Notes under the pieces: generated by a model
Database searches by the model: none
Told to the model about the DNA's origin: nothing
The model's input: only the letters and a program-made list of their open reading frames with translations
Program-made: the position numbers and the translations under genes
Shown here: positions 1 to 64,000 of the stretch, piece after piece
Layout: each line of letters opens with the position of its first letter
Position numbering within the stretch: position 1 is the first letter of the stretch
Source of the DNA: a virus
IMG/VR virus record: IMGVR_UViG_3300018080_000170
Location: 6,394-70,393 of that record
Strand: one strand, 5' to 3'
DNA length: 64,000 nucleotides

Positions 1-1
1 A

Positions 2-535
2 AAAGAGCTAGCTATGGGGATCAAAGTCGAAATGGAGCATACAAAGGATAAGGCAAAGGCTAAAGAGATCGCAAAAGATCATTTGGCAGAATTTGCTGAT
101 TATTACACGCGCCTGAAGGCAATGGAAAAGAAGGCTGAAAAGGAAAAGAAAGAGGTTAAAAAGGCCGCCATCGTTGTCAAAGATCCTAAAGATAGGGATA
201 GAGCATTTGAGATCGAGACGACTAAAGAAGGTAAGAAAAAACTTGTTCTACCTCGTCCTCAGGATGGAAAAGGCTCAATGCAAGGCGAACGCGGTAGGGG
301 AATGGGGTCTGGTAAAGGAAAGAATAAGATTAAGGGATGTAAGCTTCTTAATGCAAATGATGATATATCAAGACAAAAGAGGAAGAAAATTTTTAAATCA
401 ATTTTAAAGGAGGTTAAAAATAGGTTCCCGGAAATGGATTATCAAACAATAGTTGATATTACCATGAAAAGATGGGAAAAGAGACTTCTAGAGGAAGATT
501 CAGATACGACGTCTGAGTCCGATAACAAACAATAA
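2..535 (+). CDS. 5'-truncated protein with DUF5661-like domain, probably the C-terminus of a head-assembly (prohead protease region) protein
   Basis: Frame is open from base 2 (KELAMGIKVEMEHT...EIAKDHLAE...YYTRL, the DUF5661 signature); lies directly upstream of scaffold and capsid genes. Confidence 0.6.
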   Translation, partial: KELAMGIKVEMEHTKDKAKAKEIAKDHLAEFADYYTRLKAMEKKAEKEKKEVKKAAIVVKDPKDRDRAFEIETTKEGKKKLVLPRPQDGKGSMQGERGRGMGSGKGKNKIKGCKLLNANDDISRQKRKKIFKSILKEVKNRFPEMDYQTIVDITMKRWEKRLLEEDSDTTSESDNKQ

Positions 536-551
536 AAGGAGAAAGGTGAAC

Positions 552-1184
552 ATGTCTGATCTTGAGAAGACCAAGCTTGAAGAGCAGGAAAAGGTCGAAG
601 AGACTGTGACTGACGAAGAGCTTGAGAAATCCATCGATGATCTTATCGATGAGTACCTCGAGAGCGAAGAGAAGGCTGAGGCCGATTCCGCTGACGAAGA
701 GACCGGCGAAGAGCAGGTTGAGAAGTCCGAGGAAGGAGCCGAGGAAGAGCCTGAAGAGACTCCTGAATCTATCGAAATCTCAGTTGAAGATCTCCAGTTG
801 CTGAAAGCTGCAAAAGAGCAGAAGGCAAAGGAAGAGTCAGCTAAGAAGGAAGAGGAATTCAAGAAATCAATTCAGGACATCGTTCAAGAGGAAATCAAAG
901 ATCTCCGAGAAGCAGTCAGTGAGCTGACTAAAGCCCTTCGTGCACCCAAGTCTAGCCGCCAGTCGGTTAGTAAGGTGAACGAGGTTAAGAAGTCATTTCA
1001 TACGGCTGCTGAGAACGAAGGGACAAAGAAGATTTCTAAGTCCCAGGTTCTTGACACAATGGAAGAGCTTTGGAAGGCCGGAAAAATTTCCGGTGCCTCA
1101 CTAAGTGGTTATGAAGCAACCTCTCAGATTCTTGATCCCAAGGATCGCGAAGTTGTTGAAAATGCAATCAGAGAGTCAAAGTAA
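552..1184 (+). CDS. Capsid scaffolding protein
   Basis: Very acidic and coiled-coil, immediately upstream of the MCP; AGGAG RBS; repeated xKS motifs. Confidence 0.7.
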   Translation: MSDLEKTKLEEQEKVEETVTDEELEKSIDDLIDEYLESEEKAEADSADEETGEEQVEKSEEGAEEEPEETPESIEISVEDLQLLKAAKEQKAKEESAKKEEEFKKSIQDIVQEEIKDLREAVSELTKALRAPKSSRQSVSKVNEVKKSFHTAAENEGTKKISKSQVLDTMEELWKAGKISGASLSGYEATSQILDPKDREVVENAIRESK

Positions 1185-1198
1185 GGGAGTATTAATCA

Positions 1199-2665
1199 AT
1201 GGCAAATAACAACCCTTCTTCGTTGACTGGTTTTGGAGCCGATGCTCCCCAGCTTCTCGAAGAGATCACCAAAGCGTTAAGCTTTGCGAATCAAAATTAT
1301 TCGGATACGTTGCCGGGTGATTTTACAGGTGCTCCCGCTCTTCAGGTTGAATCACTCGACAAGACTCTGAGAGTGGTTACCCATGAGCAAAAGCATCTGC
1401 TTCTTTGGAATGATATTCCGAAGACTCCTGCATACAACACGGTTGAGCAGGCCAATACGAATAACAGTTATGGCGCACAGATTCCAGCCTTCTTTCAGAT
1501 GGCAGGAGCTCCAGAAACTGCGGATTCTGGCTACGATCGAAATGTGGTGCAGATTAAGTACTTGGGCGTTCAGAAACAGATCAATCATGACGTTATGCTG
1601 GTTAGGCAAGCTCATGGTCCGATCGTTCAAAGAGAGATCAAAAATGGAGCTCTCTGGATTCTGGCACAGCTCGAGCGCGCTCTCTTTTCAGCCGACAGTT
1701 CCATCAATGGCCTAGAGTTTGATGGTATTGATAAACAGGTTGAGGATAAAGAGGGTCAGGCTGAGTTTAAAGCTCAGGCCTTTGATGGCTACAATGTGCT
1801 GAGTGGCGCAGATACCATCATTCTCGATAAGCGAAATGATCTCCAGAGTGGAGAGGTTTTGGATGAGGAAATCCTCGAAGAGGCCGCTCTCGTTCAGGCG
1901 AACAATTTCGGTATGTGCACGGATATGTACATGGATACGAAAGCTCACAGTGACTTCAGCCGTGCTTTCTATGCTAAGGAGCGCATCAATACGCTCGGTA
2001 TGGAAGGAAAAGCTGGTTATGTTGTGAAGCAGTTCGTTTCCGGTTCCGGCACTTTTAATCTTAAGTCTGGTGTGTTCCAGCGACCTCGCCGAATCCCGTT
2101 GGCGGCAGCTGTTTCATCTGAATCAGCTCCTACCCTTCAGGACGCGAATGCTGGTGACAATAGCCCGGCTTCTGGCGATTCTCAGTTTGCGGCCGTTGAC
2201 GCTGGTCAGTACCAGTATAAGGCTTCTGCTGTTTATGCTGATGGTGAAACGTTGGCAGGCGGCGCGAAGGCTGTTACTCCGGCAGCTGGCGACAAAGTCG
2301 TGCTAGATATTCTGCCAGGTTCGAACCCCAGTGGCGTTCAGTATTTCAATATCTTTCGTTCACCAAAAGGTAGCGCGGCTACTTTTGAGTTTATCGGTCG
2401 TGTGAAACCTGAGAATTTCCACGCTGGTGATGGTGATTTTCGTGATCTGGATATTGATCTTAACGCTGATATGCCAGGTTTGTCTCGCGCTTATCTCATG
2501 CAGATGAACGAAGACAACCTTGCGTTCAAACAGCTTCTTACTATGATGAAGATCGATCTTGCATTGCTTGGTACGAACTATCGATGGATGCAGCTGCTTT
2601 ATGGTGCGCTTCATATGTATACACCTCGCAAGAATTGTATCGTGAAGAACATCGGGCGTTCATAA
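1199..2665 (+). CDS. Major capsid protein (SPO1/Twort-like, HK97 fold)
   Basis: 488 aa; ALQVESLDKTL..W.DIPK..AYNTV and the C-terminal YGAL..YTP.K...KN motif resemble Herelleviridae-type MCPs; followed by a terminator. Confidence 0.9.
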   Translation: MANNNPSSLTGFGADAPQLLEEITKALSFANQNYSDTLPGDFTGAPALQVESLDKTLRVVTHEQKHLLLWNDIPKTPAYNTVEQANTNNSYGAQIPAFFQMAGAPETADSGYDRNVVQIKYLGVQKQINHDVMLVRQAHGPIVQREIKNGALWILAQLERALFSADSSINGLEFDGIDKQVEDKEGQAEFKAQAFDGYNVLSGADTIILDKRNDLQSGEVLDEEILEEAALVQANNFGMCTDMYMDTKAHSDFSRAFYAKERINTLGMEGKAGYVVKQFVSGSGTFNLKSGVFQRPRRIPLAAAVSSESAPTLQDANAGDNSPASGDSQFAAVDAGQYQYKASAVYADGETLAGGAKAVTPAAGDKVVLDILPGSNPSGVQYFNIFRSPKGSAATFEFIGRVKPENFHAGDGDFRDLDIDLNADMPGLSRAYLMQMNEDNLAFKQLLTMMKIDLALLGTNYRWMQLLYGALHMYTPRKNCIVKNIGRS

Positions 2666-2696
2666 TCTAGAATCTAATCGTTAGATTCATATAAAC

Positions 2697-2734
2697 GGGA
2701 AGGGGATTAGCTTTAGTGGCTGATCCCCTTTTCC
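2697..2734 (+). terminator. Intrinsic terminator after MCP
   Basis: AGGGGATTAGC/GCTGATCCCCT stem followed by T-run. Confidence 0.8.
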
Positions 2735-2753
2735 TGTATAATGAGGATGGAGG

Positions 2754-3029
2754 ATGAAGATGGGTAAAGAATTCTGGGAAAAGCAATATAAGAAGTGGGG
2801 ATATTCAGGTTGTTATATTCTTGACCTATCGCTAGATGAGCATGAAAAACGGGCGCAAAAGATAGGTCCAAAAGAATGCATGTATACATGTTGGGGATTA
2901 GAGTTTGAAATGGGGGAAGATGGAGATCCATTTTACTGGGAGCTAGATTACGATGGCAAAAAGAAATACAAACAAGTCTACAAAATCTACAAGCGTTATT
3001 CCGAAGTATCGCCAGGTTCTTTTTCTTGA
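2754..3029 (+). CDS. Hypothetical protein
   Basis: ORF with GGAGG RBS. Confidence 0.55.
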   Translation: MKMGKEFWEKQYKKWGYSGCYILDLSLDEHEKRAQKIGPKECMYTCWGLEFEMGEDGDPFYWELDYDGKKKYKQVYKIYKRYSEVSPGSFS

Positions 3030-3525
3030 TATTGATGGTGTCCTCAATTCACATCAAAGTGAAGTAATGTATATGAATCTCCACGATCCGATTCCTTCTA
3101 GCTGGGATCAGCGCCCATGTCCGATTGCACTTGGCAATCTAGTGAAGATTCTCAAAGATTGTCCGGATGTTGTGATTATTATTTCAAGTGCTTGGCGCTA
3201 TTGGAAAAACTTGAAAGAGCTGAAAGAAATGTTTACCGAATGGATCGGAAAGGAATATGCTAAAAGAATCAAAGGAACTACTCCTGTTACAGATATTCGA
3301 ATAGATGGAAGTGAGTATAGAGGGTCGTGTATTAAGAAGTGGATTGAGAAAAATGGGATGCCGTCAAAGTTTATTATTCTAGACGATAATAGCGACATGG
3401 AGCCATATATGGACCATCTCCATAAAACGTGCTCCCTTCATGGTCTTCAGCTTGGAGACGCTTTCATTATTGTAGAATACTTTACAGGTAAGCCATATTA
3501 TAATGGACCGAAAACAGTTATTTAG
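2953..3525 (+). CDS. HAD-superfamily phosphatase (RNA-repair-associated HAD type)
   Basis: FLDIDGVLN motif I, ISSAWR, and ILDD motif. Confidence 0.8.
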   Translation: MAKRNTNKSTKSTSVIPKYRQVLFLDIDGVLNSHQSEVMYMNLHDPIPSSWDQRPCPIALGNLVKILKDCPDVVIIISSAWRYWKNLKELKEMFTEWIGKEYAKRIKGTTPVTDIRIDGSEYRGSCIKKWIEKNGMPSKFIILDDNSDMEPYMDHLHKTCSLHGLQLGDAFIIVEYFTGKPYYNGPKTVI

Positions 3526-3533
3526 AGGATGTT

Positions 3534-3656
3534 ATGATTCGATGGGCTTGTAAACAGATTTGGGATTTTTGTGAATATTGGGAAATTAGTTTAGGGCGAT
3601 TGGCACCATACGTTTTTGGAGGTATGATAGGTCAATGGCCAAAGAGGGTTAAATGA
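3534..3656 (+). CDS. Small 40-aa protein missing from the ORF track (MIRWACKQIW...PKRVK)
   Basis: GAGGA RBS; fills the gap exactly; ATGA overlap with the next gene. Confidence 0.65.
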   Translation: MIRWACKQIWDFCEYWEISLGRLAPYVFGGMIGQWPKRVK

Positions 3657-3880
3657 AATACTTTTTAGTAAGGCAGTCAAATGAGGAAAGAGTAGACGAG
3701 GAGGAATTCAATACCAGAGCAGAAGCTATGCAGCATCTTGATCGGCTTAGGAAGAAATATTTGACAATTATACGATCTCTGCGAATGAGAGGAAAAAAGG
3801 ATAAGGCCGATGAGGCAATGGACGCTTTAGAAGAAATCATTATTGCAGAAAGACAAGATATTGAGCCTATTGAGAGATAA
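3653..3880 (+). CDS. Hypothetical protein
   Basis: Translationally coupled ORF. Confidence 0.65.
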   Translation: MKYFLVRQSNEERVDEEEFNTRAEAMQHLDRLRKKYLTIIRSLRMRGKKDKADEAMDALEEIIIAERQDIEPIER

Positions 3881-3881
3881 C

Positions 3882-4103
3882 ATGAAGCTTTTGACTCTTA
3901 CATTAATAGTAGGATTTATGTTTATTCCCAAACATATTCATTGTAAAAGTGTGGTATTAAAAACAAAGAAAAACACCAACCATACGATTCGAAACATTGA
4001 CATTACATCGCCTCAGAAGTTGCCAAGTGAGATTAAGATTGAAATTAACATAGATGAATTATTGAAGAAAAACAATAATAAAAAGGTGATTAGATATGAA
4101 TAA
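3882..4103 (+). CDS. Hypothetical protein with N-terminal hydrophobic segment
   Basis: ATG directly after the previous stop; MKLLTLTLIVGFMFI. Confidence 0.55.
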   Translation: MKLLTLTLIVGFMFIPKHIHCKSVVLKTKKNTNHTIRNIDITSPQKLPSEIKIEINIDELLKKNNNKKVIRYE

Positions 4104-4785
4104 AGAAAATACAAAAAAATTACTTAAGCGCTTCCCACTCATGTATCGAGGTTATTATAAGAATATGCGCCAAACTTGTATGTGTTGGGGCTTTAGTTGT
4201 GGCGATGGCTGGTTTGATCTCTTGTGGATGCTTAGTTTGGCTATTGAGGATGAGCTTAAAAGGAATTGCGGACACACCTGGCTTAAGGTTCGATGGGGAC
4301 TCTTAAGGGCATGGTTTGCTCGTAAGTGGAATTGGCTTGTGTTTAGACAGCCAAAATGGCTCTATCGAAAAACAGATTTTGGACCCATTGCTCGCGGTAT
4401 TATGTGGTCAGATTCAGGAGTATTTGAAGTTACTCAGGTAAAAGAGAAGTTTGGTGGTTTGCGCTTTTATACTCAGGCCTGCAATAGTAGAATTCATAGT
4501 CTTATTAGTCTCGCTGAGAGAGCTTCATATAATACGTGCGAACAATGCGGTAAATATGGTAGGCTGCGTGGCCATGGCTGGTTATATGTAAGCTGTAATG
4601 AACATGCGAGAGAAGGTGATAGAGACGAGGATCTCAAGGCGGAGAGAGAACCTACAGAGAACCTGTTGGAACAGGCGTTGGCAATGCTAGGCAAACCTGA
4701 AGAAATAGCAAAACAAGATGCTCCCCAAGGTTGGGCGATTATGATGAAAAAGCTGATTGATAAGATTGAGGACCTGATTTACTAG
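4096..4785 (+). CDS. Conserved phage hypothetical protein with Zn-ribbon
   Basis: GDGW, QVKEKFGGLRFY and CEQCG motifs seen in many phage proteins. Confidence 0.7.
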   Translation: MNKENTKKLLKRFPLMYRGYYKNMRQTCMCWGFSCGDGWFDLLWMLSLAIEDELKRNCGHTWLKVRWGLLRAWFARKWNWLVFRQPKWLYRKTDFGPIARGIMWSDSGVFEVTQVKEKFGGLRFYTQACNSRIHSLISLAERASYNTCEQCGKYGRLRGHGWLYVSCNEHAREGDRDEDLKAEREPTENLLEQALAMLGKPEEIAKQDAPQGWAIMMKKLIDKIEDLIY

Positions 4786-4787
4786 AA

Positions 4788-5030
4788 ATGGACGTCAAAG
4801 AAGAAATATATAGGCTACAAAAACGAGTCAATGAATATCATCAAAAGGTCGAACGAATCCTTGGCTATACAAAAGGAGTTCTTTGGTTTGAAACGCCAAA
4901 TCCGCTTCTTGGAGGAATCACGCCTCTTGATATGATTAAGATGGGAAGACATGAAAAGCTATTTAAATTTATTGACAACCAAATAGCCGAAGGCGGATGG
5001 GAAAAAGATGATGCAAAACACAACGATTAG
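4788..5030 (+). CDS. Stand-alone Xre/MbcA/ParS antitoxin toxin-binding domain protein
   Basis: WFETPNPLLGGITPLDMI matches the W..PN..LGG..P..L signature. Confidence 0.7.
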   Translation: MDVKEEIYRLQKRVNEYHQKVERILGYTKGVLWFETPNPLLGGITPLDMIKMGRHEKLFKFIDNQIAEGGWEKDDAKHND

Positions 5031-5238
5031 ACAGCACATAAAAAGCTGGAGAGCTGAACAACAGGATAATTATAGGACTGTTTGCTTATGTGGAATGTCA
5101 GATTGGAATTATGTATGTGATAAGTTTAATTCAGTTTATCACTGTAATAATTGTGGACGAACAACTTGGATTGATTTAAGAACTGGCGGAGTTAGTGTTA
5201 TTGCTAAAGGGCTGAAATGGGATCAGATTAAGAAGTAG
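5008..5238 (+). CDS. Small Zn-ribbon protein
   Basis: CLCG...CNNCG. Confidence 0.55.
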   Translation: MMQNTTIRQHIKSWRAEQQDNYRTVCLCGMSDWNYVCDKFNSVYHCNNCGRTTWIDLRTGGVSVIAKGLKWDQIKK

Positions 5239-5339
5239 CAACACTTGTCAGGGCCTTCTGCTCAAAAATACAAAGAGCGCAGACCGTCCTTGAGCTGCAA
5301 AAATTACTAAAACAGGTGGCGTGGACAAGGTAGTTGCTG
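5236..5339 (+). ncRNA. Three-way-junction structured RNA candidate, copy A
   Basis: Stems TTGTC/GACAA, AGGGC/GTCCT, GCTGC/GTGGC with junctions TGA and GTG; homologous copy at 15257-15344. Confidence 0.65.
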
Positions 5340-5358
5340 TATAAAGAAAGTAGGGGAT

Positions 5359-5541
5359 ATGGTGAAAAAGCTACATTGTGATATTTGTGACAAATGCAGG
5401 AAAGTATTAGATTACAACCAGATAATTAAACCAATTGTGATACGAGGAAGAAAAGGCCCATATCATTATTGTTCCATGAAGTGTTGTCAAGAGCATGAAG
5501 AAGAGCGTAACGAGAATGAGAAGGTCACGTTTGAAGAATAA
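5359..5541 (+). CDS. Small Cys-rich (TRASH-like) protein
   Basis: CDKC...YCSMKC; RBS present. Confidence 0.55.
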   Translation: MVKKLHCDICDKCRKVLDYNQIIKPIVIRGRKGPYHYCSMKCCQEHEEERNENEKVTFEE

Positions 5542-5761
5542 TCATCCTAAATGGGATGATAACTTCAAAGATATGACTGTAAGACAGGCTAACTGTATTC
5601 GCAAGATGAGGGTGGAATATAACTGTTCTTGGCGGGTGGTAGCTGGAATTTGCGATGGCTTTTGGAATGGTAACTGGGGAGAAAATCAAATTGTCGGAAT
5701 GGATATTTGTAAGAGGGCAATGGAAGTATTAGGCCAAACTTGGGAAGACTGGGGAGAGTAA
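5495..5761 (+). CDS. Hypothetical protein (start uncertain)
   Basis: ORF in the operon. Confidence 0.55.
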   Translation: MKKSVTRMRRSRLKNNHPKWDDNFKDMTVRQANCIRKMRVEYNCSWRVVAGICDGFWNGNWGENQIVGMDICKRAMEVLGQTWEDWGE

Positions 5762-5762
5762 G

Positions 5763-6266
5763 ATGAGGTACATTAAACAAAAGGATACTTATAGTTGCGG
5801 GCCAATTGCTTTAATTAATGCTATGAAGTGGGCGGGCTTCAATTATACTTACAAAGATCTAAAACGAATGCAAAGGCTTTGTAAGTGCAAGTATCCAAAT
5901 GGAACTCATTGGCGAGATATGACTAATGCTATCAGAGATATGTCAAAGCTTATGACCACTACTCGTAAGAATTGGCCGCTTATTCTTGATATTATTAAGC
6001 ACCTGGAGAAGGATGGTGTTGTTATTCTTGCATATAAGAGAGATCCTAAGCATGTTGGGCATTATATTTTGATTACAGATTATGATAAAGAAAAACAAGA
6101 GTTTAAAGTAGTTAATGCTGGTCGTCCTTGTACCCGCACGACATCAAAGATGAAAAAAGATACTCTTGATAATATTATTAAACATCGATATATGAAGAAT
6201 CGCCGCCCACATTTTCCGGCAGCATGGTTTATCAGATTTAAAGTAATGAGGAGAGAGGCAGCATGA
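5763..6266 (+). CDS. C39-like cysteine peptidase
   Basis: Q.....SCGP (catalytic Cys), GHYILI (His), then VVN. Confidence 0.75.
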   Translation: MRYIKQKDTYSCGPIALINAMKWAGFNYTYKDLKRMQRLCKCKYPNGTHWRDMTNAIRDMSKLMTTTRKNWPLILDIIKHLEKDGVVILAYKRDPKHVGHYILITDYDKEKQEFKVVNAGRPCTRTTSKMKKDTLDNIIKHRYMKNRRPHFPAAWFIRFKVMRREAA

Positions 6267-6466
6267 AAAAAAACCAAGAAAAACGTAGAGTTAGAGCTCT
6301 TGAGCGAGCTCGCAAATACCTCAATGATCCCAACCACATACCTAAATGCTGTACTAAGCTAGATAAGAGCTCAGAAGAGTTTAAATTAGCACTAAAACAG
6401 TATAGAAATCAATTATCCAATGAAATCAAAGTATTAGAGGAGCGTACAAAAAACGTTACTTCTTGA
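6263..6466 (+). CDS. Hypothetical protein
   Basis: ATGA-coupled ORF. Confidence 0.55.
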   Translation: MKKNQEKRRVRALERARKYLNDPNHIPKCCTKLDKSSEEFKLALKQYRNQLSNEIKVLEERTKNVTS

Positions 6467-6476
6467 CAAAAAGTTC

Positions 6477-6505
6477 TTGCCTTTTTCTGCGAAATCAGCT
6501 ATAAT
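6477..6505 (+). promoter_or_regulatory. Sigma70-type (early) promoter
   Basis: TTGCCT-17 nt-TATAAT, followed by a strong GGAGG RBS. Confidence 0.75.
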
Positions 6506-6529
6506 ATAAGAAAGAGGGGAGGACATCAT

Positions 6530-6886
6530 ATGAATACAATCACTCGTAAACGGATTCAGAACGGTCACAGGGTCGATGTTGAATTCAAACGCATTGGTTG
6601 GTTTCATGTGAACGAGGAGACGGTTTTTACGCGCACCTATGAGGTTGCGGCCTGGTATACGAACATTGCAGTTCAGCCGGGTTGGTATCCTGTCTATCAA
6701 CAGCGACCGGGCGAGGATTTCTTCGTCGAGATGCCTGGCGTAGTTGTTGGGTCGGATTTCACCTCGCTTTTTTGCGGCAATCGAGTTGGGAGCAAGGTGA
6801 ATGAAGATGTTGGGAAGGAAGATGTCTATGTTTTGAGTGGTTGGAATTTTCAGCTTAAAACGCGTAATGAGATTACGCTTGACTAG
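6530..6886 (+). CDS. Hypothetical (putative early) protein
   Basis: Strong RBS downstream of the promoter. Confidence 0.75.
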   Translation: MNTITRKRIQNGHRVDVEFKRIGWFHVNEETVFTRTYEVAAWYTNIAVQPGWYPVYQQRPGEDFFVEMPGVVVGSDFTSLFCGNRVGSKVNEDVGKEDVYVLSGWNFQLKTRNEITLD

Positions 6887-6897
6887 GAGGAGGGAAT

Positions 6898-7086
6898 ATG
6901 AAAAATAACTATCACCAGTCAGAAGTTTGGAGAGGCGAGAATACTCGCGGTCATTTTGTCCAGATTCTTAAGCTCAATGAAAAAACGTTTTATGTCCGGG
7001 TTGATCGTCATGTGGATAGTGAGTATAAAACGTTTAAGAGTTATGATGAGGCCGCCCGGTTTGCAGAAAAAGCGATTGCAAGTTAG
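6898..7086 (+). CDS. Hypothetical protein
   Basis: GGAGG RBS. Confidence 0.7.
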   Translation: MKNNYHQSEVWRGENTRGHFVQILKLNEKTFYVRVDRHVDSEYKTFKSYDEAARFAEKAIAS

Positions 7087-7097
7087 GAGGGGATGAG

Positions 7098-7388
7098 ATG
7101 AGAGATTTTATTGAGATTGGTCCCGTTCCGGCTGATGAGCCTTGTGCCCAGGTTGGTGAGGAGAATTATCGTGAGAAGGCTTATAAAGAGTGTGCGCGGT
7201 TTATTGAGCTGATTCGCACTAAACTCGGTCCCGAGCCGAAGAAGGCGCGTTTGGCAATTAAAGCTTTTCCGCATGACTTTGGGACCTATCACGAGGTTGT
7301 GTGCTATTTTGACACTCACAATTCAGAGTCGGTTGATTATGCATTTCGATGTGAGAGCGATGCACCGACAACATGGGAGGCTGCGTGA
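7098..7388 (+). CDS. Conserved phage hypothetical protein
   Basis: GP.P..E.CAQVG and HDFGTY.EV motifs; AGGAGG RBS. Confidence 0.75.
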   Translation: MRDFIEIGPVPADEPCAQVGEENYREKAYKECARFIELIRTKLGPEPKKARLAIKAFPHDFGTYHEVVCYFDTHNSESVDYAFRCESDAPTTWEAA

Positions 7389-7540
7389 AGAAATATCGAT
7401 ATCGTTTTGGCGAAGACGATTATTGGACGACTGTTGATAACCCGTGGGATGTTGATCTCAGTTATATGTTCATAGGGGGAGTTTGTATAGTTGAGTGTAT
7501 CGAGGTGGACGAAGAGAAGGAGGAGAGTGCTGGCGAGTAG
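7385..7540 (+). CDS. 51-aa acidic protein missing from the ORF track; its stop codon lies inside tRNA-Asn
   Basis: GTGA coupling, GGAGG RBS, open to TAG at 7538-7540. Confidence 0.55.
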   Translation: MKKYRYRFGEDDYWTTVDNPWDVDLSYMFIGGVCIVECIEVDEEKEESAGE

Positions 7541-7603
7541 TTCAGTTGGTAGAACGCCTGGCTGTTAACCAGGAAGTCGCAGGTTCGAGCCCTGCCTCGC
7601 CAG
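7531..7603 (+). tRNA. tRNA-Asn(GTT), CCA not encoded
   Basis: Full cloverleaf: TGGCGAG/CTCGCCA, GTTC/GAAC D arm, CCTGG-CTGTTAA-CCAGG, GCAGG-TTCGAGC-CCTGC. Confidence 0.95.
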
Positions 7604-7626
7604 CAGTTTTTAGAGGAGGAAAGGAA

Positions 7627-7815
7627 ATGACAAGCAAGAGTTTTCTTACCGTCTCTCTGACGAAGACAGAGATTCAAGTTTTCGATGTAACGCGAGGGGA
7701 GTTTGTTCTTAAGGTCCCGCGTGAGGGTAACGAGGACTTGATTGAGCGTTTTGGTCTCAGCGAGGAGAGCGCCACACTTCAGATCATCGAGAACACAGAG
7801 GAGGAGATTGCATGA
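7627..7815 (+). CDS. Hypothetical protein
   Basis: ATG with GGAGG RBS after the tRNA (the ORF-track start lies upstream of the tRNA). Confidence 0.7.
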   Translation: MTSKSFLTVSLTKTEIQVFDVTRGEFVLKVPREGNEDLIERFGLSEESATLQIIENTEEEIA

Positions 7816-8006
7816 AGCACAAAATCACATACGCAATTTCAAGCGAGCTTGAAGAAACTCTTAATAAGATTACCGCTAATGATGGAGATGTAATTTCTGT
7901 CTTGGATAATGGTACAGTTGAGCGTCACGTGTTTACCGGGATGCCGAAAGAAACTTGTCGAGAGTTCATGATTGTCTACCGGCAGTTTGAGGAGGGGGAT
8001 TTTTAA
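7812..8006 (+). CDS. Hypothetical protein
   Basis: ATGA-coupled, RBS present. Confidence 0.7.
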   Translation: MKHKITYAISSELEETLNKITANDGDVISVLDNGTVERHVFTGMPKETCREFMIVYRQFEEGDF

Positions 8007-8035
8007 AACGGTATAATGAATTATAGGAGGAGGTA

Positions 8036-8251
8036 ATGAGAGTATTGTTAGTTGTTTGGGGCCTATTGACGGGCTTTTTGCTTGTGAAGGTTATCACTCT
8101 GTATATTGACAATGTGCAGTTAGAGGTTCGATATAGTATGGCATGGGATGCATTTAAGTGTTGTGCAAAGAATTTGACACCGACCGGCGCCCTTGGAACG
8201 AAAGAGTGTTGGGACGAGGCAGCAAGAAAATATTTGAAGGAGGAAGAGTAA
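8036..8251 (+). CDS. Small membrane-anchored protein
   Basis: N-terminal hydrophobic helix; AGGAGG RBS. Confidence 0.65.
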   Translation: MRVLLVVWGLLTGFLLVKVITLYIDNVQLEVRYSMAWDAFKCCAKNLTPTGALGTKECWDEAARKYLKEEE

Positions 8252-8556
8252 TGAAGGCTAAGACAGTTAAGGTTTCGGTCCCAGCTGAAACATACGCTGA
8301 GATCGAAGCCCAGCTTAAAAAGGATGTAAAGAAACAACTTACCACCCTCGAGCGTCAGGTAAAGAACAAAGAGGCTACAATTAATCGCCTTAAGAATAAA
8401 ATCAATGAGCTTCAGGGTAATCAACGAGAAGTTGTTGAAAAAGCCCATAAGATTGTCCAAGCTTTTAGTCAGCTTACAGCGCTACAGGAATTGGCTGAGG
8501 AGTGGTTGGGAAAGAAGTATAAGCTTGAGGAAAATAATGAGGAGGATTACTGGTGA
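8251..8556 (+). CDS. Coiled-coil hypothetical protein
   Basis: TAATG coupling; heptad pattern. Confidence 0.65.
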   Translation: MKAKTVKVSVPAETYAEIEAQLKKDVKKQLTTLERQVKNKEATINRLKNKINELQGNQREVVEKAHKIVQAFSQLTALQELAEEWLGKKYKLEENNEEDYW

Positions 8557-9029
8557 AAATTAAAAAAGTAGATTGGTATTGCTTCAACCATGAGAAAGTT
8601 TATGAGAAGTTTGAAGGCGATTTGAAGTTTATCAATGAGTTTTGTGTTAGAGGCTGGTATCAGCCTGTTGCTGTTTATCGCAATTCTAATCCCAATCGTG
8701 AGAAGAATCATAAAGATTATATGCTTCTATTTATGGACTATGAGTATACCTTCTTTGGTCCAGAAGAAGAGGCGCCAAGACGTCTTATTGTATCTGGAAT
8801 GGATGCAGATGAAATGGAAAAATATCGCTATCAGGGGGCTGTTCATTGCTTGGAATGTGATACAGTCTTGTATAGTATTAATAGACACCACTACCATACA
8901 TGTGATTGTCCGAATAAGGCAATGGTAGATGGTGGAAAAGATTATTTGAAATATGGCTCAAAGAATGGCGCGATTAGAGTTGTTAAGCTTGACCTATTGA
9001 CTAATACGATTGTAGAGGATAAAGAATGA
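8553..9029 (+). CDS. Phage Zn-binding hypothetical protein
   Basis: C..C...S..RH....C.C....VDGG.DY motif common in phages. Confidence 0.7.
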   Translation: MKIKKVDWYCFNHEKVYEKFEGDLKFINEFCVRGWYQPVAVYRNSNPNREKNHKDYMLLFMDYEYTFFGPEEEAPRRLIVSGMDADEMEKYRYQGAVHCLECDTVLYSINRHHYHTCDCPNKAMVDGGKDYLKYGSKNGAIRVVKLDLLTNTIVEDKE

Positions 9030-9994
9030 GTATTAAAGTTTTCTGTGGAACTGCTTCAATGAGTCTTGCTAGCGACATAGTTGCAGATTTAAGTGTATTA
9101 CTTGGCCATTGTGTTACTTTGGGGGAGATGTCGGGGAAGCGTTTTGATGACAAAGAGCTGTTTGTAAAGGTAGAAGAAAGCGTAAGAGGAGAGGATGTAT
9201 TCGTTGTTCAATCTACTAGCTCACCAGCTAACGAAACTTTAATGGAGCTTCTGATTATAATTGATGCCCTAAAGAGAGCCTCGGCTGGCAGGGTAACAGC
9301 TGTGATTCCTTATTTTGGATATGCGCGACAAGATCGCAAAACCTCGCCTCGAACGGCGATTACAGCTAAATTGGTAGCAGATCTAATCACAGTCTCAGGA
9401 GCAGATCGAGTGATCACCATTGATCTTCATTCGCCTCAAATTCAAGGTTTTTTTAACATTCCAGTTGACCACCTTTTGGCCGGTCCGCTTTTTGTTAAGT
9501 ATATTGAAGAGCGCTATTCATGGGATGATAAACTTACGATTGTTTCGCCGGATGCCGGAGGAGCAGCGAGAGCTCATACATTTGCTAAATATTTAGGCGT
9601 TCCTTTGGCGGTGATGAGTAAGAGGCGGAATGAACATAATAAAGTCGAGACGATGGAAATTATTGGAGATGTAAAGGGAAGAGATATTTTTATCTTTGAT
9701 GATATGTGTGATACAGCTGGAACGCTGCTTATGGCGGCCGATGTGTTGAAAGAAAAAGGGGCGGAGGATGTGAGAGCAGCAGTCACTCATCCGGTGCTTT
9801 CTGGGTGGACGATGGATAGGATAGAACAGTCTGAATCATTAACAGAATTAATTATAACTGATACAATTAAGCTTGAAGAACGAATTGAAGATTCTGATAA
9901 GATTCAAATCGTTTCGGTGGCCGGGCTATTGGCACAGGCAATTAGATGTATTTATACTGATGACTCAATAGGAGCCTTATATAGCTATAAATAA
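9026..9994 (+). CDS. prs: Ribose-phosphate pyrophosphokinase (PRPP synthetase)
   Basis: PYFGYARQDRK, DLHSPQIQGFF, VSPDAGG and DDMCDTAGT motifs. Confidence 0.95.
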   Translation: MSIKVFCGTASMSLASDIVADLSVLLGHCVTLGEMSGKRFDDKELFVKVEESVRGEDVFVVQSTSSPANETLMELLIIIDALKRASAGRVTAVIPYFGYARQDRKTSPRTAITAKLVADLITVSGADRVITIDLHSPQIQGFFNIPVDHLLAGPLFVKYIEERYSWDDKLTIVSPDAGGAARAHTFAKYLGVPLAVMSKRRNEHNKVETMEIIGDVKGRDIFIFDDMCDTAGTLLMAADVLKEKGAEDVRAAVTHPVLSGWTMDRIEQSESLTELIITDTIKLEERIEDSDKIQIVSVAGLLAQAIRCIYTDDSIGALYSYK

Positions 9995-10017
9995 GCGGAG
10001 GCGTGTGCTCAAATATA

Positions 10018-10145
10018 GTGCTCGGATCCCTAGGTGGATGGGAGGGTTAGGTGTTAGGGCAAGCTATAGAAACCCATCACTCTCTATAGCCTCTGCGAAT
10101 ACGTCCACCCAATGGCCGTCCTAACACGTCCGTTGGGCCGAGCAC
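10018..10145 (+). ncRNA. Pseudoknotted structured RNA candidate
   Basis: Five nested helices plus a 10-bp crossing pairing (10051-10060 with 10118-10127) in a GC-rich intergenic gap. Confidence 0.6.
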
Positions 10146-10163
10146 AAAGAAAAAGGAAAGGGA

Positions 10164-10454
10164 ATGATTAAACGATTACTAGCACTGAACATAATGCTTA
10201 AGTTTCTGGATGTATATCTAACGCGGATTGCGTTAGGTATTGGAGGAAGAGAGGCTAATCCGATAGCTGATTTTCTCATGCAGATTCTAGGAGTTGATTG
10301 GGCTTTGTTACTATTATTTTGCTGGGTAGTAGCAATTATGACAATCATTGCTCAGTACTATTCTAAAGCAGTTTATGTACTTGGAATTATTGGTATTTTG
10401 CATGGCTCCGTTGTCTTGTGGAATAGTTATGTGATCTATAGACTTTTAGCTTGA
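10164..10454 (+). CDS. DUF5658-like small membrane protein
   Basis: D..LT...L..GG.EANP motif and three hydrophobic segments. Confidence 0.7.
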   Translation: MIKRLLALNIMLKFLDVYLTRIALGIGGREANPIADFLMQILGVDWALLLLFCWVVAIMTIIAQYYSKAVYVLGIIGILHGSVVLWNSYVIYRLLA

Positions 10455-10479
10455 TCTTTGGTCCGAAGTAGGATATAAT
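10451..10479 (+). promoter_or_regulatory. Sigma70-type promoter
   Basis: TTGATC-17 nt-TATAAT. Confidence 0.65.
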
Positions 10480-10499
10480 AAAGATAGAGGAGAAAGATC

Positions 10500-10790
10500 A
10501 TGAAGAGATTTTTGCTGTGCCCGCAGGATGGAGGGTTACACGATATAGAATGCGACGATCATAATGTCAAGATGACATACTCGGAGTTTGATAAAAGCTG
10601 GACTAAGCCCGGTGGTGTTTGTGGAAAGCTTCACGACCATGGGAATGGTCTTTCTATTAAGACAGATGGGGCTGAGTATAGGTGGGATTATTGTAAGGCG
10701 TATTACATCTTCACGATGTTGGAAGAGTATTATAAAGCGAGCGGTCAAGATCCTTATTGTCGAAAGTTTGAGGTGGAGGAAGTTAAATAG
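10500..10790 (+). CDS. Hypothetical protein
   Basis: GAGGAG RBS after the promoter. Confidence 0.7.
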   Translation: MKRFLLCPQDGGLHDIECDDHNVKMTYSEFDKSWTKPGGVCGKLHDHGNGLSIKTDGAEYRWDYCKAYYIFTMLEEYYKASGQDPYCRKFEVEEVK

Positions 10791-11290
10791 TGTCAGAAGT
10801 CTTCTTTACATCGGATCATCATTTCGGTCATACCAATATCATCAAACATACTAATCGTCCGTTTAAAAATGCTAATCAAATGAATGAACGCTTGATAGCT
10901 GAATGGAATACAATTGTTCGGCCAGATGATGTAGTTTATCATTTGGGCGATTTTGCCTGGGGTAATAACGCAGAGAGAATTGGTTCGTTCATAAAAAGAT
11001 TAAATGGGAACAAACATTTGGTTCTCGGTAATCATGATAAATTGAAACCTTTTTCATATGTTGAGGCTGGCTTTCTGAGCGTGCATACCAGTCTAGAGTT
11101 TAATGGTATTTATTTGGCTCATGATCCGGCTGTTAAAGTAGCCTTACAGAAAGGTGATTGGTTAATTCATGGACACATTCATAATCTATGGAAAATAGAA
11201 GAGGATAAGAAACTGATTAATGTATCAGTGGAAGTTTGGGACTATAAACCGGTTATGTACGAAACCTTACGATGTATAATAAAGGAGTAA
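10790..11290 (+). CDS. Calcineurin-like metallophosphoesterase
   Basis: SDHHFGH, LGDF, GNHD and HGHIH motifs. Confidence 0.9.
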   Translation: MSEVFFTSDHHFGHTNIIKHTNRPFKNANQMNERLIAEWNTIVRPDDVVYHLGDFAWGNNAERIGSFIKRLNGNKHLVLGNHDKLKPFSYVEAGFLSVHTSLEFNGIYLAHDPAVKVALQKGDWLIHGHIHNLWKIEEDKKLINVSVEVWDYKPVMYETLRCIIKE

Positions 11291-11349
11291 ATCCGCCCTG
11301 TAAAGGGTATTATAAAAGTCGCTCCGTCGGGAGCAATGTACAAGACATA

Positions 11350-11450
11350 GCGCTGGGGCGAGGCTGGCTCGCCCAACCCGGGTTCTAGAACTGGGTAAGT
11401 GCACAGGGTTTTAGCGCAGAGTTCGCTAGAAGTTAGTCAGACCCCAGCGC
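11350..11450 (+). ncRNA. Multibranch (tRNA-like) structured RNA candidate
   Basis: Perfect 9-bp closing stem GCGCTGGGG/CCCCAGCGC enclosing three hairpins. Confidence 0.55.
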
Positions 11451-11473
11451 CCTTATTTGAGGAGGAGAGGAAA

Positions 11474-11716
11474 GTGGCCAATAAGGAAATAAATACGGGA
11501 GGAATTAGCGTTACTGGGCTACTGGGAGTTGCTTTTGTCGTGTTGAAGTTGACGGGAGTAATTGATTGGTCTTGGGGTTGGGTGCTAGCGCCATTTTGGA
11601 TTCCACTAGTTATATTTTTGACGATTTTCGCAATGGCAATTGTGGGATTTGTGGTATTTGCTCTTGGCAAAGCGTATATGCAACAAAGACGAGATAAGAG
11701 GAGGTATGGACGATGA
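11474..11716 (+). CDS. Phage two-TM membrane protein
   Basis: LKLTGVIDWSW.WVLAPFW family motif; GTG start with strong RBS. Confidence 0.75.
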   Translation: MANKEINTGGISVTGLLGVAFVVLKLTGVIDWSWGWVLAPFWIPLVIFLTIFAMAIVGFVVFALGKAYMQQRRDKRRYGR

Positions 11717-12258
11717 GGAGAGCATTATTTGCAGTTACGTTAATCTTGATGGGCTTATTTTTAATTAGCTGTGGAAGCGAGAAGATCGTTGAAACAGTTA
11801 CTAATAATGGACCACAAGGTGAACAAGGAGAAATGGGAGAGCCGGGCGAAACGGTTGTTGTAGAGGTTCCAACTCTACCGGAGTTTGTTGGTGAGTATTA
11901 TTTGCCATTTTCTGGCTATGTTATCATCAATGTGAACCATGAGGATGAATACTCTGTTACAGCTCGCTATGAAACATTGAACCCAGACGACTCTATTTGC
12001 GTGTTATCTCTGAATGGAAGTACAATTGATTTGCATAATGATATCTTGCTGTATGGAGCAACAGTGAGCCTTGTTAGCGGAAATTGTGATGACGATACTA
12101 CAGGAGCAGCTTTATCGACTGGCTCAGGTCGAAACTACCGATATGAAGTAGTGATTGGCTTTAATGATGATGATTTGCTAACAGTTAACTTGCAAGTGTT
12201 TCAGACCCGCAATGGGGTGACAACTCGAGTTATTAACCGAGATATGGTTGAGGAATAA
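11713..12258 (+). CDS. Lipoprotein with short collagen-like linker
   Basis: Lipobox LISC; GPQGEQGEMGEPG. Confidence 0.7.
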   Translation: MRRALFAVTLILMGLFLISCGSEKIVETVTNNGPQGEQGEMGEPGETVVVEVPTLPEFVGEYYLPFSGYVIINVNHEDEYSVTARYETLNPDDSICVLSLNGSTIDLHNDILLYGATVSLVSGNCDDDTTGAALSTGSGRNYRYEVVIGFNDDDLLTVNLQVFQTRNGVTTRVINRDMVEE

Positions 12259-12259
12259 A

Positions 12260-12592
12260 ATGAAACTAGAAGAACTGAAAGATTTTTATCTTATTTTGGT
12301 TAATGAAGAAGACAATCTTGTTTGTCAGAATACTAGTTATCTTTCCAAAGATTGCGCAATCAATGAAAATTGCTGTATCTCAGCACAATATTTGCATACT
12401 AGCGAAGAAGGGTACGATGGATGCCCGAGTATAAATTACGGAGATTTTCATAAGTGGGAAGCCTATGAGTATTTTACTCAAGCTTTTGAGAATGTAAAAT
12501 CGCCTGAAACAAAAATTACTTTACTATATCAAATGTTGTTAAGAACAACTCGTCAGCTGCAAGAGCTTAGATGTCAGTTAAGGAGCGTATAA
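12260..12592 (+). CDS. Hypothetical protein
   Basis: GAGGA RBS. Confidence 0.6.
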   Translation: MKLEELKDFYLILVNEEDNLVCQNTSYLSKDCAINENCCISAQYLHTSEEGYDGCPSINYGDFHKWEAYEYFTQAFENVKSPETKITLLYQMLLRTTRQLQELRCQLRSV

Positions 12593-12774
12593 TGACAGCC
12601 TGGAAAGCAGCACCTACAAAGCGCGAAACAGGGAGACCTCGTAAGAAGTGCCCTAAGTGCGGTAATGATATGATTGTAGCTAAAAAGGCTGAAAATTGGA
12701 AGTCTATTTGGATGTGCGAGAAGTGTGATCATAGGATGCCCAAAGTTAAGGGAGATGTGGAGTATTGGAAATGA
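12592..12774 (+). CDS. Small Zn-ribbon protein
   Basis: CPKC...CEKC; AAGGAG RBS. Confidence 0.6.
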   Translation: MTAWKAAPTKRETGRPRKKCPKCGNDMIVAKKAENWKSIWMCEKCDHRMPKVKGDVEYWK

Positions 12775-12989
12775 AGATTTATGGCGTACTAAACGACTGG
12801 GATTGTAAGGAACTTTACTACAAGACCAAAAAAGCAGCACGGGAAGCTGCTGAGCGTATTTGTGACCGAATGAATAAAAAACATCGTGGAACTAAAACGA
12901 TTGTGCTTGATTTTACAAAACGCACGTCTCCAAAAGAAGAAAGCGAGACGTGCGTTTCAATCTTTGAGCACACTGTGAGGGAAAAATGA
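12765..12989 (+). CDS. Hypothetical protein
   Basis: Overlapping operon ORF. Confidence 0.55.
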   Translation: MEMKIYGVLNDWDCKELYYKTKKAAREAAERICDRMNKKHRGTKTIVLDFTKRTSPKEESETCVSIFEHTVREK

Positions 12990-13240
12990 TTAAGTATATC
13001 TTGATCGTGTTAACAGGATTATTGCTTCTCTGTATAATGAACGTGGTAAGGGCAGATGTAGGGGATGTTTGCATTAATTATAGTGAAATGATGTCAGCAT
13101 GTACTCAGCTTTGTCGTTTTAAGGGAATGGAAAGAACCGGTTTTGATTTTACAGGAGAGGTGAATATAAATTTAATGACTGGGACTAAGAGGTGTATTTG
13201 TGAAAAAGCAAAGAAGAAAGACACCGACAAAGGTAATTAA
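12986..13240 (+). CDS. Small secreted Cys-rich protein
   Basis: Signal-peptide-like N-terminus; several Cys residues. Confidence 0.55.
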   Translation: MIKYILIVLTGLLLLCIMNVVRADVGDVCINYSEMMSACTQLCRFKGMERTGFDFTGEVNINLMTGTKRCICEKAKKKDTDKGN

Positions 13241-13970
13241 ATTCCCAGATTTAAAGAAACCTCGTTTATCGCTAAGGCAGCGATTTCTTGAGAACTTTTG
13301 GTTACAAATTCTTGTGAGACTTATCTTGTTAATGGCAACCTTATATTTAATTGTTAGTTTGATTGGCTGTGGAGAAGATCTCAGTAATTGCGGAAAGGAA
13401 AGTTTTCCGGCAACATTCTATGTTCACAGCGATTTTCCTGAGGAACGTATCCAGTATATTGAAGAGGCAATGGAATTGTGGAACCAGGCTTTAGGAAAAG
13501 AGGTTTTTAAATATGGCGGCCGCTCTGATGATCCTTATGATACGGATGATTATATTAATACAATTCAGTGGTTAGGAGACGAACTAAGTGATGAAGCCGC
13601 AGGGGATGCAGTTTGGTGGATAGGTTGTGGAGCAAAAATAAGATGCGATGTTAGAGTAAAAAAATATGGATTTGGGGTTCCCAAAACAAATGAGGATGGA
13701 TCAAGAACATATTACGCTGATATGGGAAATGATTATCTTCGAGCTTTAATAATGCATGAGCTCGGACATTGTATGAATTTACGACACACAGAGAATAAGT
13801 TCGATATTATGTATGGTGATGGAATCTATAATCCTAGCGGTGAATACGAATTGAGTATATTTGATATTGAGAGAGCAAAGAAAGAGCTTGGTTTAAGCGA
13901 GGAGATTTACTACGAGAATGGACAGCCTAATCGAACTAATCTCTGCGTAACAAAAACATTTTCGGAGTAA
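13200..13970 (+). CDS. Membrane-anchored matrixin-like (metzincin) Zn-metalloprotease
   Basis: HELGHCMNLRH zinc motif, Met-turn DIMY, TM segment ending LIGC. Confidence 0.85.
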   Translation: MKKQRRKTPTKVIKFPDLKKPRLSLRQRFLENFWLQILVRLILLMATLYLIVSLIGCGEDLSNCGKESFPATFYVHSDFPEERIQYIEEAMELWNQALGKEVFKYGGRSDDPYDTDDYINTIQWLGDELSDEAAGDAVWWIGCGAKIRCDVRVKKYGFGVPKTNEDGSRTYYADMGNDYLRALIMHELGHCMNLRHTENKFDIMYGDGIYNPSGEYELSIFDIERAKKELGLSEEIYYENGQPNRTNLCVTKTFSE

Positions 13971-14552
13971 GTGGTGAGAGAGATAATAAAAGCATTGAAA
14001 GACATTGAACCAAAAACGGGACTGTGGCAAAAAATCTATCTATCCGATTGGTTTGATGTGATCTATAGACCCTATTGTAGGGTGTGGCATTTCTGTTCTA
14101 CGATTAAGAAAATGTTTATATATTTCCCACTTATTTGGCGCGACCAAGATTGGGATGCTGATTTTCTATATGAGATGATGGAATTTAAGATGGAGCGGAT
14201 GCTGAAAGCTCTCAAAGAAGGAAGTGCCGAACATGATAAGGATACTCTACAGGCTCTCAGGATTTGTGCTCGCATTATGCATCGCCTAAGTCACAGGTGG
14301 GAGTATCATGATCGTATTTGGGCTCGTCATGATGAGAAGTGGGGTAATATTAAATCTCGTTTCGGTCCCTCGCGCGAGGATGGACTCCGCCAGTGGATCG
14401 TGGAAAGAGAGAATGTCAAAACTCCTGAGGACGAAGAGCAAGAAAGAAAAGATATGTTTGAGTGTATAGAAATGGAAGAAAAGATTGTGTCAAGAGATCT
14501 AAAGATATTTGGTAAGTTGTTTGCCAAATATTCAAGATCATGGTGGGACTGA
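13971..14552 (+). CDS. Conserved phage hypothetical protein
   Basis: PLIW.D.DWD motif and C-terminal WWD. Confidence 0.7.
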   Translation: MVREIIKALKDIEPKTGLWQKIYLSDWFDVIYRPYCRVWHFCSTIKKMFIYFPLIWRDQDWDADFLYEMMEFKMERMLKALKEGSAEHDKDTLQALRICARIMHRLSHRWEYHDRIWARHDEKWGNIKSRFGPSREDGLRQWIVERENVKTPEDEEQERKDMFECIEMEEKIVSRDLKIFGKLFAKYSRSWWD

Positions 14553-14761
14553 TCATGAAAAAGACATTTACGCTTACGTTTGTGGCCGATGAATCATTTA
14601 CAATGGAGCAGTTGGACAATCTTTTGTGGGATGCTGGATATAGAAATGAGCTCTATTTTCCAGTTGACAAGACTTCTCATCCAGTAATGAAGGTAGAAAA
14701 ACGCAATGAAAACAAAAATAAAGGTACTCATCGCGCTGGTTTTTTTGACACTGGCGTCTAA
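14540..14761 (+). CDS. Hypothetical protein (start uncertain)
   Basis: Operon ORF. Confidence 0.5.
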   Translation: MVGLIMKKTFTLTFVADESFTMEQLDNLLWDAGYRNELYFPVDKTSHPVMKVEKRNENKNKGTHRAGFFDTGV

Positions 14762-15017
14762 TGTGTATTCTTTTGACCACGAAGATAAACTATATCATGC
14801 TGGTGGGTCTTTTGCGATTAACCATGTTCTATATGTAGTCTGCAAAAACCAATTGAAATTTAGCAAGAATGAGTGTATAATAGGGAGTAGTGTGGTTACT
14901 ATGGGATTGGGGCTGGCAAAGGAATACGTTAAAGATCCTCAAGCAGATCCCTATGATATCTTAGCTAACTCAGGAGGCATCGGGCTATCAATCCCGTTTC
15001 TTATCTGGGAGTATTAA
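14706..15017 (+). CDS. YfiM/VanZ-like small membrane protein
   Basis: DK.YH...S, AKE..D and D..AN..G motifs after a signal peptide. Confidence 0.6.
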   Translation: MKTKIKVLIALVFLTLASNVYSFDHEDKLYHAGGSFAINHVLYVVCKNQLKFSKNECIIGSSVVTMGLGLAKEYVKDPQADPYDILANSGGIGLSIPFLIWEY

Positions 15018-15209
15018 ATGCCGAAATGCTACGTCCGAGAGAAGGACGAAAATGGTAAATGGGTCAACACTCCGTTTGACACCTATGAAGAAGCATCAGA
15101 GTATGTAGATAGGAAATATTGCAAATGGGAGTGGGAGGAGCGTCAAAAGAAGAAGGAAAGGAAAGAATCCAAACAGTCAAAACTACAGGATGTGACTTTT
15201 AACAAATAA
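15018..15209 (+). CDS. Hypothetical protein
   Basis: GGGAG RBS. Confidence 0.55.
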   Translation: MPKCYVREKDENGKWVNTPFDTYEEASEYVDRKYCKWEWEERQKKKERKESKQSKLQDVTFNK

Positions 15210-15256
15210 TTTAATTATCTTCGGAAATCCGGTATAATAATAATCGTATATGAGGT

Positions 15257-15344
15257 TCAACTCGTCAGGATCTTACAACACTGAGATTGTAATTATTCTT
15301 GAGCCAAAACAGTAACGCAGTCATAGTTGGCGTGGACGAATTGA
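15257..15344 (+). ncRNA. Three-way-junction structured RNA candidate, copy B
   Basis: Stems TCGTC/GACGA, AGGAT/ATTCT, GCCAA/TTGGC with the same TGA and GTG junctions as copy A; TATAAT at 15233-15238. Confidence 0.65.
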
Positions 15345-15371
15345 TACAACAATAAAAAAAAGGAAAAGCCT

Positions 15372-15653
15372 ATGAAACAATTCAAGACCGACAATCTTGC
15401 ACTATGTCCTTATTTGGAGATGGAAGGACTTAAGTATTCTCACGCCGAGTGGGGAATGGGAAAAAATAATAAGTCTAAAGTTTATTTTGTTTTTAATGAT
15501 GAAAAAGGTACCGGTCGAGATCTAGAAATTAGCTTCAGATTCTCTGACTTTAAGAAGTACAGAGATCTGGGGTTCTTTTATAGAGCGGAGATTGAAAAGC
15601 TTCGCCGTGAGAACAAAGAAGAAGATTTGAAGAAAAATAAAGGGAACAAGTAA
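15372..15653 (+). CDS. DUF5659-like protein
   Basis: F.T.NL.L..YL...G and VYFVF pattern. Confidence 0.6.
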   Translation: MKQFKTDNLALCPYLEMEGLKYSHAEWGMGKNNKSKVYFVFNDEKGTGRDLEISFRFSDFKKYRDLGFFYRAEIEKLRRENKEEDLKKNKGNK

Positions 15654-16021
15654 TGGGAAGTCAAAAAGCTAGAAATGAGAGAGTAATCCAAAATTTGCAA
15701 ATGGAAGATAGCGCTTTTGCCCGTCGTGGAGTAGACGTCGGATTTGTTCCAAGGTCTATGGGCTCGGTTCCGGCTGCCGAAATTGAGGCTGGCAAAAGAA
15801 CGTCCGTTCGTATTGCTAATGCGTCCGGAGGAACTATTTATGTTGCTATCGGCGATACCGGAATGGCAGCCCCTACTGGAATGACTGATGGAGTAGCAAT
15901 TTTTGATGGAACAACTCTTGTGATTAATACTGGCCCTGATCACAGATTTGTTCGTTTTGACGGCGCTCAAGCAGCAGCACAGTATGTAATTTATGATTCC
16001 GACACCGAAGGTGAATCATAA
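15653..16021 (+). CDS. Small beta-rich putative virion protein
   Basis: R.SV.I.N.S..TIYV..G pattern typical of small phage decoration proteins. Confidence 0.5.
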   Translation: MGSQKARNERVIQNLQMEDSAFARRGVDVGFVPRSMGSVPAAEIEAGKRTSVRIANASGGTIYVAIGDTGMAAPTGMTDGVAIFDGTTLVINTGPDHRFVRFDGAQAAAQYVIYDSDTEGES

Positions 16022-16069
16022 TTGTATAATAAAATAATATCACAATAAAATTACCAAGGAGGTAAGATT

Positions 16070-16540
16070 ATGAAGAATGCAGTATTTGCGTCCGATGATT
16101 TTATGGTTGCGCTCAAGGATTTGTCTGAAAAGGATGTTCCTGTTCGCACAGCTTATAGGCTGAAGAAAATTCTTGATCAGGTGGGAAGGTCACTTGAGCT
16201 TTACAATAAAACACGAACTCAGATCCTCGAAAAGCATTGTATTAAGTGGGAAGAGGATGATGAGGAGAAAGGCGCAGTTAAAGGGAAGCCAAAGATTGAG
16301 AATAGTCAATACGTCTTTTCGCCGGAAGCTACAAAAGATCTGGCAAAAGATCTCGATGATCTTCTCAATATTGAGTTTGTAATTGATGACACAATTAAGC
16401 TTGAAGATCTTGGTGATGTTAAGGTTGCAACGAAGACCTTGATTCTTCTTGATGAAGTTTTTGAGGAATTCAAGAACGAGAAGAAGAAAGAGAAGAAGGA
16501 AGCCAAGAAGAGCAAGCCCAAGAAAGTAGCTGAAGGGTAA
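16070..16540 (+). CDS. DUF1617-like phage protein
   Basis: VPVRTAYRLKK...R..ILEK pattern; AGGAGG RBS. Confidence 0.6.
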   Translation: MKNAVFASDDFMVALKDLSEKDVPVRTAYRLKKILDQVGRSLELYNKTRTQILEKHCIKWEEDDEEKGAVKGKPKIENSQYVFSPEATKDLAKDLDDLLNIEFVIDDTIKLEDLGDVKVATKTLILLDEVFEEFKNEKKKEKKEAKKSKPKKVAEG

Positions 16541-17049
16541 TGCCGCATAAAGTAAAGGATGCGCCGGATAAAACTAAAACCCGGCTTATTTACGATAGTT
16601 GTTATAATGTGATTGAGATACGCGAGTTCTCCTATCTGGCCAAGTTAGGGGAACGTCGCGTTAAAGTCACACGTTTTAAGTATGACGATAATTGCTGTTT
16701 GCTGTCGCGCATTATTCCTCGCACGACAACAGATGCTGTTACGTATGAAGATTTAGGAGTCCCACCTAAGCCTGTTATTACAGGAACTGTTCCTGCTTCT
16801 CCAAATGTAGCTACTACGATTACAGTTGATGGAACGTGTACAGCTGATAATGGAGATGTGGTTCATATCTACGCGGATGGGGAAAGACTAAAAGAAACTG
16901 GAGCTATTGCTGCCAATGCTTTTTCTTTTTCGATTGATTTAGCCGCAGTTGGATATACAGCTCCGGCTAATATTAATTTAACAGTGAGAGTACAGAACTT
17001 GGAAGGAGAGTCGGAATATTCTGATCCTCTAATTTACAATTTAATTTAA
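16540..17049 (+). CDS. Protein with C-terminal Ig-like domain
   Basis: P.P.IT...TVDGT...V.IYADG...G.ESEYS pattern. Confidence 0.55.
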   Translation: MPHKVKDAPDKTKTRLIYDSCYNVIEIREFSYLAKLGERRVKVTRFKYDDNCCLLSRIIPRTTTDAVTYEDLGVPPKPVITGTVPASPNVATTITVDGTCTADNGDVVHIYADGERLKETGAIAANAFSFSIDLAAVGYTAPANINLTVRVQNLEGESEYSDPLIYNLI

Positions 17050-17128
17050 GCCACCTGTTCATCGGTACTGGGCGAGTAAGGCGGGATAAGCGGATGCGGG
17101 AGAATGGGTATAATTAAGGTAGGTTTAA

Positions 17129-17620
17129 ATGACACTTACAGAGTTCGTCAAAAAGCTTATAACATTTGACGTTTTCTGGGGTCGACGTTCAAAGATACAT
17201 CATGGTGTTAGAGATGGAGGGACGAAAGCTACTTCCATCGGAAATAGTTTAATTGCCAAAGTGCACAATGGCAATTCTATTTTCAACGTTAACCATCCAG
17301 ATAACGAATGCCAGGGTGGGCATTACCACGATCCGTTTATTCATAATGAGAAAGTTTGTCTCAGTTTTGATGTAAGCGATTGGGTAAATAATCAGATCGA
17401 GATTATTGCTTCAGGAGTTCCAGGCCCAGGGCAAATTGGACCTCATACATATGCGACATCAAATTGTTTTCAGGTCCAAGTTTACAAGAGAATTGCGATA
17501 AACGCGTGCAAAGAAGTTTTTACAGCAATCGTAGTTGATTGCAATACAAGAAGCATATACCTGAGGAAAACTTCGCTACCTCCTGCATTTAATGGAAAGG
17601 TAATCATTGATGCAGAATAA
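17129..17620 (+). CDS. Putative virion appendage protein (shared beta domain)
   Basis: GQIGPHT...FNG domain is paralogous to the C-terminus of 17802. Confidence 0.55.
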   Translation: MTLTEFVKKLITFDVFWGRRSKIHHGVRDGGTKATSIGNSLIAKVHNGNSIFNVNHPDNECQGGHYHDPFIHNEKVCLSFDVSDWVNNQIEIIASGVPGPGQIGPHTYATSNCFQVQVYKRIAINACKEVFTAIVVDCNTRSIYLRKTSLPPAFNGKVIIDAE

Positions 17621-17802
17621 TGATAAAAAAATACAAAAAACAGAAACAAAAACTAATAAGTAATAATGAAATATTGCTTAGGCGAATAGAAAAATTAGAA
17701 GTAGTACTATTTTTAATTGTCGATGCATTAAGACAGACAGGAATCTCGGAGGGGTTCTTAAAGCAAGTGGAAAGTATTTTGTCGACAAAGGAGAATAAAT
17801 AA
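17620..17802 (+). CDS. Hypothetical protein
   Basis: TAATG coupling at both ends. Confidence 0.55.
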   Translation: MIKKYKKQKQKLISNNEILLRRIEKLEVVLFLIVDALRQTGISEGFLKQVESILSTKENK

Positions 17803-18761
17803 TGGCTAAGCTTAATTACGAACATGTCTTTGCAAGCGCTGGTTTTTCCGGCGAAAATTGGGACATCACTCAAGGCCACAATCAGAGCTTTGATAGTTCG
17901 GGCGATGCGAATGACGTTACTTTTACTGCAGCGACCAGTAAAATTACGTTGTCTGCCGGAACTTTTCCGGCTTGGATGCAGGTCGTGGGTGCCGAGTTCA
18001 GTACAGATTCTGGAACTAACCCTGGTCCGTTTACTATTACCGTAGTGAACAGTAATCAAGATATTGAAGTTAGCCCGGCCCCTGCCGATGAAGAGGGTGT
18101 GGATGTTGTGTTTGATGGTTCGCCTGATACCGATATTCAAGATGTCCTTCTTAAGACCGGAAATGGCGCTATGGAAACTGATGCTCCTCACGCTCTTGTT
18201 TCAACGGGAGCTCTAGGTGCACCGAGAACATTGGCTCTTGATAATATGGAAGCAGAGAACGCGGCTCAAGGCAGTGCAGCTCTCGATGGTAGATTTTTCT
18301 ACCTCTCTATTCAGAATTCGGACATTAGCTCAACTAATTCAATTACGTTGAGTGGGAGTTCGACTATTAATGGAGCTGCTTCATATGTTATTGAGACGAC
18401 TGGTGACTATTTAGTTCATCATATTAGTGGTGGTGTTTGGAGGATTAACGTTCTTCCGACTCCGGGTGAAGTTACCGCTACGATGAAGAGAATCCCTTTT
18501 GCGGCCGCTGATTGGGCTGCTGGGACTAATAATGAAATTACCTGTATCCCGTCTGGAGCGCCAGGCGCTGGACAGATTGGTCCTCATACGCTGACTGTTG
18601 CAGGTTCATACGTTGTTCAGATCGTTAATACCGATCAGACTCCGGATGAAATTGTTGACGCCGAGGTTCAGTTTGATGCAAGCGGGAATATTACCATTTT
18701 GAAAGCAGGTCTTGGGCCAGCTTTTAATGGTGTTATGCTAATCGTTGGTACTCTCGACTAA
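17802..18761 (+). CDS. Putative virion appendage protein, three beta domains
   Basis: G/A/T/S-rich; domains shared with 17129 and 46299. Confidence 0.6.
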   Translation: MAKLNYEHVFASAGFSGENWDITQGHNQSFDSSGDANDVTFTAATSKITLSAGTFPAWMQVVGAEFSTDSGTNPGPFTITVVNSNQDIEVSPAPADEEGVDVVFDGSPDTDIQDVLLKTGNGAMETDAPHALVSTGALGAPRTLALDNMEAENAAQGSAALDGRFFYLSIQNSDISSTNSITLSGSSTINGAASYVIETTGDYLVHHISGGVWRINVLPTPGEVTATMKRIPFAAADWAAGTNNEITCIPSGAPGAGQIGPHTLTVAGSYVVQIVNTDQTPDEIVDAEVQFDASGNITILKAGLGPAFNGVMLIVGTLD

Positions 18762-18786
18762 ACTATTAAAGTCTAGGAGATAAAAC

Positions 18787-18975
18787 ATGGGCGTTAGAGA
18801 AAAGCTCAAAGAGCTTAAAAGCGAAATCCAAGACCTTAGTAGTAGGGAAAGAGCCAAACGTTCTGAGATAGTTGAGCTAAAGAGACTTGTCGAAGAGAAA
18901 AAGAAAAGAGAAGAGTCTCTCAAACTTCTTGAAAAAGAGGAATCTGCTCTACTGAAAGAACTTGGATTAGAATAA
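18787..18975 (+). CDS. Small coiled-coil protein
   Basis: AGGAG RBS; heptad pattern. Confidence 0.6.
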   Translation: MGVREKLKELKSEIQDLSSRERAKRSEIVELKRLVEEKKKREESLKLLEKEESALLKELGLE

Positions 18976-18994
18976 ACAGGAATAGGGGTAGGCA

Positions 18995-19786
18995 GTGGCC
19001 GCGGGCGAAAAAGAAATTGTACAAACTATAAAAGCCTTCGGCGGTGCAGCTCTAAATTATATAGACATATTAGAGTCTGATTTTGCTGCAGCCGCCGGCG
19101 CTGCCTACACACCCCCTGAACTAGGTACATTTCGCCGTGTGGGCGGAAGTCGTATCATTCAATTTCTCAAAAACATTCCCGGCGTAATTGAAACTTTCCA
19201 AACATCGGCTGCGACGATCCGATTGCCTAGTGGTTTAGTAGCAACAAATGATGCTTTGGACGGAAGACAGATTTGGATTAAAAATTCCGGGACTGGAAAT
19301 GTAACTGTAGAAGATCATCTAGGGAATAATCTAGATGATATAGAGGATGGTGTTTTAGCTTTTGCAGCCCACAAGGATAACGATAATTGGGAAGTAAAAT
19401 TTGTCTATGATGTTCCGCCAAGTGCTAGCCCTGGGTTTACTTGGGGAATGAGCGGAAATGTAAAGAATCAATGGCTTCTTAATGATACAGTTCCTTCCAA
19501 TAGAACAGGCCGCAATTTTCCTTTCTATAATGGGGAGATTATTAAAGTTTCGGTTTCAAATGAGCTTTCAAATACTTTTGATGTAAAAATTTATGAACAT
19601 GATGGGACAACATATACCCTTCTTACAACGGTAAGTATGGTTGCCCAGAGAAGTAGTGTCTTTATTCTTTCTGGAATTTTTGTTACTCGTAATAAGGAGT
19701 TAGCTGTATATATATCTGCAAGTGGTGCAAATGCAGCAAAGAACCCTGTAGTCGCACTAATATTAAGTGGGACAAATAAACCGTAA
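18995..19786 (+). CDS. Putative virion appendage protein
   Basis: Middle domain resembles 46299; C-terminal domain resembles 19786. Confidence 0.55.
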   Translation: MAAGEKEIVQTIKAFGGAALNYIDILESDFAAAAGAAYTPPELGTFRRVGGSRIIQFLKNIPGVIETFQTSAATIRLPSGLVATNDALDGRQIWIKNSGTGNVTVEDHLGNNLDDIEDGVLAFAAHKDNDNWEVKFVYDVPPSASPGFTWGMSGNVKNQWLLNDTVPSNRTGRNFPFYNGEIIKVSVSNELSNTFDVKIYEHDGTTYTLLTTVSMVAQRSSVFILSGIFVTRNKELAVYISASGANAAKNPVVALILSGTNKP

Positions 19787-20514
19787 TGGCTAAGATAGTT
19801 AAAAATACTACGCTGAGTGATATCGAAATCTATGGTGTTGGTATAGTTATTGAAGCTGAAGAATCGCACGTAGTTGATCCGTCCAATTATCGTTTGTGGG
19901 CTTCAGCAATTATTGAAGATGCGGCTTTTCAAGCTGACATTGATAGTGGTGATTTAGTTGTTAATGATGGGCATGAAGATTTAAATATTTATGAAGCTAA
20001 AAAGTTTCTTGCGTATCCTGATGAAGCATGGAATGTTAGATTTTGGACCGACGATAGGAGATCAAATGGTTTTCCAAATCATCTAGACACTGTTCAGGAG
20101 GCAATTGAATATGCAAAATCTGGCGCTATTGATAATGACTTAGACACCTTTCAATATGGAAGAGCTGGATTAATTGCGAATACCACTTTTCTCTATAATT
20201 TGTTTCAGATTCCAAGTGATGAATCACCTTCGTGTACAAAATATGATATAATATTTAGGGGTCTATCGTTTTCAAATAGCAATAATTCTGCCTCATTTAA
20301 TGTAAAAGTTTATACATATCCTCCTAACACTAATCCAATTCCTGCCAATAGAACACTTATACATACCCAGGCGTTTAGTGGGTATTCCGGTTATTCGGTA
20401 GATTTAAATATCGATGTGGATATTGGGGAGAGTTTGGCAGTAGAAGTAGAGCCTCCTCAGAGCGGAATTAAACCACAAGGAATTAACGTGATACTTTATT
20501 CGAGGAAACGATAA
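19786..20514 (+). CDS. Putative virion appendage protein
   Basis: N-terminal domain (KN...NDG..DL) shared with 20514. Confidence 0.55.
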   Translation: MAKIVKNTTLSDIEIYGVGIVIEAEESHVVDPSNYRLWASAIIEDAAFQADIDSGDLVVNDGHEDLNIYEAKKFLAYPDEAWNVRFWTDDRRSNGFPNHLDTVQEAIEYAKSGAIDNDLDTFQYGRAGLIANTTFLYNLFQIPSDESPSCTKYDIIFRGLSFSNSNNSASFNVKVYTYPPNTNPIPANRTLIHTQAFSGYSGYSVDLNIDVDIGESLAVEVEPPQSGIKPQGINVILYSRKR

Positions 20515-21200
20515 TGAGAATTATCAAAATTAAAAACCTTCAAGATTCTTCAGATATCTATTGCGGTATCACAATTGGATCTGGGGAATATTATCAACTT
20601 CAATCTATTGGTGAGCGAGATGAGTTTGTAAATAGCACCAAAGTAAGTCAGCATTTGTGGAGTGATCCTGCTAAAATCGCGATTAATGATGGCGAAAGCG
20701 ATCTTAGTTCTGCGGCTGGAGATAAGTGGCTAAAAGAAGGTTGTGAAAATCGTCGTATTTATTTAGAAGATAAGAATAATCCGGGAGAGTTTGATCCTGG
20801 GACTCATGATAGCAATAAGTATTTCAATGTCCATGTCCGTAAAGACTATTCCACTGTAAAACATGCCGAGATTACTACAAAAACCACAACAAATCTTTGG
20901 ATTCCGGCAGATGGAAAGCACGTTGATATTACTGATATACAATTGGGAGGAAGAATTACTGAGAGCGGTAAGTATCTTAAAGTTGTTGTGCAAATTTATC
21001 AGAATAGCGCATGGATTCCTATTTTTTGTGCGCAGGGGTACGGTATTGGACCAATTGCCGGAATGATGCCAATTTGCGGACATTTGGACACAGATAGTGG
21101 AGATGGGGAAGTCGCCCGTGTCCGCGTTGTGACATCTGGCGATGTAGCAGATGACAACTTTGAGATTTGTATTCATATACATGGGCACGAAGAGGGCTAA
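20514..21200 (+). CDS. Putative virion appendage protein
   Basis: N-terminal domain shared with 19786. Confidence 0.55.
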   Translation: MRIIKIKNLQDSSDIYCGITIGSGEYYQLQSIGERDEFVNSTKVSQHLWSDPAKIAINDGESDLSSAAGDKWLKEGCENRRIYLEDKNNPGEFDPGTHDSNKYFNVHVRKDYSTVKHAEITTKTTTNLWIPADGKHVDITDIQLGGRITESGKYLKVVVQIYQNSAWIPIFCAQGYGIGPIAGMMPICGHLDTDSGDGEVARVRVVTSGDVADDNFEICIHIHGHEEG

Positions 21201-21202
21201 TT

Positions 21203-21259
21203 TTTGACAAAAATGTCAAATCAATTTAATTTAAATTGTGCATAAAAAGATACTATAAT
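21203..21259 (+). promoter_or_regulatory. Palindrome TTTGACA-AAAA-TGTCAAA and downstream TATAAT box
   Basis: Perfect 7-bp inverted repeat at 21203-21220; TATAAT at 21254-21259. Confidence 0.45.
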
Positions 21260-21311
21260 TGTAAGGTATATACTCGGAACCAACTAATTTTACATGTAAA
21301 AGGAGTTCATA

Positions 21312-21626
21312 ATGTCAGAGAAAAGATTAAGCGATAAGCAGGTTGGATATGTTCGTACGGCTATCCCCTTGAGGAAAGAGGATAAGATTGAAGAGAAGAT
21401 TGCCCCCATCGCTGTTGGTCAGCTGACTCTTGCTTCCACACCAATTAGTGAAGCAATTGAAGGCGTTGAGGCTGGCGATATTGCAGTCGTTACCCTCCAA
21501 AGTGACGATACAGGCGGAGCAGTTGGTCTTATTCTTGCTGAGTGTGAAGCTGGGAGTCTCAAAGTTACGCCAGCAGCTGTGAATAACGGCGACGCTGTGC
21601 TCTCATTTGTGATTTTTAGAGCATAA
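21312..21626 (+). CDS. Putative capsid decoration protein
   Basis: Small beta protein ending YVIFRA-like (FVIFRA); apparently monocistronic with AAGGAG RBS. Confidence 0.45.
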   Translation: MSEKRLSDKQVGYVRTAIPLRKEDKIEEKIAPIAVGQLTLASTPISEAIEGVEAGDIAVVTLQSDDTGGAVGLILAECEAGSLKVTPAAVNNGDAVLSFVIFRA

Positions 21627-21654
21627 ATTTAAGCACCTAGTGCTTTAATTTTTT
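21625..21654 (+). terminator. Weak intrinsic terminator
   Basis: AAGCAC/GTGCTT hairpin plus T-run. Confidence 0.5.
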
Positions 21655-21670
21655 CTAGGAGGAGAGCCCA

Positions 21671-22078
21671 GTGCCTGATGATAAAGAACGTACTGTTGAA
21701 TTTCAACTCTTAAAGCAAGAAATTACAACTCTTCATAAAACATCAAGCGATTTGAAACAAGCTCAAGTGGATCTTGACGAGAAAGTCGATGGAATTCGTC
21801 TTAGTCTTGCCAAGCAAAATGGAGCTATACCTCGAATTGAATCTAATGTTCAGATGTTGATTACAACTGTTACGCAGCAATTCGATCGGTCGAATAAAAA
21901 AGACGAAGATCAAGACAAAAGAATTGCTAAAAACGAAAAAGATATTGCTCTCATTCAAGAGGCAGAAAAGGTAGAATCGAAAACACTTAAAGATTATAAA
22001 GGATACCTTAAATGGGCAATTGGTTTAGTCGTCTCCTTAGCGGCTTTAGTTCTCGGCGCCCTAAAGTGGCTGTTTTAA
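21671..22078 (+). CDS. Holin-like (XhlA-type architecture) protein
   Basis: Coiled coil plus single C-terminal TM helix; overlaps the endolysin gene. Confidence 0.55.
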   Translation: MPDDKERTVEFQLLKQEITTLHKTSSDLKQAQVDLDEKVDGIRLSLAKQNGAIPRIESNVQMLITTVTQQFDRSNKKDEDQDKRIAKNEKDIALIQEAEKVESKTLKDYKGYLKWAIGLVVSLAALVLGALKWLF

Positions 22079-22503
22079 ATGAGAAGAAAAAAGAAAAAGT
22101 CTCTTTGGGTCCGGACGATAAGCTCTCTGCTCATTTTAGACGCAAAGAGTTTAATTGTCGCTGTGGTCGCTGCTCTCCTGCTGTGGTGGATGGTCAGATT
22201 ATCAAATGGCTAGAAGCTATTAGAAAAAAGATTAGCCTTCAGCGAGCAAAAGATACTAAGATAACCATTACTTCGGGAAAAAGGTGCAAGAAACATAATA
22301 AAAAAATCGGCGGACATTCAAAGAGTAAACATGTTCCCGATGAAAAAGGAGAAGTAAAAGCTGTCGATTTCAAGATAGCTGAACTTTCTGGATCTGATTT
22401 GGAGAATATCGCTCGTTCGGTAGGAGTAAAGGCCGTTGGAGTAGCTTCAACGTGGGTCCATATTGATACTAGAGTTGATAGAGATAGAAGGTGGGAGTAT
22501 TAA
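22012..22503 (+). CDS. Endolysin, peptidase M15A family
   Basis: HF...EF.C.CG, SG.RC..HN, S.H...AVD and VHID motifs. Confidence 0.85.
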   Translation: MGNWFSRLLSGFSSRRPKVAVLNEKKKEKVSLGPDDKLSAHFRRKEFNCRCGRCSPAVVDGQIIKWLEAIRKKISLQRAKDTKITITSGKRCKKHNKKIGGHSKSKHVPDEKGEVKAVDFKIAELSGSDLENIARSVGVKAVGVASTWVHIDTRVDRDRRWEY

Positions 22504-23358
22504 ATGGGTCTTACATTTAATGTATTAGACGGATACAATGATGAGATCATAGATATCGGTACGCTTACTTTCTATGGCATTGAAGGAGATTTGATTTTTA
22601 GGGCTCAAATTGTTGATGAGATATCTGGCGTTCCGTATTATATTAGTGTCGGAGCAACTGTTAAGTTTACATTTCCAGGTGTTGATGAAAATATTATTCT
22701 TTATGGAGCGGTATTGGGGAATAGAAGTTTAGTTCAAACTACGATTCCTGGGGATACTTTGCCTTTTGTTACTACTGGCGGCGTTCAAATTCAAATTACC
22801 GAAGGAATTGGAACGTCTATTGCTTACGCTGGTGGAGCCGTTAGAAAGCTATCTTATACCGAGGGACCTGGTCAACAGCCTGCTGGAACCGGTGTTGGCG
22901 GCGAGACGGTTAAAACAAGCGGTTCGGATCCGGCAGCTGGATATTTGTTAGATGAACTGTTAGCAGGTGCAGGAATTCAAATTACTAAAGAAGTTATTGG
23001 TGGGCAAGAAAAAACGAAGATTGCAGCCGTTAGCACTCCTGTTGAGCAATCAAATCTGACGTTAAAAACAAGTGCAACTTTTACTTGGGATTTGGATACA
23101 AATCAATTGCTTTTTGATGATGATATTGAGATCCACATTCCAGGAACCAGTGTTGTAAATACGATTGATCATAGTGTTAGCTCTCCAATCTTATTTTTGG
23201 CTAATGATCAAGTAGCTTATATTGATGTTAGTTTAACGGCGTCACAAACAATTACTGTGACGGTTGTTGATGAAGCTAGCTTTGTCGATCAACAGGGCCG
23301 ATACATTATGGCGAAGCGTTTGGATGACGAAGTAACTGTTTATGATCTTCTTGTGTAA
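22504..23358 (+). CDS. Putative fibre adaptor: Ig/BppU-like N-domain plus C-domain paralogous to 44387
   Basis: Internal paralogy seen by eye (DQVAY.DV...S.VDQ..RYI..KR). Confidence 0.55.
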   Translation: MGLTFNVLDGYNDEIIDIGTLTFYGIEGDLIFRAQIVDEISGVPYYISVGATVKFTFPGVDENIILYGAVLGNRSLVQTTIPGDTLPFVTTGGVQIQITEGIGTSIAYAGGAVRKLSYTEGPGQQPAGTGVGGETVKTSGSDPAAGYLLDELLAGAGIQITKEVIGGQEKTKIAAVSTPVEQSNLTLKTSATFTWDLDTNQLLFDDDIEIHIPGTSVVNTIDHSVSSPILFLANDQVAYIDVSLTASQTITVTVVDEASFVDQQGRYIMAKRLDDEVTVYDLLV

Positions 23359-23366
23359 GGTGTATA

Positions 23367-23741
23367 ATGTCGTTAGAAGTTAAAGTATTAAATGAGCTGA
23401 ATACGACACAACCGCAAGAGGTTGATGAATTTGAGTTCTTTTCAGGAGAAGATAGAACAATTAAGCTTCAAATATTTGATGAGCCATCAAATAATGACTA
23501 TTTGATTGCTCTATCTTCTACGGTTAATATTGTTTTGCGAAAAAAGGATAACACAGAACTTTCAAAGGCAGCTACTATTGACACGGTACATAGAAGTATT
23601 ATCACCGCTAGTCTTACAGCCGCTGAGACGGCTTTATTGATTAGTGGGAATATTATTGTTACGATTGCCGACGGAGGCTCAACAAGGATAGCTAGAGGAA
23701 TTAACAAGATAAAGCTTTTGTCGAAAGTTAAACCTTTTTAA
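23367..23741 (+). CDS. Ig/BppU-like virion protein
   Basis: Paralogous to the N-domain of 22504. Confidence 0.55.
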   Translation: MSLEVKVLNELNTTQPQEVDEFEFFSGEDRTIKLQIFDEPSNNDYLIALSSTVNIVLRKKDNTELSKAATIDTVHRSIITASLTAAETALLISGNIIVTIADGGSTRIARGINKIKLLSKVKPF

Positions 23742-23959
23742 TGAGACGTAAGATCACAGATATTGAGGAGAGAAAAGCTAGAAAGAATCAAAAACTTTTT
23801 GCAGAGTTAGATAAGAAGATTCTTCAGGTAGAGATGGCTATATTTAAAAAAGAGTGCGAACTTAGTCATTTAAAACTTGAACATATGAGACTTCAAGGAG
23901 AGCTGCAAAAATTGGAAAGTAAGATTGTTAAACATTTGAGAGAACTAGATGTCAAATAG
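23741..23959 (+). CDS. Small coiled-coil protein
   Basis: TAATG-coupled ORF. Confidence 0.55.
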   Translation: MRRKITDIEERKARKNQKLFAELDKKILQVEMAIFKKECELSHLKLEHMRLQGELQKLESKIVKHLRELDVK

Positions 23960-24773
23960 ACACTTTACATCAAGAACTGAAGCATTAATTACGCCAGCCG
24001 TTTTAAAGAGAAGGTATCTTCATGGCGTTAATACCAAAGACGATAACGGGAAAGAGCTATCAAATCAGACTCTTTCTGAGTATATTAATAATGCAGTTGG
24101 TTGGCTAGAGGAAGAATTAGATATCCCTATTCGACCTCTCGTATTTTCAGAAGCCAATGGAAACCAGGAGCTCCACGATTATCGTCATACAGATACTTTC
24201 TGGAATTGGAATTTTATTAGGCTCGATGTTTATCCGGTTATCTCGGTTGAGTCTGTTAAGGTTATGTTCCCAACTGACGAAGAGCTGATCGAATATCCTT
24301 CTGGATGGTTTAGACTTGAACAAGATACAGGTATTCTTAGACTCGTTCCCGATAGTGGATCAGTCCCTGCCGTTCTTACTCATTCGGGGGTTTTGATTCC
24401 TCACCTAGCTCTTCAAAGGAGATTAATTCCGCAGATGTTACAAATTGAGTACACTGCAGGATTTGAGCTTGATAGAATTCCTGTTCTGTTAAACAATATT
24501 ATTGGACTGAAAGCTGCAATTGATGTTCTCAATATTGCTGGTGATTTAATCACGGGAGCAGGAATTGCATCACAGTCAATCGGATTGGATGGATTGAGTC
24601 AAAGTATTGCTACTACGTCGTCAGCGACTAACGCCGGATACGGTGCTCGTATTATTCAGTATGAGAGTCAGTTGTTTGGTGGCGGCGGAGCCGGCTTTGG
24701 TGGAAGTAAGAAGCCAGGGCTGTTACAAAAAGCGAAAGAAAATTACAAAGGAATTAGGATAGACGTGATCTAA
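23949..24773 (+). CDS. Head-tail adaptor (neck) protein
   Basis: IGLDGLSQSI.TT.SA...GYGARI.Q resembles Twort/SPO1-like neck proteins; synteny. Confidence 0.7.
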   Translation: MSNRHFTSRTEALITPAVLKRRYLHGVNTKDDNGKELSNQTLSEYINNAVGWLEEELDIPIRPLVFSEANGNQELHDYRHTDTFWNWNFIRLDVYPVISVESVKVMFPTDEELIEYPSGWFRLEQDTGILRLVPDSGSVPAVLTHSGVLIPHLALQRRLIPQMLQIEYTAGFELDRIPVLLNNIIGLKAAIDVLNIAGDLITGAGIASQSIGLDGLSQSIATTSSATNAGYGARIIQYESQLFGGGGAGFGGSKKPGLLQKAKENYKGIRIDVI

Positions 24774-26368
24774 TGCCATTTGTTCCACATGAAACATCAA
24801 CTTCGGTTACTGATATAAGCTCACATACTTTATCTGAGATGTCAATCCCAGAGAAGTATAAGTTTTATGTGTGGCTGAAGACAAGAGGGATGAAGGTAAA
24901 CGACTTTAAGGAAGTTTCGTTGCCTTCTGGAGTTTTAAGTTTAAGAAAAGATGATGACGGAGTATATAGCGGAAATTTTATTAAAAGTGAGGTAAGTGAT
25001 ACCGGTGAAATTCCGCTAAAGTTTGACAAAAAGACTCTTCCTGAGATTGTTAAAATGCTCGAGGTTAAAGAGTATATTGAGCCTGCATCGGTTGCTTCTC
25101 TTCCAGAGTTAGAAGAAAAGGCTGAGGAGGTCGAGCGACCTGTTGAACCTGAACAAGAAAGTATTTCGGTCCCGTCATCAAAGGGAGATATTAACATTAC
25201 AATTAATGTTCATAAAAGTAAGGGAGCGATTATGAATCGTAATAATGAAAAGGGTAGGAAGTCGTTAGTTAAGGATCTTTATGAAGAGCTGAAGAAATCC
25301 GGCCACACTGTTAAAGAGATCAAAAGCGCTTCTAATATCAGTGAACTAATTAGCAAATTGCCTGAAGATAGACGGGAAACCTTTGAAAAGAGACTAAAGA
25401 ACCAGAAAACCGTCAAGAAAAGCTTCTCGCACTATCAAAAAGAGTATAGTCTTCCCGAGAATCTTGATTCTGATGAGAAGATTAAGAAAGGCAAGAAGGC
25501 TTTTAGGCGCATGATTAAGGATTTCTGTAAGTCTGAAAAGAAAGAGCAGGCCAGTCGTCGTGCTTTTTCTATTTTGAAGAGCAAATATGGTCTTGAAGGA
25601 ATGAAGCAGCTCAAGAAGTCTTTCAAAGATACAAATAATTCTTGGAAAGAAACTCTTGGAGATCTGTTTCCAGAAACTTTTGCTCTTTTGAAAGTTAAGA
25701 CCAACCAGCTTGATGAGACGATGCCCGGGATCAATAAAAGTGGCGCTCCCGTTGATCCTAAGCATTTTTACAAAGCAAGCGAAAATGCCGGTCTTTATAG
25801 GATTCCGATGTATGAGGTTGATCGTGAAGGAGCCGATAAGGCTTATCAAGAGGAAGTTAAAAAGGCTGACGATAAAGCTAAAACTGACTTTATTAATAGC
25901 ACAAAGAATATGAATGTTGAGCCAATTGAGAAATCTGATTTAAGTGCTAGCCCAAATACAAGTGATGAATTGAGTGTTGATGGAAGTGGCGAGAATGAGA
26001 AGCTGAAAGATAATAATCCTGGAACGCAGGATTCTTTTCCGTCTCAAACGCCAAAGATGGATCCTGATGGTAGTCATCACATGGATGATGCCAGAGGGGG
26101 TAATGATGAAATACAGCAGTTTGCCGCACGCGTTAATGCTATGATGCAATCTTCCACTCAAACTAAACCAGATATTACTCCTGAGCGTTCAGAGAATGGT
26201 GAAGCTGGGAATGGCGGAACAGATGAGATTCAGCAAAAAACTGCTCCGAGTCCTTCTCCCGATGCCGAGACCTCAAGTGAACAAAGTAAAATTGAGCACG
26301 ATGGAAGCGGCGGAATGGGCCGAGATGGTAAGGCTGGCGCAATGGATAAGCCAAAAGAAAGATCATAA
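24773..26368 (+). CDS. Putative internal head protein, multiply protease-processed
   Basis: About 11 KS dipeptides in xxKS contexts; low-complexity C-terminus. Confidence 0.5.
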   Translation: MPFVPHETSTSVTDISSHTLSEMSIPEKYKFYVWLKTRGMKVNDFKEVSLPSGVLSLRKDDDGVYSGNFIKSEVSDTGEIPLKFDKKTLPEIVKMLEVKEYIEPASVASLPELEEKAEEVERPVEPEQESISVPSSKGDINITINVHKSKGAIMNRNNEKGRKSLVKDLYEELKKSGHTVKEIKSASNISELISKLPEDRRETFEKRLKNQKTVKKSFSHYQKEYSLPENLDSDEKIKKGKKAFRRMIKDFCKSEKKEQASRRAFSILKSKYGLEGMKQLKKSFKDTNNSWKETLGDLFPETFALLKVKTNQLDETMPGINKSGAPVDPKHFYKASENAGLYRIPMYEVDREGADKAYQEEVKKADDKAKTDFINSTKNMNVEPIEKSDLSASPNTSDELSVDGSGENEKLKDNNPGTQDSFPSQTPKMDPDGSHHMDDARGGNDEIQQFAARVNAMMQSSTQTKPDITPERSENGEAGNGGTDEIQQKTAPSPSPDAETSSEQSKIEHDGSGGMGRDGKAGAMDKPKERS

Positions 26369-26371
26369 TAA

Positions 26372-27145
26372 GTGGCTGTAATAAATAAAAAAATACCAAA
26401 AACAAAATCTTTTGATCCGACATTTAATACGATTTCGCTAAATCCTGCTAAAGCGAATCAAATGATTGAGGATCAAGGGGCTCGAGTTAGAGTATATCGT
26501 ACGGTATTGTGTCCGAATAGAAAGAGTATTGATTCTGCAGAACATGAGATTGATTGTCAGATCTGTCAAACAAAAGATGGCTTTATTGACCTTGAACCAG
26601 TTGAAACATGGGCATACATTGGTAATCAGGACCTAACAAAACAGTTTAATGAAGAAGGAGTATGGGACGAGCAGGGCGTCGTGATGACATTTCCAACAGG
26701 AATTGAAGTTTTTTACTGGGCTAAGATTGAAATGTTGGATTTCACAACGCCAATGATTGAACTAGTTCAACGTCAAGATGGAGATATTGACAATTTAAAA
26801 TATCCTGCACATTCGGTTAATGTGCTAATTGATATTGATGGAATTAGATATCATCAGGATACTGACTTTCAAGTTGGAGTAAATGGAAATATTCAATGGC
26901 TTGGAGCAAGAAGACCGGACAAAGGTAAGATTTATACGTTGCATTATAATTATCCGGTAACGTTTAGGGCTGTTAATGCTGTTCATATTAATCGATTTTC
27001 GCAGCTTGGAGCCAAACAGCCACATAAAGAGCCAATTGAGTTGCCACAACAGTGGAATTGTAAAAGAGATTTTTTGATTGAAAGAAAAGATTTAGATGAA
27101 AATCTATTGACACCTAACAAGATAATTAATGAGCAGAATCCATAA
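26372..27145 (+). CDS. Head closure/neck protein
   Basis: LCP...C..C motif; position in the neck module. Confidence 0.65.
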   Translation: MAVINKKIPKTKSFDPTFNTISLNPAKANQMIEDQGARVRVYRTVLCPNRKSIDSAEHEIDCQICQTKDGFIDLEPVETWAYIGNQDLTKQFNEEGVWDEQGVVMTFPTGIEVFYWAKIEMLDFTTPMIELVQRQDGDIDNLKYPAHSVNVLIDIDGIRYHQDTDFQVGVNGNIQWLGARRPDKGKIYTLHYNYPVTFRAVNAVHINRFSQLGAKQPHKEPIELPQQWNCKRDFLIERKDLDENLLTPNKIINEQNP

Positions 27146-27858
27146 TGGGAAAGAATATAAGCGTTGATTCAAAAGCAAAAGCGTTAGGAATAGATTTACG
27201 AACTGCGTCACAGAGAGCGATAAAACAACTTCAAAGTGCTTTAAAGCAAACAGCAACTGCGACGTATAATGAATTAGTAAGGAGAGCGCAAGATAAGCTG
27301 AAAACAACTCGAGATGATTACATAAATGCTTTGCATTGGGAGCAGATAGGTCCCGATTCGTACATTATTTATTTGGACGATACAATGGGACACGTAGAAG
27401 ATGGCTTTCCGACATTTGATATGAAGCCAGGTTTATTGAAGGGACCAAATGCTAAAACAACAAAGAAAGGAACACGCTACAATACGGTTCCTCAAACATA
27501 TAAGCCAAAGTCAAAGCAAGCAATTATGGCTCCCGGGCTGAGAGAGCAATTGCAAGAAGTAATTTCAGCTAATAAGTTGCAAAAAGTTTTTAAAGATAAG
27601 ACGACAGGAAGGCCGCTAGAAGGAATTGTTGCAACAGTTAAAGAGACGGGAATTGATAGATTAAAGGGATTGGTTAAAGTACAAAAGAGATACAAGGAGA
27701 GGACACAGAGTTTTTATATGACATTTAGAAGAGTGAGCGACAATAGCGATCCGGGTAAATGGATTCATCCAGGGTATAGTGGAGCTCATTTATTTCCTGA
27801 AGTTGAGAATTATTTAGAAAGACAAATAGAACAAATACTAAAGGCAATATTTGAATAA
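27145..27858 (+). CDS. Neck/tail completion protein
   Basis: FDMKPGLL and FRRVS.NS...W.HPG motifs; synteny. Confidence 0.65.
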   Translation: MGKNISVDSKAKALGIDLRTASQRAIKQLQSALKQTATATYNELVRRAQDKLKTTRDDYINALHWEQIGPDSYIIYLDDTMGHVEDGFPTFDMKPGLLKGPNAKTTKKGTRYNTVPQTYKPKSKQAIMAPGLREQLQEVISANKLQKVFKDKTTGRPLEGIVATVKETGIDRLKGLVKVQKRYKERTQSFYMTFRRVSDNSDPGKWIHPGYSGAHLFPEVENYLERQIEQILKAIFE

Positions 27859-28823
27859 TGGGCTTCATTTTCACAGATTTAGTTGTTGAATCAATCATCC
27901 GCGATGGGCTTGTTGATATGAAAAATAAACTTGCCACTAGCGATGATCAAGTGCCGGATGTATTTTCAGAGCTTTTAGCTTCTCACCTGTCAGTAAAATA
28001 CGGACAGGGCGAAATTGATTCAATTACGACAATGGTAACGGCTCAAGATACTATTCATGTTGTTCATTCATTTGCTCAAGTTGATACTAAAGTGCCTTGT
28101 ATTTCAATTCATTTAATGGATGCTTCAGAGGATGAAGCTCACGCTGTATTAGGAGACTTTGGAGAGAATCACGATTATTCAGCTGCACCTACAGAGTTTG
28201 TAAGTTCTTTTGATTGTGATAGTTATGACTCGGTAACAGGAATTGTTGATGCATCAACTGCTGATCCTAATCTTGCACCAATACGAAGAGGGCATATGTT
28301 TAAAGATGGTTCCGGAAATCAATATCAAATTCAAGGAGCCATTACTAACGAAAGTGGAAATAAAAAGTTTGGACTTGAAAAAGGATTAACTCTTAATTTA
28401 ACAGGATGTACAATTATTTCTCAGACCAATTTTCAGAGAAGAGAAGAGCAAACGATACCTGATAGAGAAAATGTTATGATTGGTATTCATACTGAGAATG
28501 CTCTTCAAACCAAGTGGCTGTACAATATTGTTAAATATATTCTATTATCTAGAAAGGATGACCTATATACGCGAGGATTGAGAATTACAGCTCTGGATGC
28601 TTCTGATTTTGGTTTTGATGTTAGTAAAATACCATCAAATATTTATACTAGATTTATAACGCTTAAGGCGCTAGTTTATCATAAATATGAAACGGGATTG
28701 GTTACTCTTGTTGATACCGTTGATTCCGTTGTTAGAACACAGCGTAGATCCGATCAACTGCCAAGAGAAAATGAAAACCAAATGACCGTAAGAACATTAG
28801 AAGATCCAGATTTAGAAAGCTAA
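27858..28823 (+). CDS. Tail terminator-like protein
   Basis: Position before the sheath; P.ISI.L...E pattern. Confidence 0.55.
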   Translation: MGFIFTDLVVESIIRDGLVDMKNKLATSDDQVPDVFSELLASHLSVKYGQGEIDSITTMVTAQDTIHVVHSFAQVDTKVPCISIHLMDASEDEAHAVLGDFGENHDYSAAPTEFVSSFDCDSYDSVTGIVDASTADPNLAPIRRGHMFKDGSGNQYQIQGAITNESGNKKFGLEKGLTLNLTGCTIISQTNFQRREEQTIPDRENVMIGIHTENALQTKWLYNIVKYILLSRKDDLYTRGLRITALDASDFGFDVSKIPSNIYTRFITLKALVYHKYETGLVTLVDTVDSVVRTQRRSDQLPRENENQMTVRTLEDPDLES

Positions 28824-28832
28824 GGATTAAAT

Positions 28833-29063
28833 ATGAAGAAGAAAAAAAGGAAAAATAAAAAGGAGAAGGTGATGAAAGATGAGCCAAAGCGCGATAAAGC
28901 CGCGGAGGTAATAAGTTTTGACAAGGCTTTTAGAATTTTTAAACTAAAAAATCCTCATGTTCGTTTGTGGGATAAAGAGTCGGTAAAAGTGTTTGTCGCG
29001 AAAAGAATGCCATCTTTGAAAGCCTCGCTAGAGGATTTTATTAAGATATTGAACAAGTATTAA
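28833..29063 (+). CDS. Small hypothetical protein
   Basis: ORF between terminator and sheath, as in SPO1-like phages. Confidence 0.55.
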   Translation: MKKKKRKNKKEKVMKDEPKRDKAAEVISFDKAFRIFKLKNPHVRLWDKESVKVFVAKRMPSLKASLEDFIKILNKY

Positions 29064-29085
29064 GGCGATAAAAAGGAGATTAACC

Positions 29086-31260
29086 ATGGCCATAATTAGG
29101 AATTTTAATGGAGCCTCGCTTAGAAAGCCGGGTGCGTATAGCGCGCTTAAGGTTACACTTGACGGCGGTTTACCTTCTGTTGCTGTTGGCATCGTCGGAA
29201 TCGTTGGAGAGTCTTCAAGAGGTGCTCCTGGTTCGTCTGACGGCGTAACAGAGTGGGATAGCACTCAGCTACCAGATTTGATTGAATATTACGGAAGCGG
29301 TCCTATTGTTGACGCTGCGATGGTGCTCGTTAATCCATCAAATGATGGAAGAGTTGCCAACGGAGCTAATAGGATTAAAGTGTATAAAGCCAACGCTTCT
29401 CTTCAAGCATCGCTAACACTAGCGGATAGCTTTGGAGATTTGAAAGCTGCCGCGTATGGAGCGGAAGGAAATTTGATTAGCGCTACAATTGAACAAGACT
29501 TGTCGGTTGTTGAGGCTACAACTCAGTCTAGTTCGGATATTGTTTTCACCGGGGACGAAACCGGTGCTCAGATCATTGTAAGAGAAAACGGTGAAGCTGC
29601 AAATACTTATACTGTGAGCGGAAATATGGCAGATATGGCAGCTTTGCTTGTTGACTTCAATAATGATGCAAATTGGACTTCGCCTCCAACCCTAACTGCG
29701 ACTAACGATAGTAACAAACTTATTATTACGCAGGATGCTGATGCTAATGAGCATAAGATTGGTGGCGGGAGAAGTTTTGAGATTATCAGTGCAGATCCGC
29801 TGTTTAATCTTGCAACCGGTCTTTTAACTCCCTCTCAAGAGCCGAATCGATCAATTCTTATTGAGAGACAGTCAGACGGAACTCAAGAAGATACAGATGA
29901 TTCGACCGGGCCTCTTGGCGGAGATATTTATATGGAAATTGGCTGCGATGCTACTACTTGCACTTTGACGATTAGTTCCACGCAGCTTACAACGGTTGCA
30001 GTGGGCGGTCCGTCGTCGCTGTCAATCGATTTAGCAGATTATTCTACGTTGAATGATCTAGCTTCTTTTATTGATTCTCAAGCTAGTTATAGCTGTTCAA
30101 TTCCTTCGGGAATTAATGGCGGTCTTTCGCCATCGGTTCTTGATAGAGTGAGCGCAGTTGGTATTGCATCAGGTGCGGCAAAGCCTGGAAGAGTTAAGGC
30201 AGATTCGTATTCTGTTGAGCAGTTTATTGTTCAGAGCTCACAGCTTACAGAACTTGAGCCTTCAAGCTCTAAAGGTCTTCCAGATGTGCTTAGTAAGACA
30301 TTTTTGTCGGGCGGGGCACTGGGAGCGTCGGCAAGCTCTGATTTCTCTGCTGGATTTACTGCTATGGAGTCAGAGAGAATTAATATGCTGATTCCTTTGA
30401 TCTCACAAGATGCTTCTGATGATATTGTTGAAGACGCGTCAATTACCGATGCGGGTTCTTCATATGATATTGAATCGGTTCAAGTGGCTGCTCTTAATCA
30501 TGCTAAAAAGATGGGCAATACACAAAATCGGAGCGAGAGACAGGTGTATGTTGGATATCGCGGAACGTTTGAAGAGTGTAAAGCTCAATCACTTTCATTG
30601 AATAGTGAGCTAGTTTCTCTTGCGTTGCAAGATGTTCAGGTTGTTGATAATAGTGGTGAGCTGATTTTTAAACAGCCGCATATTCTTGCATGTCTAGTGG
30701 CCGGAATGCAAGCTGGTGCGGAAATTGGCGAACCAGCTACTTTCAAATATATTAATGCTTTTGGCATTCAACATCTTAAGAAGCAGGGAGTTACGCCGAG
30801 CTCTCTTGAGCTGTTTGATCCTGCCAAGCAATTTAACCAAGCTATTGACAATGGGCTTTTGATTGTTGAAAAGCCGTCTTCGGGCGGAATTAGGGTTGTG
30901 GTTCACAATTCCACATACTCCAAGGATGATAACTTTGTCTACAACAGACCGTCAGTGCTTGGAGCCGCTTTTTATGTGGCTTTTGATCTCAGGGATTATC
31001 TTGAGAATATCTTCATTGGAACAAAAGCTCGAACAGGCAGCGCAGAGAGTATTGCTAACGCAGTAAAATCTAGAATGACTGGTTATTTGAGGGAGGATAT
31101 TATTGTCGGAGACGATACTAATGATGGATTGGGGTATAAGGCCCTGACAGTCACTCTTATTGGAAATACAGCCTATGTAGACGTAACTATTACGCCTGTG
31201 CAAGGTATTGATTTCATTCTTGCAACAATTAGGCTTGATAACATTAGACAGTCAGCATAA
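29086..31260 (+). CDS. Tail sheath protein
   Basis: N-terminal PGAYS, G.S..G.P, and C-terminal TPVQGIDFIL; 724 aa. Confidence 0.9.
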   Translation: MAIIRNFNGASLRKPGAYSALKVTLDGGLPSVAVGIVGIVGESSRGAPGSSDGVTEWDSTQLPDLIEYYGSGPIVDAAMVLVNPSNDGRVANGANRIKVYKANASLQASLTLADSFGDLKAAAYGAEGNLISATIEQDLSVVEATTQSSSDIVFTGDETGAQIIVRENGEAANTYTVSGNMADMAALLVDFNNDANWTSPPTLTATNDSNKLIITQDADANEHKIGGGRSFEIISADPLFNLATGLLTPSQEPNRSILIERQSDGTQEDTDDSTGPLGGDIYMEIGCDATTCTLTISSTQLTTVAVGGPSSLSIDLADYSTLNDLASFIDSQASYSCSIPSGINGGLSPSVLDRVSAVGIASGAAKPGRVKADSYSVEQFIVQSSQLTELEPSSSKGLPDVLSKTFLSGGALGASASSDFSAGFTAMESERINMLIPLISQDASDDIVEDASITDAGSSYDIESVQVAALNHAKKMGNTQNRSERQVYVGYRGTFEECKAQSLSLNSELVSLALQDVQVVDNSGELIFKQPHILACLVAGMQAGAEIGEPATFKYINAFGIQHLKKQGVTPSSLELFDPAKQFNQAIDNGLLIVEKPSSGGIRVVVHNSTYSKDDNFVYNRPSVLGAAFYVAFDLRDYLENIFIGTKARTGSAESIANAVKSRMTGYLREDIIVGDDTNDGLGYKALTVTLIGNTAYVDVTITPVQGIDFILATIRLDNIRQSA

Positions 31261-31275
31261 TAAAAGGAGAGTATA

Positions 31276-31689
31276 ATGTCAATTGTTACAACTGGTGCAA
31301 GAGCTATTTTCAAAATCAACGGTGAGAAAGTAGTTTATGCCTCTAATTGCAACTATAACATCAATCATACTCTTCAGCCAATTGATGTGCTAGATAGAAT
31401 CGAACCCATTGAGCAGGCTGAGACTGGGTATACGGTTGATTTTAGTTGTACAACGTTTCGAGTTGCGAACTCTTCGGCTGTTAATTTAGGAATTCAACCT
31501 AAGTTGGCTGAGATTTTGCAACAGCCCGAACTTACGGCTGAAATTATTGATAGTCAAACCGAAACAACGCTTCTTCTTGTTGAGCGAGTGAAAATGACTA
31601 CTCGCTCCGGCACGGTTGATGCCCGAGGCGTTTTTACTGAGACTTGGAATTTTATTGGCATTAAAGCTTCTGATGAAGCTGGTCAATAA
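31276..31689 (+). CDS. Tail tube protein
   Basis: 137 aa, directly after the sheath; TGARA..KING motif. Confidence 0.85.
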   Translation: MSIVTTGARAIFKINGEKVVYASNCNYNINHTLQPIDVLDRIEPIEQAETGYTVDFSCTTFRVANSSAVNLGIQPKLAEILQQPELTAEIIDSQTETTLLLVERVKMTTRSGTVDARGVFTETWNFIGIKASDEAGQ

Positions 31690-31742
31690 GCACGTTATGT
31701 GCGGATGGATTCGTGGATGTAGAAAGGGTGGAAGTCTACATC
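31690..31742 (+). other. Two hairpins after the tube gene (attenuator or mRNA-stability element)
   Basis: GCAC/GTGC and GATGTAGA/TCTACATC. Confidence 0.4.
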
Positions 31743-31769
31743 AAAAACTAAAATAAAAAGGATAATATA

Positions 31770-32174
31770 ATGGCTAATAAAAGCGATAAGACTATCTCTT
31801 CGCTTCCTTCAATGGAACATACCTTCCATATATCTGTTGTTGGAGAAGATACTAAGCAGATGTATAAAGGGGATTTTACCTACCGTAAGCCTACATTGGG
31901 AGATAGAGCCAAGTCTCAAGTTATGCGCACTCGTTTAGATGGCGACTTGGAAAATCTCGATCCCAATATCCAAGCATTTCATTCAATGGTATCAATTTTA
32001 AGACACACTTTGGTCAAAAGCCCATCGTGGTGGATTGAATCAGATTATGGTTACGAGCTTCATGACCTTAACGTTGTTTCAGAAGTGTATAAAGAAACAT
32101 TAAGGTTTGAGAAAGAATGGGCGGATAAGGTTTATGGAAAAGACGAGGAAGACAAAAAAGATAAGTCTGCGTAA
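31770..32174 (+). CDS. Tail assembly chaperone
   Basis: G.F..R.PT..D and P.WW pattern; between tube and tape measure. Confidence 0.75.
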   Translation: MANKSDKTISSLPSMEHTFHISVVGEDTKQMYKGDFTYRKPTLGDRAKSQVMRTRLDGDLENLDPNIQAFHSMVSILRHTLVKSPSWWIESDYGYELHDLNVVSEVYKETLRFEKEWADKVYGKDEEDKKDKSA

Positions 32175-32523
32175 TATTCAACGCATTGCATACAATCAGC
32201 TCCGCAAAGATCCTACAACTCTTGAGGAATTAGAGCAGTTTTTGAAAGATTGGTGGAGCGATAAGTATAATTTGCCCGACAATCACCCTCTTCTTTTGGA
32301 AAAAACTCTCGAAGAGCTAATGATTATGTACTACAAAGATGTCTATAAAGATAAGGATAGTCAAGCATTAAAACAATTTGAAGAAGAAGAGGGAATCAAA
32401 AAGAGCGACGAGGATTGGTTTAAAAAGCAAATGGGGAACAAAGATTATAACGAAAGTAAAACATTGAATTCATCAAAAGACGAAAATGAATTTGAAGAAA
32501 AGTTTGATACCCTTGGAGAGTAA
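32107..32523 (+). CDS. Second tail chaperone ORF, possibly a frameshift extension
   Basis: Overlaps the first in the +1 frame; WW..KYNLP..HP motif; no well-spaced RBS. Confidence 0.6.
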   Translation: MRKNGRIRFMEKTRKTKKISLRNIQRIAYNQLRKDPTTLEELEQFLKDWWSDKYNLPDNHPLLLEKTLEELMIMYYKDVYKDKDSQALKQFEEEEGIKKSDEDWFKKQMGNKDYNESKTLNSSKDENEFEEKFDTLGE

Positions 32524-34613
32524 TGCCTAGAACTGAACATACACTATTAATCAAAGGTGATTTTAAAGACTTTCAAACTAAGTTTGATGGTCTTACAAGT
32601 CAGCTAGATGCGTTTAGCAAAAAAGAGCTTGGCGTAAACCTTAAGACCGATTCTCTTGATTTCTTTAAGAAAAGCAGCAAAGAGACTCTTGAAGAGCTCA
32701 AGAGAATGCAAAAAATTACTGGCGATGTGATCGATGAGCTTGTCGACAAAATAAAGAATGCTAAAACACCAGAGGAATTTGCTAGGCTTAACCAACAGTT
32801 GGTTCGAACAAAACGTCTCGCTGGTCAAGTTGGAAAAGAGATTGCTAACTGGGAGAAGCCCGGTCGTAATGTCGCTGGAATGTTAAGAGGTCTTGCTGGT
32901 TCAATGGGCGGTGGTGGCGGAGCTGGAATGGGAATTTTAAGTAAGCTTGGAATAGTTGGAGCAGCTTTAGCGGTTCCTTTAGCAGCATTTGGAGGAGCCT
33001 ACGCAATGGGAGCCCCGAGAAGAGCTATTGCTCCTCAGAATTTGGCAATGATGGGTATGGGAGGTCCGCGAACTCGAGGCGGCCTAGAGGCTGTTAGAGA
33101 GCAAGGACTTCAGTTCGGTTTCGGCCCCCAGCAAACAATTCAGCAGCAGATGATGGGAATGAGAGCAATGGGGGAAGGATTTCGAGCCGCTCCATTTCAA
33201 AGACTTGGAAGAATGACTGGATTTTCGCCTGAAGATTTAATGGGAGTCGGAGGGGGCTTCAGACAGGCTGGAATGCAAGCGTTTCAAATTCCACAGGCGG
33301 TTGAAGATATGTATGTTCGAGCTATTGCCGAAGGATTTGATCAAGCTCGAGCTATTGATTTTTTGAAAGCAATTTCTGATCATACTGCAACTCTTGCGGC
33401 TGCAGGCGGAGTGAGTCCTAAGGCTATTGCCGATATTCTTGGCGATTTTATGGCCGGATCTGACTTCTTTACTCAGAATGCTCAACGCGGGCTGACAGCA
33501 ATGGCTGGAATTTCACAGGCGATGTCTGGAACGGGTCCAATGTCAGCTGTTCAGTTTAGGTCTTTGGCCAGGTTGATGCCTGAAGCTACAATGACTGATC
33601 TATTATATGCTCAGCAATTTAGGCTGGAGGAATTAGGAGAGCAGAGGCCTGGAGATTTGCCAGGAGCGCAGGAAGTTTTGAGTTCATTTTTGGATGCTTT
33701 AAGTACAACGGTAACTGGTAAAACATTACAAGGGGCAAGTGAAGAAGACATTAGAAGACTTGTTCCTGTGTTTAGAAAACAATTTGGATTTTCAGCTACG
33801 CTAGCAGAAGAGGTAATAAGAGCTAAAGCCGTTCCAGGCGGTAAATTAGACGAGGAAACACAGAGAAAAATCAAGATAGAGCAAAAAAATGCTAATGCTA
33901 AGTTGGGCGACGTGATGGGAAGTATTGATGCTCAAACAGAAATTCAAAAGGCAAGATTGTCAGAGTTAGTTTTAGATATTGGAGATGGCTTAGTCCCTAT
34001 GACAGCTCAAATTCAGAAGGGCGTTTGGGGAATTTTTGATTTATTGGCGAAAAAATTTGGGGTTCCAGAAGGAGTTGATGTTCAAAGAGAACGCGTTGAA
34101 TTTGCTGAGAGCGAAAGACAATTTTTACTTAAGCGTATTAAAACGGGCCGAGCATCTCAAACAGAGAGACAGAGATTTGAAGAACTTACTAAGAAAAGAA
34201 TTGCGTTTTATAGCGAAAGAGCTCATCAGTTAAGATCACCGAAAACAGAGATGGCCGAATGGGAAGCCGATATGCCTGCTTATGGAATGGGAATCGGTGG
34301 CCCCACAGCCGAAATTACTAGGCCTCCTTCTCGGGCAGAATTAGCTCAGGCGAAAAAAGAAGGAACTCAATCAGTTCAAGCTCAACGCGATTTAATTGCT
34401 GCTCAAAAAGCATATGCTGAAAGTCATAGAAAAGCAGCTAAAGCAGTTGATGAGCACGCTGAATCTTCAGTTAGAGCTAAAAGAAAAATGGACAGAGCGG
34501 GTCGTAGAGGTAGAAGAGTTAGTCCAACTGTTCGCGTTACTAGCGCAGCTGATGAAGATCTTATTGATATTAGAGACGTAGGAAACATAGATAGCGTGGA
34601 TACAAATGACTAA
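32523..34613 (+). CDS. Tape measure protein
   Basis: Helical, A/G/M/Q-rich, 696 aa, after the chaperones. Confidence 0.75.
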   Translation: MPRTEHTLLIKGDFKDFQTKFDGLTSQLDAFSKKELGVNLKTDSLDFFKKSSKETLEELKRMQKITGDVIDELVDKIKNAKTPEEFARLNQQLVRTKRLAGQVGKEIANWEKPGRNVAGMLRGLAGSMGGGGGAGMGILSKLGIVGAALAVPLAAFGGAYAMGAPRRAIAPQNLAMMGMGGPRTRGGLEAVREQGLQFGFGPQQTIQQQMMGMRAMGEGFRAAPFQRLGRMTGFSPEDLMGVGGGFRQAGMQAFQIPQAVEDMYVRAIAEGFDQARAIDFLKAISDHTATLAAAGGVSPKAIADILGDFMAGSDFFTQNAQRGLTAMAGISQAMSGTGPMSAVQFRSLARLMPEATMTDLLYAQQFRLEELGEQRPGDLPGAQEVLSSFLDALSTTVTGKTLQGASEEDIRRLVPVFRKQFGFSATLAEEVIRAKAVPGGKLDEETQRKIKIEQKNANAKLGDVMGSIDAQTEIQKARLSELVLDIGDGLVPMTAQIQKGVWGIFDLLAKKFGVPEGVDVQRERVEFAESERQFLLKRIKTGRASQTERQRFEELTKKRIAFYSERAHQLRSPKTEMAEWEADMPAYGMGIGGPTAEITRPPSRAELAQAKKEGTQSVQAQRDLIAAQKAYAESHRKAAKAVDEHAESSVRAKRKMDRAGRRGRRVSPTVRVTSAADEDLIDIRDVGNIDSVDTND

Positions 34614-36072
34614 TATTAAGTCAACAAGATCGGCTTGTGTTTTGAGAGTATTTTCCTATATAAATGCACTCCCTGTTAAAACCGATCGCACTGAAACAAT
34701 AACAAAAGATCTTTTAGATACGACTGAGCATGTAATATCAAAAGGGATTATAAGCTGTTCAATCAGCAGATCAAAAGGAGCAGCATCGGCTACATTTAGT
34801 GTTACTCTAAAGCTAGTTAATGATTATAAAAAGATGTTTAGACCCGGAGATTGGGTTTTAATATATTTAGATAAAGCAAGCGAAATTGATCTTAAAAGTG
34901 GGACTAATAAAGGACTTAAGCTCATAGGGAACATTGATAGAATCTCAACATCTAGATCAGTAGCAGATAATGGAGCAATTATTGAGACGTGCAGGATTGA
35001 TGGTCGAGATATTGGAAAAATATTTGAAAAAACTCAGTTATTTTATGATTCTACTTTAGCCGATGAGTCCTTGCAAAGAGTGATTTTGTTTGCAACAGCA
35101 TTGGTGAAAAGTGGGAATCCTCAAGATTTTGTTAATGTTTATCTTGATTTGTTTCTTGGTAAGGGCGCAAAAGAATTCTTAGCCGACTCTTCAAAAAGTC
35201 CAGTTTTGTTTCAGATGCTAATGCCCCCAAAAGTATATAGAGTTTTAAAAGGAGGAGAAAGAACAAAGTTTACTGTTACAGCATTTTATGACATTTTGAA
35301 ACGAGAGTTTGATGACTACTCAAAAGAAGGATTTTCAGTAGGGAAAGATGTTGGAAAAGATTTAGTTGGGAATTTGTGGCAATTAATTCAACAGGGATGT
35401 AACTCGATTGTTAATGAAATATACCTTGATACAAAAACTCGCGACGATTCAGTCGTTCCAGTCTTAACCATGAGACAAATTCCCATGACTAAGAATGAAT
35501 TAGTTGCGCTATCAAAAAATGGCATTTTTGTGTCAGAGAAAGATATTTTAACCGATGATCTTGGCTTTAGTGATCATGAAAAATATAACTATTTGATTAT
35601 TAGAGATGGTCAGAATTTTTTACCTAATCAAACATATTTAATTAATGCACGAAAGAAAAAGCTTCCAGTTGTTGATATTGATTCTCTAAAGAGATATGGA
35701 CTTAATCGCGTTGATAGGACTACTGAGTATGCTCTTCACGATAGGAGAAATAAAAAGGAGGCCGGTTTTAGTAATTTTAGTTTAATAGGAAAATGGGCAG
35801 AAAGAATTAGTGAATATTGGTTTGGCTACCATAAATATGAAACTGGAACTATTATTATAGAAGATCGTACTGATTTTGAAGTAGGAGAGTTTATCAGAAT
35901 TTATGATAGAAATAGAATGTATATGGTAGAGGGGTATAGTTATAATTGGAATTTCTTAGAGCCTATTATAACAACTTTACAAGTTACACATGGAATGATG
36001 ACTAACGGAGACTATATTGAAAAAGATTCCACAGACCCAAATTTACCTCCGTTAATTATCACGGATGATTAA
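34606..36072 (+). CDS. Baseplate hub protein
   Basis: PGDWV.I...G.IDR...GRD.GK pattern; synteny. Confidence 0.65.
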   Translation: MTNIKSTRSACVLRVFSYINALPVKTDRTETITKDLLDTTEHVISKGIISCSISRSKGAASATFSVTLKLVNDYKKMFRPGDWVLIYLDKASEIDLKSGTNKGLKLIGNIDRISTSRSVADNGAIIETCRIDGRDIGKIFEKTQLFYDSTLADESLQRVILFATALVKSGNPQDFVNVYLDLFLGKGAKEFLADSSKSPVLFQMLMPPKVYRVLKGGERTKFTVTAFYDILKREFDDYSKEGFSVGKDVGKDLVGNLWQLIQQGCNSIVNEIYLDTKTRDDSVVPVLTMRQIPMTKNELVALSKNGIFVSEKDILTDDLGFSDHEKYNYLIIRDGQNFLPNQTYLINARKKKLPVVDIDSLKRYGLNRVDRTTEYALHDRRNKKEAGFSNFSLIGKWAERISEYWFGYHKYETGTIIIEDRTDFEVGEFIRIYDRNRMYMVEGYSYNWNFLEPIITTLQVTHGMMTNGDYIEKDSTDPNLPPLIITDD

Positions 36073-36074
36073 AA

Positions 36075-37187
36075 ATGAAAATATTACCAGACGGTACAGT
36101 AGTTTCAAGTAATACAATTGCCGGACAAAGATCTGGAAATAGAAAACTGTACAAAAATTTTAAAATTGAAAAAGCGATTATTGTTGATGTAATGTATGCG
36201 GGCGAGAAAAGGAATTTATACGGCTTGGGGACCGAATATGATGTTTTGATTGTTAATGGCCCTAGGGAAGGCGAGAGGCTGACAAATGTTTTATCAATAA
36301 ATTCTTTTGGAGGCCTTAACAATTTTTGTGAGTGGGTATACAACAAGCGAAAAGTTAATTATCACGGAAATAAAAATACTATCGATACTCCTAGTGAGGA
36401 ATTTGACAATGCATATGTGATTGTTGGTTTTCTTGGAGGTCATTATAATTCGGCCGTTATTCTTGGAGGTTATCCTCATCCAGGGAATACTGTTGAAAAA
36501 CCTCAGAGAAGTGATGGTGAGATTTTGGTGGGGGAATTTAATGGTCTCCGATGGAAAATTAATGATGATGGAGAGTTGATTATTACATATTATGGCGGCA
36601 AGAGAGACTCAAAAAACCCCCACACTCCAATACGAGACGACACCGCCCCTACAGAGATCAAGATTGATAAAGATGGAAAGTTGTTTGTTTCTGACAATAA
36701 AGATCAAAAAATTCTAATTGATAGAGTTAGTGAGACAATTCGCATTGAGAATCCAGAAGCTTTTATTCAACTAGATATTCCTAATAAAACTATTGAAGTT
36801 AACGCAAATCAAGATGTCAAAAATATATCTGGTGAACAACAAATTAACGAGGTAGGAACAAGCGAAACCAATACTATTGGTGAAAATCAAAACACTACGG
36901 TTGGAGGAACCAAAGAGACAACTGTAGAAGGGACACATACTGAAACTGTAAAAGATAATGTAACTAATAATTATCAAAAGGATGTTACTGAAACAATAGG
37001 ACAAAAGTGGCAAATTAATATTACAGGGGATGTTGATCTTAATAGTGGGGGAAAGGTTACAATTGATGCAAGTAGTAATGTTGAAATTCAAGGAAATAGC
37101 AAGGATGTCGTTACTACTGGAAGCTATGATCCCTTTTTAATGGCTCCTCATGTCCAGGGATATAATAAAATAAAAGCCGGAGGGTAA
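36075..37187 (+). CDS. Baseplate central spike (gpV/gp5-like)
   Basis: OB-like V.VGFL.G...AVILG motif followed by 8-residue beta-helix repeats (ETNTIGEN, QNTTVGGT, KETTVEGT). Confidence 0.8.
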   Translation: MKILPDGTVVSSNTIAGQRSGNRKLYKNFKIEKAIIVDVMYAGEKRNLYGLGTEYDVLIVNGPREGERLTNVLSINSFGGLNNFCEWVYNKRKVNYHGNKNTIDTPSEEFDNAYVIVGFLGGHYNSAVILGGYPHPGNTVEKPQRSDGEILVGEFNGLRWKINDDGELIITYYGGKRDSKNPHTPIRDDTAPTEIKIDKDGKLFVSDNKDQKILIDRVSETIRIENPEAFIQLDIPNKTIEVNANQDVKNISGEQQINEVGTSETNTIGENQNTTVGGTKETTVEGTHTETVKDNVTNNYQKDVTETIGQKWQINITGDVDLNSGGKVTIDASSNVEIQGNSKDVVTTGSYDPFLMAPHVQGYNKIKAGG

Positions 37188-37193
37188 AATAAA

Positions 37194-37385
37194 ATGGCAA
37201 TGAATAAAGATCAGTTAGGGCAAGAGATCGTTGATGCTATAAAATCTGTTACCGGAGGGTCAGAAACAGCACAAGTTTTACAAATTTGGCAAGCAATTTC
37301 CGAAGCTATTATTCAACATCTTATTACAAATGCTGAAGTAACAGTTGAACATAGTGGACCTCGAACTGGGGGAATAACAGGATAA
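37194..37385 (+). CDS. Small baseplate/spike-associated protein
   Basis: Coupled to the spike gene; common phage pattern (AI..AII.H...NAEV). Confidence 0.55.
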   Translation: MAMNKDQLGQEIVDAIKSVTGGSETAQVLQIWQAISEAIIQHLITNAEVTVEHSGPRTGGITG

Positions 37386-37389
37386 TATA

Positions 37390-39423
37390 ATGGCAGGTAT
37401 TGGCGAAATTATTAAACAAGTTCAGAATGTTGTAGATTTTTTTACTGGGGAAAAAGATCCGCGGCCGTATCCCAAAATTAGGCTTATTACTAATGATGTT
37501 AAAGCGGAAAATTGGAATAAAAGTTTTCCGTATAGCTTTAGAGTTGTTGATGACAATGATAATTTTAATCCTAAAGCCGTTGCAAGTGGATATAGAGAAT
37601 TTAAGCTTCATATAAATCCGTCTGATTTACAACAAGACGAGCAATTTTCCGTTGCAATTACTCCTACACAAGACGGAATTATTGTTGAACATAATGGAAT
37701 TATTTTCAAGAATTTGACAATTTCCGGGACAACTGGACTCCATCCATTTAAAGGAGAAGGAGGCTCAACTAGTAGCGGTGGAGTCATTGCAGGAAGTCCT
37801 AATTTGCAAACCGGGTATGAACATTTTCAAGAGCTAAGAAATTATTTTAGAGCATATGCTCAAGAAAAAAGGGAAAAGAAAACTCTTAGAATGCTTTTTG
37901 TAAACAGAAAAGATAGTGAAATCTTTATTGTTGAGCCCGAGCTGTTTTCTTTAAAAAGAGCTTCCTCAAAAAGCTTTTTGTATGACTATACAATTCAAAT
38001 GAGAGTTCTTGGCTCTGTTAACGCACGAATTGATATTGAAGATCCGATTCCTTCCTTTTTTAAAGACTTTGATTCCGTAGTAACTGAAGTTAATGAAAAG
38101 CTGACAATTGCTAGGGGCGTAATGCTTAAGAACCAGGCAATTTTGAGGAATATTGAAGGTAATATTGCACAAACATACCTCGAGCCTCTTCGAAAAGCAA
38201 CGCTTGCAACAAAAGCTTTAATTGGTGCAACTTATAGTGTTTATGATATGCCTAGTTCGCTAACAAATAAGCTTACTACTGGAACTAAAGCAGCCTATTA
38301 TAGCGTTATTGCTAGCTTAAGAAGAGAAGGGAATCCTGCTTTTCGAGAAGTGTCGGTTCCTAAAAATATTAATCGAGAGGCCGAAAAGGACTTTACTACT
38401 GATCTTTTGCCTGCAGAGGCAGCAGAACAAATTACATTGGATTTCTTGAATAATGACGAAAGACAGGAGTTTAATAAGGAAGTTGAAAGCGTGGTAGATT
38501 CTCCTAGAGAGTTTTATGAGAGTTTAAAAGAAGAGAATCAACGAATTTATGACAACGCAAGTGAAGCTTTTGGATTAGGTAATAGTGACTATAATAGTTT
38601 TACTGATAGGCTTCAAACTTTTACGCCTAGTGAAGGTCGAAGGCCGTCAGATAGTGAAGCTGACGTCTTAGGTGCGTTTGATGATGTTGACAAAGCTCTT
38701 GATTATATGGTTTCAACAAATCTTCCATTTAGGAATACACTCGAAGAAAACATTAATCAAATTAATACGGTTTTTAATCAGCTTACTCCAGTAGGAATCC
38801 CTGGGTCAGTCGAAGAAATTATTTTACCTCACGATACATCTCTAGAGGATTTAGCTTCTCAATATTTCAATAATCCTGAAAAGTGGATTGATATTGCAGT
38901 ATTAAATAATTTGAAACCTCCTTATGTTAGTGAAACATCAACAAATGTTCGCATTAAGATGCCGGGAGACAAAATTCTTATTCCTAGGCCCACTCAAGCT
39001 GGAGAATATGATGTCCCCGTTACAAAGGATTATCCCATTACACAGAATCTAACTGCAGCAGAAAAAAATCTTGGAGTAGACTTAAAATTAGATAAGAATT
39101 TTGATCTTGAGTTTTCAAATACGGGTGATTTTAAGCTTATAGCTGGCGGGGATAATGCAGGACAAGCAGTTATTATTAAGCTGACACTAGAAAAAGGAGA
39201 TGTTAAATATCACACCGATATAGGAGTTGGACTAGCTGTTGGTGAAAAAATGACTAACGTTGATACAGTAAAAGATGAAATCACCGAAGCTATATTGAAA
39301 GATCTACGTTTTGATCAAATTACAAGTCTTACAGTTAATATAAATGGAAGTACCATTGAAATGAGAATTGATTTAAAGATAAAGGGTATGGAACAGCCCG
39401 TCCCGGTTACATTACCTTTATAA
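37390..39423 (+). CDS. Baseplate protein: tube-initiator-like N-domain, LysM-like domain and gp25-like C-domain
   Basis: INP......F..ITISGTTG; SLEDLASQY....WIDIAVLNNL; GVDLKL...G.DN..QA...H...G. Confidence 0.65.
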   Translation: MAGIGEIIKQVQNVVDFFTGEKDPRPYPKIRLITNDVKAENWNKSFPYSFRVVDDNDNFNPKAVASGYREFKLHINPSDLQQDEQFSVAITPTQDGIIVEHNGIIFKNLTISGTTGLHPFKGEGGSTSSGGVIAGSPNLQTGYEHFQELRNYFRAYAQEKREKKTLRMLFVNRKDSEIFIVEPELFSLKRASSKSFLYDYTIQMRVLGSVNARIDIEDPIPSFFKDFDSVVTEVNEKLTIARGVMLKNQAILRNIEGNIAQTYLEPLRKATLATKALIGATYSVYDMPSSLTNKLTTGTKAAYYSVIASLRREGNPAFREVSVPKNINREAEKDFTTDLLPAEAAEQITLDFLNNDERQEFNKEVESVVDSPREFYESLKEENQRIYDNASEAFGLGNSDYNSFTDRLQTFTPSEGRRPSDSEADVLGAFDDVDKALDYMVSTNLPFRNTLEENINQINTVFNQLTPVGIPGSVEEIILPHDTSLEDLASQYFNNPEKWIDIAVLNNLKPPYVSETSTNVRIKMPGDKILIPRPTQAGEYDVPVTKDYPITQNLTAAEKNLGVDLKLDKNFDLEFSNTGDFKLIAGGDNAGQAVIIKLTLEKGDVKYHTDIGVGLAVGEKMTNVDTVKDEITEAILKDLRFDQITSLTVNINGSTIEMRIDLKIKGMEQPVPVTLPL

Positions 39424-39435
39424 GGATATAAGATC

Positions 39436-42400
39436 ATGGCATTCAATTTGAGATCTAGACAACAGATTTTGGCTGATATGATTGCTAAGATGTTAGCCGA
39501 AACTCCAGTTAATGATATTAATAGAGCTTCAGTTGTTCGAACTTTGCTTGAAGCTGCCGCTCAAGAAGCATTTCAAGAAAACTATGACATGCTTCAAATT
39601 ATTAGAAATTATAATCTAGATACTACTGAGGGAGATGATTTAGTTAATAGAGCTATTGAGTATGGACTAGAAGGACGCACGGCCGCTCAATCTGCTTCGG
39701 GTTTAATTACTATTAGTGATAGTAATATTACGAAAGTTGAAACTAATATTTATGATAATCTCCCCGGCCCGGTATCTGGAGATACAAGAATTTACGTTGA
39801 TGATGCAACCTCATTCCCCACTTCTGGAGCATGGTCTGTGATTATTGGTCGCGGAACTGATAATGTTGAAACTGTTTCCGTTGATACAGCACAAGGGAGC
39901 AATGGAAAAACTAATAATATAAGCTACTGGACCATTTACTTATCTGCTGGACTTGCAAACGACCATGGAACTGAAGAGTCGGTAATTTTGTCTCAAGGAG
40001 GAGATCGAATTATTCCTGCTGGAACAACTGTTAAAATTTCAGCCAGTGATATTGCTGAGGAAGTGTCTTATTCGGTTAATAATGAAGAGACTATTTTAGA
40101 CGGAGAAGAGGAAGTTGAGAGTGTTCTTATCACTGCTCTTACTCCAGGAACTGATGGAAATGCTCCAATTGGAGCTATTAATGAATTTGATTCTTTACCG
40201 TTTGATGGAGCTGAAGTAACAAATCCAGCTGCATTTACTAATGGGACAGATGAAGAGACGGACGAAGAACTGAGAGATAGAATTAGAGCTCATATTCAGA
40301 GTTTAAGTCGAGGAACAGCTGAGTCGGTCACATCAACAGTCGTTGGTATTACTGATCCTGATGAAAACAAGCGCGTTGTGTCAGCAAATTTTGTTGATTC
40401 AACTACACTGAATGATTTGGGATTTTTGTATATTGATGATGGAACTGGGTTTGAACCGTCGTTCGCTGGACAAGGGCAAGAAATTGTTTTGAATTCTGCA
40501 ACTGGCGGGGAGCAGTTTTTACAATTAGATACTCCTCCCGTTATTAAGGCACAAGTAGAGACAATTAATTCTGAATCGTATGATCTGGGGACTGCTAATG
40601 AAACGCTTATCTATGAAGTTAATGGAGTAGAAGAAATTATTACTTTTAGCTCGGATGATTTTATTAATCCTGGAATTGCTACAGCTGAAGAAGTAGTTGA
40701 ATCAATCAATGATAATGCTACACTAATTGAAGCAAGAACTTCCGAAAATGGAACAAAAGTTACTATTAGAGCAAAAGCCCAAGAGAACGAATCAATACAG
40801 GTCACTGGCGGGACAGGTAATACATCTGATAAATTAAATTTTTCAACTGGATTAAATGAGTCTTTGAGGCTGTATAAGTTTGACGGACTTTCAGTTAGTT
40901 TATTGAACAAGGATGGGACGACCGCAACGATTGAGTGTGCGACCCCCCAGTTGTACAACCTAAATAACGGAGATACTTTAACAGTAATTGTTGATGGTAA
41001 AACAGCTAACGTACAAACTGCAACATTTAATACGGCCGATTTTGTTAATATTGCTGCTGCAACTGCTGAAGAAGTTGTTGCTGTTTTAAATGAAGATTTA
41101 GCGGGAGTTACAGCTTTAGTTACCTCTACTGATTCAAGAATTACTCTTAGATCTAATTTAGAAAATAGTGCTATTTCTAGTGTACAGGTAACGGGCGGAG
41201 CAGCAAATGCTGAGTTTAACTTTGATACAACTGCCGTTGTTGGATCTAGTAAAGATTATACATTGAATAGATTTAATGGTCAAATTGAGTTGGAAGTTCC
41301 AGCTTCCATTGGAGATCAGTATACGGCTGGGTCGGATCAGACAAGAGGGTTACTAGTCACTGAGTTTGCCGAGCCATATAATTTATCTAATGGAGAAGCG
41401 ATTACAATAGAAGTTGATGGCGGTGGCGGTCAGGTTGCAACATTTAATACAGCCGATTTTGTTAATATTGCACAGGCGACAGCTGCTGAAGTAGCTGCAG
41501 TTATCAATGAAGATGTCGGCGGTGTAACAGCGCTTGCATTAAGTAATGGAAAAGTTCTTGTAAGAACAAATAATTTCACTTCCTCTGGTAGTATTGAAAT
41601 TACAGTATCTACCGCTCCTTCGCTTGGATTTTCAATTGGAGAGTTAGTTCAAAGTCTTGAGTCTCATACTGCTGCTGTAATCTCTACTACAGAAAACTTC
41701 ATTTTTGATGAAGGAGACGAGTTAATTGTTGTTATGGATGGAGATGCGGTTTATACCATTACAATGGATGTAGATGGAGAAATAAGAAACGTTGTTAGTC
41801 CTAGTGTTTTTGATGCAGATGTTCTAGCCACAGGTGACACTTTTGGCTCTAAATTTACGGAAGAAAATGAGATATTGGGATACAGAATTGTTATTAAGAC
41901 TGGTGCTAGCGCTGGACACATAACAACAATTAATAGTTATAATCCAGTTACCGGAAGCGGTCGTATTAGTATGGTCGGGGCTGCCCCATTTGGCCTGGCG
42001 GTAGGAGATACTTTTATTGTTGTTCCGATTACTGCTGAAAATGTTGTTGGGTATCTTAATAATAGTTTTGTGACAACAATGGCTCTTCGTTCAAATGTTG
42101 AGTTAATTGGAACTAACAGGGTTCAAATTAGTTCGACAGTGACAGGTGAAAGTGGAAGTGTCCAAGTAACTGGTGAAGATGCAAATGATAAGTTACAGTT
42201 TCAAACCAATGAGGTTCGAGGATTAGACGGATATAAATATTACACTGGTTTATTGAGACGAGTTCAAAGAACAGTTGATGGTTTGAGCTCAGATCCAGTA
42301 ACTTTTCCTGGCGTTAAAGCTGCTGGGATTCAGATTGAAGTTTTACCTCCTACAGTTAAACAAATTTCTGTTGAGGTTAACGTTACTCTAGCCGAGGGCA

Positions 42401-42618
42401 TAACATTAACAACAATTCAAGAAGACATCAAGAACGCAATTTCGCAATATATTAACGGCTTAGGTGTAGGCGAAGATGTAGTTGTGCAAGAATTGTCATG
42501 CCGAATAATTTCTGTTGAAGGCGTTACAGATGTCGAAATATTAACACCCGATGGGAATGTTATTATTGCAGATAACGAGGTTCCGAGAATTAGAGATACA
42601 GATATTGTTATAGGATAA
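39436..42618 (+). CDS. Baseplate J-like wedge protein with large repeat insertion
   Basis: SVVRTLLEA, NGTDEETDEELRDR, SLSRGT, C-terminal YINGLGVGEDV. Confidence 0.85.
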   Translation: MAFNLRSRQQILADMIAKMLAETPVNDINRASVVRTLLEAAAQEAFQENYDMLQIIRNYNLDTTEGDDLVNRAIEYGLEGRTAAQSASGLITISDSNITKVETNIYDNLPGPVSGDTRIYVDDATSFPTSGAWSVIIGRGTDNVETVSVDTAQGSNGKTNNISYWTIYLSAGLANDHGTEESVILSQGGDRIIPAGTTVKISASDIAEEVSYSVNNEETILDGEEEVESVLITALTPGTDGNAPIGAINEFDSLPFDGAEVTNPAAFTNGTDEETDEELRDRIRAHIQSLSRGTAESVTSTVVGITDPDENKRVVSANFVDSTTLNDLGFLYIDDGTGFEPSFAGQGQEIVLNSATGGEQFLQLDTPPVIKAQVETINSESYDLGTANETLIYEVNGVEEIITFSSDDFINPGIATAEEVVESINDNATLIEARTSENGTKVTIRAKAQENESIQVTGGTGNTSDKLNFSTGLNESLRLYKFDGLSVSLLNKDGTTATIECATPQLYNLNNGDTLTVIVDGKTANVQTATFNTADFVNIAAATAEEVVAVLNEDLAGVTALVTSTDSRITLRSNLENSAISSVQVTGGAANAEFNFDTTAVVGSSKDYTLNRFNGQIELEVPASIGDQYTAGSDQTRGLLVTEFAEPYNLSNGEAITIEVDGGGGQVATFNTADFVNIAQATAAEVAAVINEDVGGVTALALSNGKVLVRTNNFTSSGSIEITVSTAPSLGFSIGELVQSLESHTAAVISTTENFIFDEGDELIVVMDGDAVYTITMDVDGEIRNVVSPSVFDADVLATGDTFGSKFTEENEILGYRIVIKTGASAGHITTINSYNPVTGSGRISMVGAAPFGLAVGDTFIVVPITAENVVGYLNNSFVTTMALRSNVELIGTNRVQISSTVTGESGSVQVTGEDANDKLQFQTNEVRGLDGYKYYTGLLRRVQRTVDGLSSDPVTFPGVKAAGIQIEVLPPTVKQISVEVNVTLAEGITLTTIQEDIKNAISQYINGLGVGEDVVVQELSCRIISVEGVTDVEILTPDGNVIIADNEVPRIRDTDIVIG

Positions 42619-42620
42619 AA

Positions 42621-44330
42621 ATGAGCAAGCTAGATAGATATATCAAAACTATTCCCAACATGTATCCAACCAGGGTGGAGGGAACTTTTATTCGAGGGCT
42701 AATCGAAGCCTGGGCTCAAGAAAATGAAAATTTGGTTTTGCAAATTGAAGAAGCAAAAAATCAAATTTTTGTTAATTTAGCAAGCGATAAATATCTAACC
42801 GCTCTGGGGCAGAATGTCGGAGTTAGTAAGCCTTTAGCAGCTAATTTATCTGATGATCAATTTCGGCAATTAATCCCTGTTATGAGTTTTGACCCAAAAC
42901 AGGTTTTAATTACTATGTATAAACTGTTAGATATCTTCTGGGGTCCTTTATTTTCGAGAGCTAATATTACTGCGCAAGTGTCAGAACCGTACAATTTTGG
43001 AACCTCGGCTCCTCTAACTGGGACAGTAAATTTTGTAAATGATTCTACTGAAGTTACAGGAACTGGAACTTTTTTTACAGCTGAAGTATCAGTTGGAGAA
43101 TATATCAAGTTATCAACTGATGACAATGATAGATTTGTTAAGGTAATTCGAGTTATTGATAACACAACTTTGTCATTAGCAACTAGGTATGGTGGCGACA
43201 CCGCTTCGGGAGTTGGAGTTAACTACTTGTCAAAGAAGTTAGAGCTCGATTGTGATGCAGAAGAAGGTATTATTTTGGATTTTAGCCCAATATACTTTGA
43301 TGATACATCAGCTGTTATAGTAAGTGAACTCATAGAGGTAATTAATAATCAAAGCGATGTAATTGTGGGAGATGTGGTTAATAGCGCTACAAATGTTCCA
43401 CAGCTTAATCTTAGAACAGATACACCGGGAGCGGCTGGATCAATTAATATAACAGGTGGAACGGCTAATACTATTTTACAATTTGTAACGGGGGAAAATC
43501 TGATATCTGATCTTCCTTCTCCAACAGTTGTGTACGAAGTGAATAATCGAGAAATTGTTGTTATGATTCCTGATTTAGCGCCTGCTATTGGTTTGGCAAA
43601 TAGTCATTTTTTCCATTCTGACAATGGAATTGTAACAGCCGTTGACAATATTCTAAAAACTGTTACCTGTGATTTTGACAATGAGGTTACGGCTAATGAA
43701 TATATCGATAAGACATTTTCACAAAATACTGAAGAGTTTACTATTCAGTCTCATACGACTGGCATAAATAATGTCGTTCTTCAGTTTAGCGCCGGAGTAG
43801 ATCTGTCGAGAGTGTCAACAGTTTCTGGCAAAAATGGTTTTGTCATATTCTATGAAAATTGGTATGGATCCTTTATATACGATCCTGCCGATTCTCCTTA
43901 CACTGTTCAAAAGGAGAAAACAATATTAAATCAAGTAATTACTGAGGGAAATATCTATCCAATTATTGCTGCAGATGATTCAAGTGACATTCCCGATGCA
44001 ACTGGATACGTAGTATTTAATTTTGGAAGAGCTAATGAAGAAGGACCAATTGCATATCGCGGTAGGCCAACTAATTCAAGTTTGTTAATTGATCCTGGAC
44101 ATATTTTCCAATACGATCATGCAGTAGGTGACACAATTAATTTATTGGATCCTGATTTAGTGCCTCATGTGCCGCGTTCAAGTGGAGTTGATAGACCGGT
44201 TTATATGGTTGATCCTCAAGAGGCCAGACTAGTAGCCCAAACACTAATTAGACAAATTAAGGCGGCTGGGGTAGTCATAAGATTCATTATAGATACGCCA
44301 GAGTATTTGTTTAGCCTTTGTCGAGATTAA
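42621..44330 (+). CDS. Baseplate wedge protein (gpI-like)
   Basis: YL..LG..VG...P...SDD.FR; C-terminal KAAGV. Confidence 0.7.
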   Translation: MSKLDRYIKTIPNMYPTRVEGTFIRGLIEAWAQENENLVLQIEEAKNQIFVNLASDKYLTALGQNVGVSKPLAANLSDDQFRQLIPVMSFDPKQVLITMYKLLDIFWGPLFSRANITAQVSEPYNFGTSAPLTGTVNFVNDSTEVTGTGTFFTAEVSVGEYIKLSTDDNDRFVKVIRVIDNTTLSLATRYGGDTASGVGVNYLSKKLELDCDAEEGIILDFSPIYFDDTSAVIVSELIEVINNQSDVIVGDVVNSATNVPQLNLRTDTPGAAGSINITGGTANTILQFVTGENLISDLPSPTVVYEVNNREIVVMIPDLAPAIGLANSHFFHSDNGIVTAVDNILKTVTCDFDNEVTANEYIDKTFSQNTEEFTIQSHTTGINNVVLQFSAGVDLSRVSTVSGKNGFVIFYENWYGSFIYDPADSPYTVQKEKTILNQVITEGNIYPIIAADDSSDIPDATGYVVFNFGRANEEGPIAYRGRPTNSSLLIDPGHIFQYDHAVGDTINLLDPDLVPHVPRSSGVDRPVYMVDPQEARLVAQTLIRQIKAAGVVIRFIIDTPEYLFSLCRD

Positions 44331-44386
44331 TAATTTAAAACAACAGCATAGATATAATATAATATATTGATGTAGTTGGAGGAAAA

Positions 44387-45484
44387 ATGGCCGTTCTACA
44401 AAAGACAAGAATTCTAGCTCAAGAGCGCTTAGACAAGACGGATTATGATAATATTGAAACATTTGTGTGTGAAGATCTCAACCAAATGTTTCGAAGGATT
44501 TTTACCAGCTCAACAGCTATAATTAATGGCTTTGAAATTTTTGATGATGCTGCATTAACTCAAAGAACCCCGTCTGCTTCTCCTGTTTATATTAAGATGG
44601 AAGATTCTACCATACTTCATACCGATTCTTCAGGTCCGAGTTTTTATGTTGGATCGTCAATTACGTCGGCAGAAGAAGTTACATTGACCGACGGGCAAAC
44701 AAATTACATTGAGTTGGATATTTCAAGAGAGCCAGCTGTTCCAGCAACGAGAACATTTCGAGATCCAAACGCAAACGCAGGAGAGGGGGCTGATTATACT
44801 CAGATTATTGACACAGTTGAAAATATTGTAGCTACGATTACTGTTAATACAACTGGCTTTAGTGGCGGAACAAAAGTTCCTCTCTATAAAGTTACAGTTG
44901 CAGCTGGTAGTATCACGGCAGCTGTTGATAGTAGAAATTTATTTTTTAGGCTTGTCCCCGGGGAGCCCTACAATGAAGATTATGAATTCCCTTGGACGAG
45001 CCGAGGTGAGCCTGATAATGATTTAGTCCCCGATGGGAATGAAATTCTTAAGGGCGATAAGCAAATTCAGTCATTTAAAGACTGGGCCGATGCAATAATG
45101 ACTGAGTTGAAGGTTATAAAATTTGGAAGTGCAATTGGAGTTTCGTGGACAGACCCGACTCCTACTTCTATTAGCCAGTTAGGAAGAGAGCTATTTTTGC
45201 GCGGGGGTGGGACGATTTCTTGGGATGGGTCTGATATGACCTGGACATCTAATTTTACAATTGATATTACAGGAACCGCTTTTGTTAATACTATTACGAC
45301 TGCAGGAAGTCCGCTATCAATTGGAGCAGATCAAGTGGCGTATGTTGATGTTGATCCTACGCAAACAACTAACATTTCTTTTCAGGTAGTAGATTCGGAT
45401 TCATATGTTGATCAAGATAATCGTTATATCCTTGTTAAAAGAGATGGAAGCGATATTATCATTATAGATCGATTAGTAGGATAA
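44387..45484 (+). CDS. Baseplate/tail-fibre attachment protein
   Basis: Follows the wedge genes; C-domain paralogous to 22504. Confidence 0.6.
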   Translation: MAVLQKTRILAQERLDKTDYDNIETFVCEDLNQMFRRIFTSSTAIINGFEIFDDAALTQRTPSASPVYIKMEDSTILHTDSSGPSFYVGSSITSAEEVTLTDGQTNYIELDISREPAVPATRTFRDPNANAGEGADYTQIIDTVENIVATITVNTTGFSGGTKVPLYKVTVAAGSITAAVDSRNLFFRLVPGEPYNEDYEFPWTSRGEPDNDLVPDGNEILKGDKQIQSFKDWADAIMTELKVIKFGSAIGVSWTDPTPTSISQLGRELFLRGGGTISWDGSDMTWTSNFTIDITGTAFVNTITTAGSPLSIGADQVAYVDVDPTQTTNISFQVVDSDSYVDQDNRYILVKRDGSDIIIIDRLVG

Positions 45485-45490
45485 TAAATA

Positions 45491-46213
45491 ATGGCATTAA
45501 AATTAGGGAATAAACAATCATCTAAACTTACAAAGAAAACTCTTATTTTCCAAGAATATCCTTCCGGGGATACTATTATTGCGGCTGGTGGAGTTGAACT
45601 TATTCGTGTTCATAATGCTACGGGGCAAGTCGAAATCCATCAGGAGCTAAAAGTAGATAATCTTAATGGATTAGTGAGCGCTGTTAATGGAGTATTACAA
45701 GGCGGAGCAATTGCAACTCCTGAAGGATATACTTCGAGTTTTAATGGAACGACTGCTTGGACTTTAAGCGGAAGTATTTATTATATAGATTTTACGCATA
45801 ATCTTGGATCTACTCAGTTATTGTGTACGGTTTATGATGATGCTAATGAGGAAGTAAATGTTGATGCTAAGACATTAATTGATGGGAATACTCTTCGAAT
45901 TGAAGTTCCTGCTGTCCCTGATAATAGATTTTCTGGCCAGATTGTAATTGCTCAAGTTGACGATCCTAATGTTCCGGGGCAAACATTTAATTTTAATGCG
46001 ACTACTTCGTGGACTTTAGATGGCGCAACTTATTATGCAAATTTTCCTCATAATGTAGGATCGAGTAATATAATTTGTGAAGTGTATGATGATGCTGGAG
46101 CACAAGTTATTGTTACTAAAATAAAATATGATAATAACAATCTTAGGATTGTTGTTCCTTCTGTGCCCGATTTAAGGTTTGCGGGGCATGTAAATATTTT
46201 ACAAGTAGAATAA
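45491..46213 (+). CDS. Fibre adaptor with tandem HN(L/V)G beta domains
   Basis: Two ~80-aa repeats (FN.TT.WTL...HN.GS...C.VYDD...F.G). Confidence 0.6.
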   Translation: MALKLGNKQSSKLTKKTLIFQEYPSGDTIIAAGGVELIRVHNATGQVEIHQELKVDNLNGLVSAVNGVLQGGAIATPEGYTSSFNGTTAWTLSGSIYYIDFTHNLGSTQLLCTVYDDANEEVNVDAKTLIDGNTLRIEVPAVPDNRFSGQIVIAQVDDPNVPGQTFNFNATTSWTLDGATYYANFPHNVGSSNIICEVYDDAGAQVIVTKIKYDNNNLRIVVPSVPDLRFAGHVNILQVE

Positions 46214-46298
46214 AACAAAGAGCTAGTTATTAGGTTTTATATTGTAACGTGCAATATAAATTGTCACACTATTCATTAATGAAAAGGGAGATGAATAA

Positions 46299-46934
46299 AT
46301 GGCGAAAGAAGTAAAAGGCGATCTCAACGTTAAGAGAACTCTTGACGCTGACCGCAGGGTTAATGAAGGCCTGAAACAGACAGACGATCTTGATGCTGCT
46401 CTGGATTTGGGTATTCATTGTGAAAAGTGGCAAAGGATTGAGACTGACGATCTGGGAGCCCAGAATGTTGATCTTCCTGATGCTACTACAATTAGTGAGG
46501 GCTGGCAGGTTGTGATTGAGAATTTTGGTGGAACTGATGCTCTTAACGTTCGCGATGGCGCGGATGGCGCACTGAAGACAATCGCAACTGGTAAGGCTTA
46601 TTTGTTTACGTGTTTGGATAACGGCGCTGCTGCTGGGACCTGGCATGTTAACTTTCTTGAAGATGATCTTACTCTCGTTGCTACTCGATACGCATCAACG
46701 TTTGATGCTGGCGCGAGTTGGGGCGCTGCGGCCGGTGGTTATTACACAATTACCATCACGCAGGCTACTCATACTCGCGGCGTCGATCCGATGATTCAGA
46801 TTTATGAGACATCGGCCGGCGACGATTTTCTCGTTGAAGTTGATCAGCTTAAAGTCAGCGCTGCTGGCGATGCAGCTTTTCGCGTTACCGAGGATCCGGA
46901 TCTTCGCTTTGCAGGGAAAATTATCCTTGTGTAA
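46299..46934 (+). CDS. Putative fibre/appendage protein
   Basis: N-terminal KGD..V.R.L motif shared with 47344; C-domain shared with 45491. Confidence 0.6.
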   Translation: MAKEVKGDLNVKRTLDADRRVNEGLKQTDDLDAALDLGIHCEKWQRIETDDLGAQNVDLPDATTISEGWQVVIENFGGTDALNVRDGADGALKTIATGKAYLFTCLDNGAAAGTWHVNFLEDDLTLVATRYASTFDAGASWGAAAGGYYTITITQATHTRGVDPMIQIYETSAGDDFLVEVDQLKVSAAGDAAFRVTEDPDLRFAGKIILV

Positions 46935-46945
46935 TTAATATTAAT

Positions 46946-46981
46946 GGGAGTTGGGCTAGCTTAAGGCTAGCCCGGCCTCCC
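46946..46981 (+). terminator. GC-rich hairpin, probable terminator
   Basis: GGGCTAGC/GCTAGCCC with outer GGGAG/CTCCC. Confidence 0.65.
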
Positions 46982-47016
46982 TATTATATAAAATAAAATA
47001 AAAAGGAGATAATAAA

Positions 47017-47316
47017 ATGGAAAAGAAAGATGGAATGTTAGAAACGTATCATTTTGATCAAAAAGCGGTCATTAAAGTTAATAAGGATAAAACTGATATT
47101 GAAGTTCTTGGGTGGAATAGCCCCTATAAGAATAATGATGCTCAATCAATTGACGATGTTAAGTACTTTGTGGTAAAAAAAGAACTTGTTGATATTACAA
47201 AGTTGGATCCTGATAAAAAGTATAATATCAATTTTACTATTAAGTTTTTAGAGAACTCAGATGGAACATTTGATCAGCCGGCCGCAATTTTTAAATCAAT
47301 CGAAGAAGTAAAATAA
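47017..47316 (+). CDS. Hypothetical protein, possible fibre chaperone
   Basis: AAGGAG RBS; precedes the giant fibre. Confidence 0.55.
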   Translation: MEKKDGMLETYHFDQKAVIKVNKDKTDIEVLGWNSPYKNNDAQSIDDVKYFVVKKELVDITKLDPDKKYNINFTIKFLENSDGTFDQPAAIFKSIEEVK

Positions 47317-47343
47317 TATATTTGCATATATTAGGAGCATAGA

Positions 47344-50300
47344 ATGCCCAGAAAGCTTAAAGGCGATCATACTGTAGAACGAGATCTTCGTGTTGAACGA
47401 AATATAACTCAAGAAAGCGCCGCCAATCCTTTGCGAACGATGAAGGATTTAAGTGGGGCTGTTGATAAAAAGACAATTCGAGAAGTTGTATCTAGCGGAA
47501 ATTACAAGTTATATTCTGTCAACGATGACGATTCTACGAATGTTGATAATATACTTGTGGTTAATCTTGAGTCGGGGAATATTGGTATTGGCGTCGTCCC
47601 GACTAATTCGGGTGGGAATGCCCTGCGAATTGGTCTCACTACTACAGTTAAGGGAAATAGCGAAAAATTAACTGCCTATAACGAAGCAACAGCTGGAACA
47701 GCCGATACGACTGTTGGCGCTAGATTATTGCTTGATTCTAATTCTGCGAATACTGCAGGCCAATCTACTATCTATTCAGAAGTTAGACGTAGAATGACTG
47801 CTAGCACTGAAGATACGGCTGGAATTTTATCTGCTCTAGAGTTGAAATCTGTTCTAGATCCGGATGGAGGAGCTGTTACTTATACTCATAGTGATGGGAC
47901 TATGGGCGTGGCGGATTTGGTTGCTCATGGTATTCAGAATGTTGGTTCTGGAAGTCTTGCTATTTCTCATGCTGCGGCTCTTTATGTTAAAGCAAATTCG
48001 GTTGTTGGCGCAACCAATAAGTATGGATTGTATATTGGTACAATTGCAGGAAGTACAAATGATTATGCAATTTATACTAATACAGGGAAGGTAAGATTTG
48101 GCGAGACGGTAGAGATTCAGCAATATCTTGGTGTTGGAAATGCTCCTAGTTCTACTGTCGGAGCTTATATTCAAAATACAGATCTAACGGGAACAGTTCA
48201 GACTGGAATTCATAGCTCTCCAATTAGTACGGCGGCTGCAACAGTTAGTATGCGCGGAATTGTTTCGGCTCCTCAAACAACAGATGCTGTATTTACTTGT
48301 GAAAATTTGACGGCTTTTATGGCTTTAGACGCGGCTAAAGGAGCATCCTCAACTATAACTCGTCATAGGATGTATTACGCTGCTTCTCCTACTCAGGGGA
48401 CAAATAACGTTTGGGGAACAGACAATCTAACATTCACTGGAGATTACGTTTTTCATTTTACTTCTACCCGTCCAAGTGAATTTGCCGGTAGAGCTGGTTT
48501 TGGTGGTTCGGCTTCAGCAAATGCGATCGTACGAGTTGGTGCAACTAATCCATTGGGGGGTACTATTCAGCGTGGGTTTGCCGCCGAGATGGAGGCGACA
48601 TCAAATGCTACTAATGCAGTTGTAGGTGTTCTTGGTAACGTTACGACAGCTGCGGCTTCTTTTACTACTGCTTATCTTGCACAACTTCAAGCATCAGATA
48701 GAGCTAAGGGGTCTGGAAGCACTATTACCAGGAAAATTGGTATTCATGCGCCGATGCAAACTGGCGGAACGAATAACGCAATTCTTGTAGATAATACTTC
48801 TTTTGTTGGTAATTTTGGAATTAATTTAGCTACTATGAGCCCATCTGAGTTTGCTGGACGTATGGGTATTGGTGGTAGTTCTAGTTCTGGAGCAGTTTTA
48901 CAAATTGCTGCATCTAATCCAATTACTAGCGTGGAACAAAGTGGGATATTTATTCCTATAGTTGGAAGTTCCGATGCCACAACGGCTATTTTTGGAGTCC
49001 AATCATATCCGACAACTGCGGATGAGACTTTTACATGTGCGCTTGTTACAGGTTATACATTTTATGACAGAACAAAAGGTGCTGCTTCAACAATTACACG
49101 TCACATTGGATATTATGGAGCTCAACCTACACAGGGCACTTATAATACTTTTATTTCAGATGACGATTCGTTTACTGATGATTATTCAATTTATTTAGTT
49201 TCTAGTAGGCCATCTTATTTGGGCGGCGATCTTAGCATAGATGGTGATTTAAATATTACTGGTGCATTAAACGCCGATGGCGGGATTAACGATACGTCTG
49301 GCGATATTATTCAGTCTACAGTTGGAAGTTTCTTCTGGAATATTGATTCTAATGATGATAGCTCAGATGAGGTTTTTGAGTGGGCGTCGGATCGAGTAGG
49401 GGATTCGGGTGGTGATATTTTAATGCGCCTAACCGATGAAAATATTTTATATTTGTTTGATTCGGCAAGTAATGGTCCCGCTTCGGGGAATCTTAAAAAT
49501 TATGCTAGTTATCAAGCTGGTATTGGAGCCGCAAGCGATTCCGAGTTCGGCTTATTCGCAGGAATTGCTGATGGTGTATTAAGTTTGTCTGGCGACACCG
49601 GGTTTGGCGCCGGTTCAACAAAGTTGAGTATTTTTAGTGGTGGGCATTCTACTCCAAATAAAATGGTTGCCTATATTGATGGTAATGTTTTAGCTCAGTT
49701 AGATGCTACAGGCTTACAAATAACAAGTGATGGTGATGCACCTCTAAAAGTTATTAGTGGCGATCCTGGGTCAGATTTGCAAGTTACTGATAGCACAATG
49801 ACTGCTCATATTCGAGCATATAATGAACAATTTGCAATTGCTAGTGCAGGGACAAGTCCTATTTATTTTATTTCTGATTATGGCAATGGATCAACTAGCG
49901 CCGATTTTATTTGGAAAACGGACTCTACTACATTAAATACTCCTAATGGCACAGAGTTAATGAGACTCACCGATGGAGGAAATCTTTTAATTGGTATTAC
50001 AGCTCCCGATGGGATTGAAGCGCTACACGTTAAAAAGAGTTATAGCGGCGCTGGATCTTTTGAAGCTGCCTATATTGAAGCTATTTCATCTCCAAGCGTG
50101 GCACTAACTGGTGGGGTTAATGGTTTAATTGTGTATGGGGAGCGTCAGGTCAGTGCGTCCGCAACAGATACTGGACGCGTTCATGCGCTATCGCTTAGAA
50201 GTCTTTTTGATGTAGATTCCGGACAGACATTAAGCTGTTCTAATTCTTCGGCTTCGACTATATATTCAACTTTACATGTTCAGGCTCCAGCTAATACCGG

Positions 50301-53300
50301 GTCTGGGACAGTTAATCTTGATAAGTTTGCCTATATTTCTATTAGTAGCAATACTCATCTTGATACTGGAACAGATAAGTATGCTATATATATAGATCAG
50401 ATTTGGGGCGCAACTAATAACTGGGGTATTTATCAGACGTACGGTGGAAACAATAACTATTTTGCTGGCCCTATCCGAGCCGGAACAACTGGCGGGATTA
50501 CAGATGCCGATGAACAAGTAACTGTTTATCGCGAGTATGATGCAGATAGTCTTAACCCCGTAGGATTAGGGGTCAGGCTTGTTTTAGATAGATCATCTGC
50601 TTATACTATTGCTAATTCGCGCGGTGCTGAAATTGAAGTTCAAAGAAGTTATGGTTCTAACACAATTTCAGAAGGTCATGATTTATTTGGAAGCGCATTT
50701 AGGGCTCTTTTTAATGGTAGCGGCTCATATACAAATACTTCAAATGTTATGGTTATCCGTACTATTTCGCCGTCTTTTTCAGGCGGCGGAACAGTTAGTT
50801 TGAATTCTTATATGGGCATGTTTATTTGTGACGTGAGTACTTCTAACGCAACAAATCAGTTTGGTTTATATATCGGTAATCAAACAGGTGGCTCTTCTCA
50901 AAATTATGCTATTTATACTAATGATGGCGCGGTTCGTTTTGGTGAGCAAGTTACTGTCGAAGATAATCTTGGTCGCGGACTAACTATTAAAAATCCAAAT
51001 GCTAATAGTCAAGCCCGAATTAATATGTATGCGTCTGGGGATACTAAATCTTGGTGGCTTGGGAGAATCACTGGCGCAGAGGGAATGTTTGGAATTCAAT
51101 ATGCAAACGGCCTCAATAGTAGCGCACAACTTCAATTAAGAAACAATGCCGATGATGCAATTGATGCGCAAGCTGGAACTGGTAGATTTGCGGCCGGTGG
51201 CCCTACCATTCAAGATACGGATCGTTGGATTATGCTTGGTTTAACCGACACTAGTCAGACAGTTCTTACTGGCACTTCTCAAGTTGGCACGAGAATGGCT
51301 TTTCGCGCCAATAGTAATGCAACGACTATGATTACCGGAGCCGTTATTGACGCTAAAAGCGATGACGCTTCTTTCGCTACAACCGATATTGTAATGTTGG
51401 ATGTAGGCTCATTTACTTTAGGTGCTGGACATACTTGTACAGATATTATTAGTTTACTCGTGAGGCCTCAGCCGATTGATGATGCTACTAATTCGGCTTA
51501 TATTTCAACCACAACTGCATTAGAATCGGGTGATTGGTTTATTCATTCGACTTCAATTCGTCCGAGTTGGTTGTCTGCACCATTGAGAGTTAATCCAGCT
51601 ACCTCAGCTCAAGTTTCAGGAACAAATAATACTCTTCTTGAAATTATTCGTTCATATACAGGTGCTGCTGGGAATTCGCATATTGCGGCTTTTATTGAAA
51701 ATGATTTAACAACAAACGCTTCTCTTACTGCCACTCAAACAACTTTAGAAGTTAAACATAGCCGAACTGTAACGGATGATGTTTCGGAGGCGACTGGAGT
51801 CGGACTCGGTTATGCGGCTAATCTTTTGGTTGGGTCGGATTTTGATGTTGCAGCTACAAAGACATATTCATATACTGATTCTGGTGGCTATAATGAAATT
51901 TCAATCGCCACTTTAAATGAGTTAGGGGCCGGAACAACTGCTATTTCAAATTATGTTAAGTTACGTATTAAATCCGATACTGGCTCAAACAGTACTAATA
52001 AGTATGGAATTTTGATTGATGATATTTCTGGCGCTAGTAATTTAAATTACGCTATTCGAACTAGTGCTGGCCAAGTATATCATGCGGATAATACAGGTAT
52101 AGGTGCTTATCCCGACCCCGATATGGCATTGAGAATTGGATGGTCTGGAAATGCGACCGATATTAATCAATATGGTATTTATGTTGGAACAGAAGCAAAT
52201 TCAAATGCTACTACTTCGTTGTCAGGGATTGCAATTCTTCCTACAACGGATAATGCGGCGTTTACATGCGCAAGAGTTTTTAATGTTAGAGCTTTAGCTG
52301 CCCAAGCTGGAGCCGGTAGTACAATTCAATATGCTATTAGTTATAATTCGCAGACACAAACCGTTGGAAGCGTTGGAAATGCAGTTCTTGCTGACAATTA
52401 TAGTTTTAGCGGCGATTACGGTATTAATCTAAACACCACTCGTCAGAATTATTTTGGTGGCCCGATTAGAGTTAATGATGACAACGGTGTTATTAATACT
52501 ACTGAAATGCTAAGTGTAACAAGAAATTACAATGGAAATGCAGCAGATTCTCATACCGCCGTTACTCTAAATTGGGATTTAGATACCGACGATGCTCTTA
52601 CAGGTGGCCAAAGTTGCGTTCTTTATTCTCGTTGGAAAAGAACTATTGATGCTAATGTAACAGATGCGCCTGCTGGGGGCTTTGGCGCAATTCAGAATAT
52701 GCAAATTTCTCGTATTTATGATGTTGATGCAGCCGCCACGTATACTTTAACAGATGCGGATGGAATGGCTGCAATTAGAATTCCTAGTGTTTCACTTTCG
52801 GGCGGCGGTACATTAGCTGTTTCACAGATGTACGGAATTTACATTCATGCTGATAGTATTGCAACTGGAATTAATAAGTATGGTTTGAGAATTGGTGGGA
52901 TGACGGGCGCAACTAATAACTACGCTATTTATACTGGGATAGGACTCGTTCATTTTGGCGGTGATGTTGAAATTGATGGCGGAGAATTGTTAGTTGGAGA
53001 TGGAACTGGTCTTTCTACGATGAGTATTCCCGACACAGCTGGAGGAGCTCCATATCTTGGAGTTAAAGAATCATCTCAGCCAGTTTATACGTCTATTGCG
53101 CACCAAGATGGGACTTACAATAAGAGAATTGGATTATTTGCCAACAGCGACACGGGGAATGTTGGCGTTGTTTATGGCTCTTCTTCAGATATTCCAACAT
53201 TTAAGATTGTAAGTGATTGGAACGATGCTACTCAATTGTCAATTAATGGCAATACAAATCAAATTACAATTCCTTCAGGCGATGTTGATATTACTAGGAC

Positions 53301-56300
53301 CGATGATGGAAGCGCTATGGGCTTGGTTATTGAGAATACTGGGAGTGATAATGCGAATACCCAGGCCAGAGTGCGATGTACAGTTAATGAAGATGCTGCT
53401 CGTTCATATATGGCTATTACCAGAAGCGGATCTTCGACATATGATGTTAGTTGGAATTGGGTATTAGCTACTAATTCAAAAACAATGTATTTGGCTAGAG
53501 ATGGCTTGTCTACTAACATTGCAATGTCTATTGACGCAAGTCAGAATGTTGAAATTCCTCAAATTTTAGGTGTTGGCGGAACTTCTGGTTCTGGTTCTAT
53601 TGTGCGAGTTGGACAAAATAATCCGCTTAGTGGTACCTCACAATATGGCGTAACAATTGAACACGCTGCAACATCTGCCGCCACTACTTCAGCTATTGGC
53701 GTTTTTGGATCCGTAACAACAGCTAATGCTTCTTTTACTTGTGGAATTCTCCGAAATTTCTTTTCAAATAATCCTACACTTGGAGCTGCAAGCACCGTTA
53801 CCCGTAGGATTGGCTACGGCGGAATAATGCCAACAGGCGGAACGAACAACGCATTTATAAGTGACAATATATCGTTCACTAGCGATTGGGGAATTAATCT
53901 ATCAACATCTAATCCGTCTAGGATTAATGGAGATTTAAGACTTAATACTGCATCTGCTATAATTGGCGGATATAATAAATTAACAGTATATGGCGATTAT
54001 GGCGCAGGATCAGAAGGGCATAGTAGTCAGGCTATTGGAGCCGAAGGATTGTTTGATTCAGATAGCCCTTATACTGTAAATTCAAATTCTGGTATTTATG
54101 GGCAACTTAGAAGAAATATTACAACGAGTGTAACTGATACTGGTGGTTATTTTGGCGCGTTAACAGCTAGACTAGCATTTAATGTTGCTTCGGCTCAAAC
54201 ATATACTAACGCGCAGAGTCCTGGATTTGCTTCCGTTATGATTAACTCACCGCAGAACTATGGATCAGGAACTCTTGCCATTACACATTTTGCCGGCCTT
54301 TGGGTTAACAGTTCGTCTCTTGCCACAGGTAGTTATAAGTACGGAATATATGTGGGAAGTCAATCCGGGGCTTCGAATAACTACGCTATCTATACAAATA
54401 ATGGAGATGTCAGATTCGGAGACGATGCTGAAGTAGTTGGAAAAATGGGTGTTGGTGGAGCTGCTTCGTCTAATGCAATTCTTAGAACAGGTTACGCCAA
54501 TCCTCTTACAGGAACTAACCAGCGCGGTTTTGCTGCCGAAATGGAAGCAACATCAAATGCTACTACGCATGTTGTAGGTTATCTTGGTAATGTTACAACT
54601 GAGGCCGCTTCTTTTACAACTCCCTATCTTGCGCAATTTCAAGCATCAGATAGAGGTAAAGGATCTGGAAGCACTATTACTAGGAAGATGGCATTTTATG
54701 CTCAAGAGCAAACTGGCGGAACTAATAATGCTATTATAGCTGACAATCTCACATTTTCTGGAGATTATTGTTTGCATTTCACCAATACGAATCCTAGCCA
54801 TATTTATGGTAGAATCGGAATTGGTGGGTCAGCTCATGTTGATACTGCATTGGCGATTCAAAGACCTAGTAATATAGCGGCTGCAAATGAATATGCAGTA
54901 TTTGTTGATTATGTTGGTAGTTCTTCTGCTACAACAAGCATTCGAGGCTATACTTCGCAAGTTACAACTGCTGCAGCTTCATATACCTGTAGCATTTTAA
55001 CTCATTTTGGTGCCTATGATATTACTAAGGGTGCCGGCTCAACAATTACTCGTCAGCGTCAATATTGGGGACAGCCACCTGAGCAAGGGACAAATAATGC
55101 TTGGGCGACCGATAATGCCACATTTACTGGAGATTGGCATTTGCATTTTACTAATGATCGTTGGTCGTTACTTCCTAAGTTGCAATTGAGCGCGACAGAA
55201 ACTTCTGATGCGAATGCAAGATTGTTTGTTAAGAATGGCGATGACGGCCTTGCAGTAGCGGATAGTGTTGGAGCTGCTCGACAAGTTATTCTTGAAAGTA
55301 ATACAGGGAATTTTGTTGCATTTAGGCGTCCAGATAGCAATTATAGCGGATTTATTTTTAATGAAGGAACCGACGGAGACGCCGCTCAATTAAGACATCG
55401 CTGGACGGGTACTGCTTCTACTAGTGGATATGAATTTAGAACTAATAATGCTCAATTGTTTAGAATTGCTGCTGATGGTTCCATTTACATGGGCTTTGAT
55501 GGATCGAGTGCGGCTAGCTATCTATATGGAGATCGGTTTAATCTTATTTCCAACGGGACTGAAGGATTTCAGCTTGATATCCGAGGCGGCGATACTTCAA
55601 ATGCTGCTAACATTAGTAGAATCGATATGAGAGGTTATCGAGCCGATGCGGGTGGCCGTAGTGTTCAAATTGAAGCTTTTTATGGCTCATCTGGAACAAA
55701 CCGCCAGATTGGTGAAATTTCCTTTAATAATACGACGACTGATCCTACAACTACCGGCGGCGAGCTTGAGATGTTGTTGCACAATACAAGCTCGCTCGGA
55801 ACTGTTCTTAAGATGACTGCAAGTTCAAGTAGTATGATTTTTGATCTTACAAGCCGCGAGACGTTGATTCAATATAGTTCGTCAAGTGGCGTATATATGC
55901 ATCTTGAAAATCAATATGCCGTTTCGTCTACGGGAGCGTATGCACAATTCTTGATTGAAACGAATAATGATAATGCCGATCCTTATGTTAATTGGCGTAT
56001 TAATGATGGCTCGACAGTTAACTGGTCAGCCGGTATTGAGAATGGCGTAAATAATAGATTTAAAATTTGCCCAGCTTCGGGTCTTGGAACTGATCTTGGA
56101 TTAACAATTGGAACTACAGGGACAGCGGTTCTGCGTAGAAACGAGACAGCTTCGTTAGCTGGTGTTCTTGATTTGACTAATACGAATGCAACATCTGTAG
56201 CGAATGGTATTGGGATGAGGTTCCAGGCTCATAGCACAGATGATGTGGTTCGTACAATGGGCGAGATTTATTGTGTTAAGGAGCAGGTATGGACCAGCAC

Positions 56301-56811
56301 TTCAACTACAAGAGATGCACAGCTCCGATTTTATACTAGTTTGAACGGAACAACCGGCGGGGCGGGGCAGGAAGCTCTTATTCTTGATAGCGCTAAGGAA
56401 GTCTATTTCCCGAATATTTCAACTACGGGCTCTGCTGCGAATGCATTTTTGGATAGTGGAAATAGTAATCAGCTTTTGAGATCGACTTCATCAGCTCGAT
56501 ATAAGATGAACATCGAAGATATGAATATCGATAGTTCAAAAATCTTTAGTTTAAGACCTGTTGAGTTTGATGATCGTAACCGCGGGACACATCACTTTGG
56601 TCTTGTCGCTGAAGAAGTTGCAGAGATTCTTCCTGAATTAGTTCAATTTGCTCCTGAGAAGTGTTTAATTCCAGATAGCGATTCGGATAAGAAAGTTCCT
56701 GATGGAGTTCAATATCAGTTGCTTAGCGTACTTCTGTTGAATGAAGTCAAGAAACTCAATAAAGAAATTGAAAAAATTAAATCAGAAAAAGATACAAATA
56801 GGAGTAACTAA
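47344..56811 (+). CDS. Giant tail fibre (3155 aa) with C-terminal S74 intramolecular chaperone
   Basis: Internal repeats; SSARYKMNI...LRPVEF...GLVAEEV...PELV followed by a coiled coil. Confidence 0.85.
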   Translation: MPRKLKGDHTVERDLRVERNITQESAANPLRTMKDLSGAVDKKTIREVVSSGNYKLYSVNDDDSTNVDNILVVNLESGNIGIGVVPTNSGGNALRIGLTTTVKGNSEKLTAYNEATAGTADTTVGARLLLDSNSANTAGQSTIYSEVRRRMTASTEDTAGILSALELKSVLDPDGGAVTYTHSDGTMGVADLVAHGIQNVGSGSLAISHAAALYVKANSVVGATNKYGLYIGTIAGSTNDYAIYTNTGKVRFGETVEIQQYLGVGNAPSSTVGAYIQNTDLTGTVQTGIHSSPISTAAATVSMRGIVSAPQTTDAVFTCENLTAFMALDAAKGASSTITRHRMYYAASPTQGTNNVWGTDNLTFTGDYVFHFTSTRPSEFAGRAGFGGSASANAIVRVGATNPLGGTIQRGFAAEMEATSNATNAVVGVLGNVTTAAASFTTAYLAQLQASDRAKGSGSTITRKIGIHAPMQTGGTNNAILVDNTSFVGNFGINLATMSPSEFAGRMGIGGSSSSGAVLQIAASNPITSVEQSGIFIPIVGSSDATTAIFGVQSYPTTADETFTCALVTGYTFYDRTKGAASTITRHIGYYGAQPTQGTYNTFISDDDSFTDDYSIYLVSSRPSYLGGDLSIDGDLNITGALNADGGINDTSGDIIQSTVGSFFWNIDSNDDSSDEVFEWASDRVGDSGGDILMRLTDENILYLFDSASNGPASGNLKNYASYQAGIGAASDSEFGLFAGIADGVLSLSGDTGFGAGSTKLSIFSGGHSTPNKMVAYIDGNVLAQLDATGLQITSDGDAPLKVISGDPGSDLQVTDSTMTAHIRAYNEQFAIASAGTSPIYFISDYGNGSTSADFIWKTDSTTLNTPNGTELMRLTDGGNLLIGITAPDGIEALHVKKSYSGAGSFEAAYIEAISSPSVALTGGVNGLIVYGERQVSASATDTGRVHALSLRSLFDVDSGQTLSCSNSSASTIYSTLHVQAPANTGSGTVNLDKFAYISISSNTHLDTGTDKYAIYIDQIWGATNNWGIYQTYGGNNNYFAGPIRAGTTGGITDADEQVTVYREYDADSLNPVGLGVRLVLDRSSAYTIANSRGAEIEVQRSYGSNTISEGHDLFGSAFRALFNGSGSYTNTSNVMVIRTISPSFSGGGTVSLNSYMGMFICDVSTSNATNQFGLYIGNQTGGSSQNYAIYTNDGAVRFGEQVTVEDNLGRGLTIKNPNANSQARINMYASGDTKSWWLGRITGAEGMFGIQYANGLNSSAQLQLRNNADDAIDAQAGTGRFAAGGPTIQDTDRWIMLGLTDTSQTVLTGTSQVGTRMAFRANSNATTMITGAVIDAKSDDASFATTDIVMLDVGSFTLGAGHTCTDIISLLVRPQPIDDATNSAYISTTTALESGDWFIHSTSIRPSWLSAPLRVNPATSAQVSGTNNTLLEIIRSYTGAAGNSHIAAFIENDLTTNASLTATQTTLEVKHSRTVTDDVSEATGVGLGYAANLLVGSDFDVAATKTYSYTDSGGYNEISIATLNELGAGTTAISNYVKLRIKSDTGSNSTNKYGILIDDISGASNLNYAIRTSAGQVYHADNTGIGAYPDPDMALRIGWSGNATDINQYGIYVGTEANSNATTSLSGIAILPTTDNAAFTCARVFNVRALAAQAGAGSTIQYAISYNSQTQTVGSVGNAVLADNYSFSGDYGINLNTTRQNYFGGPIRVNDDNGVINTTEMLSVTRNYNGNAADSHTAVTLNWDLDTDDALTGGQSCVLYSRWKRTIDANVTDAPAGGFGAIQNMQISRIYDVDAAATYTLTDADGMAAIRIPSVSLSGGGTLAVSQMYGIYIHADSIATGINKYGLRIGGMTGATNNYAIYTGIGLVHFGGDVEIDGGELLVGDGTGLSTMSIPDTAGGAPYLGVKESSQPVYTSIAHQDGTYNKRIGLFANSDTGNVGVVYGSSSDIPTFKIVSDWNDATQLSINGNTNQITIPSGDVDITRTDDGSAMGLVIENTGSDNANTQARVRCTVNEDAARSYMAITRSGSSTYDVSWNWVLATNSKTMYLARDGLSTNIAMSIDASQNVEIPQILGVGGTSGSGSIVRVGQNNPLSGTSQYGVTIEHAATSAATTSAIGVFGSVTTANASFTCGILRNFFSNNPTLGAASTVTRRIGYGGIMPTGGTNNAFISDNISFTSDWGINLSTSNPSRINGDLRLNTASAIIGGYNKLTVYGDYGAGSEGHSSQAIGAEGLFDSDSPYTVNSNSGIYGQLRRNITTSVTDTGGYFGALTARLAFNVASAQTYTNAQSPGFASVMINSPQNYGSGTLAITHFAGLWVNSSSLATGSYKYGIYVGSQSGASNNYAIYTNNGDVRFGDDAEVVGKMGVGGAASSNAILRTGYANPLTGTNQRGFAAEMEATSNATTHVVGYLGNVTTEAASFTTPYLAQFQASDRGKGSGSTITRKMAFYAQEQTGGTNNAIIADNLTFSGDYCLHFTNTNPSHIYGRIGIGGSAHVDTALAIQRPSNIAAANEYAVFVDYVGSSSATTSIRGYTSQVTTAAASYTCSILTHFGAYDITKGAGSTITRQRQYWGQPPEQGTNNAWATDNATFTGDWHLHFTNDRWSLLPKLQLSATETSDANARLFVKNGDDGLAVADSVGAARQVILESNTGNFVAFRRPDSNYSGFIFNEGTDGDAAQLRHRWTGTASTSGYEFRTNNAQLFRIAADGSIYMGFDGSSAASYLYGDRFNLISNGTEGFQLDIRGGDTSNAANISRIDMRGYRADAGGRSVQIEAFYGSSGTNRQIGEISFNNTTTDPTTTGGELEMLLHNTSSLGTVLKMTASSSSMIFDLTSRETLIQYSSSSGVYMHLENQYAVSSTGAYAQFLIETNNDNADPYVNWRINDGSTVNWSAGIENGVNNRFKICPASGLGTDLGLTIGTTGTAVLRRNETASLAGVLDLTNTNATSVANGIGMRFQAHSTDDVVRTMGEIYCVKEQVWTSTSTTRDAQLRFYTSLNGTTGGAGQEALILDSAKEVYFPNISTTGSAANAFLDSGNSNQLLRSTSSARYKMNIEDMNIDSSKIFSLRPVEFDDRNRGTHHFGLVAEEVAEILPELVQFAPEKCLIPDSDSDKKVPDGVQYQLLSVLLLNEVKKLNKEIEKIKSEKDTNRSN

Positions 56812-59800
56812 TGGCAATTAGACTTGAGCCAGGACAGAGCTCGGAATTAGTTGAGAATAATGTTATTTCTCAAATGCAGGGCAGTCTTGATACGGCTATC
56901 TTTATTGATGGAGATGAGGCCGTTCGCTTATATAATTTTGATAAGCGAATGAGATTGTCGCTAGGCGATTTGGAGCTTTATAGATCTGAGCCTGGCGATT
57001 CTGTTCGTATTAAAGTAGAGAATCTTTCAACTGCTGGAGATAGTTCGGCGAGTGCTCTTTTCTATACTCATGCAACTTCTGGCAGTGCATATGCTGGTCA
57101 TACTTTAAGGGTAGGCTCTCATTATTTTACTGTTGGTTTAAATACAAGCGGTAATTTGTTATTTAATAATGGCAATGGAATTGCGACAACTAATGTTTTA
57201 ACCTTATATAATAGTAATGATGTTGGTATTTTAAATGGGTCTTTGCTTACTGCTCAACCTGTATCTGATGAGCCTACTCATATCTTAAGAAACGATGGAT
57301 CAGCTGAAGATATTTATATGCTTGTTGGAACGACCGATGTGCTAACTATTCCTGTTGATGCTCCTAGAACATCTCTATATTTTAAGGCCGATACTGCAAA
57401 TATTTACGTTAAGCAAGATGACGGAAGCACGACGAATTGGCTCCCCGTTGGAGCTGGAGGTGGCGAGGGAGAGGCCGGTCTTGAACAGATGCTCAATGAA
57501 AACGATATGGAGGAAATTGCTTATACATCATTTACTCCATTTGATCCAGTTAATCATCCAAGTCTTGTTAATGAATCAGCATCACAAAATTCAGAAGATA
57601 ATGTAGCCACTAGCCAAAGAGATTTTACTGAAAAAGGTGAAATTCATACCTATGAAGGCCGAGTTCTTCCTCAAAATGCATGGGCTGCTTCTGGTGGCGA
57701 TTGGGTTGAAGCTTTAACGGGCGGAGCCGGAGCAGCTGTAGCAAGTGGAATTTTAACAATTACAGTTCCGGGCGCTGCTGATACAGGATATTATACTAAA
57801 GGTCATCGTGCGGAAATTGATAATACGGCCGATGTTGAGCTTGAATGGAGAATGAGAGTCACTTCTTCTACGTTAGATGCAACAGGTGATTTAAATTGCC
57901 GTATTACAGGTAATAAAATGTTTAGGTTACAATACATTGATGTAGCCGGAACAAAGAAAATTAGAATAGATGATAATGCTGGTTCAGCCGTAAATGATAT
58001 TGATGGCAATGCTGCTGAGGTTAATTTAAATTGGGATCAATGGCATACTTATCGGTTGCAGAAAATTAGTCAAGATAGGGTTCAAGTTTTTGTAGATGGG
58101 ATTTTACAATTTACTGTTCCATATGCCAATCTTCCTACAACTGGAAGTTCTGTTCAAATTATTTTTGGTCATACTTCGACTGGAACGACCTCGACTTCAG
58201 AATGGGATTTTGTTAATTATCGCGCTTACATGTCTACGATGCAGACAAAGGTTATTAGTAGGCGCGGGACTTGGGCTTGGGAAGGAACAGTTGCTCCAGA
58301 AGCTAGTAATGAGCCTATTCAAGATGATCCAAGTGATTATTATTTAGAAGATTTATTTCAACAGTGGTCGAAGAACGGTGGGGATACCGTAACATTTCCT
58401 AATGGACAAACTACGCCAGATGCGTTTGGTAGATTTAGTGCAGCTGGAGTAATGATCAATTATGGAATTGTTACTACTCGGTTTGCACAAGGTCACGTGG
58501 CAATTGAAACTCGTTTCCGTCCAATATCAGTTAATGTTGGAACAGATATGAGTGTGGTTAGAATTTTAGGTGCTAGAAAATCAGCATATGTTTCGTTGTG
58601 GAATAACGGTGGTAATCTTTCATTGAGACTTACGAATAGTGGAAGTTCAATTGCAAGTTCTCCAACAGTTCCGATTACACTTGGTGAATGGTATACAATT
58701 AGGTTGGAAAGAGATAGATATAATTCATTCAAGTGGTATCTAAACGGAGTGCTTCAAGACGAGCAGGATTATGACATTTTTACTGATGCCGGGACAGATA
58801 CGGCAAGTATTTTATTTGGTCACGGTGGATCAGTAACAGCTGTACTTGATGCTCAATATATTCGTGTTGCTCACTCAAATGACACTCCTTACATGGCAAG
58901 ATCTCCAATTAGCGAGGTTGTTGGTTTCGCTGTTCACAACGACGATGAGGCTAGTTATATTATTTCATCAGATGGAGGTCGTCATTGGACGGAGCCAGTA
59001 TATATTGGCTCCGATAAGTATGGTGAAGAAATTCAAGGTCTAGGAGATGATGATAGAATTGGCGGCGATTTAGTTGTTCGATATCGACAGGCCAATCAAT
59101 ATGTTGACACAAGCTCATTAGATAAGTTTGCCGTTCTTTATAATAAGATTGATAATGCCGATGAGGAGCCAACCGGCGGTCGTTATTCATTTGGCCCAGT
59201 TGTGGGGGGAGATTTAAACGCTGATGGTAGCTTAGATCTTGATCATAATTTAAATGCGGCTGTTAATAGTATTGAACTTGAAGTATATGCAGGAGCAGCT
59301 CGTATTCATCCTGATATTGACTATGATGAGATCACACCTCAGACGATTAAGATTCTTTCAGGTGTTGTTGGAGCTACATATCATATTTATAAAAAGCCTG
59401 CCGGTCAAATTGCACGTGAAGTAGGACTTGATGGGAGAACTGTTCTTTCAATTGGAGATGGCGTAAATTCAGTCGGCGATTTTATTGGTAATACAGAGCA
59501 AGTTTTCATTGATGCAATTAATGCCGCCATTCTTGCAGGCGGAGCGGTTGAAAGAAAAATTTTTGTTGGAGCCGGGGTGTTTAATTTTGCTGCAACTGTT
59601 AATTTAAACATTGCTGGGATTGAAATTGAAGGTTCGGGTTGGAATACTGAAATTATTGGGCCCGGAAAAGCAAGCGGAATTGACGCATTTACTTTGTCAG
59701 CAGCGGAGATTGGATTGAGTAAAATGCGTATTCGAAATTTTCAAGATGGAATTCAACTTAGCAGTGGTGCCGATAGATGTCAGGTTGATTGTAGAGTTAC

Positions 59801-59942
59801 GGCCAATGATGAAGGAATTGTAATTGATTCTGGAGCCGATGAAAATATAATTAATGGTTTTGTTCATGATAACGATACAAATGGCGTTGTTGATAATGGG
59901 AATGATAACATTATTGCTGCGCTTGTAATAAGGAATCCATAA
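56811..59942 (+). CDS. Multi-domain tail spike/receptor-binding protein (two LamG-like domains, C-terminal beta-helix)
   Basis: WHTYRL...VFVDG and WYTIRL...WYLNG; C-terminal GDF.G...AIN...G beta-helix. Confidence 0.65.
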   Translation: MAIRLEPGQSSELVENNVISQMQGSLDTAIFIDGDEAVRLYNFDKRMRLSLGDLELYRSEPGDSVRIKVENLSTAGDSSASALFYTHATSGSAYAGHTLRVGSHYFTVGLNTSGNLLFNNGNGIATTNVLTLYNSNDVGILNGSLLTAQPVSDEPTHILRNDGSAEDIYMLVGTTDVLTIPVDAPRTSLYFKADTANIYVKQDDGSTTNWLPVGAGGGEGEAGLEQMLNENDMEEIAYTSFTPFDPVNHPSLVNESASQNSEDNVATSQRDFTEKGEIHTYEGRVLPQNAWAASGGDWVEALTGGAGAAVASGILTITVPGAADTGYYTKGHRAEIDNTADVELEWRMRVTSSTLDATGDLNCRITGNKMFRLQYIDVAGTKKIRIDDNAGSAVNDIDGNAAEVNLNWDQWHTYRLQKISQDRVQVFVDGILQFTVPYANLPTTGSSVQIIFGHTSTGTTSTSEWDFVNYRAYMSTMQTKVISRRGTWAWEGTVAPEASNEPIQDDPSDYYLEDLFQQWSKNGGDTVTFPNGQTTPDAFGRFSAAGVMINYGIVTTRFAQGHVAIETRFRPISVNVGTDMSVVRILGARKSAYVSLWNNGGNLSLRLTNSGSSIASSPTVPITLGEWYTIRLERDRYNSFKWYLNGVLQDEQDYDIFTDAGTDTASILFGHGGSVTAVLDAQYIRVAHSNDTPYMARSPISEVVGFAVHNDDEASYIISSDGGRHWTEPVYIGSDKYGEEIQGLGDDDRIGGDLVVRYRQANQYVDTSSLDKFAVLYNKIDNADEEPTGGRYSFGPVVGGDLNADGSLDLDHNLNAAVNSIELEVYAGAARIHPDIDYDEITPQTIKILSGVVGATYHIYKKPAGQIAREVGLDGRTVLSIGDGVNSVGDFIGNTEQVFIDAINAAILAGGAVERKIFVGAGVFNFAATVNLNIAGIEIEGSGWNTEIIGPGKASGIDAFTLSAAEIGLSKMRIRNFQDGIQLSSGADRCQVDCRVTANDEGIVIDSGADENIINGFVHDNDTNGVVDNGNDNIIAALVIRNP

Positions 59943-60490
59943 TGGCAAATATTGTTAAAACCGGATTACGCGGAAGTGTCTTTACACAGGAAGATGGAAT
60001 CATTACTATTAATAAAATGGCCCGGATGGGAAGCGGGAGTCAGGTAGCTGGCGTTGGCGAAATAGCGGTAAGTCCTAGTTGCGGTACATGGTCGACAAAT
60101 TCGTTTACTCATCAAGATGTGACTAACTTGTGGGTTACAATTACGACAACTGGAAATCCTGTAGATGTTTATCTAGTAGGAGATGATACGGGGAATCGTG
60201 AAACTTTTATAGAAATTTTAGATGAGAGTACCAGTAGTTATCCTACCAGAGGCGAGTTTAGAATAGTGCGCGATTCTACAGTCATTTCAGCTTTTGAGCC
60301 AAGAATATCCGCAGGAGATGATCCATGGGGCGCTTTGAAAGTGGGAGATAGTGTTACCTCTATTCAGACTACTGATAGAGTTGCGGCGGGGACTTATACG
60401 TATAAAATTCAAGCTAGGAGTTCTTCGAGCGCCACCGATTACTATGCAAAAATTTTTAGAGCGCAGTTGATTGCGGTCGAAAGAAGATAA
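59942..60490 (+). CDS. Fibre-tip-like beta-sandwich protein
   Basis: ITTTG.PV...AAGTYTYKIQ pattern. Confidence 0.55.
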   Translation: MANIVKTGLRGSVFTQEDGIITINKMARMGSGSQVAGVGEIAVSPSCGTWSTNSFTHQDVTNLWVTITTTGNPVDVYLVGDDTGNRETFIEILDESTSSYPTRGEFRIVRDSTVISAFEPRISAGDDPWGALKVGDSVTSIQTTDRVAAGTYTYKIQARSSSSATDYYAKIFRAQLIAVERR

Positions 60491-60518
60491 TTTAATTACA
60501 AATAAAAGGAGACGACAA

Positions 60519-60827
60519 ATGGGTCAACAGATTTCTTTCAACGATAAGTTTGGGAACACTTGTTCTACGGCTTATATCAAAATTATGAGTATTGAAGTTC
60601 ATTGTCCGCTAGTTGGCGATCTTCAGTATAGAGTTCTGGCGTCAGTTTTTAAAGATAAAGATGCACGAGATGGATCAAAGGCCGGCGTTTCGTCGGTGGT
60701 CATGAATGTGTCCTCGGCTTCAGAAAAAACGAGAGCGAATCTTTATTCAGATCTTAAGTCTGCGCTCGTAAGCCAAGGCGTTGTCGCCTCTGCTGACGAC
60801 GTTACCGACGTTGATCCGGACGAGTAA
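60519..60827 (+). CDS. Small tail-associated protein or chaperone
   Basis: AAGGAG RBS; AYIKI...AR...LY..LK pattern. Confidence 0.5.
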   Translation: MGQQISFNDKFGNTCSTAYIKIMSIEVHCPLVGDLQYRVLASVFKDKDARDGSKAGVSSVVMNVSSASEKTRANLYSDLKSALVSQGVVASADDVTDVDPDE

Positions 60828-60846
60828 AAATAAAAAGGAATAAATT

Positions 60847-61383
60847 ATGCCTCCTACAAGAAGTAGAGTCCCAGGTCTTCATTCGGAAGCTCTGCCAGTT
60901 GGGACAGTAATTGACTGGTATCGTAAAGATGCCGGCACACCTATCCCTGAAGGCTGGCAATGGTGTGATGGTGGGCTTATTAGTGACTCTCGTTCAGATC
61001 TTGATGGAATTAATACACCTGATCTTAGAGATAAATTTGTAAGAGGTAAAACAGATACTACAGCCGGAACGTCTTCTGGCGGATCTGACACTAAGAATAT
61101 AAGTCATACTCATGGTCCAGGAACATTAAAATTTCAAATATGTGGACATTCTGGTGGCGTCCCGTCTTTCTTTAATTCTGCCGGGACTGAAGTTTATCCT
61201 TTAGGTTGGTCAAATGCGGAATATGGAGCTCATCATACTGATATTAAGCGAAACATTTATCTTAATGAAAATTTATATACGAGAGTTGCTGGAGCCACCG
61301 GATTAACCGCAAGTGGAGGTTCAAGCTCTCAAGATATTATTCCGGCTTATGTTGGCCTTATTAAACTAATAAAAATATTCTAA
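60847..61383 (+). CDS. Tail-collar domain protein
   Basis: PVGTVI.W...P.GW..CDG...TPDLRDKF.RG. Confidence 0.8.
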   Translation: MPPTRSRVPGLHSEALPVGTVIDWYRKDAGTPIPEGWQWCDGGLISDSRSDLDGINTPDLRDKFVRGKTDTTAGTSSGGSDTKNISHTHGPGTLKFQICGHSGGVPSFFNSAGTEVYPLGWSNAEYGAHHTDIKRNIYLNENLYTRVAGATGLTASGGSSSQDIIPAYVGLIKLIKIF

Positions 61384-61393
61384 GGAGTAATAA

Positions 61394-62080
61394 ATGTCAG
61401 GTGGAGCTTTTAAAAAGCGAGCAGGTCGAGCATCGGCGCGAAGGAGTCCCTCGGCAAAAGAGCCAAGTGACTTTGATGTAAACGCGTCTGTGCTTGCAAT
61501 GATTCCTCCAATTGGGGCTATTATAGATTATTATCGAACAGATGCGACAATTGACCTGCCTGACAATTGGCAAGTATGCGACGGAAACCCAATTTCAGAT
61601 AGTCGCTCTCCTATGGTCGGAGATAATACGCCCGATTTAAGAGGGAAATTTAGTCGCGGAAAAGAAGATATGTCCGCAATGGGAAGCGATAGTGCAGGAG
61701 CTGATTCTATTAATCTTCCGCATACTCATACTACTAATAATCATACTCATAATGGTCCTAATCATAAGCATATATCGTTTTTTGCAGATGATAGTTTCTC
61801 GCCTTCAGCGGAGCAATCTGGTGTTGAATCTTCTGAATATGGTTCTCCTGGTCCCAATAAAACCGTTCATGCTTTTAGAACATCTAATGATAATTATAAT
61901 ATATGGGTTAATCCTAGCACGACAACCGCTACTGGAAGTCCGAGACCTATATATACAAAATCGTCTGGGACCGATTCAACCGGATATCAATCAGATTCAG
62001 GAATGGATAGTGGAAATTTGAGCGGAGTTGATAATAGACCAGCTTATGTAGGTCTTATTAAGATTATGAGGATTTTTTAA
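61394..62080 (+). CDS. Tail-collar domain protein (paralog of 60847)
   Basis: PIGAII...W.VCDG...TPDLRGKF.RG; HTH repeats; PAYVGLIK end. Confidence 0.8.
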   Translation: MSGGAFKKRAGRASARRSPSAKEPSDFDVNASVLAMIPPIGAIIDYYRTDATIDLPDNWQVCDGNPISDSRSPMVGDNTPDLRGKFSRGKEDMSAMGSDSAGADSINLPHTHTTNNHTHNGPNHKHISFFADDSFSPSAEQSGVESSEYGSPGPNKTVHAFRTSNDNYNIWVNPSTTTATGSPRPIYTKSSGTDSTGYQSDSGMDSGNLSGVDNRPAYVGLIKIMRIF

Positions 62081-62115
62081 TAAAGATTCCCCCTATTCAC
62101 TTAGTGGTAGGGTTT

Positions 62116-62139
62116 AGGCCGCCTTCGGGCGGCCTTTTT
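62116..62139 (+). terminator. Intrinsic terminator between convergent units
   Basis: AGGCCGCC-TTCG-GGCGGCCT followed by TTTT. Confidence 0.9.
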
Positions 62140-62140
62140 G

Positions 62141-63610
62141 TTATATAAACTCGATAGGGGCTTTGTATTCTTGATAGATAGCTTGACGGTGGCGGGCTTG
62201 ATTTTCAAAGATATAGTTGCCTTTATCGGCGCAGTCAATAATGATAGCGAAGTCTTTGTTGGGCGAAATTCTTAAAACTCTACCTATTTTCTGAATTATG
62301 GAGCTTTTAGCTTTTCCGGCTCCAGCAATAAACAAAACATCTGCCCTCCAAGTGTCAACACCTTCTCCAATAACGGAAGTACCGCTTAGAATATCAATTT
62401 CTTTATTATTGAATTTGTAGATAGCTTTCATATTGGACTTAGTTATAGAACTAATGAATTTATAGTTTGCCCCTTCAAGAAGCTTACCAATAAGCTTTCC
62501 ATGCTTAATCTCATCTACTAAGATTAGAACCGATTTGCCTGCGTCGGCCATCTTTATGGCTCTATTGGCAATCATTTGGTTGCGTATTTGATTCTCAACG
62601 ATACGTGTACGGTAGGCTGTTTTATAGGGCATCTTGTTGAAATGAGGTTGGACTTTATTGTTGAGAATATAGAAGATAGGTTTGGCAAGAAATCCATCCT
62701 TGATGCCTTGAAGAGCCGAATAGCGATAGCCAATGCTATCTGTGACACCTAAAAGAGCTAGATCGGCTCCGTCATTACGAAACACAGTACCAGAAAAACA
62801 AAAACGATGATAAATGGAATTGAATTTGTTCTTATTCAACTCCTGATATGTTTCAGCAGCACTGTGGTGAACCTCATCGATGATTAGACATCCGATTCTC
62901 TTGAACCAGCTATCGTCTAGGTTAGGCAAGCTCATGACACATGCGACAGTGATATCTTTGTTAAGATCTTTTCTATTATCTCCTATAGTTCCAACGTGCT
63001 TTCCACCGAACTTGAGAGCCAGGGTCTCCGCTGTTTGCACAACAATGTTGTTAGTAGGACATATGATTAGCGTTGGCACCCCGAGACGCTTAGTTACCTC
63101 GGTAATCATACGCGTTTTCCCCGTACCGGTGGCAGCTTCTATGGTTTCTCTACCTTTGGCTACGCATAAATCAATGGCCTCGGTTTGATAGTAGCGAAGA
63201 GGAAGTTCCTTGATCTTGTCACGGAGATAGAGACATTTCTTTGGTTTCTTCCGTTTGTCAGAAGTGGAGTATGGGATTTTGCTGGCTTCCAAATACTTCT
63301 TGACCATAGTCAATAGGCCCGTTGGAAACGAACCATCTTTAACATTGAATAGCTTAACAATAAGCTTATGCTTAAGGAAACGCTCGGCTCTCAGCTTTTC
63401 CTTGATCTTCTTATCGTACGCATCTATCTGAGCGTCTACCTCGCATCTCGTACGTTTTACATACAGATACTTTATCTGCTTTTCTACCTGTTTAAGGCTA
63501 TACTCAATAGATAGGTTCTTATAGGAGAGCTTAATGCTGAGCTCGTTCTCAGCTTTACCGCTCAGACCCGTTATATTAGAGTAGCTATTATTCACAGTTA
63601 TCTTGACCAT
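62141..63610 (-). CDS. SF2 DExH helicase (UvsW/ResIII-like)
   Basis: LRYYQ, ATGTGKT, DEVHH, SGT, EGVD and QKIGRVLR motifs. Confidence 0.9.
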   Translation of the reverse strand: MVKITVNNSYSNITGLSGKAENELSIKLSYKNLSIEYSLKQVEKQIKYLYVKRTRCEVDAQIDAYDKKIKEKLRAERFLKHKLIVKLFNVKDGSFPTGLLTMVKKYLEASKIPYSTSDKRKKPKKCLYLRDKIKELPLRYYQTEAIDLCVAKGRETIEAATGTGKTRMITEVTKRLGVPTLIICPTNNIVVQTAETLALKFGGKHVGTIGDNRKDLNKDITVACVMSLPNLDDSWFKRIGCLIIDEVHHSAAETYQELNKNKFNSIYHRFCFSGTVFRNDGADLALLGVTDSIGYRYSALQGIKDGFLAKPIFYILNNKVQPHFNKMPYKTAYRTRIVENQIRNQMIANRAIKMADAGKSVLILVDEIKHGKLIGKLLEGANYKFISSITKSNMKAIYKFNNKEIDILSGTSVIGEGVDTWRADVLFIAGAGKAKSSIIQKIGRVLRISPNKDFAIIIDCADKGNYIFENQARHRQAIYQEYKAPIEFI

Positions 63611-63616
63611 ATAGCC

Positions 63617-63679
63617 ATTATACATCAATGAAAAAAATTTAAAAAAAGTTAGTGGCCCAACTTAACTACATTGTATAAT
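63617..63679. promoter_or_regulatory. Back-to-back TGTATAAT boxes (divergent promoters)
   Basis: TATAAT on the - strand at 63622-63617 and on the + strand at 63674-63679. Confidence 0.45.
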
Positions 63680-64000
63680 GCTACTGAGGGTAGGTTGAGA
63701 GAGCCTATAATATATTAGAGTTGAGGGGTGAGAAAAGTGAAGGATTCTGTGATTATATGAGAATACAACGATATATTTAAGAAAAAGTAGAAATAGAAGT
63801 GTATTTATAGAGATATACAGAATCATTAAAGAAAATATGTATATGAAAAAGTCCAATGATTATGTGGAGCTATGATCTAAGAGAGATGAAATCATAGCTC
63901 CTTTTTTGTGGCCGGAAAACGTGAATGATTATACAGTGATAGAAGTAATGATTTCATAGGTCTGTAAATATACATAATCATTGGCGAAAAAAAAGTGTAA

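What the first reader, a model, noticed from the sequence alone, without database searches (positions are those of the whole stretch)
5236..15344. Two dispersed copies of an unassigned three-way-junction RNA motif with compensatory base changes
Seen: intergenic 5236-5339 and 15257-15344 share an invariant core, GTC|AGG...CT|TGA|GC...GC|GTG|GAC, while the helices differ in sequence but keep pairing. P1 is TTGTC/GACAA versus TCGTC/GACGA; P2 is AGGGC/GTCCT versus AGGAT/ATTCT; distal P2 is TCTGC/GCAGA versus TTACAA/TTGTAA; P3 is GCTGC/GTGGC versus GCCAA/TTGGC. P3 carries a large variable loop (17 versus 19 nt). Both copies end shortly before an RBS, and copy B starts just after TATAAT. Inference: covariation around a fixed junction indicates a selected RNA (or ssDNA) fold. 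It could be a protein-binding regulatory leader, a processing or self-cleaving element, or a scaffold presenting variable guide/antisense loops. I cannot match it to hammerhead, twister, pistol, HDV or the common riboswitch consensuses.
Basis: partly seen in the sequence, partly recalled or inferred. Interest (0 to 1): 0.85.

Follow-up and report, generated by a model that had tools for sequence, protein, structure and literature searches.

The report
Unassigned three-way-junction RNA in a phage
Two short stretches between genes of an uncultured SPO1-like phage fold into the same three-armed RNA shape with an identical centre, match no catalogued RNA family, occur only in this small phage lineage, and have an unknown role.

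Summary
Window 5236-5339 and 15257-15344 (+ strand) share a 25-nt junction core, and their helices differ in sequence but still pair. A covariance model built only from copy A and its orthologue finds copy B at E=1.7e-5, the only other hit in 64 kb. With the core fixed and the variable segments shuffled, all four known sequences fold far better than chance: z -3.4 to -6.0, and at most 1 of 300 shuffles as stable. Both copies are kept about 11 kb apart in a complete 113.6-kb relative whose capsid protein is 93% identical. Copy A differs there at 26 of 101 positions yet keeps the fold. G.U pairs point to + strand RNA. Rfam 15 gives no match. Scans of viral, metagenome and genome collections, and model searches of 78 capsid-related phage contigs and 4 Herelleviridae genomes, found no further members. 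This is a real, unassigned RNA motif, but only four distinct sequences from two lineages are known. Its function was not shown. My best guess is a protein-recognised processing or translational-control element in cis. I found no riboswitch expression platform and no conserved loop targets. The junction also fits the kink-turn sequence consensus.

The parts
5236..5339 (+). Copy A, whole element. It consists of outer P1 (5236-5242 with 5333-5339), inner P1, the P2 hairpin, P3 and the junction. It starts at the TAG stop of ORF 5008-5238.
   Evidence: 123 bits. The orthologue in G002 has the three-way junction as its MFE.
5245..5254 (+). Copy A: P1 5' strand TTGTC (5245-5249) and P2a 5' strand AGGGC (5250-5254), with no linker between them. 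GTCAGG is invariant in all 4 sequences.
5286..5298 (+). Copy A: P2a 3' strand GTCCT, J2/3 TGA (5291-5293) and P3 5' strand GCTGC. CTTGAGC is invariant.
5316..5328 (+). Copy A: P3 3' strand GTGGC, J3/1 GTG (5321-5323) and P1 3' strand GACAA. GGCGT.GAC is conserved. Read another way, this is the bulged strand of a kink-turn: C stem, 3-nt bulge, then GA.
   Evidence: The kink-turn rules were read in PMC10573300 and PMC4005666.
15257..15344 (+). Copy B, whole element. It consists of outer P1 (15257-15260 with 15341-15344), P1, P2, P3 and the junction.
   Evidence: 25.3 bits, E=1.7e-5, with a model built without it
15233..15238 (+). TATAAT, a -10-like hexamer 18 nt upstream of copy B and conserved in the relative. 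Similar TATAAT sites lie in other intergenic gaps of the window.
   Evidence: This is a consensus match only; no transcript data exist.
5359..5541 (+). 60-aa Cys-rich ORF. Its Shine-Dalgarno sequence (AGGGGA) begins about 11 nt after copy A, and its ATG lies 19 nt after copy A.
   Evidence: There is a weak treble-clef match.
15372..15653 (+). 93-aa ORF. An A-rich spacer and a Shine-Dalgarno sequence (AAGGAAAAG) follow copy B, and the ATG lies 27 nt after it.
   Evidence: There is a weak DUF5659 match below the cut-off.

Best explanation
The two elements are paralogous copies of a lineage-specific structured RNA domain of about 75-100 nt. They are transcribed on the + strand as part of phage mRNAs. 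Copy B lies in a 5' leader just downstream of a sigma-70-like -10 box. Copy A lies between two cistrons. Each folds on its own into a three-way junction: a long, imperfect P1, a bipartite P2 hairpin, and a 5-bp P3 with a 17-19-nt A-rich loop. About 25 nt at the helix ends and junction strands are invariant.

Inferred, not shown: this invariant centre is the recognition site for one trans-acting protein, either a host endoribonuclease of the RNase III kind or a phage or host RNA-binding regulator. That protein would process, stabilise or translationally tune the small gene that starts 19-27 nt downstream, in the same way at both sites.

The junction strands also fit the kink-turn consensus. P3 would be the C stem, GUG the 3-nt bulge, and GA on each strand the tandem pair. 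That would give a sharply bent, protein-friendly shape.

My confidence that this is a selected + strand RNA structure is about 0.8. My confidence in the protein-recognised cis element reading is about 0.4, which is the figure given in the confidence field.
For: Shown:
- Homology of A and B without circularity.
- Exactly 2 copies in each of the 3 related records, and no others at E<=10.
- Orthologous positions kept about 11 kb apart.
- Helices hold despite sequence change. Pair counts: 94.6% of cells paired, against at most 66.7% when slid, and 4 of 20 pairs with changes on both sides.
- Copy A and its orthologue differ at 26 of 101 positions. Random mutants with the same number of changes lose about 9 kcal/mol. 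Only 20 of 400 and 4 of 400 are as stable as the observed sequences.
- Core-fixed shuffles give z -4.6, -6.0, -3.4 and -4.2, with 0, 0, 1 and 0 of 300 as stable.
- G.U pairs occur on the + strand only.
- In longer transcripts the element folds as a self-contained domain. The spacer and Shine-Dalgarno sequence are not paired with it in any of the 4 sequences.
- No terminator-like site follows either copy.

Inferred:
- Two sites with one invariant core and free helices is the usual signature of a shared protein partner.
- P1 stacked on P2 would give roughly 24 bp of imperfect duplex with internal loops, ending just before a ribosome-binding site. That resembles the intercistronic RNase III sites of T7 (recalled) and of the SPO1-like phage SP82. 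For SP82 I saw passages in PMC4838370 and PMC1935012: the SP82 targets have internal loops and are cut once, on the downstream side of the stem.
- The phage's capsid protein is 30-32% identical to those of Herelleviridae.
Against: - No transcript, cleavage or binding data exist. No RNA run was listed, and that blank is not evidence either way.
- Only 4 distinct sequences are known, from 2 lineages that are about 75-84% identical in DNA. The two orthologue pairs are not independent.
- The B pair alone has no power: 8 differences, with 85 and 218 of 400 random mutants as stable.
- RNase III sites are not normally three-way junctions with sequence-invariant centres.
- No RNase III, L7Ae-family or RNA ligase gene was found in this record or in the complete relative, so any partner would have to be a host protein or one of the many unannotated small phage proteins.
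- The MFE of the window's own A and B is a different fold. B has a competing hairpin in P2.
- The - strand of B folds at least as well by energy (-21.0 against -18.0 kcal/mol, z -2.19).
- The kink-turn reading competes with two Watson-Crick pairs of P1 (U-A and C-G of GUC/GAC). Those pairs never vary, so neither reading is tested.
Confidence: 0.4

Rival explanations
1. It is a small-molecule-sensing aptamer (riboswitch). The invariant junction would form a ligand pocket and control translation of the downstream small genes.
For: A three-way junction closed by P1 with conserved junction-proximal nucleotides is a common aptamer plan (established knowledge: the purine, TPP and c-di-GMP-I classes). 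The element sits in a 5' leader or just upstream of a ribosome-binding site. The P2a 3' strand (UCCUU or UUCUU) is anti-Shine-Dalgarno-like by direct reading.
Against: No expression platform was found. There is no terminator-like site after either copy. The Shine-Dalgarno sequence is not paired with the element in extended folds of any of the 4 sequences. P1 is long and stable (9-14 bp), which suits a switch poorly. The distribution is extremely narrow. The downstream genes are unrelated small proteins with no metabolic theme. Rfam gives no match.
Confidence: 0.1
2. It is a new class of self-cleaving ribozyme that cuts phage polycistronic transcripts between genes.
For: It is small and intercistronic, has a three-way junction and about 25 invariant nucleotides, and occurs in more than one copy per phage genome. 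These traits are shared with phage hammerheads (listing and abstract of PMC3088659). GUC directly precedes the P2 strand, as GUC precedes the cleavage site in hammerheads (direct reading and recalled consensus).
Against: The hammerhead core (CUGANGA and GAAA) is absent on both strands by direct reading. No hit to any Rfam ribozyme family appeared at E<=10. Only 6 junction nucleotides are formally unpaired. New ribozyme classes are rare among unassigned motifs, so the prior is low.
Confidence: 0.07
3. It is a put-like cis-acting RNA that binds the transcribing RNA polymerase and makes it resistant to pausing and termination across the downstream genes.
For: HK022 has exactly two put RNAs of about 70 nt. 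They share sequence, consist of two stem-loops meeting at a bifurcation, and lie downstream of the early promoters (PMC9378689, passages). Here there are two copies per genome, two hairpins (P2 and P3) meeting at a conserved centre, and copy B starts about 18 nt after a -10-like box.
Against: put has no closing P1 helix. Copy A has no recognisable promoter just upstream: it abuts the stop codon of the preceding ORF. Terminator-like sites downstream are not clearly enriched (20 found against 12.9 +/- 3.1 expected, both strands). I had no put sequence, so I made no sequence comparison.
Confidence: 0.08
4. It is a trans-acting small RNA or scaffold whose variable P2 and P3 loops base-pair with phage or host targets.
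For: The loops are large, single-stranded and differ between the copies. The P3 loop of copy A has a 14-nt perfect complement at 35765-35778, inside ORF 34606-36072. None of 200 shuffled loops reached 14 nt.
Against: The other 3 loops have no unusual complement: 186, 199 and 174 of 200 shuffles do as well. In the relative, the A-type loop differs and its best complement is ordinary (10 nt, with 179 of 200 shuffles as long). The target region has no DNA match there. No terminator defines a discrete small RNA. Host genomes were not tested because the host is unknown.
Confidence: 0.05
5. It has no function of its own. It is a relic of an old duplication of an intergenic segment, or a DNA-level site (operator or recombination site), and the apparent helices are incidental.
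For: The family is tiny: 2 loci in 2 distinct lineages. All the junction-proximal 'pairs' are invariant, so they give no covariation. The MFE folds of the window's copies differ from the proposed structure.
Against: Outside the core, A and B share little sequence, yet each forms helices at the same places (z -3.4 to -6.0). The orthologue of A keeps all helices through 26 changes, including 3 double compensatory changes in P2a, P2b and P3. The G.U pairs give a strand asymmetry that double-stranded DNA sites would not show. The 21-codon ORFs that overlap both copies are not conserved, and the shared core lies in different frames in A and B (and the orthologues).
Confidence: 0.15

Closest known systems
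[quoted passage not shown]
   Same: The strand leaving P3 reads C stem (..GGC), a 3-nt bulge (GUG, or GUU in one sequence), then GA. The strand entering P3 reads GA then GC.. This is the standard k-turn signature, with -1b.-1n = C-G as in Kt-7. The rules were read in PMC10573300 (parts 1-2) and PMC4005666 (passages). The Kt-7 letters are partly recalled. The only junction position that varies is the one corresponding to L3, which in k-turns points away from the RNA. Like a k-junction, the motif sits in a three-way junction.
   Different: [quoted passage not shown] Here A1n directly abuts P3, and the extra helix (P2) branches on the NC side, between the 2n and 3n positions. The two GA nucleotides of the bulged strand can instead form Watson-Crick pairs with UC of GUC in P1. 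No 3D or folding data exist. Rfam gave no hit to DUF3268 or any k-turn-bearing family.
Intercistronic RNase III processing sites of phage early mRNAs (T7 R sites; Bs-RNase III sites of the SPO1-like phage SP82)
   Same: They are dispersed, related stem structures with internal loops that lie between small genes, just upstream of ribosome-binding sites, in a phage distantly related to Herelleviridae. P1 and P2 together span about two helical turns.
   Different: The known sites are described as hairpins with an internal loop, not three-way junctions with an invariant centre. Model R1 found nothing in SP82G or SPO1. Cleavage has not been tested. My recollection that the SP82 sites resemble one another in sequence comes from Panganiban and Whiteley 1983, which I saw only as a citation.
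HK022 putL/putR polymerase-utilisation RNAs
   Same: There are two sequence-related copies per phage genome, each about 70-100 nt, with two hairpins meeting at a conserved bifurcation, on the sense strand downstream of promoters (PMC9378689, passages).
   Different: put RNAs have no closing helix. Only copy B here is promoter-proximal. No sequence comparison was made, and no evidence of antitermination exists.
Hammerhead ribozyme
   Same: It is a three-way junction of similar size, GUC lies at the 5' side of the junction, and it is common in phage intergenic regions.
   Different: The conserved CUGANGA and GAAA strands are absent on both strands. The junction strands here are 0, 3 and 3 nt long. 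No Rfam hammerhead model matched at E<=10.

Membership tests
Any Rfam 15 family (4227 models, including hammerhead, twister, twister-sister, pistol, hatchet, HDV-like, riboswitch classes, r-protein leaders, DUF3268, Y RNA, phi29 pRNA) | A covariance-model match at or near the family's gathering score | tested here: not met
   Whole window at gathering threshold: only tRNA at 7531-7603. The two loci at E<=10 with lax filters: only unrelated noise, namely gut-2 at E 0.29 outside the element, mir-1842 and snoR11.
Hammerhead ribozyme | Core strands CUGANGA (between stems I and II) and GAAA (between stems II and III), with NUH at the cleavage site | tested here: not met
   By direct reading, the junction strands are none, UGA and GUG on the + strand, and CAC and UCA on the - strand. 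Only GUC is present. The consensus is recalled.
Kink-turn | A 3-nt bulge followed on its 3' side by tandem G.A / A.G pairs (GA on both strands), with a Watson-Crick C helix on the 5' side of the bulge | tested here: inconclusive
   The sequence signature is present in all 4 sequences..GGC|GUK|GA.. and ..GA|GC... The GA of the bulged strand can alternatively pair with UC of P1, and no covariation discriminates between the two.
Kink-turn | A continuous NC helix beyond the G.A pairs, and the kinked 3D geometry with its cross-strand A-minor hydrogen bonds | not testable with these tools
   The NC side is a helical junction here (P1 and P2). Testing needs FRET, crystallography or probing.
k-junction (TPP riboswitch, DUF3268) | [quoted passage not shown] | tested here: not met
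   A of UGA is directly followed by the first G of P3 in all 4 sequences. The third helix lies on the other side of the GA. The definition comes from PMC4005666 and PMC10573300.
Riboswitch (as a kind) | An aptamer coupled to an expression platform: a terminator/antiterminator, or sequestration of the Shine-Dalgarno sequence that overlaps the aptamer | tested here: not met
   No terminator-like site lies after either copy. The Shine-Dalgarno sequence and spacer are not paired with the element in extended folds of the 4 sequences.
Riboswitch (as a kind) | Specific ligand binding | not testable with these tools
   Testing needs in-line probing or ITC.
RNase III processing site | About 20 bp or more of (imperfect) duplex, and specific cleavage by RNase III | tested here: inconclusive
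   The duplex length is met only if P1 (9-14 bp) stacks on P2 (10-12 bp). Cleavage is not testable here. The phage has no RNase III gene, so a host enzyme would be needed.
HK022 put RNA | Two stem-loops without a closing helix, downstream of early promoters, binding the RNAP beta' zinc-binding domain and suppressing termination | tested here: inconclusive
   The copy number and two-hairpin centre are similar. A closing P1 is present, and only B is promoter-proximal. Activity is not testable here.

The most novel reading that the evidence does not exclude
The element is a new functional RNA class, either a self-cleaving ribozyme or a ligand- or protein-gated switch. It would be built on an unusual kink-turn-in-a-three-way-junction scaffold and used by an uncultured SPO1-like phage lineage to cut or gate its small-gene transcripts at two places.
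Probability: 0.12. Interest if true: 0.85.

Novelty: new variant of a known kind. Interest (0 to 1): 0.45.

Why it matters
If it is real, this is a new structured RNA family from an uncultured lineage of large SPO1-like myoviruses. Almost nothing is known about how such phages control their many small genes. The element is compact (about 75 nt of core), has a sharply defined invariant centre and is easy to synthesise, so cleavage, ligand, protein-binding and kink-turn folding tests are cheap.

A kink-turn whose non-canonical side opens into a helical junction would add a variant to the k-turn and k-junction repertoire. The limits are the very narrow distribution and the absence of any functional or expression data. 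It is a good candidate motif, not a discovery of mechanism.

Tried and rejected
Homologue hunting, all negative beyond the same phage lineage:
- Exact-core pattern in viral contigs: 23 stretches. Two are the relatives G001 and G002. The other 21 are G+C-rich and lack the helices.
Of 126 matches examined, only the known loci fit.
- Three further relaxed patterns gave 32, 53 and 22 stretches. Model R1 over 86 of those loci gave best E-values of 0.14 and 0.57.
- Metagenome contigs: 46 stretches, 2 of them from the same 113,606-bp contig.
- Genome contigs: 45 stretches. Pairing filter and R1 over all 91 loci: apart from the 2 known loci, the best hits are L299 (23.8 bits) and L268/L274 (20.5 bits). 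L299 and L268 both lie inside long ORFs of 934 and 542 aa. These loci were preselected for the core, so their scores are inflated.
- Capsid-based retrieval gave 80 loci, 78 of them new, with capsid proteins 34-48% identical.
- R1 over 50 whole records: 7 have a match at E<=1, the best at 0.238, and none is credible on inspection.
- R1 over the other 28 as held loci only: best E 0.062.
- SP82G, SPO1, YungSlug and vB_EalM-132 as whole records: only YungSlug matched (E 0.036-0.42), and those alignments lack P2.
- blastn of 1-kb flanks against the phage collection: no match.

Ideas rejected:
- Small ORF. 21-codon ORFs overlap both copies. However, the shared core lies in different frames in A and B, the A-type ORF is cut short in the relative, and the B-type start codon is lost there (reading).
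- Guide loops.
- Shine-Dalgarno sequestration.
- Mimicry of the S15 site of 16S rRNA. This was a comparison from memory only. A shared CUUGAG and a similar junction topology did not survive a pair-by-pair check, so I claim nothing.
- Canonical k-junction (see the membership test).
- Phage-encoded L7Ae, RNase III or RNA ligase: 0 of 2 records each.

No RNA holder was listed for this phage. One DNA run holds it, probably the source sample.

The literature search for similar phage three-way-junction motifs gave nothing specific. I do not claim that the motif is absent from print. Supplementary files were not consulted.

Full report
WHAT IS THERE

The window is bases 6394-70393 of a 70,393-bp IMG/VR virus record, estimated 62% complete. 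It is a contractile-tailed phage:
- major head protein at 1199-2665, tail sheath at 29086-31260, and baseplate and fibre genes;
- a block of about 45 small + strand genes between the head and tail modules. This block holds tRNA-Asn, a PRPP synthetase, a HAD domain of the 'Swiss Army Knife' RNA-repair proteins and a metallophosphoesterase.

The capsid protein is 30-32% identical to those of Herelleviridae, the SPO1, SP82 and Twort-like phages. Both elements lie in the small-gene block.

CHECKING THE OBSERVATION

Exact sub-coordinates are in the parts list.

Copy A (5236-5339) begins at the TAG stop codon of ORF 5008-5238 and ends 19 nt before the ATG of a 60-aa ORF. Copy B (15257-15344) begins 18 nt after a TATAAT box (15233-15238) and ends 27 nt before the ATG of a 93-aa ORF. 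Similar TATAAT boxes stand in several other intergenic gaps.

The two downstream proteins are unrelated to each other, and neither reaches a Pfam cut-off or matches any PHROG at E<=0.01.

IS IT MORE THAN CHANCE?

1. Homology of the two copies. A model made only from copy A and its orthologue (R2) finds copy B at 25.3 bits, E=1.7e-5. That is the only other match at E<=10 in both strands of the window.

2. Conservation in relatives. Two related records carry the elements: G001 (90,697 bp) and G002 (113,606 bp, with terminal repeats, complete). Their capsid proteins are 93% identical to this one. Each carries one A-type and one B-type element about 11 kb apart, as here. G001 and G002 are identical to each other in both elements, so there are four distinct sequences. 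Model R1, built from all four, finds exactly two matches per record and nothing else at E<=10.

3. Pair counts. On the 4-row alignment, 94.6% of 74 pair cells are standard pairs. Shuffled partners give 88.3 +/- 2.0% (1 of 500 shuffles as high). Sliding the partners by 1-3 columns gives 27.9-66.7%. 4 of 20 pairs change on both sides (25 of 500 shuffles), and the covariation score is 0.317 against 0.196 (5 of 500). MAFFT misaligns the 3' strand of distal P2 in the B rows, which accounts for 2 of the 4 unpaired cells.

4. Survival of substitutions. The A orthologues differ at 26 of 101 aligned positions. That divergence is like the flanking DNA, which is 74.5% identical over 4797-5761. Even so, the orthologue's minimum-energy fold is exactly the three-way junction.
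   - The changes include double compensatory changes in P2a (C-G to U-A), distal P2 (U-A to C-G) and P3 (C-G to U-A).
   - Three changes convert wobble pairs to Watson-Crick pairs or the reverse.
   - P1 is re-paired despite an indel (and reading).
   - Random mutants with the same number of changes average -23.0 and -21.5 kcal/mol. The observed sequences are at -30.7 and -32.1. Only 20 of 400 and 4 of 400 random mutants are as stable.
   - The B pair differs at only 8 positions and gives no signal (85 and 218 of 400).

5. Shuffling the variable segments. I held the invariant core in the junction and shuffled the variable segments. The observed energies lie 3.4-6.0 standard deviations below the shuffles (0, 0, 1 and 0 of 300).

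Points against:
- Plain MFE folding of the window's own A and B gives other folds that are 3.1 and 2.2 kcal/mol better.
- B has a competing 6-7-bp hairpin inside P2.
- The whole-sequence z-score of B on the + strand is weak at -0.82.
- The two orthologue pairs are not independent samples.

WHICH STRAND AND WHICH MOLECULE?

Six of the 74 pair cells are G.U. On the other strand they would be A.C. All neighbouring genes are on the + strand. This favours + strand RNA over the - strand, double-stranded DNA or single-stranded DNA.

The - strand of B does fold with a lower energy, so the argument rests on the wobble pairs and the context.

21-codon ORFs overlap both copies. However, the shared core lies in different frames in A and B, and the ORFs are not kept in the relative. 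Coding does not explain the conservation.

HOW WIDE IS THE FAMILY?

I found no members outside this lineage.
- Rfam 15 gave nothing.
So did the scans of JGI and ENA metagenome contigs and of one genome per GTDB species. I checked these by pairing, by model R1 and by ORF context.
- Of 78 contigs whose capsid proteins are 34-48% identical, none has a credible match. That covers 50 whole records and 28 held loci.
- None of four Herelleviridae genomes, including SP82G and SPO1, has one either.
- Relatives at 62-63% capsid identity exist but could not be fetched.

WHAT IT MIGHT DO

Shown:
- The element is a self-contained domain.
- In longer transcripts its fold is unchanged. The A-rich spacer and Shine-Dalgarno sequence are not paired with it.
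- No terminator-like site follows it.
- The loops have no conserved targets.

This argues against a conventional riboswitch and against the guide-loop idea.

The pattern is one invariant 25-nt centre shared by two sites while the helices drift. That is what a common protein partner would produce. The placement, long imperfect duplexes with internal loops just upstream of ribosome-binding sites in a small-gene block, resembles the intercistronic RNase III sites of phage early mRNAs. Such sites exist in the SPO1-like phage SP82. There the targets have internal loops and are cut once, on the downstream side of the stem (passages of PMC4838370 and PMC1935012). I saw the original papers only as citations.

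I therefore favour a protein-recognised processing, stability or translational-control element acting in cis, at about 0.4. Neither this record nor the complete relative encodes RNase III, an L7Ae-family protein or an RNA ligase. The partner would be a host protein or one of the unannotated small phage proteins.

A put-like polymerase-modifying RNA is an attractive analogy. HK022 has two related copies, each made of two hairpins, downstream of promoters (PMC9378689). But put lacks a closing helix, and copy A here is not promoter-proximal.

A new ribozyme class cannot be excluded. The hammerhead core is absent.

A STRUCTURAL DETAIL WORTH TESTING

The strand leaving P3 reads ..GGC GUG GA.., and the strand entering P3 reads ..GA GC.. 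That is the kink-turn signature: a C stem, a 3-nt bulge and tandem G.A pairs. The single junction position that varies (G to U in the B orthologue) corresponds to L3, the bulge nucleotide that points away from the RNA in k-turns.

It is not a canonical k-junction. In those, the third helix is inserted between A1n and the C helix. Here it branches on the other side of the G.A pairs.

Those positions never vary, so the present data cannot decide between the two readings.

VERDICT

This is a real, unassigned structured RNA motif, supported by several tests that are not fully independent of each other. It rests on four sequences from one narrow phage lineage, and no function has been shown. It is a new RNA family of a familiar kind, a cis element in phage mRNAs. 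It would be worth a few bench assays, which would quickly separate the readings.

Noticed in passing
window 2953-3525, 7531-7604, 9026-9994, 10790-11290: The small-gene block holds four notable genes: a HAD domain of the 'Swiss Army Knife' RNA-repair proteins (PF18143, E=4e-20), tRNA-Asn(GUU), a ribose-phosphate pyrophosphokinase and a calcineurin-like phosphoesterase. This set hints at RNA or tRNA damage repair and nucleotide salvage during infection. No RNA ligase gene was found.
   Followed up: partly
window 35765-35778 (inside ORF 34606-36072, a tail protein with a lysin domain): This is a 14-nt perfect complement to the P3 loop of copy A. None of 200 shuffled loops reached 14 nt. Neither the loop sequence nor a DNA match to this region is kept in the relative G002, so it is probably chance.
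   Followed up: yes
window 9995-10163: A 169-nt G+C-rich gap lies between the PRPP synthetase gene and the next ORF, with long-range complementarity. The fold is not unusual (z -0.77, 43 of 200 shuffles as stable), and Rfam gave no match at E<=1 over 9950-11450.
   Followed up: partly
window 15267-15299 (P2 of copy B): An alternative 6-7-bp hairpin (AUCUUA/UGAGAU with a 6-nt loop) competes with the proposed P2. It is the MFE fold in the window's copy B, and it could still form in the relative. It could be a second conformation or just noise.
   Followed up: partly
window 6490-6495, 10472-10477, 16025-16030, 17105-17110, 21254-21259 (approximate): Several intergenic gaps carry perfect TATAAT boxes shortly before strong Shine-Dalgarno sequences. 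This suggests that host sigma-70/sigma-A-type promoters drive many small-gene units. The consensus scan as a whole was not enriched over shuffles (47 found against 46.4 expected).
   Followed up: no
window 47344-56811: A 3155-aa ORF ends in an endosialidase-chaperone (Peptidase_S74) domain. It is probably a giant tail fibre. This part of the genome is poorly conserved, and its matches in the relative are scattered out of order.
   Followed up: no
window 5245-5310 and 15250-15315: Both elements are overlapped by + strand ORFs of exactly 21 codons. The shared core lies in different frames in the two ORFs, and the ORFs are not preserved in the relative, so the equal length looks coincidental.
   Followed up: yes

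Follow-up and report, generated by a model that had tools for sequence, protein, structure and literature searches.

A 169-nt gap separates prs, a phage gene for PRPP synthetase, from a gene for a small DUF5658 membrane protein, and most of this gap is occupied by a compact stretch of 128 nt whose internal complementarities suggest a pseudoknotted RNA. The questions raised by this locus are whether the stretch encodes a genuine RNA and, if it does, what kind of RNA this is. The window, that is, the whole 64,000-nt stretch of DNA analyzed here, comprises bases 6394-70393 of a 70,393-base IMG/VR virus record with an estimated completeness of 62%, and the DNA stems from a myophage of roughly 114 kb, of which 70 kb are represented. 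The major head protein, the tail sheath, and baseplate proteins of the phage are recognized in a PHROGs search, and the first of these shares about 31-32% identity with Herelleviridae homologues, e.g., those of SPO1-like Bacillus phages; on sequence grounds, the phage is a rare myophage that is distantly Herelleviridae-like. It has two close relatives, one of which (G002) is complete and comprises 113,606 bp with terminal repeats. The tail region of the window contains a single ORF of 3155 aa (47344-56811, + strand) followed by an ORF of 1043 aa.

The genes that flank the element are co-oriented with it; a spacer of 23 nt separates the prs stop codon from the start of the element, and 18 nt lie between the end of the element and the ATG of the DUF5658 gene (Table 1). 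The upstream gene encodes a full-length PRPP synthetase that is 50-55% identical to the products of bacterial prs genes. It also has a weak PHROG match to a family annotated as nicotinamide phosphoribosyltransferase, which may indicate a link to the salvage of nucleotides or NAD. A tRNA-Asn gene (GTT; 7531-7604, + strand) is found by both ARAGORN and Rfam about 1.4 kb upstream of prs. In the relative G002, a tRNA gene lies about 2 kb upstream of its own prs (8915-8987, on the - strand of its locus), and the pairwise alignment with the relative shows no identity over 7551-7600, so the tRNA regions may differ or may be misaligned. Literature searches for DUF5658, and for a phage RNA motif combined with ribose-phosphate pyrophosphokinase and intergenic, found no paper.

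Table 1. Coordinates of the structured element, its predicted parts, and the flanking genes, given as positions in the window.
Feature	Position	Strand	Remarks
Whole structured RNA element (E1), 128 nt	10018-10145	+	GC 0.56 vs. 0.40 for the window; single copy in each of three phage records
5′ linker behind the prs stop	9995-10017	+	Holds GGAGG (9997-10001) and TGTGCTC (10004-10010); 0/23 positions differ from the relative
P1, 5′ strand	10018-10025	+	Pairs with 10138-10145; 8/8 pairs kept; one G-C to G-U change
P2 hairpin (revised)	10026-10044	+	Stem 10027-10030 with 10040-10043, 9-nt loop; C-G to G-C and C-G to U-G changes
L2 strand GGTGG	10033-10037	+	Putative loop-loop (kissing) pairing with CCATC 10074-10078; U-A to C-G and G-U to G-C changes
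Pseudoknot 5′ strand, J2/4	10051-10060	+	Predicted to pair with 10118-10127; 10/10 pairs in both sequences; sole change C-G to U-G
P4 hairpin	10063-10090	+	8 bp, 10063-10070 with 10083-10090; 12-nt loop with CCATC; U-A to C-G compensatory change
J4/5, 17-nt strand CTCTGCGAATACGTCCA	10091-10107	+	Identical in both sequences
P5 hairpin	10108-10137	+	8 bp, 10108-10115 with 10130-10137; A-U to G-C and U-G to U-A changes
P1, 3′ strand	10138-10145	+	Abuts P5, zero bases between
A-rich 3′ linker	10146-10166	+	Shine-Dalgarno stretch about 10152-10161, ATG 10164; 1/18 linker positions differ
prs	9026-9994	+	Pribosyltran_N E = 3.6e-50; stop codon TAA 9992-9994
DUF5658 membrane ORF, 96 aa	10164-10454	+	ATG at 10164
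96-aa ORF, then metallophosphoesterase	downstream of the DUF5658 gene	+	Same-direction cassette

The element is predicted to fold as a cloverleaf-like four-way junction composed of P1, a short P2, and the 8-bp hairpins P4 and P5. Two tertiary pairings would lock this fold, namely a 5-bp helix between L2 and L4 (GGCGG/CCGCC in the relative; GGYGG with CCRYC overall) and a pseudoknot of up to 10 bp between J2/4 and L5, the 3′ strand of which (10118-10127) is contained in the 14-nt loop of P5. In this fold, the 17-nt J4/5 strand would remain exposed. One further pair of the P2 hairpin, 10026/10044, forms in the relative only. The base run directly 3′ of P1 is AAAGAAAAAGG, and the Shine-Dalgarno of the downstream cassette starts about 7 nt past P1.

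This model is drawn from few sequences. Both relatives are identical over the element, which leaves two distinct sequences, both from one sample lineage. They differ by 16 substitutions in 128 nt, 15 of which fall in paired columns without breaking a single pair. In the revised model, 43 of the 44 pairs form in the window and all 44 in the relative, and the changes comprise four double compensatory changes, five one-sided wobble changes, and one substitution at an unpaired position. Random placement of 16 substitutions matches the revised model in only 2 of 100000 trials, a figure to be read with the model being partly post hoc, part of it having been built from the same two-sequence data. Some of the helices had been named beforehand. 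Every string given in a sequence-only reading of this DNA stands where that reading located it, and its P1, P4, P5, and crossing helix keep 33 of 33 pairs in the relative despite seven substitutions in their columns, an outcome that random placement reaches in 236 of 100000 trials; P5 extends to 8 bp. Moreover, RNAalifold independently returns P1, the short P2 hairpin, P4, and P5. Other pairings of that reading fared less well. Its own P2 (GGTGGATG/CGTCCACC) loses two of eight pairs in the relative and its P3 (GGAG/CTCT) one of four, in neither case with a compensating change. The contact that it proposed between GATGGG and CCCATC in the P4 loop breaks in that register when the relative is compared by hand; the pairing with the P4 loop covaries in the shifted register adopted here (GGTGG/CCATC).

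The folding energy and the crossing helix were compared with shuffled controls. The 128-nt RNA has an MFE of -49.8 kcal/mol (z = -2.68), and 3 of 200 dinucleotide shuffles fold as well; the minus strand has the same z, and the two strands can thus not be told apart by energy. Of 2000 dinucleotide shuffles, 339 contain a 10-bp helix (G-U pairs included) at some location, and the length of the crossing helix alone is thus unremarkable. In 5000 shuffles confined to the unpaired letters, with the nested helices kept as they are, J2/4 and L5 match over 10 bp 7 times, and any two unpaired segments do so 36 times. The 5-bp match between L2 and L4 is common by chance (911 of 5000 loop shuffles). The crossing helix contains a single change, C43 to U, which is also compatible with nested pairing of that base with the G at element position 78. 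The 10-bp pseudoknot of the sequence-only reading is thus conserved, and beyond chance, but it is not proven, as its covariation does not discriminate between the alternatives. We infer that the pseudoknot forms, and the geometry of a 14-nt loop with 2-nt linkers suggests that all ten pairs may not be made simultaneously. The same reading had also proposed that the upstream TGTGCTC might replace the 5′ strand of P1. The string is present, and the linker has complementarities of 8 bp and 7 bp to the element, unchanged in sequence in the relative; these are at chance level, as 1937 of 5000 shuffled linkers have a match of at least 8 bp, and neither this alternative P1 nor the pairing GCGGAGGC/GCCUCUGC is retained as significant.

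The distribution of the substitutions carries further information. Unpaired positions are changed at 1 of 40 and paired positions at 15 of 88 (Fisher p = 0.02). This avoidance of unpaired positions points to tertiary structure or to a binding or active site centered on J4/5, which is the proposed site of that kind. G-U pairs make up 7 of 88 pair cells and would become A-C mismatches on the minus strand; this places the RNA on the + strand, which is also that of the genes, and a minus-strand RNA was rejected for this reason. High conservation alone is not special for the element, since all of the long gaps are well conserved: the 12 intergenic gaps of at least 70 nt in the phage pair are 77-98% identical, and this gap is 90% identical. 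At four-fold degenerate sites, the divergence is 44% in prs and 59% in the DUF5658 gene. Taken at the level of sequence comparison, the element is a non-coding RNA on the + strand, and it is very probably genuine, folded, and maintained by selection.

The element matches no described RNA family. Rfam 15 (4227 models) was searched over the window at gathering thresholds, where the sole match is the tRNA at 7531-7603, and over 9900-10300 at E ≤ 10, where the only matches are to three snoRNA models (E 5-7.6), none of which covers the element. No model of the ykkC clan, of a riboswitch, or of a known self-cleaving ribozyme matches in this interval at E ≤ 10, which agrees with the opinion of the sequence-only reading that the element is not ykkC-like. 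ARAGORN finds no tRNA or tmRNA at the element, its only call being the tRNA-Asn gene. That reading had named three outcomes that would speak against it, i.e., a crossing helix lost from homologues, a folding energy ordinary among shuffles, and membership in a known family; what was found is a crossing helix retained in the relative, an energy that few dinucleotide shuffles equal, and no Rfam family.

Potential control signals around the element were also considered. There is no terminator-like site (a GC-rich hairpin plus a U tract) in 9995-10163, and the earlier remark that the stretch has more structure than a terminator needs is borne out by a selected + strand structure with no U-tract behind it. 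A T4-type late promoter at TATAAATA (9986-9993) was rejected, the motif occurring 10 times in comparison with 6.4 expected and mostly on the minus strand. A conserved sigma-70-like promoter near the element was likewise rejected, the only shared site (TTAACA-17-TACAAT) being inside prs and uninformative. Sequestration of the Shine-Dalgarno was dismissed as well, because this stretch is predicted to be unpaired (0.80-0.83) in both sequences, and there is thus no classical expression platform. Judged by generic riboswitch criteria, the locus combines an aptamer-like fold with a predicted-unpaired Shine-Dalgarno, no terminator, and alternatives in the 5′ linker that are at chance level.

The element is an orphan of narrow distribution, known from one rare phage lineage. 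A distant-mode blastn search of 50,697 phage records returned eight records, each covering at most 14% of the query with E ≥ 2. In viral contigs, the pattern GTGTTAGGG-N40-70-CCTAACAC occurs in 27 stretches, among which only the contigs of the two known relatives resemble the element, and a 16-mer of J4/5 likewise occurs in 27 stretches, again with just the two known relatives; in genome contigs, the two-block pattern occurs in two stretches, neither of which is matched by the covariance model of the element. Searches through the neighboring and marker genes gave the same picture. Among the prs neighbors in viral contigs (80 loci kept), identity drops from 92% to 53% beyond the two relatives, and the covariance model matched only the window when it was applied to this DNA, to 40 of the 78 distant prs loci, and to one further locus. 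The best 80 of at least 600 matches in a metagenome scan with prs are all at most 55% identical, and the covariance model matched 0 of these 80. The DUF5658 protein is represented by two loci in viral contigs and by two proteins among 5.8 billion, and tblastn found no match to it in the 50,697 phage records. The major capsid protein has two close loci; the alignment query gave 21 loci, the rest of which are at most 33% identical, and the covariance model gave no match in 19 distant capsid-matched whole records. In the one sequencing run with the region, a DNA run, no version besides the two known ones is present, and these are distinguished by the same 16 differences; the run thus gives no independent support for the element. 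Over 9800-10400, both phage versions co-occur in this run, with a depth of about 36-42 for the relative type and about 6-11 for the window type.

A second structured stretch lies 1.3 kb downstream of the element. It is a conserved, GC-rich intergenic stretch (11291-11473, + strand; GC 0.55-0.56) that is flanked by the phosphoesterase ORF and by an ORF for a small transmembrane protein with a probable start at GTG 11474, and it is located about 9 nt upstream of the next Shine-Dalgarno. It contains a long-range stem formed by GCGCUGGGG (11350-11358) and CCCCAGCGC (11443-11451), and its MFE is -56.3 kcal/mol (z = -2.5). The portion 11320-11410 hardly differs in the relative, and an inner hairpin is, as judged by eye, changed on both sides. 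An Rfam search of this stretch at E ≤ 10 gave four matches, all to models of eukaryotes or animal viruses, with scores that fall far short of the gathering values and none of them credible. The stretch hints at a logic shared by intercistronic structures in this region; equally, the region may hold a cluster of different functional RNAs. Two segments, 11450-11700 and 12250-12590, have no counterpart in the aligned locus of the relative and are gene-sized replacements or indels in the accessory island; the former starts right behind the second structured stretch.

The element can be compared with several known systems. With SAM-I-like four-way-junction riboswitches, it shares a length of about 100-130 nt, a closing P1 with three hairpins, a predicted loop-to-junction pseudoknot, invariant junction nucleotides, and a position just 5′ of a gene. 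However, its topology is mirrored, in that the loop of the last hairpin pairs with the first junction; it also has an extra loop-loop helix, lacks a terminator or a platform that sequesters the Shine-Dalgarno, and has no Rfam riboswitch match at E ≤ 10. The small ribozymes of phages (hammerhead, twister, pistol, hatchet, and HDV-like) resemble it in having a compact pseudoknotted fold with loop-loop contacts, an intergenic position co-oriented with the genes, and no expression platform. On the other hand, no covariance model of such a ribozyme matches, no hammerhead core is seen by eye, 128 nt is larger than most of them, and catalysis is only a candidate function. Operator pseudoknots of the T4 gene 32 type are also similar, being pseudoknotted leaders followed by an unstructured A-rich ribosome-binding-site stretch, whereas the gene downstream of the present element encodes a small membrane protein and not an RNA- or DNA-binding one. 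The likeness to tRNA and other cloverleaf RNAs consists of a closing stem of 7-8 bp that is abutted by the last hairpin and of one linker base followed by a 4-bp stem, the 9-nt loop of which contains GG and pairs with a second loop; by contrast, the element has 128 nt and no T-loop by eye, its D-like loop pairs with the middle arm, and neither ARAGORN nor the Rfam tRNA model recognizes it. With the PRPP riboswitch of the ykkC subtype it shares only the neighborhood of a PRPP-related gene, but it is located 3′ of prs and not 5′ of a purine gene, and it has no ykkC-clan match. Finally, the catalogue of “csRNAs” from IMG/VR phages (PMC10690425) contains orphan phage intergenic motifs of a similar kind. 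Its entries had to have three or more unique matching regions and to be significant in R-scape; the element has two unique versions, and it is thus probably not listed there.

The reading that this is not an RNA element at all, and instead a small ORF, a DNA site (a MITE with inverted ends, an attC-like site, or an origin), or a chance structure, is very improbable. It can draw on a frame of 39 codons that is open in both sequences, on ends that are inverted repeats with GTTAGG and CCTAAC motifs, and on a folding z that is equal on both strands. However, the frame, which runs from GTG 10005, shows 11 non-synonymous changes and 1 synonymous change (25 and 105, respectively, in prs), and the small ORF was rejected; the order GTTAGG...CCTAAC is the reverse of that in an attC site. 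The single copy per genome, the strand-specific wobble changes, and a compensatory pattern that is far from random likewise argue for an RNA. The idea of a passive barrier or 5′-end protector that stabilizes or insulates the cistrons on either side and has neither a specific ligand nor catalytic activity is also improbable, though less so. The strong closing stem and the intercistronic position would suit it, as would the second structured stretch, which likewise precedes the next Shine-Dalgarno; the GGAGG of the 5′ linker has no usable start codon and might add a STAB-SD-like effect. A barrier, however, needs neither a covarying loop-loop pairing nor a 10-bp pseudoknot, and it does not need 39 of 40 unpaired positions to be unchanged.

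The inference of the sequence-only reading that the stretch is a candidate ribozyme, switch, or independent ncRNA is supported in its core, on the basis of two distinct sequences. It is fairly probable that the element acts in cis in some way. Our best guess, held tentatively, is a cis-acting leader of the downstream cassette that binds a factor. A feasible model may be that the element is transcribed on the + strand within a message that extends from prs to the DUF5658 gene, the two being presumably co-transcribed, and that the knotted core and J4/5 serve as the docking site of a protein or small ligand. Docking would set the expression of the cassette of DUF5658, the 96-aa ORF, and the phosphoesterase, and it would influence 30S loading or 5′-end processing sterically or kinetically rather than by Shine-Dalgarno sequestration. 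Counted against such a leader are the lack of a visible expression platform and of a terminator, and the fact that nothing about the downstream DUF5658 gene suggests a ligand. Close to this reading stand two rivals, each of which is rather unlikely. A self-cleaving ribozyme of a new class might separate prs from the downstream cassette by cutting the polycistronic message between them; the compact fold, the two predicted tertiary pairings, the invariant junction strand, and the absence of an expression platform are consistent with it, as is a position between co-oriented genes in the accessory region of a phage, with a second, different structured element nearby. Known small ribozymes are frequent in the intergenic regions of phages and tend to cluster. 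Against this, no Rfam ribozyme model matches even at E ≤ 10, and no candidate cleavage site can be named. The other rival is a stable trans-acting ncRNA that would be excised from the operon transcript at A/U-rich single-stranded flanks and would work with a host or phage protein. It is favored by termini paired in an 8-bp P1 that abuts P5 in a cloverleaf-like outline, by A-rich, unpaired flanks on both sides, and by loops and junctions that are nearly unchanged. However, the element has no promoter or terminator of its own, is missed by ARAGORN and by the tRNA model, and is present in one copy per genome. Partner proteins were not found either: RVT_1 (the retron/DGR partner; control search positive in 3 of 14 genomes), TnpB-type PF07282, and TROVE/Ro60 PF05731 each gave matches in 0 of 2 records (the record of the window and the complete G002), the gene upstream of the element being prs.

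At present, the element is a well-supported orphan structured RNA and a useful candidate, and not yet the discovery of a mechanism. It is possible, if somewhat doubtful, that it is the first representative of a novel RNA class with a catalytic or ligand-sensing function, either a self-cleaving ribozyme or a riboswitch aptamer, that controls the accessory cassette next to prs. If the fold were confirmed and cleavage or ligand binding shown, the element would represent a new RNA class, and it would then provide an example of RNA-level control in a phage accessory island that carries prs, a membrane protein, and a phosphoesterase.
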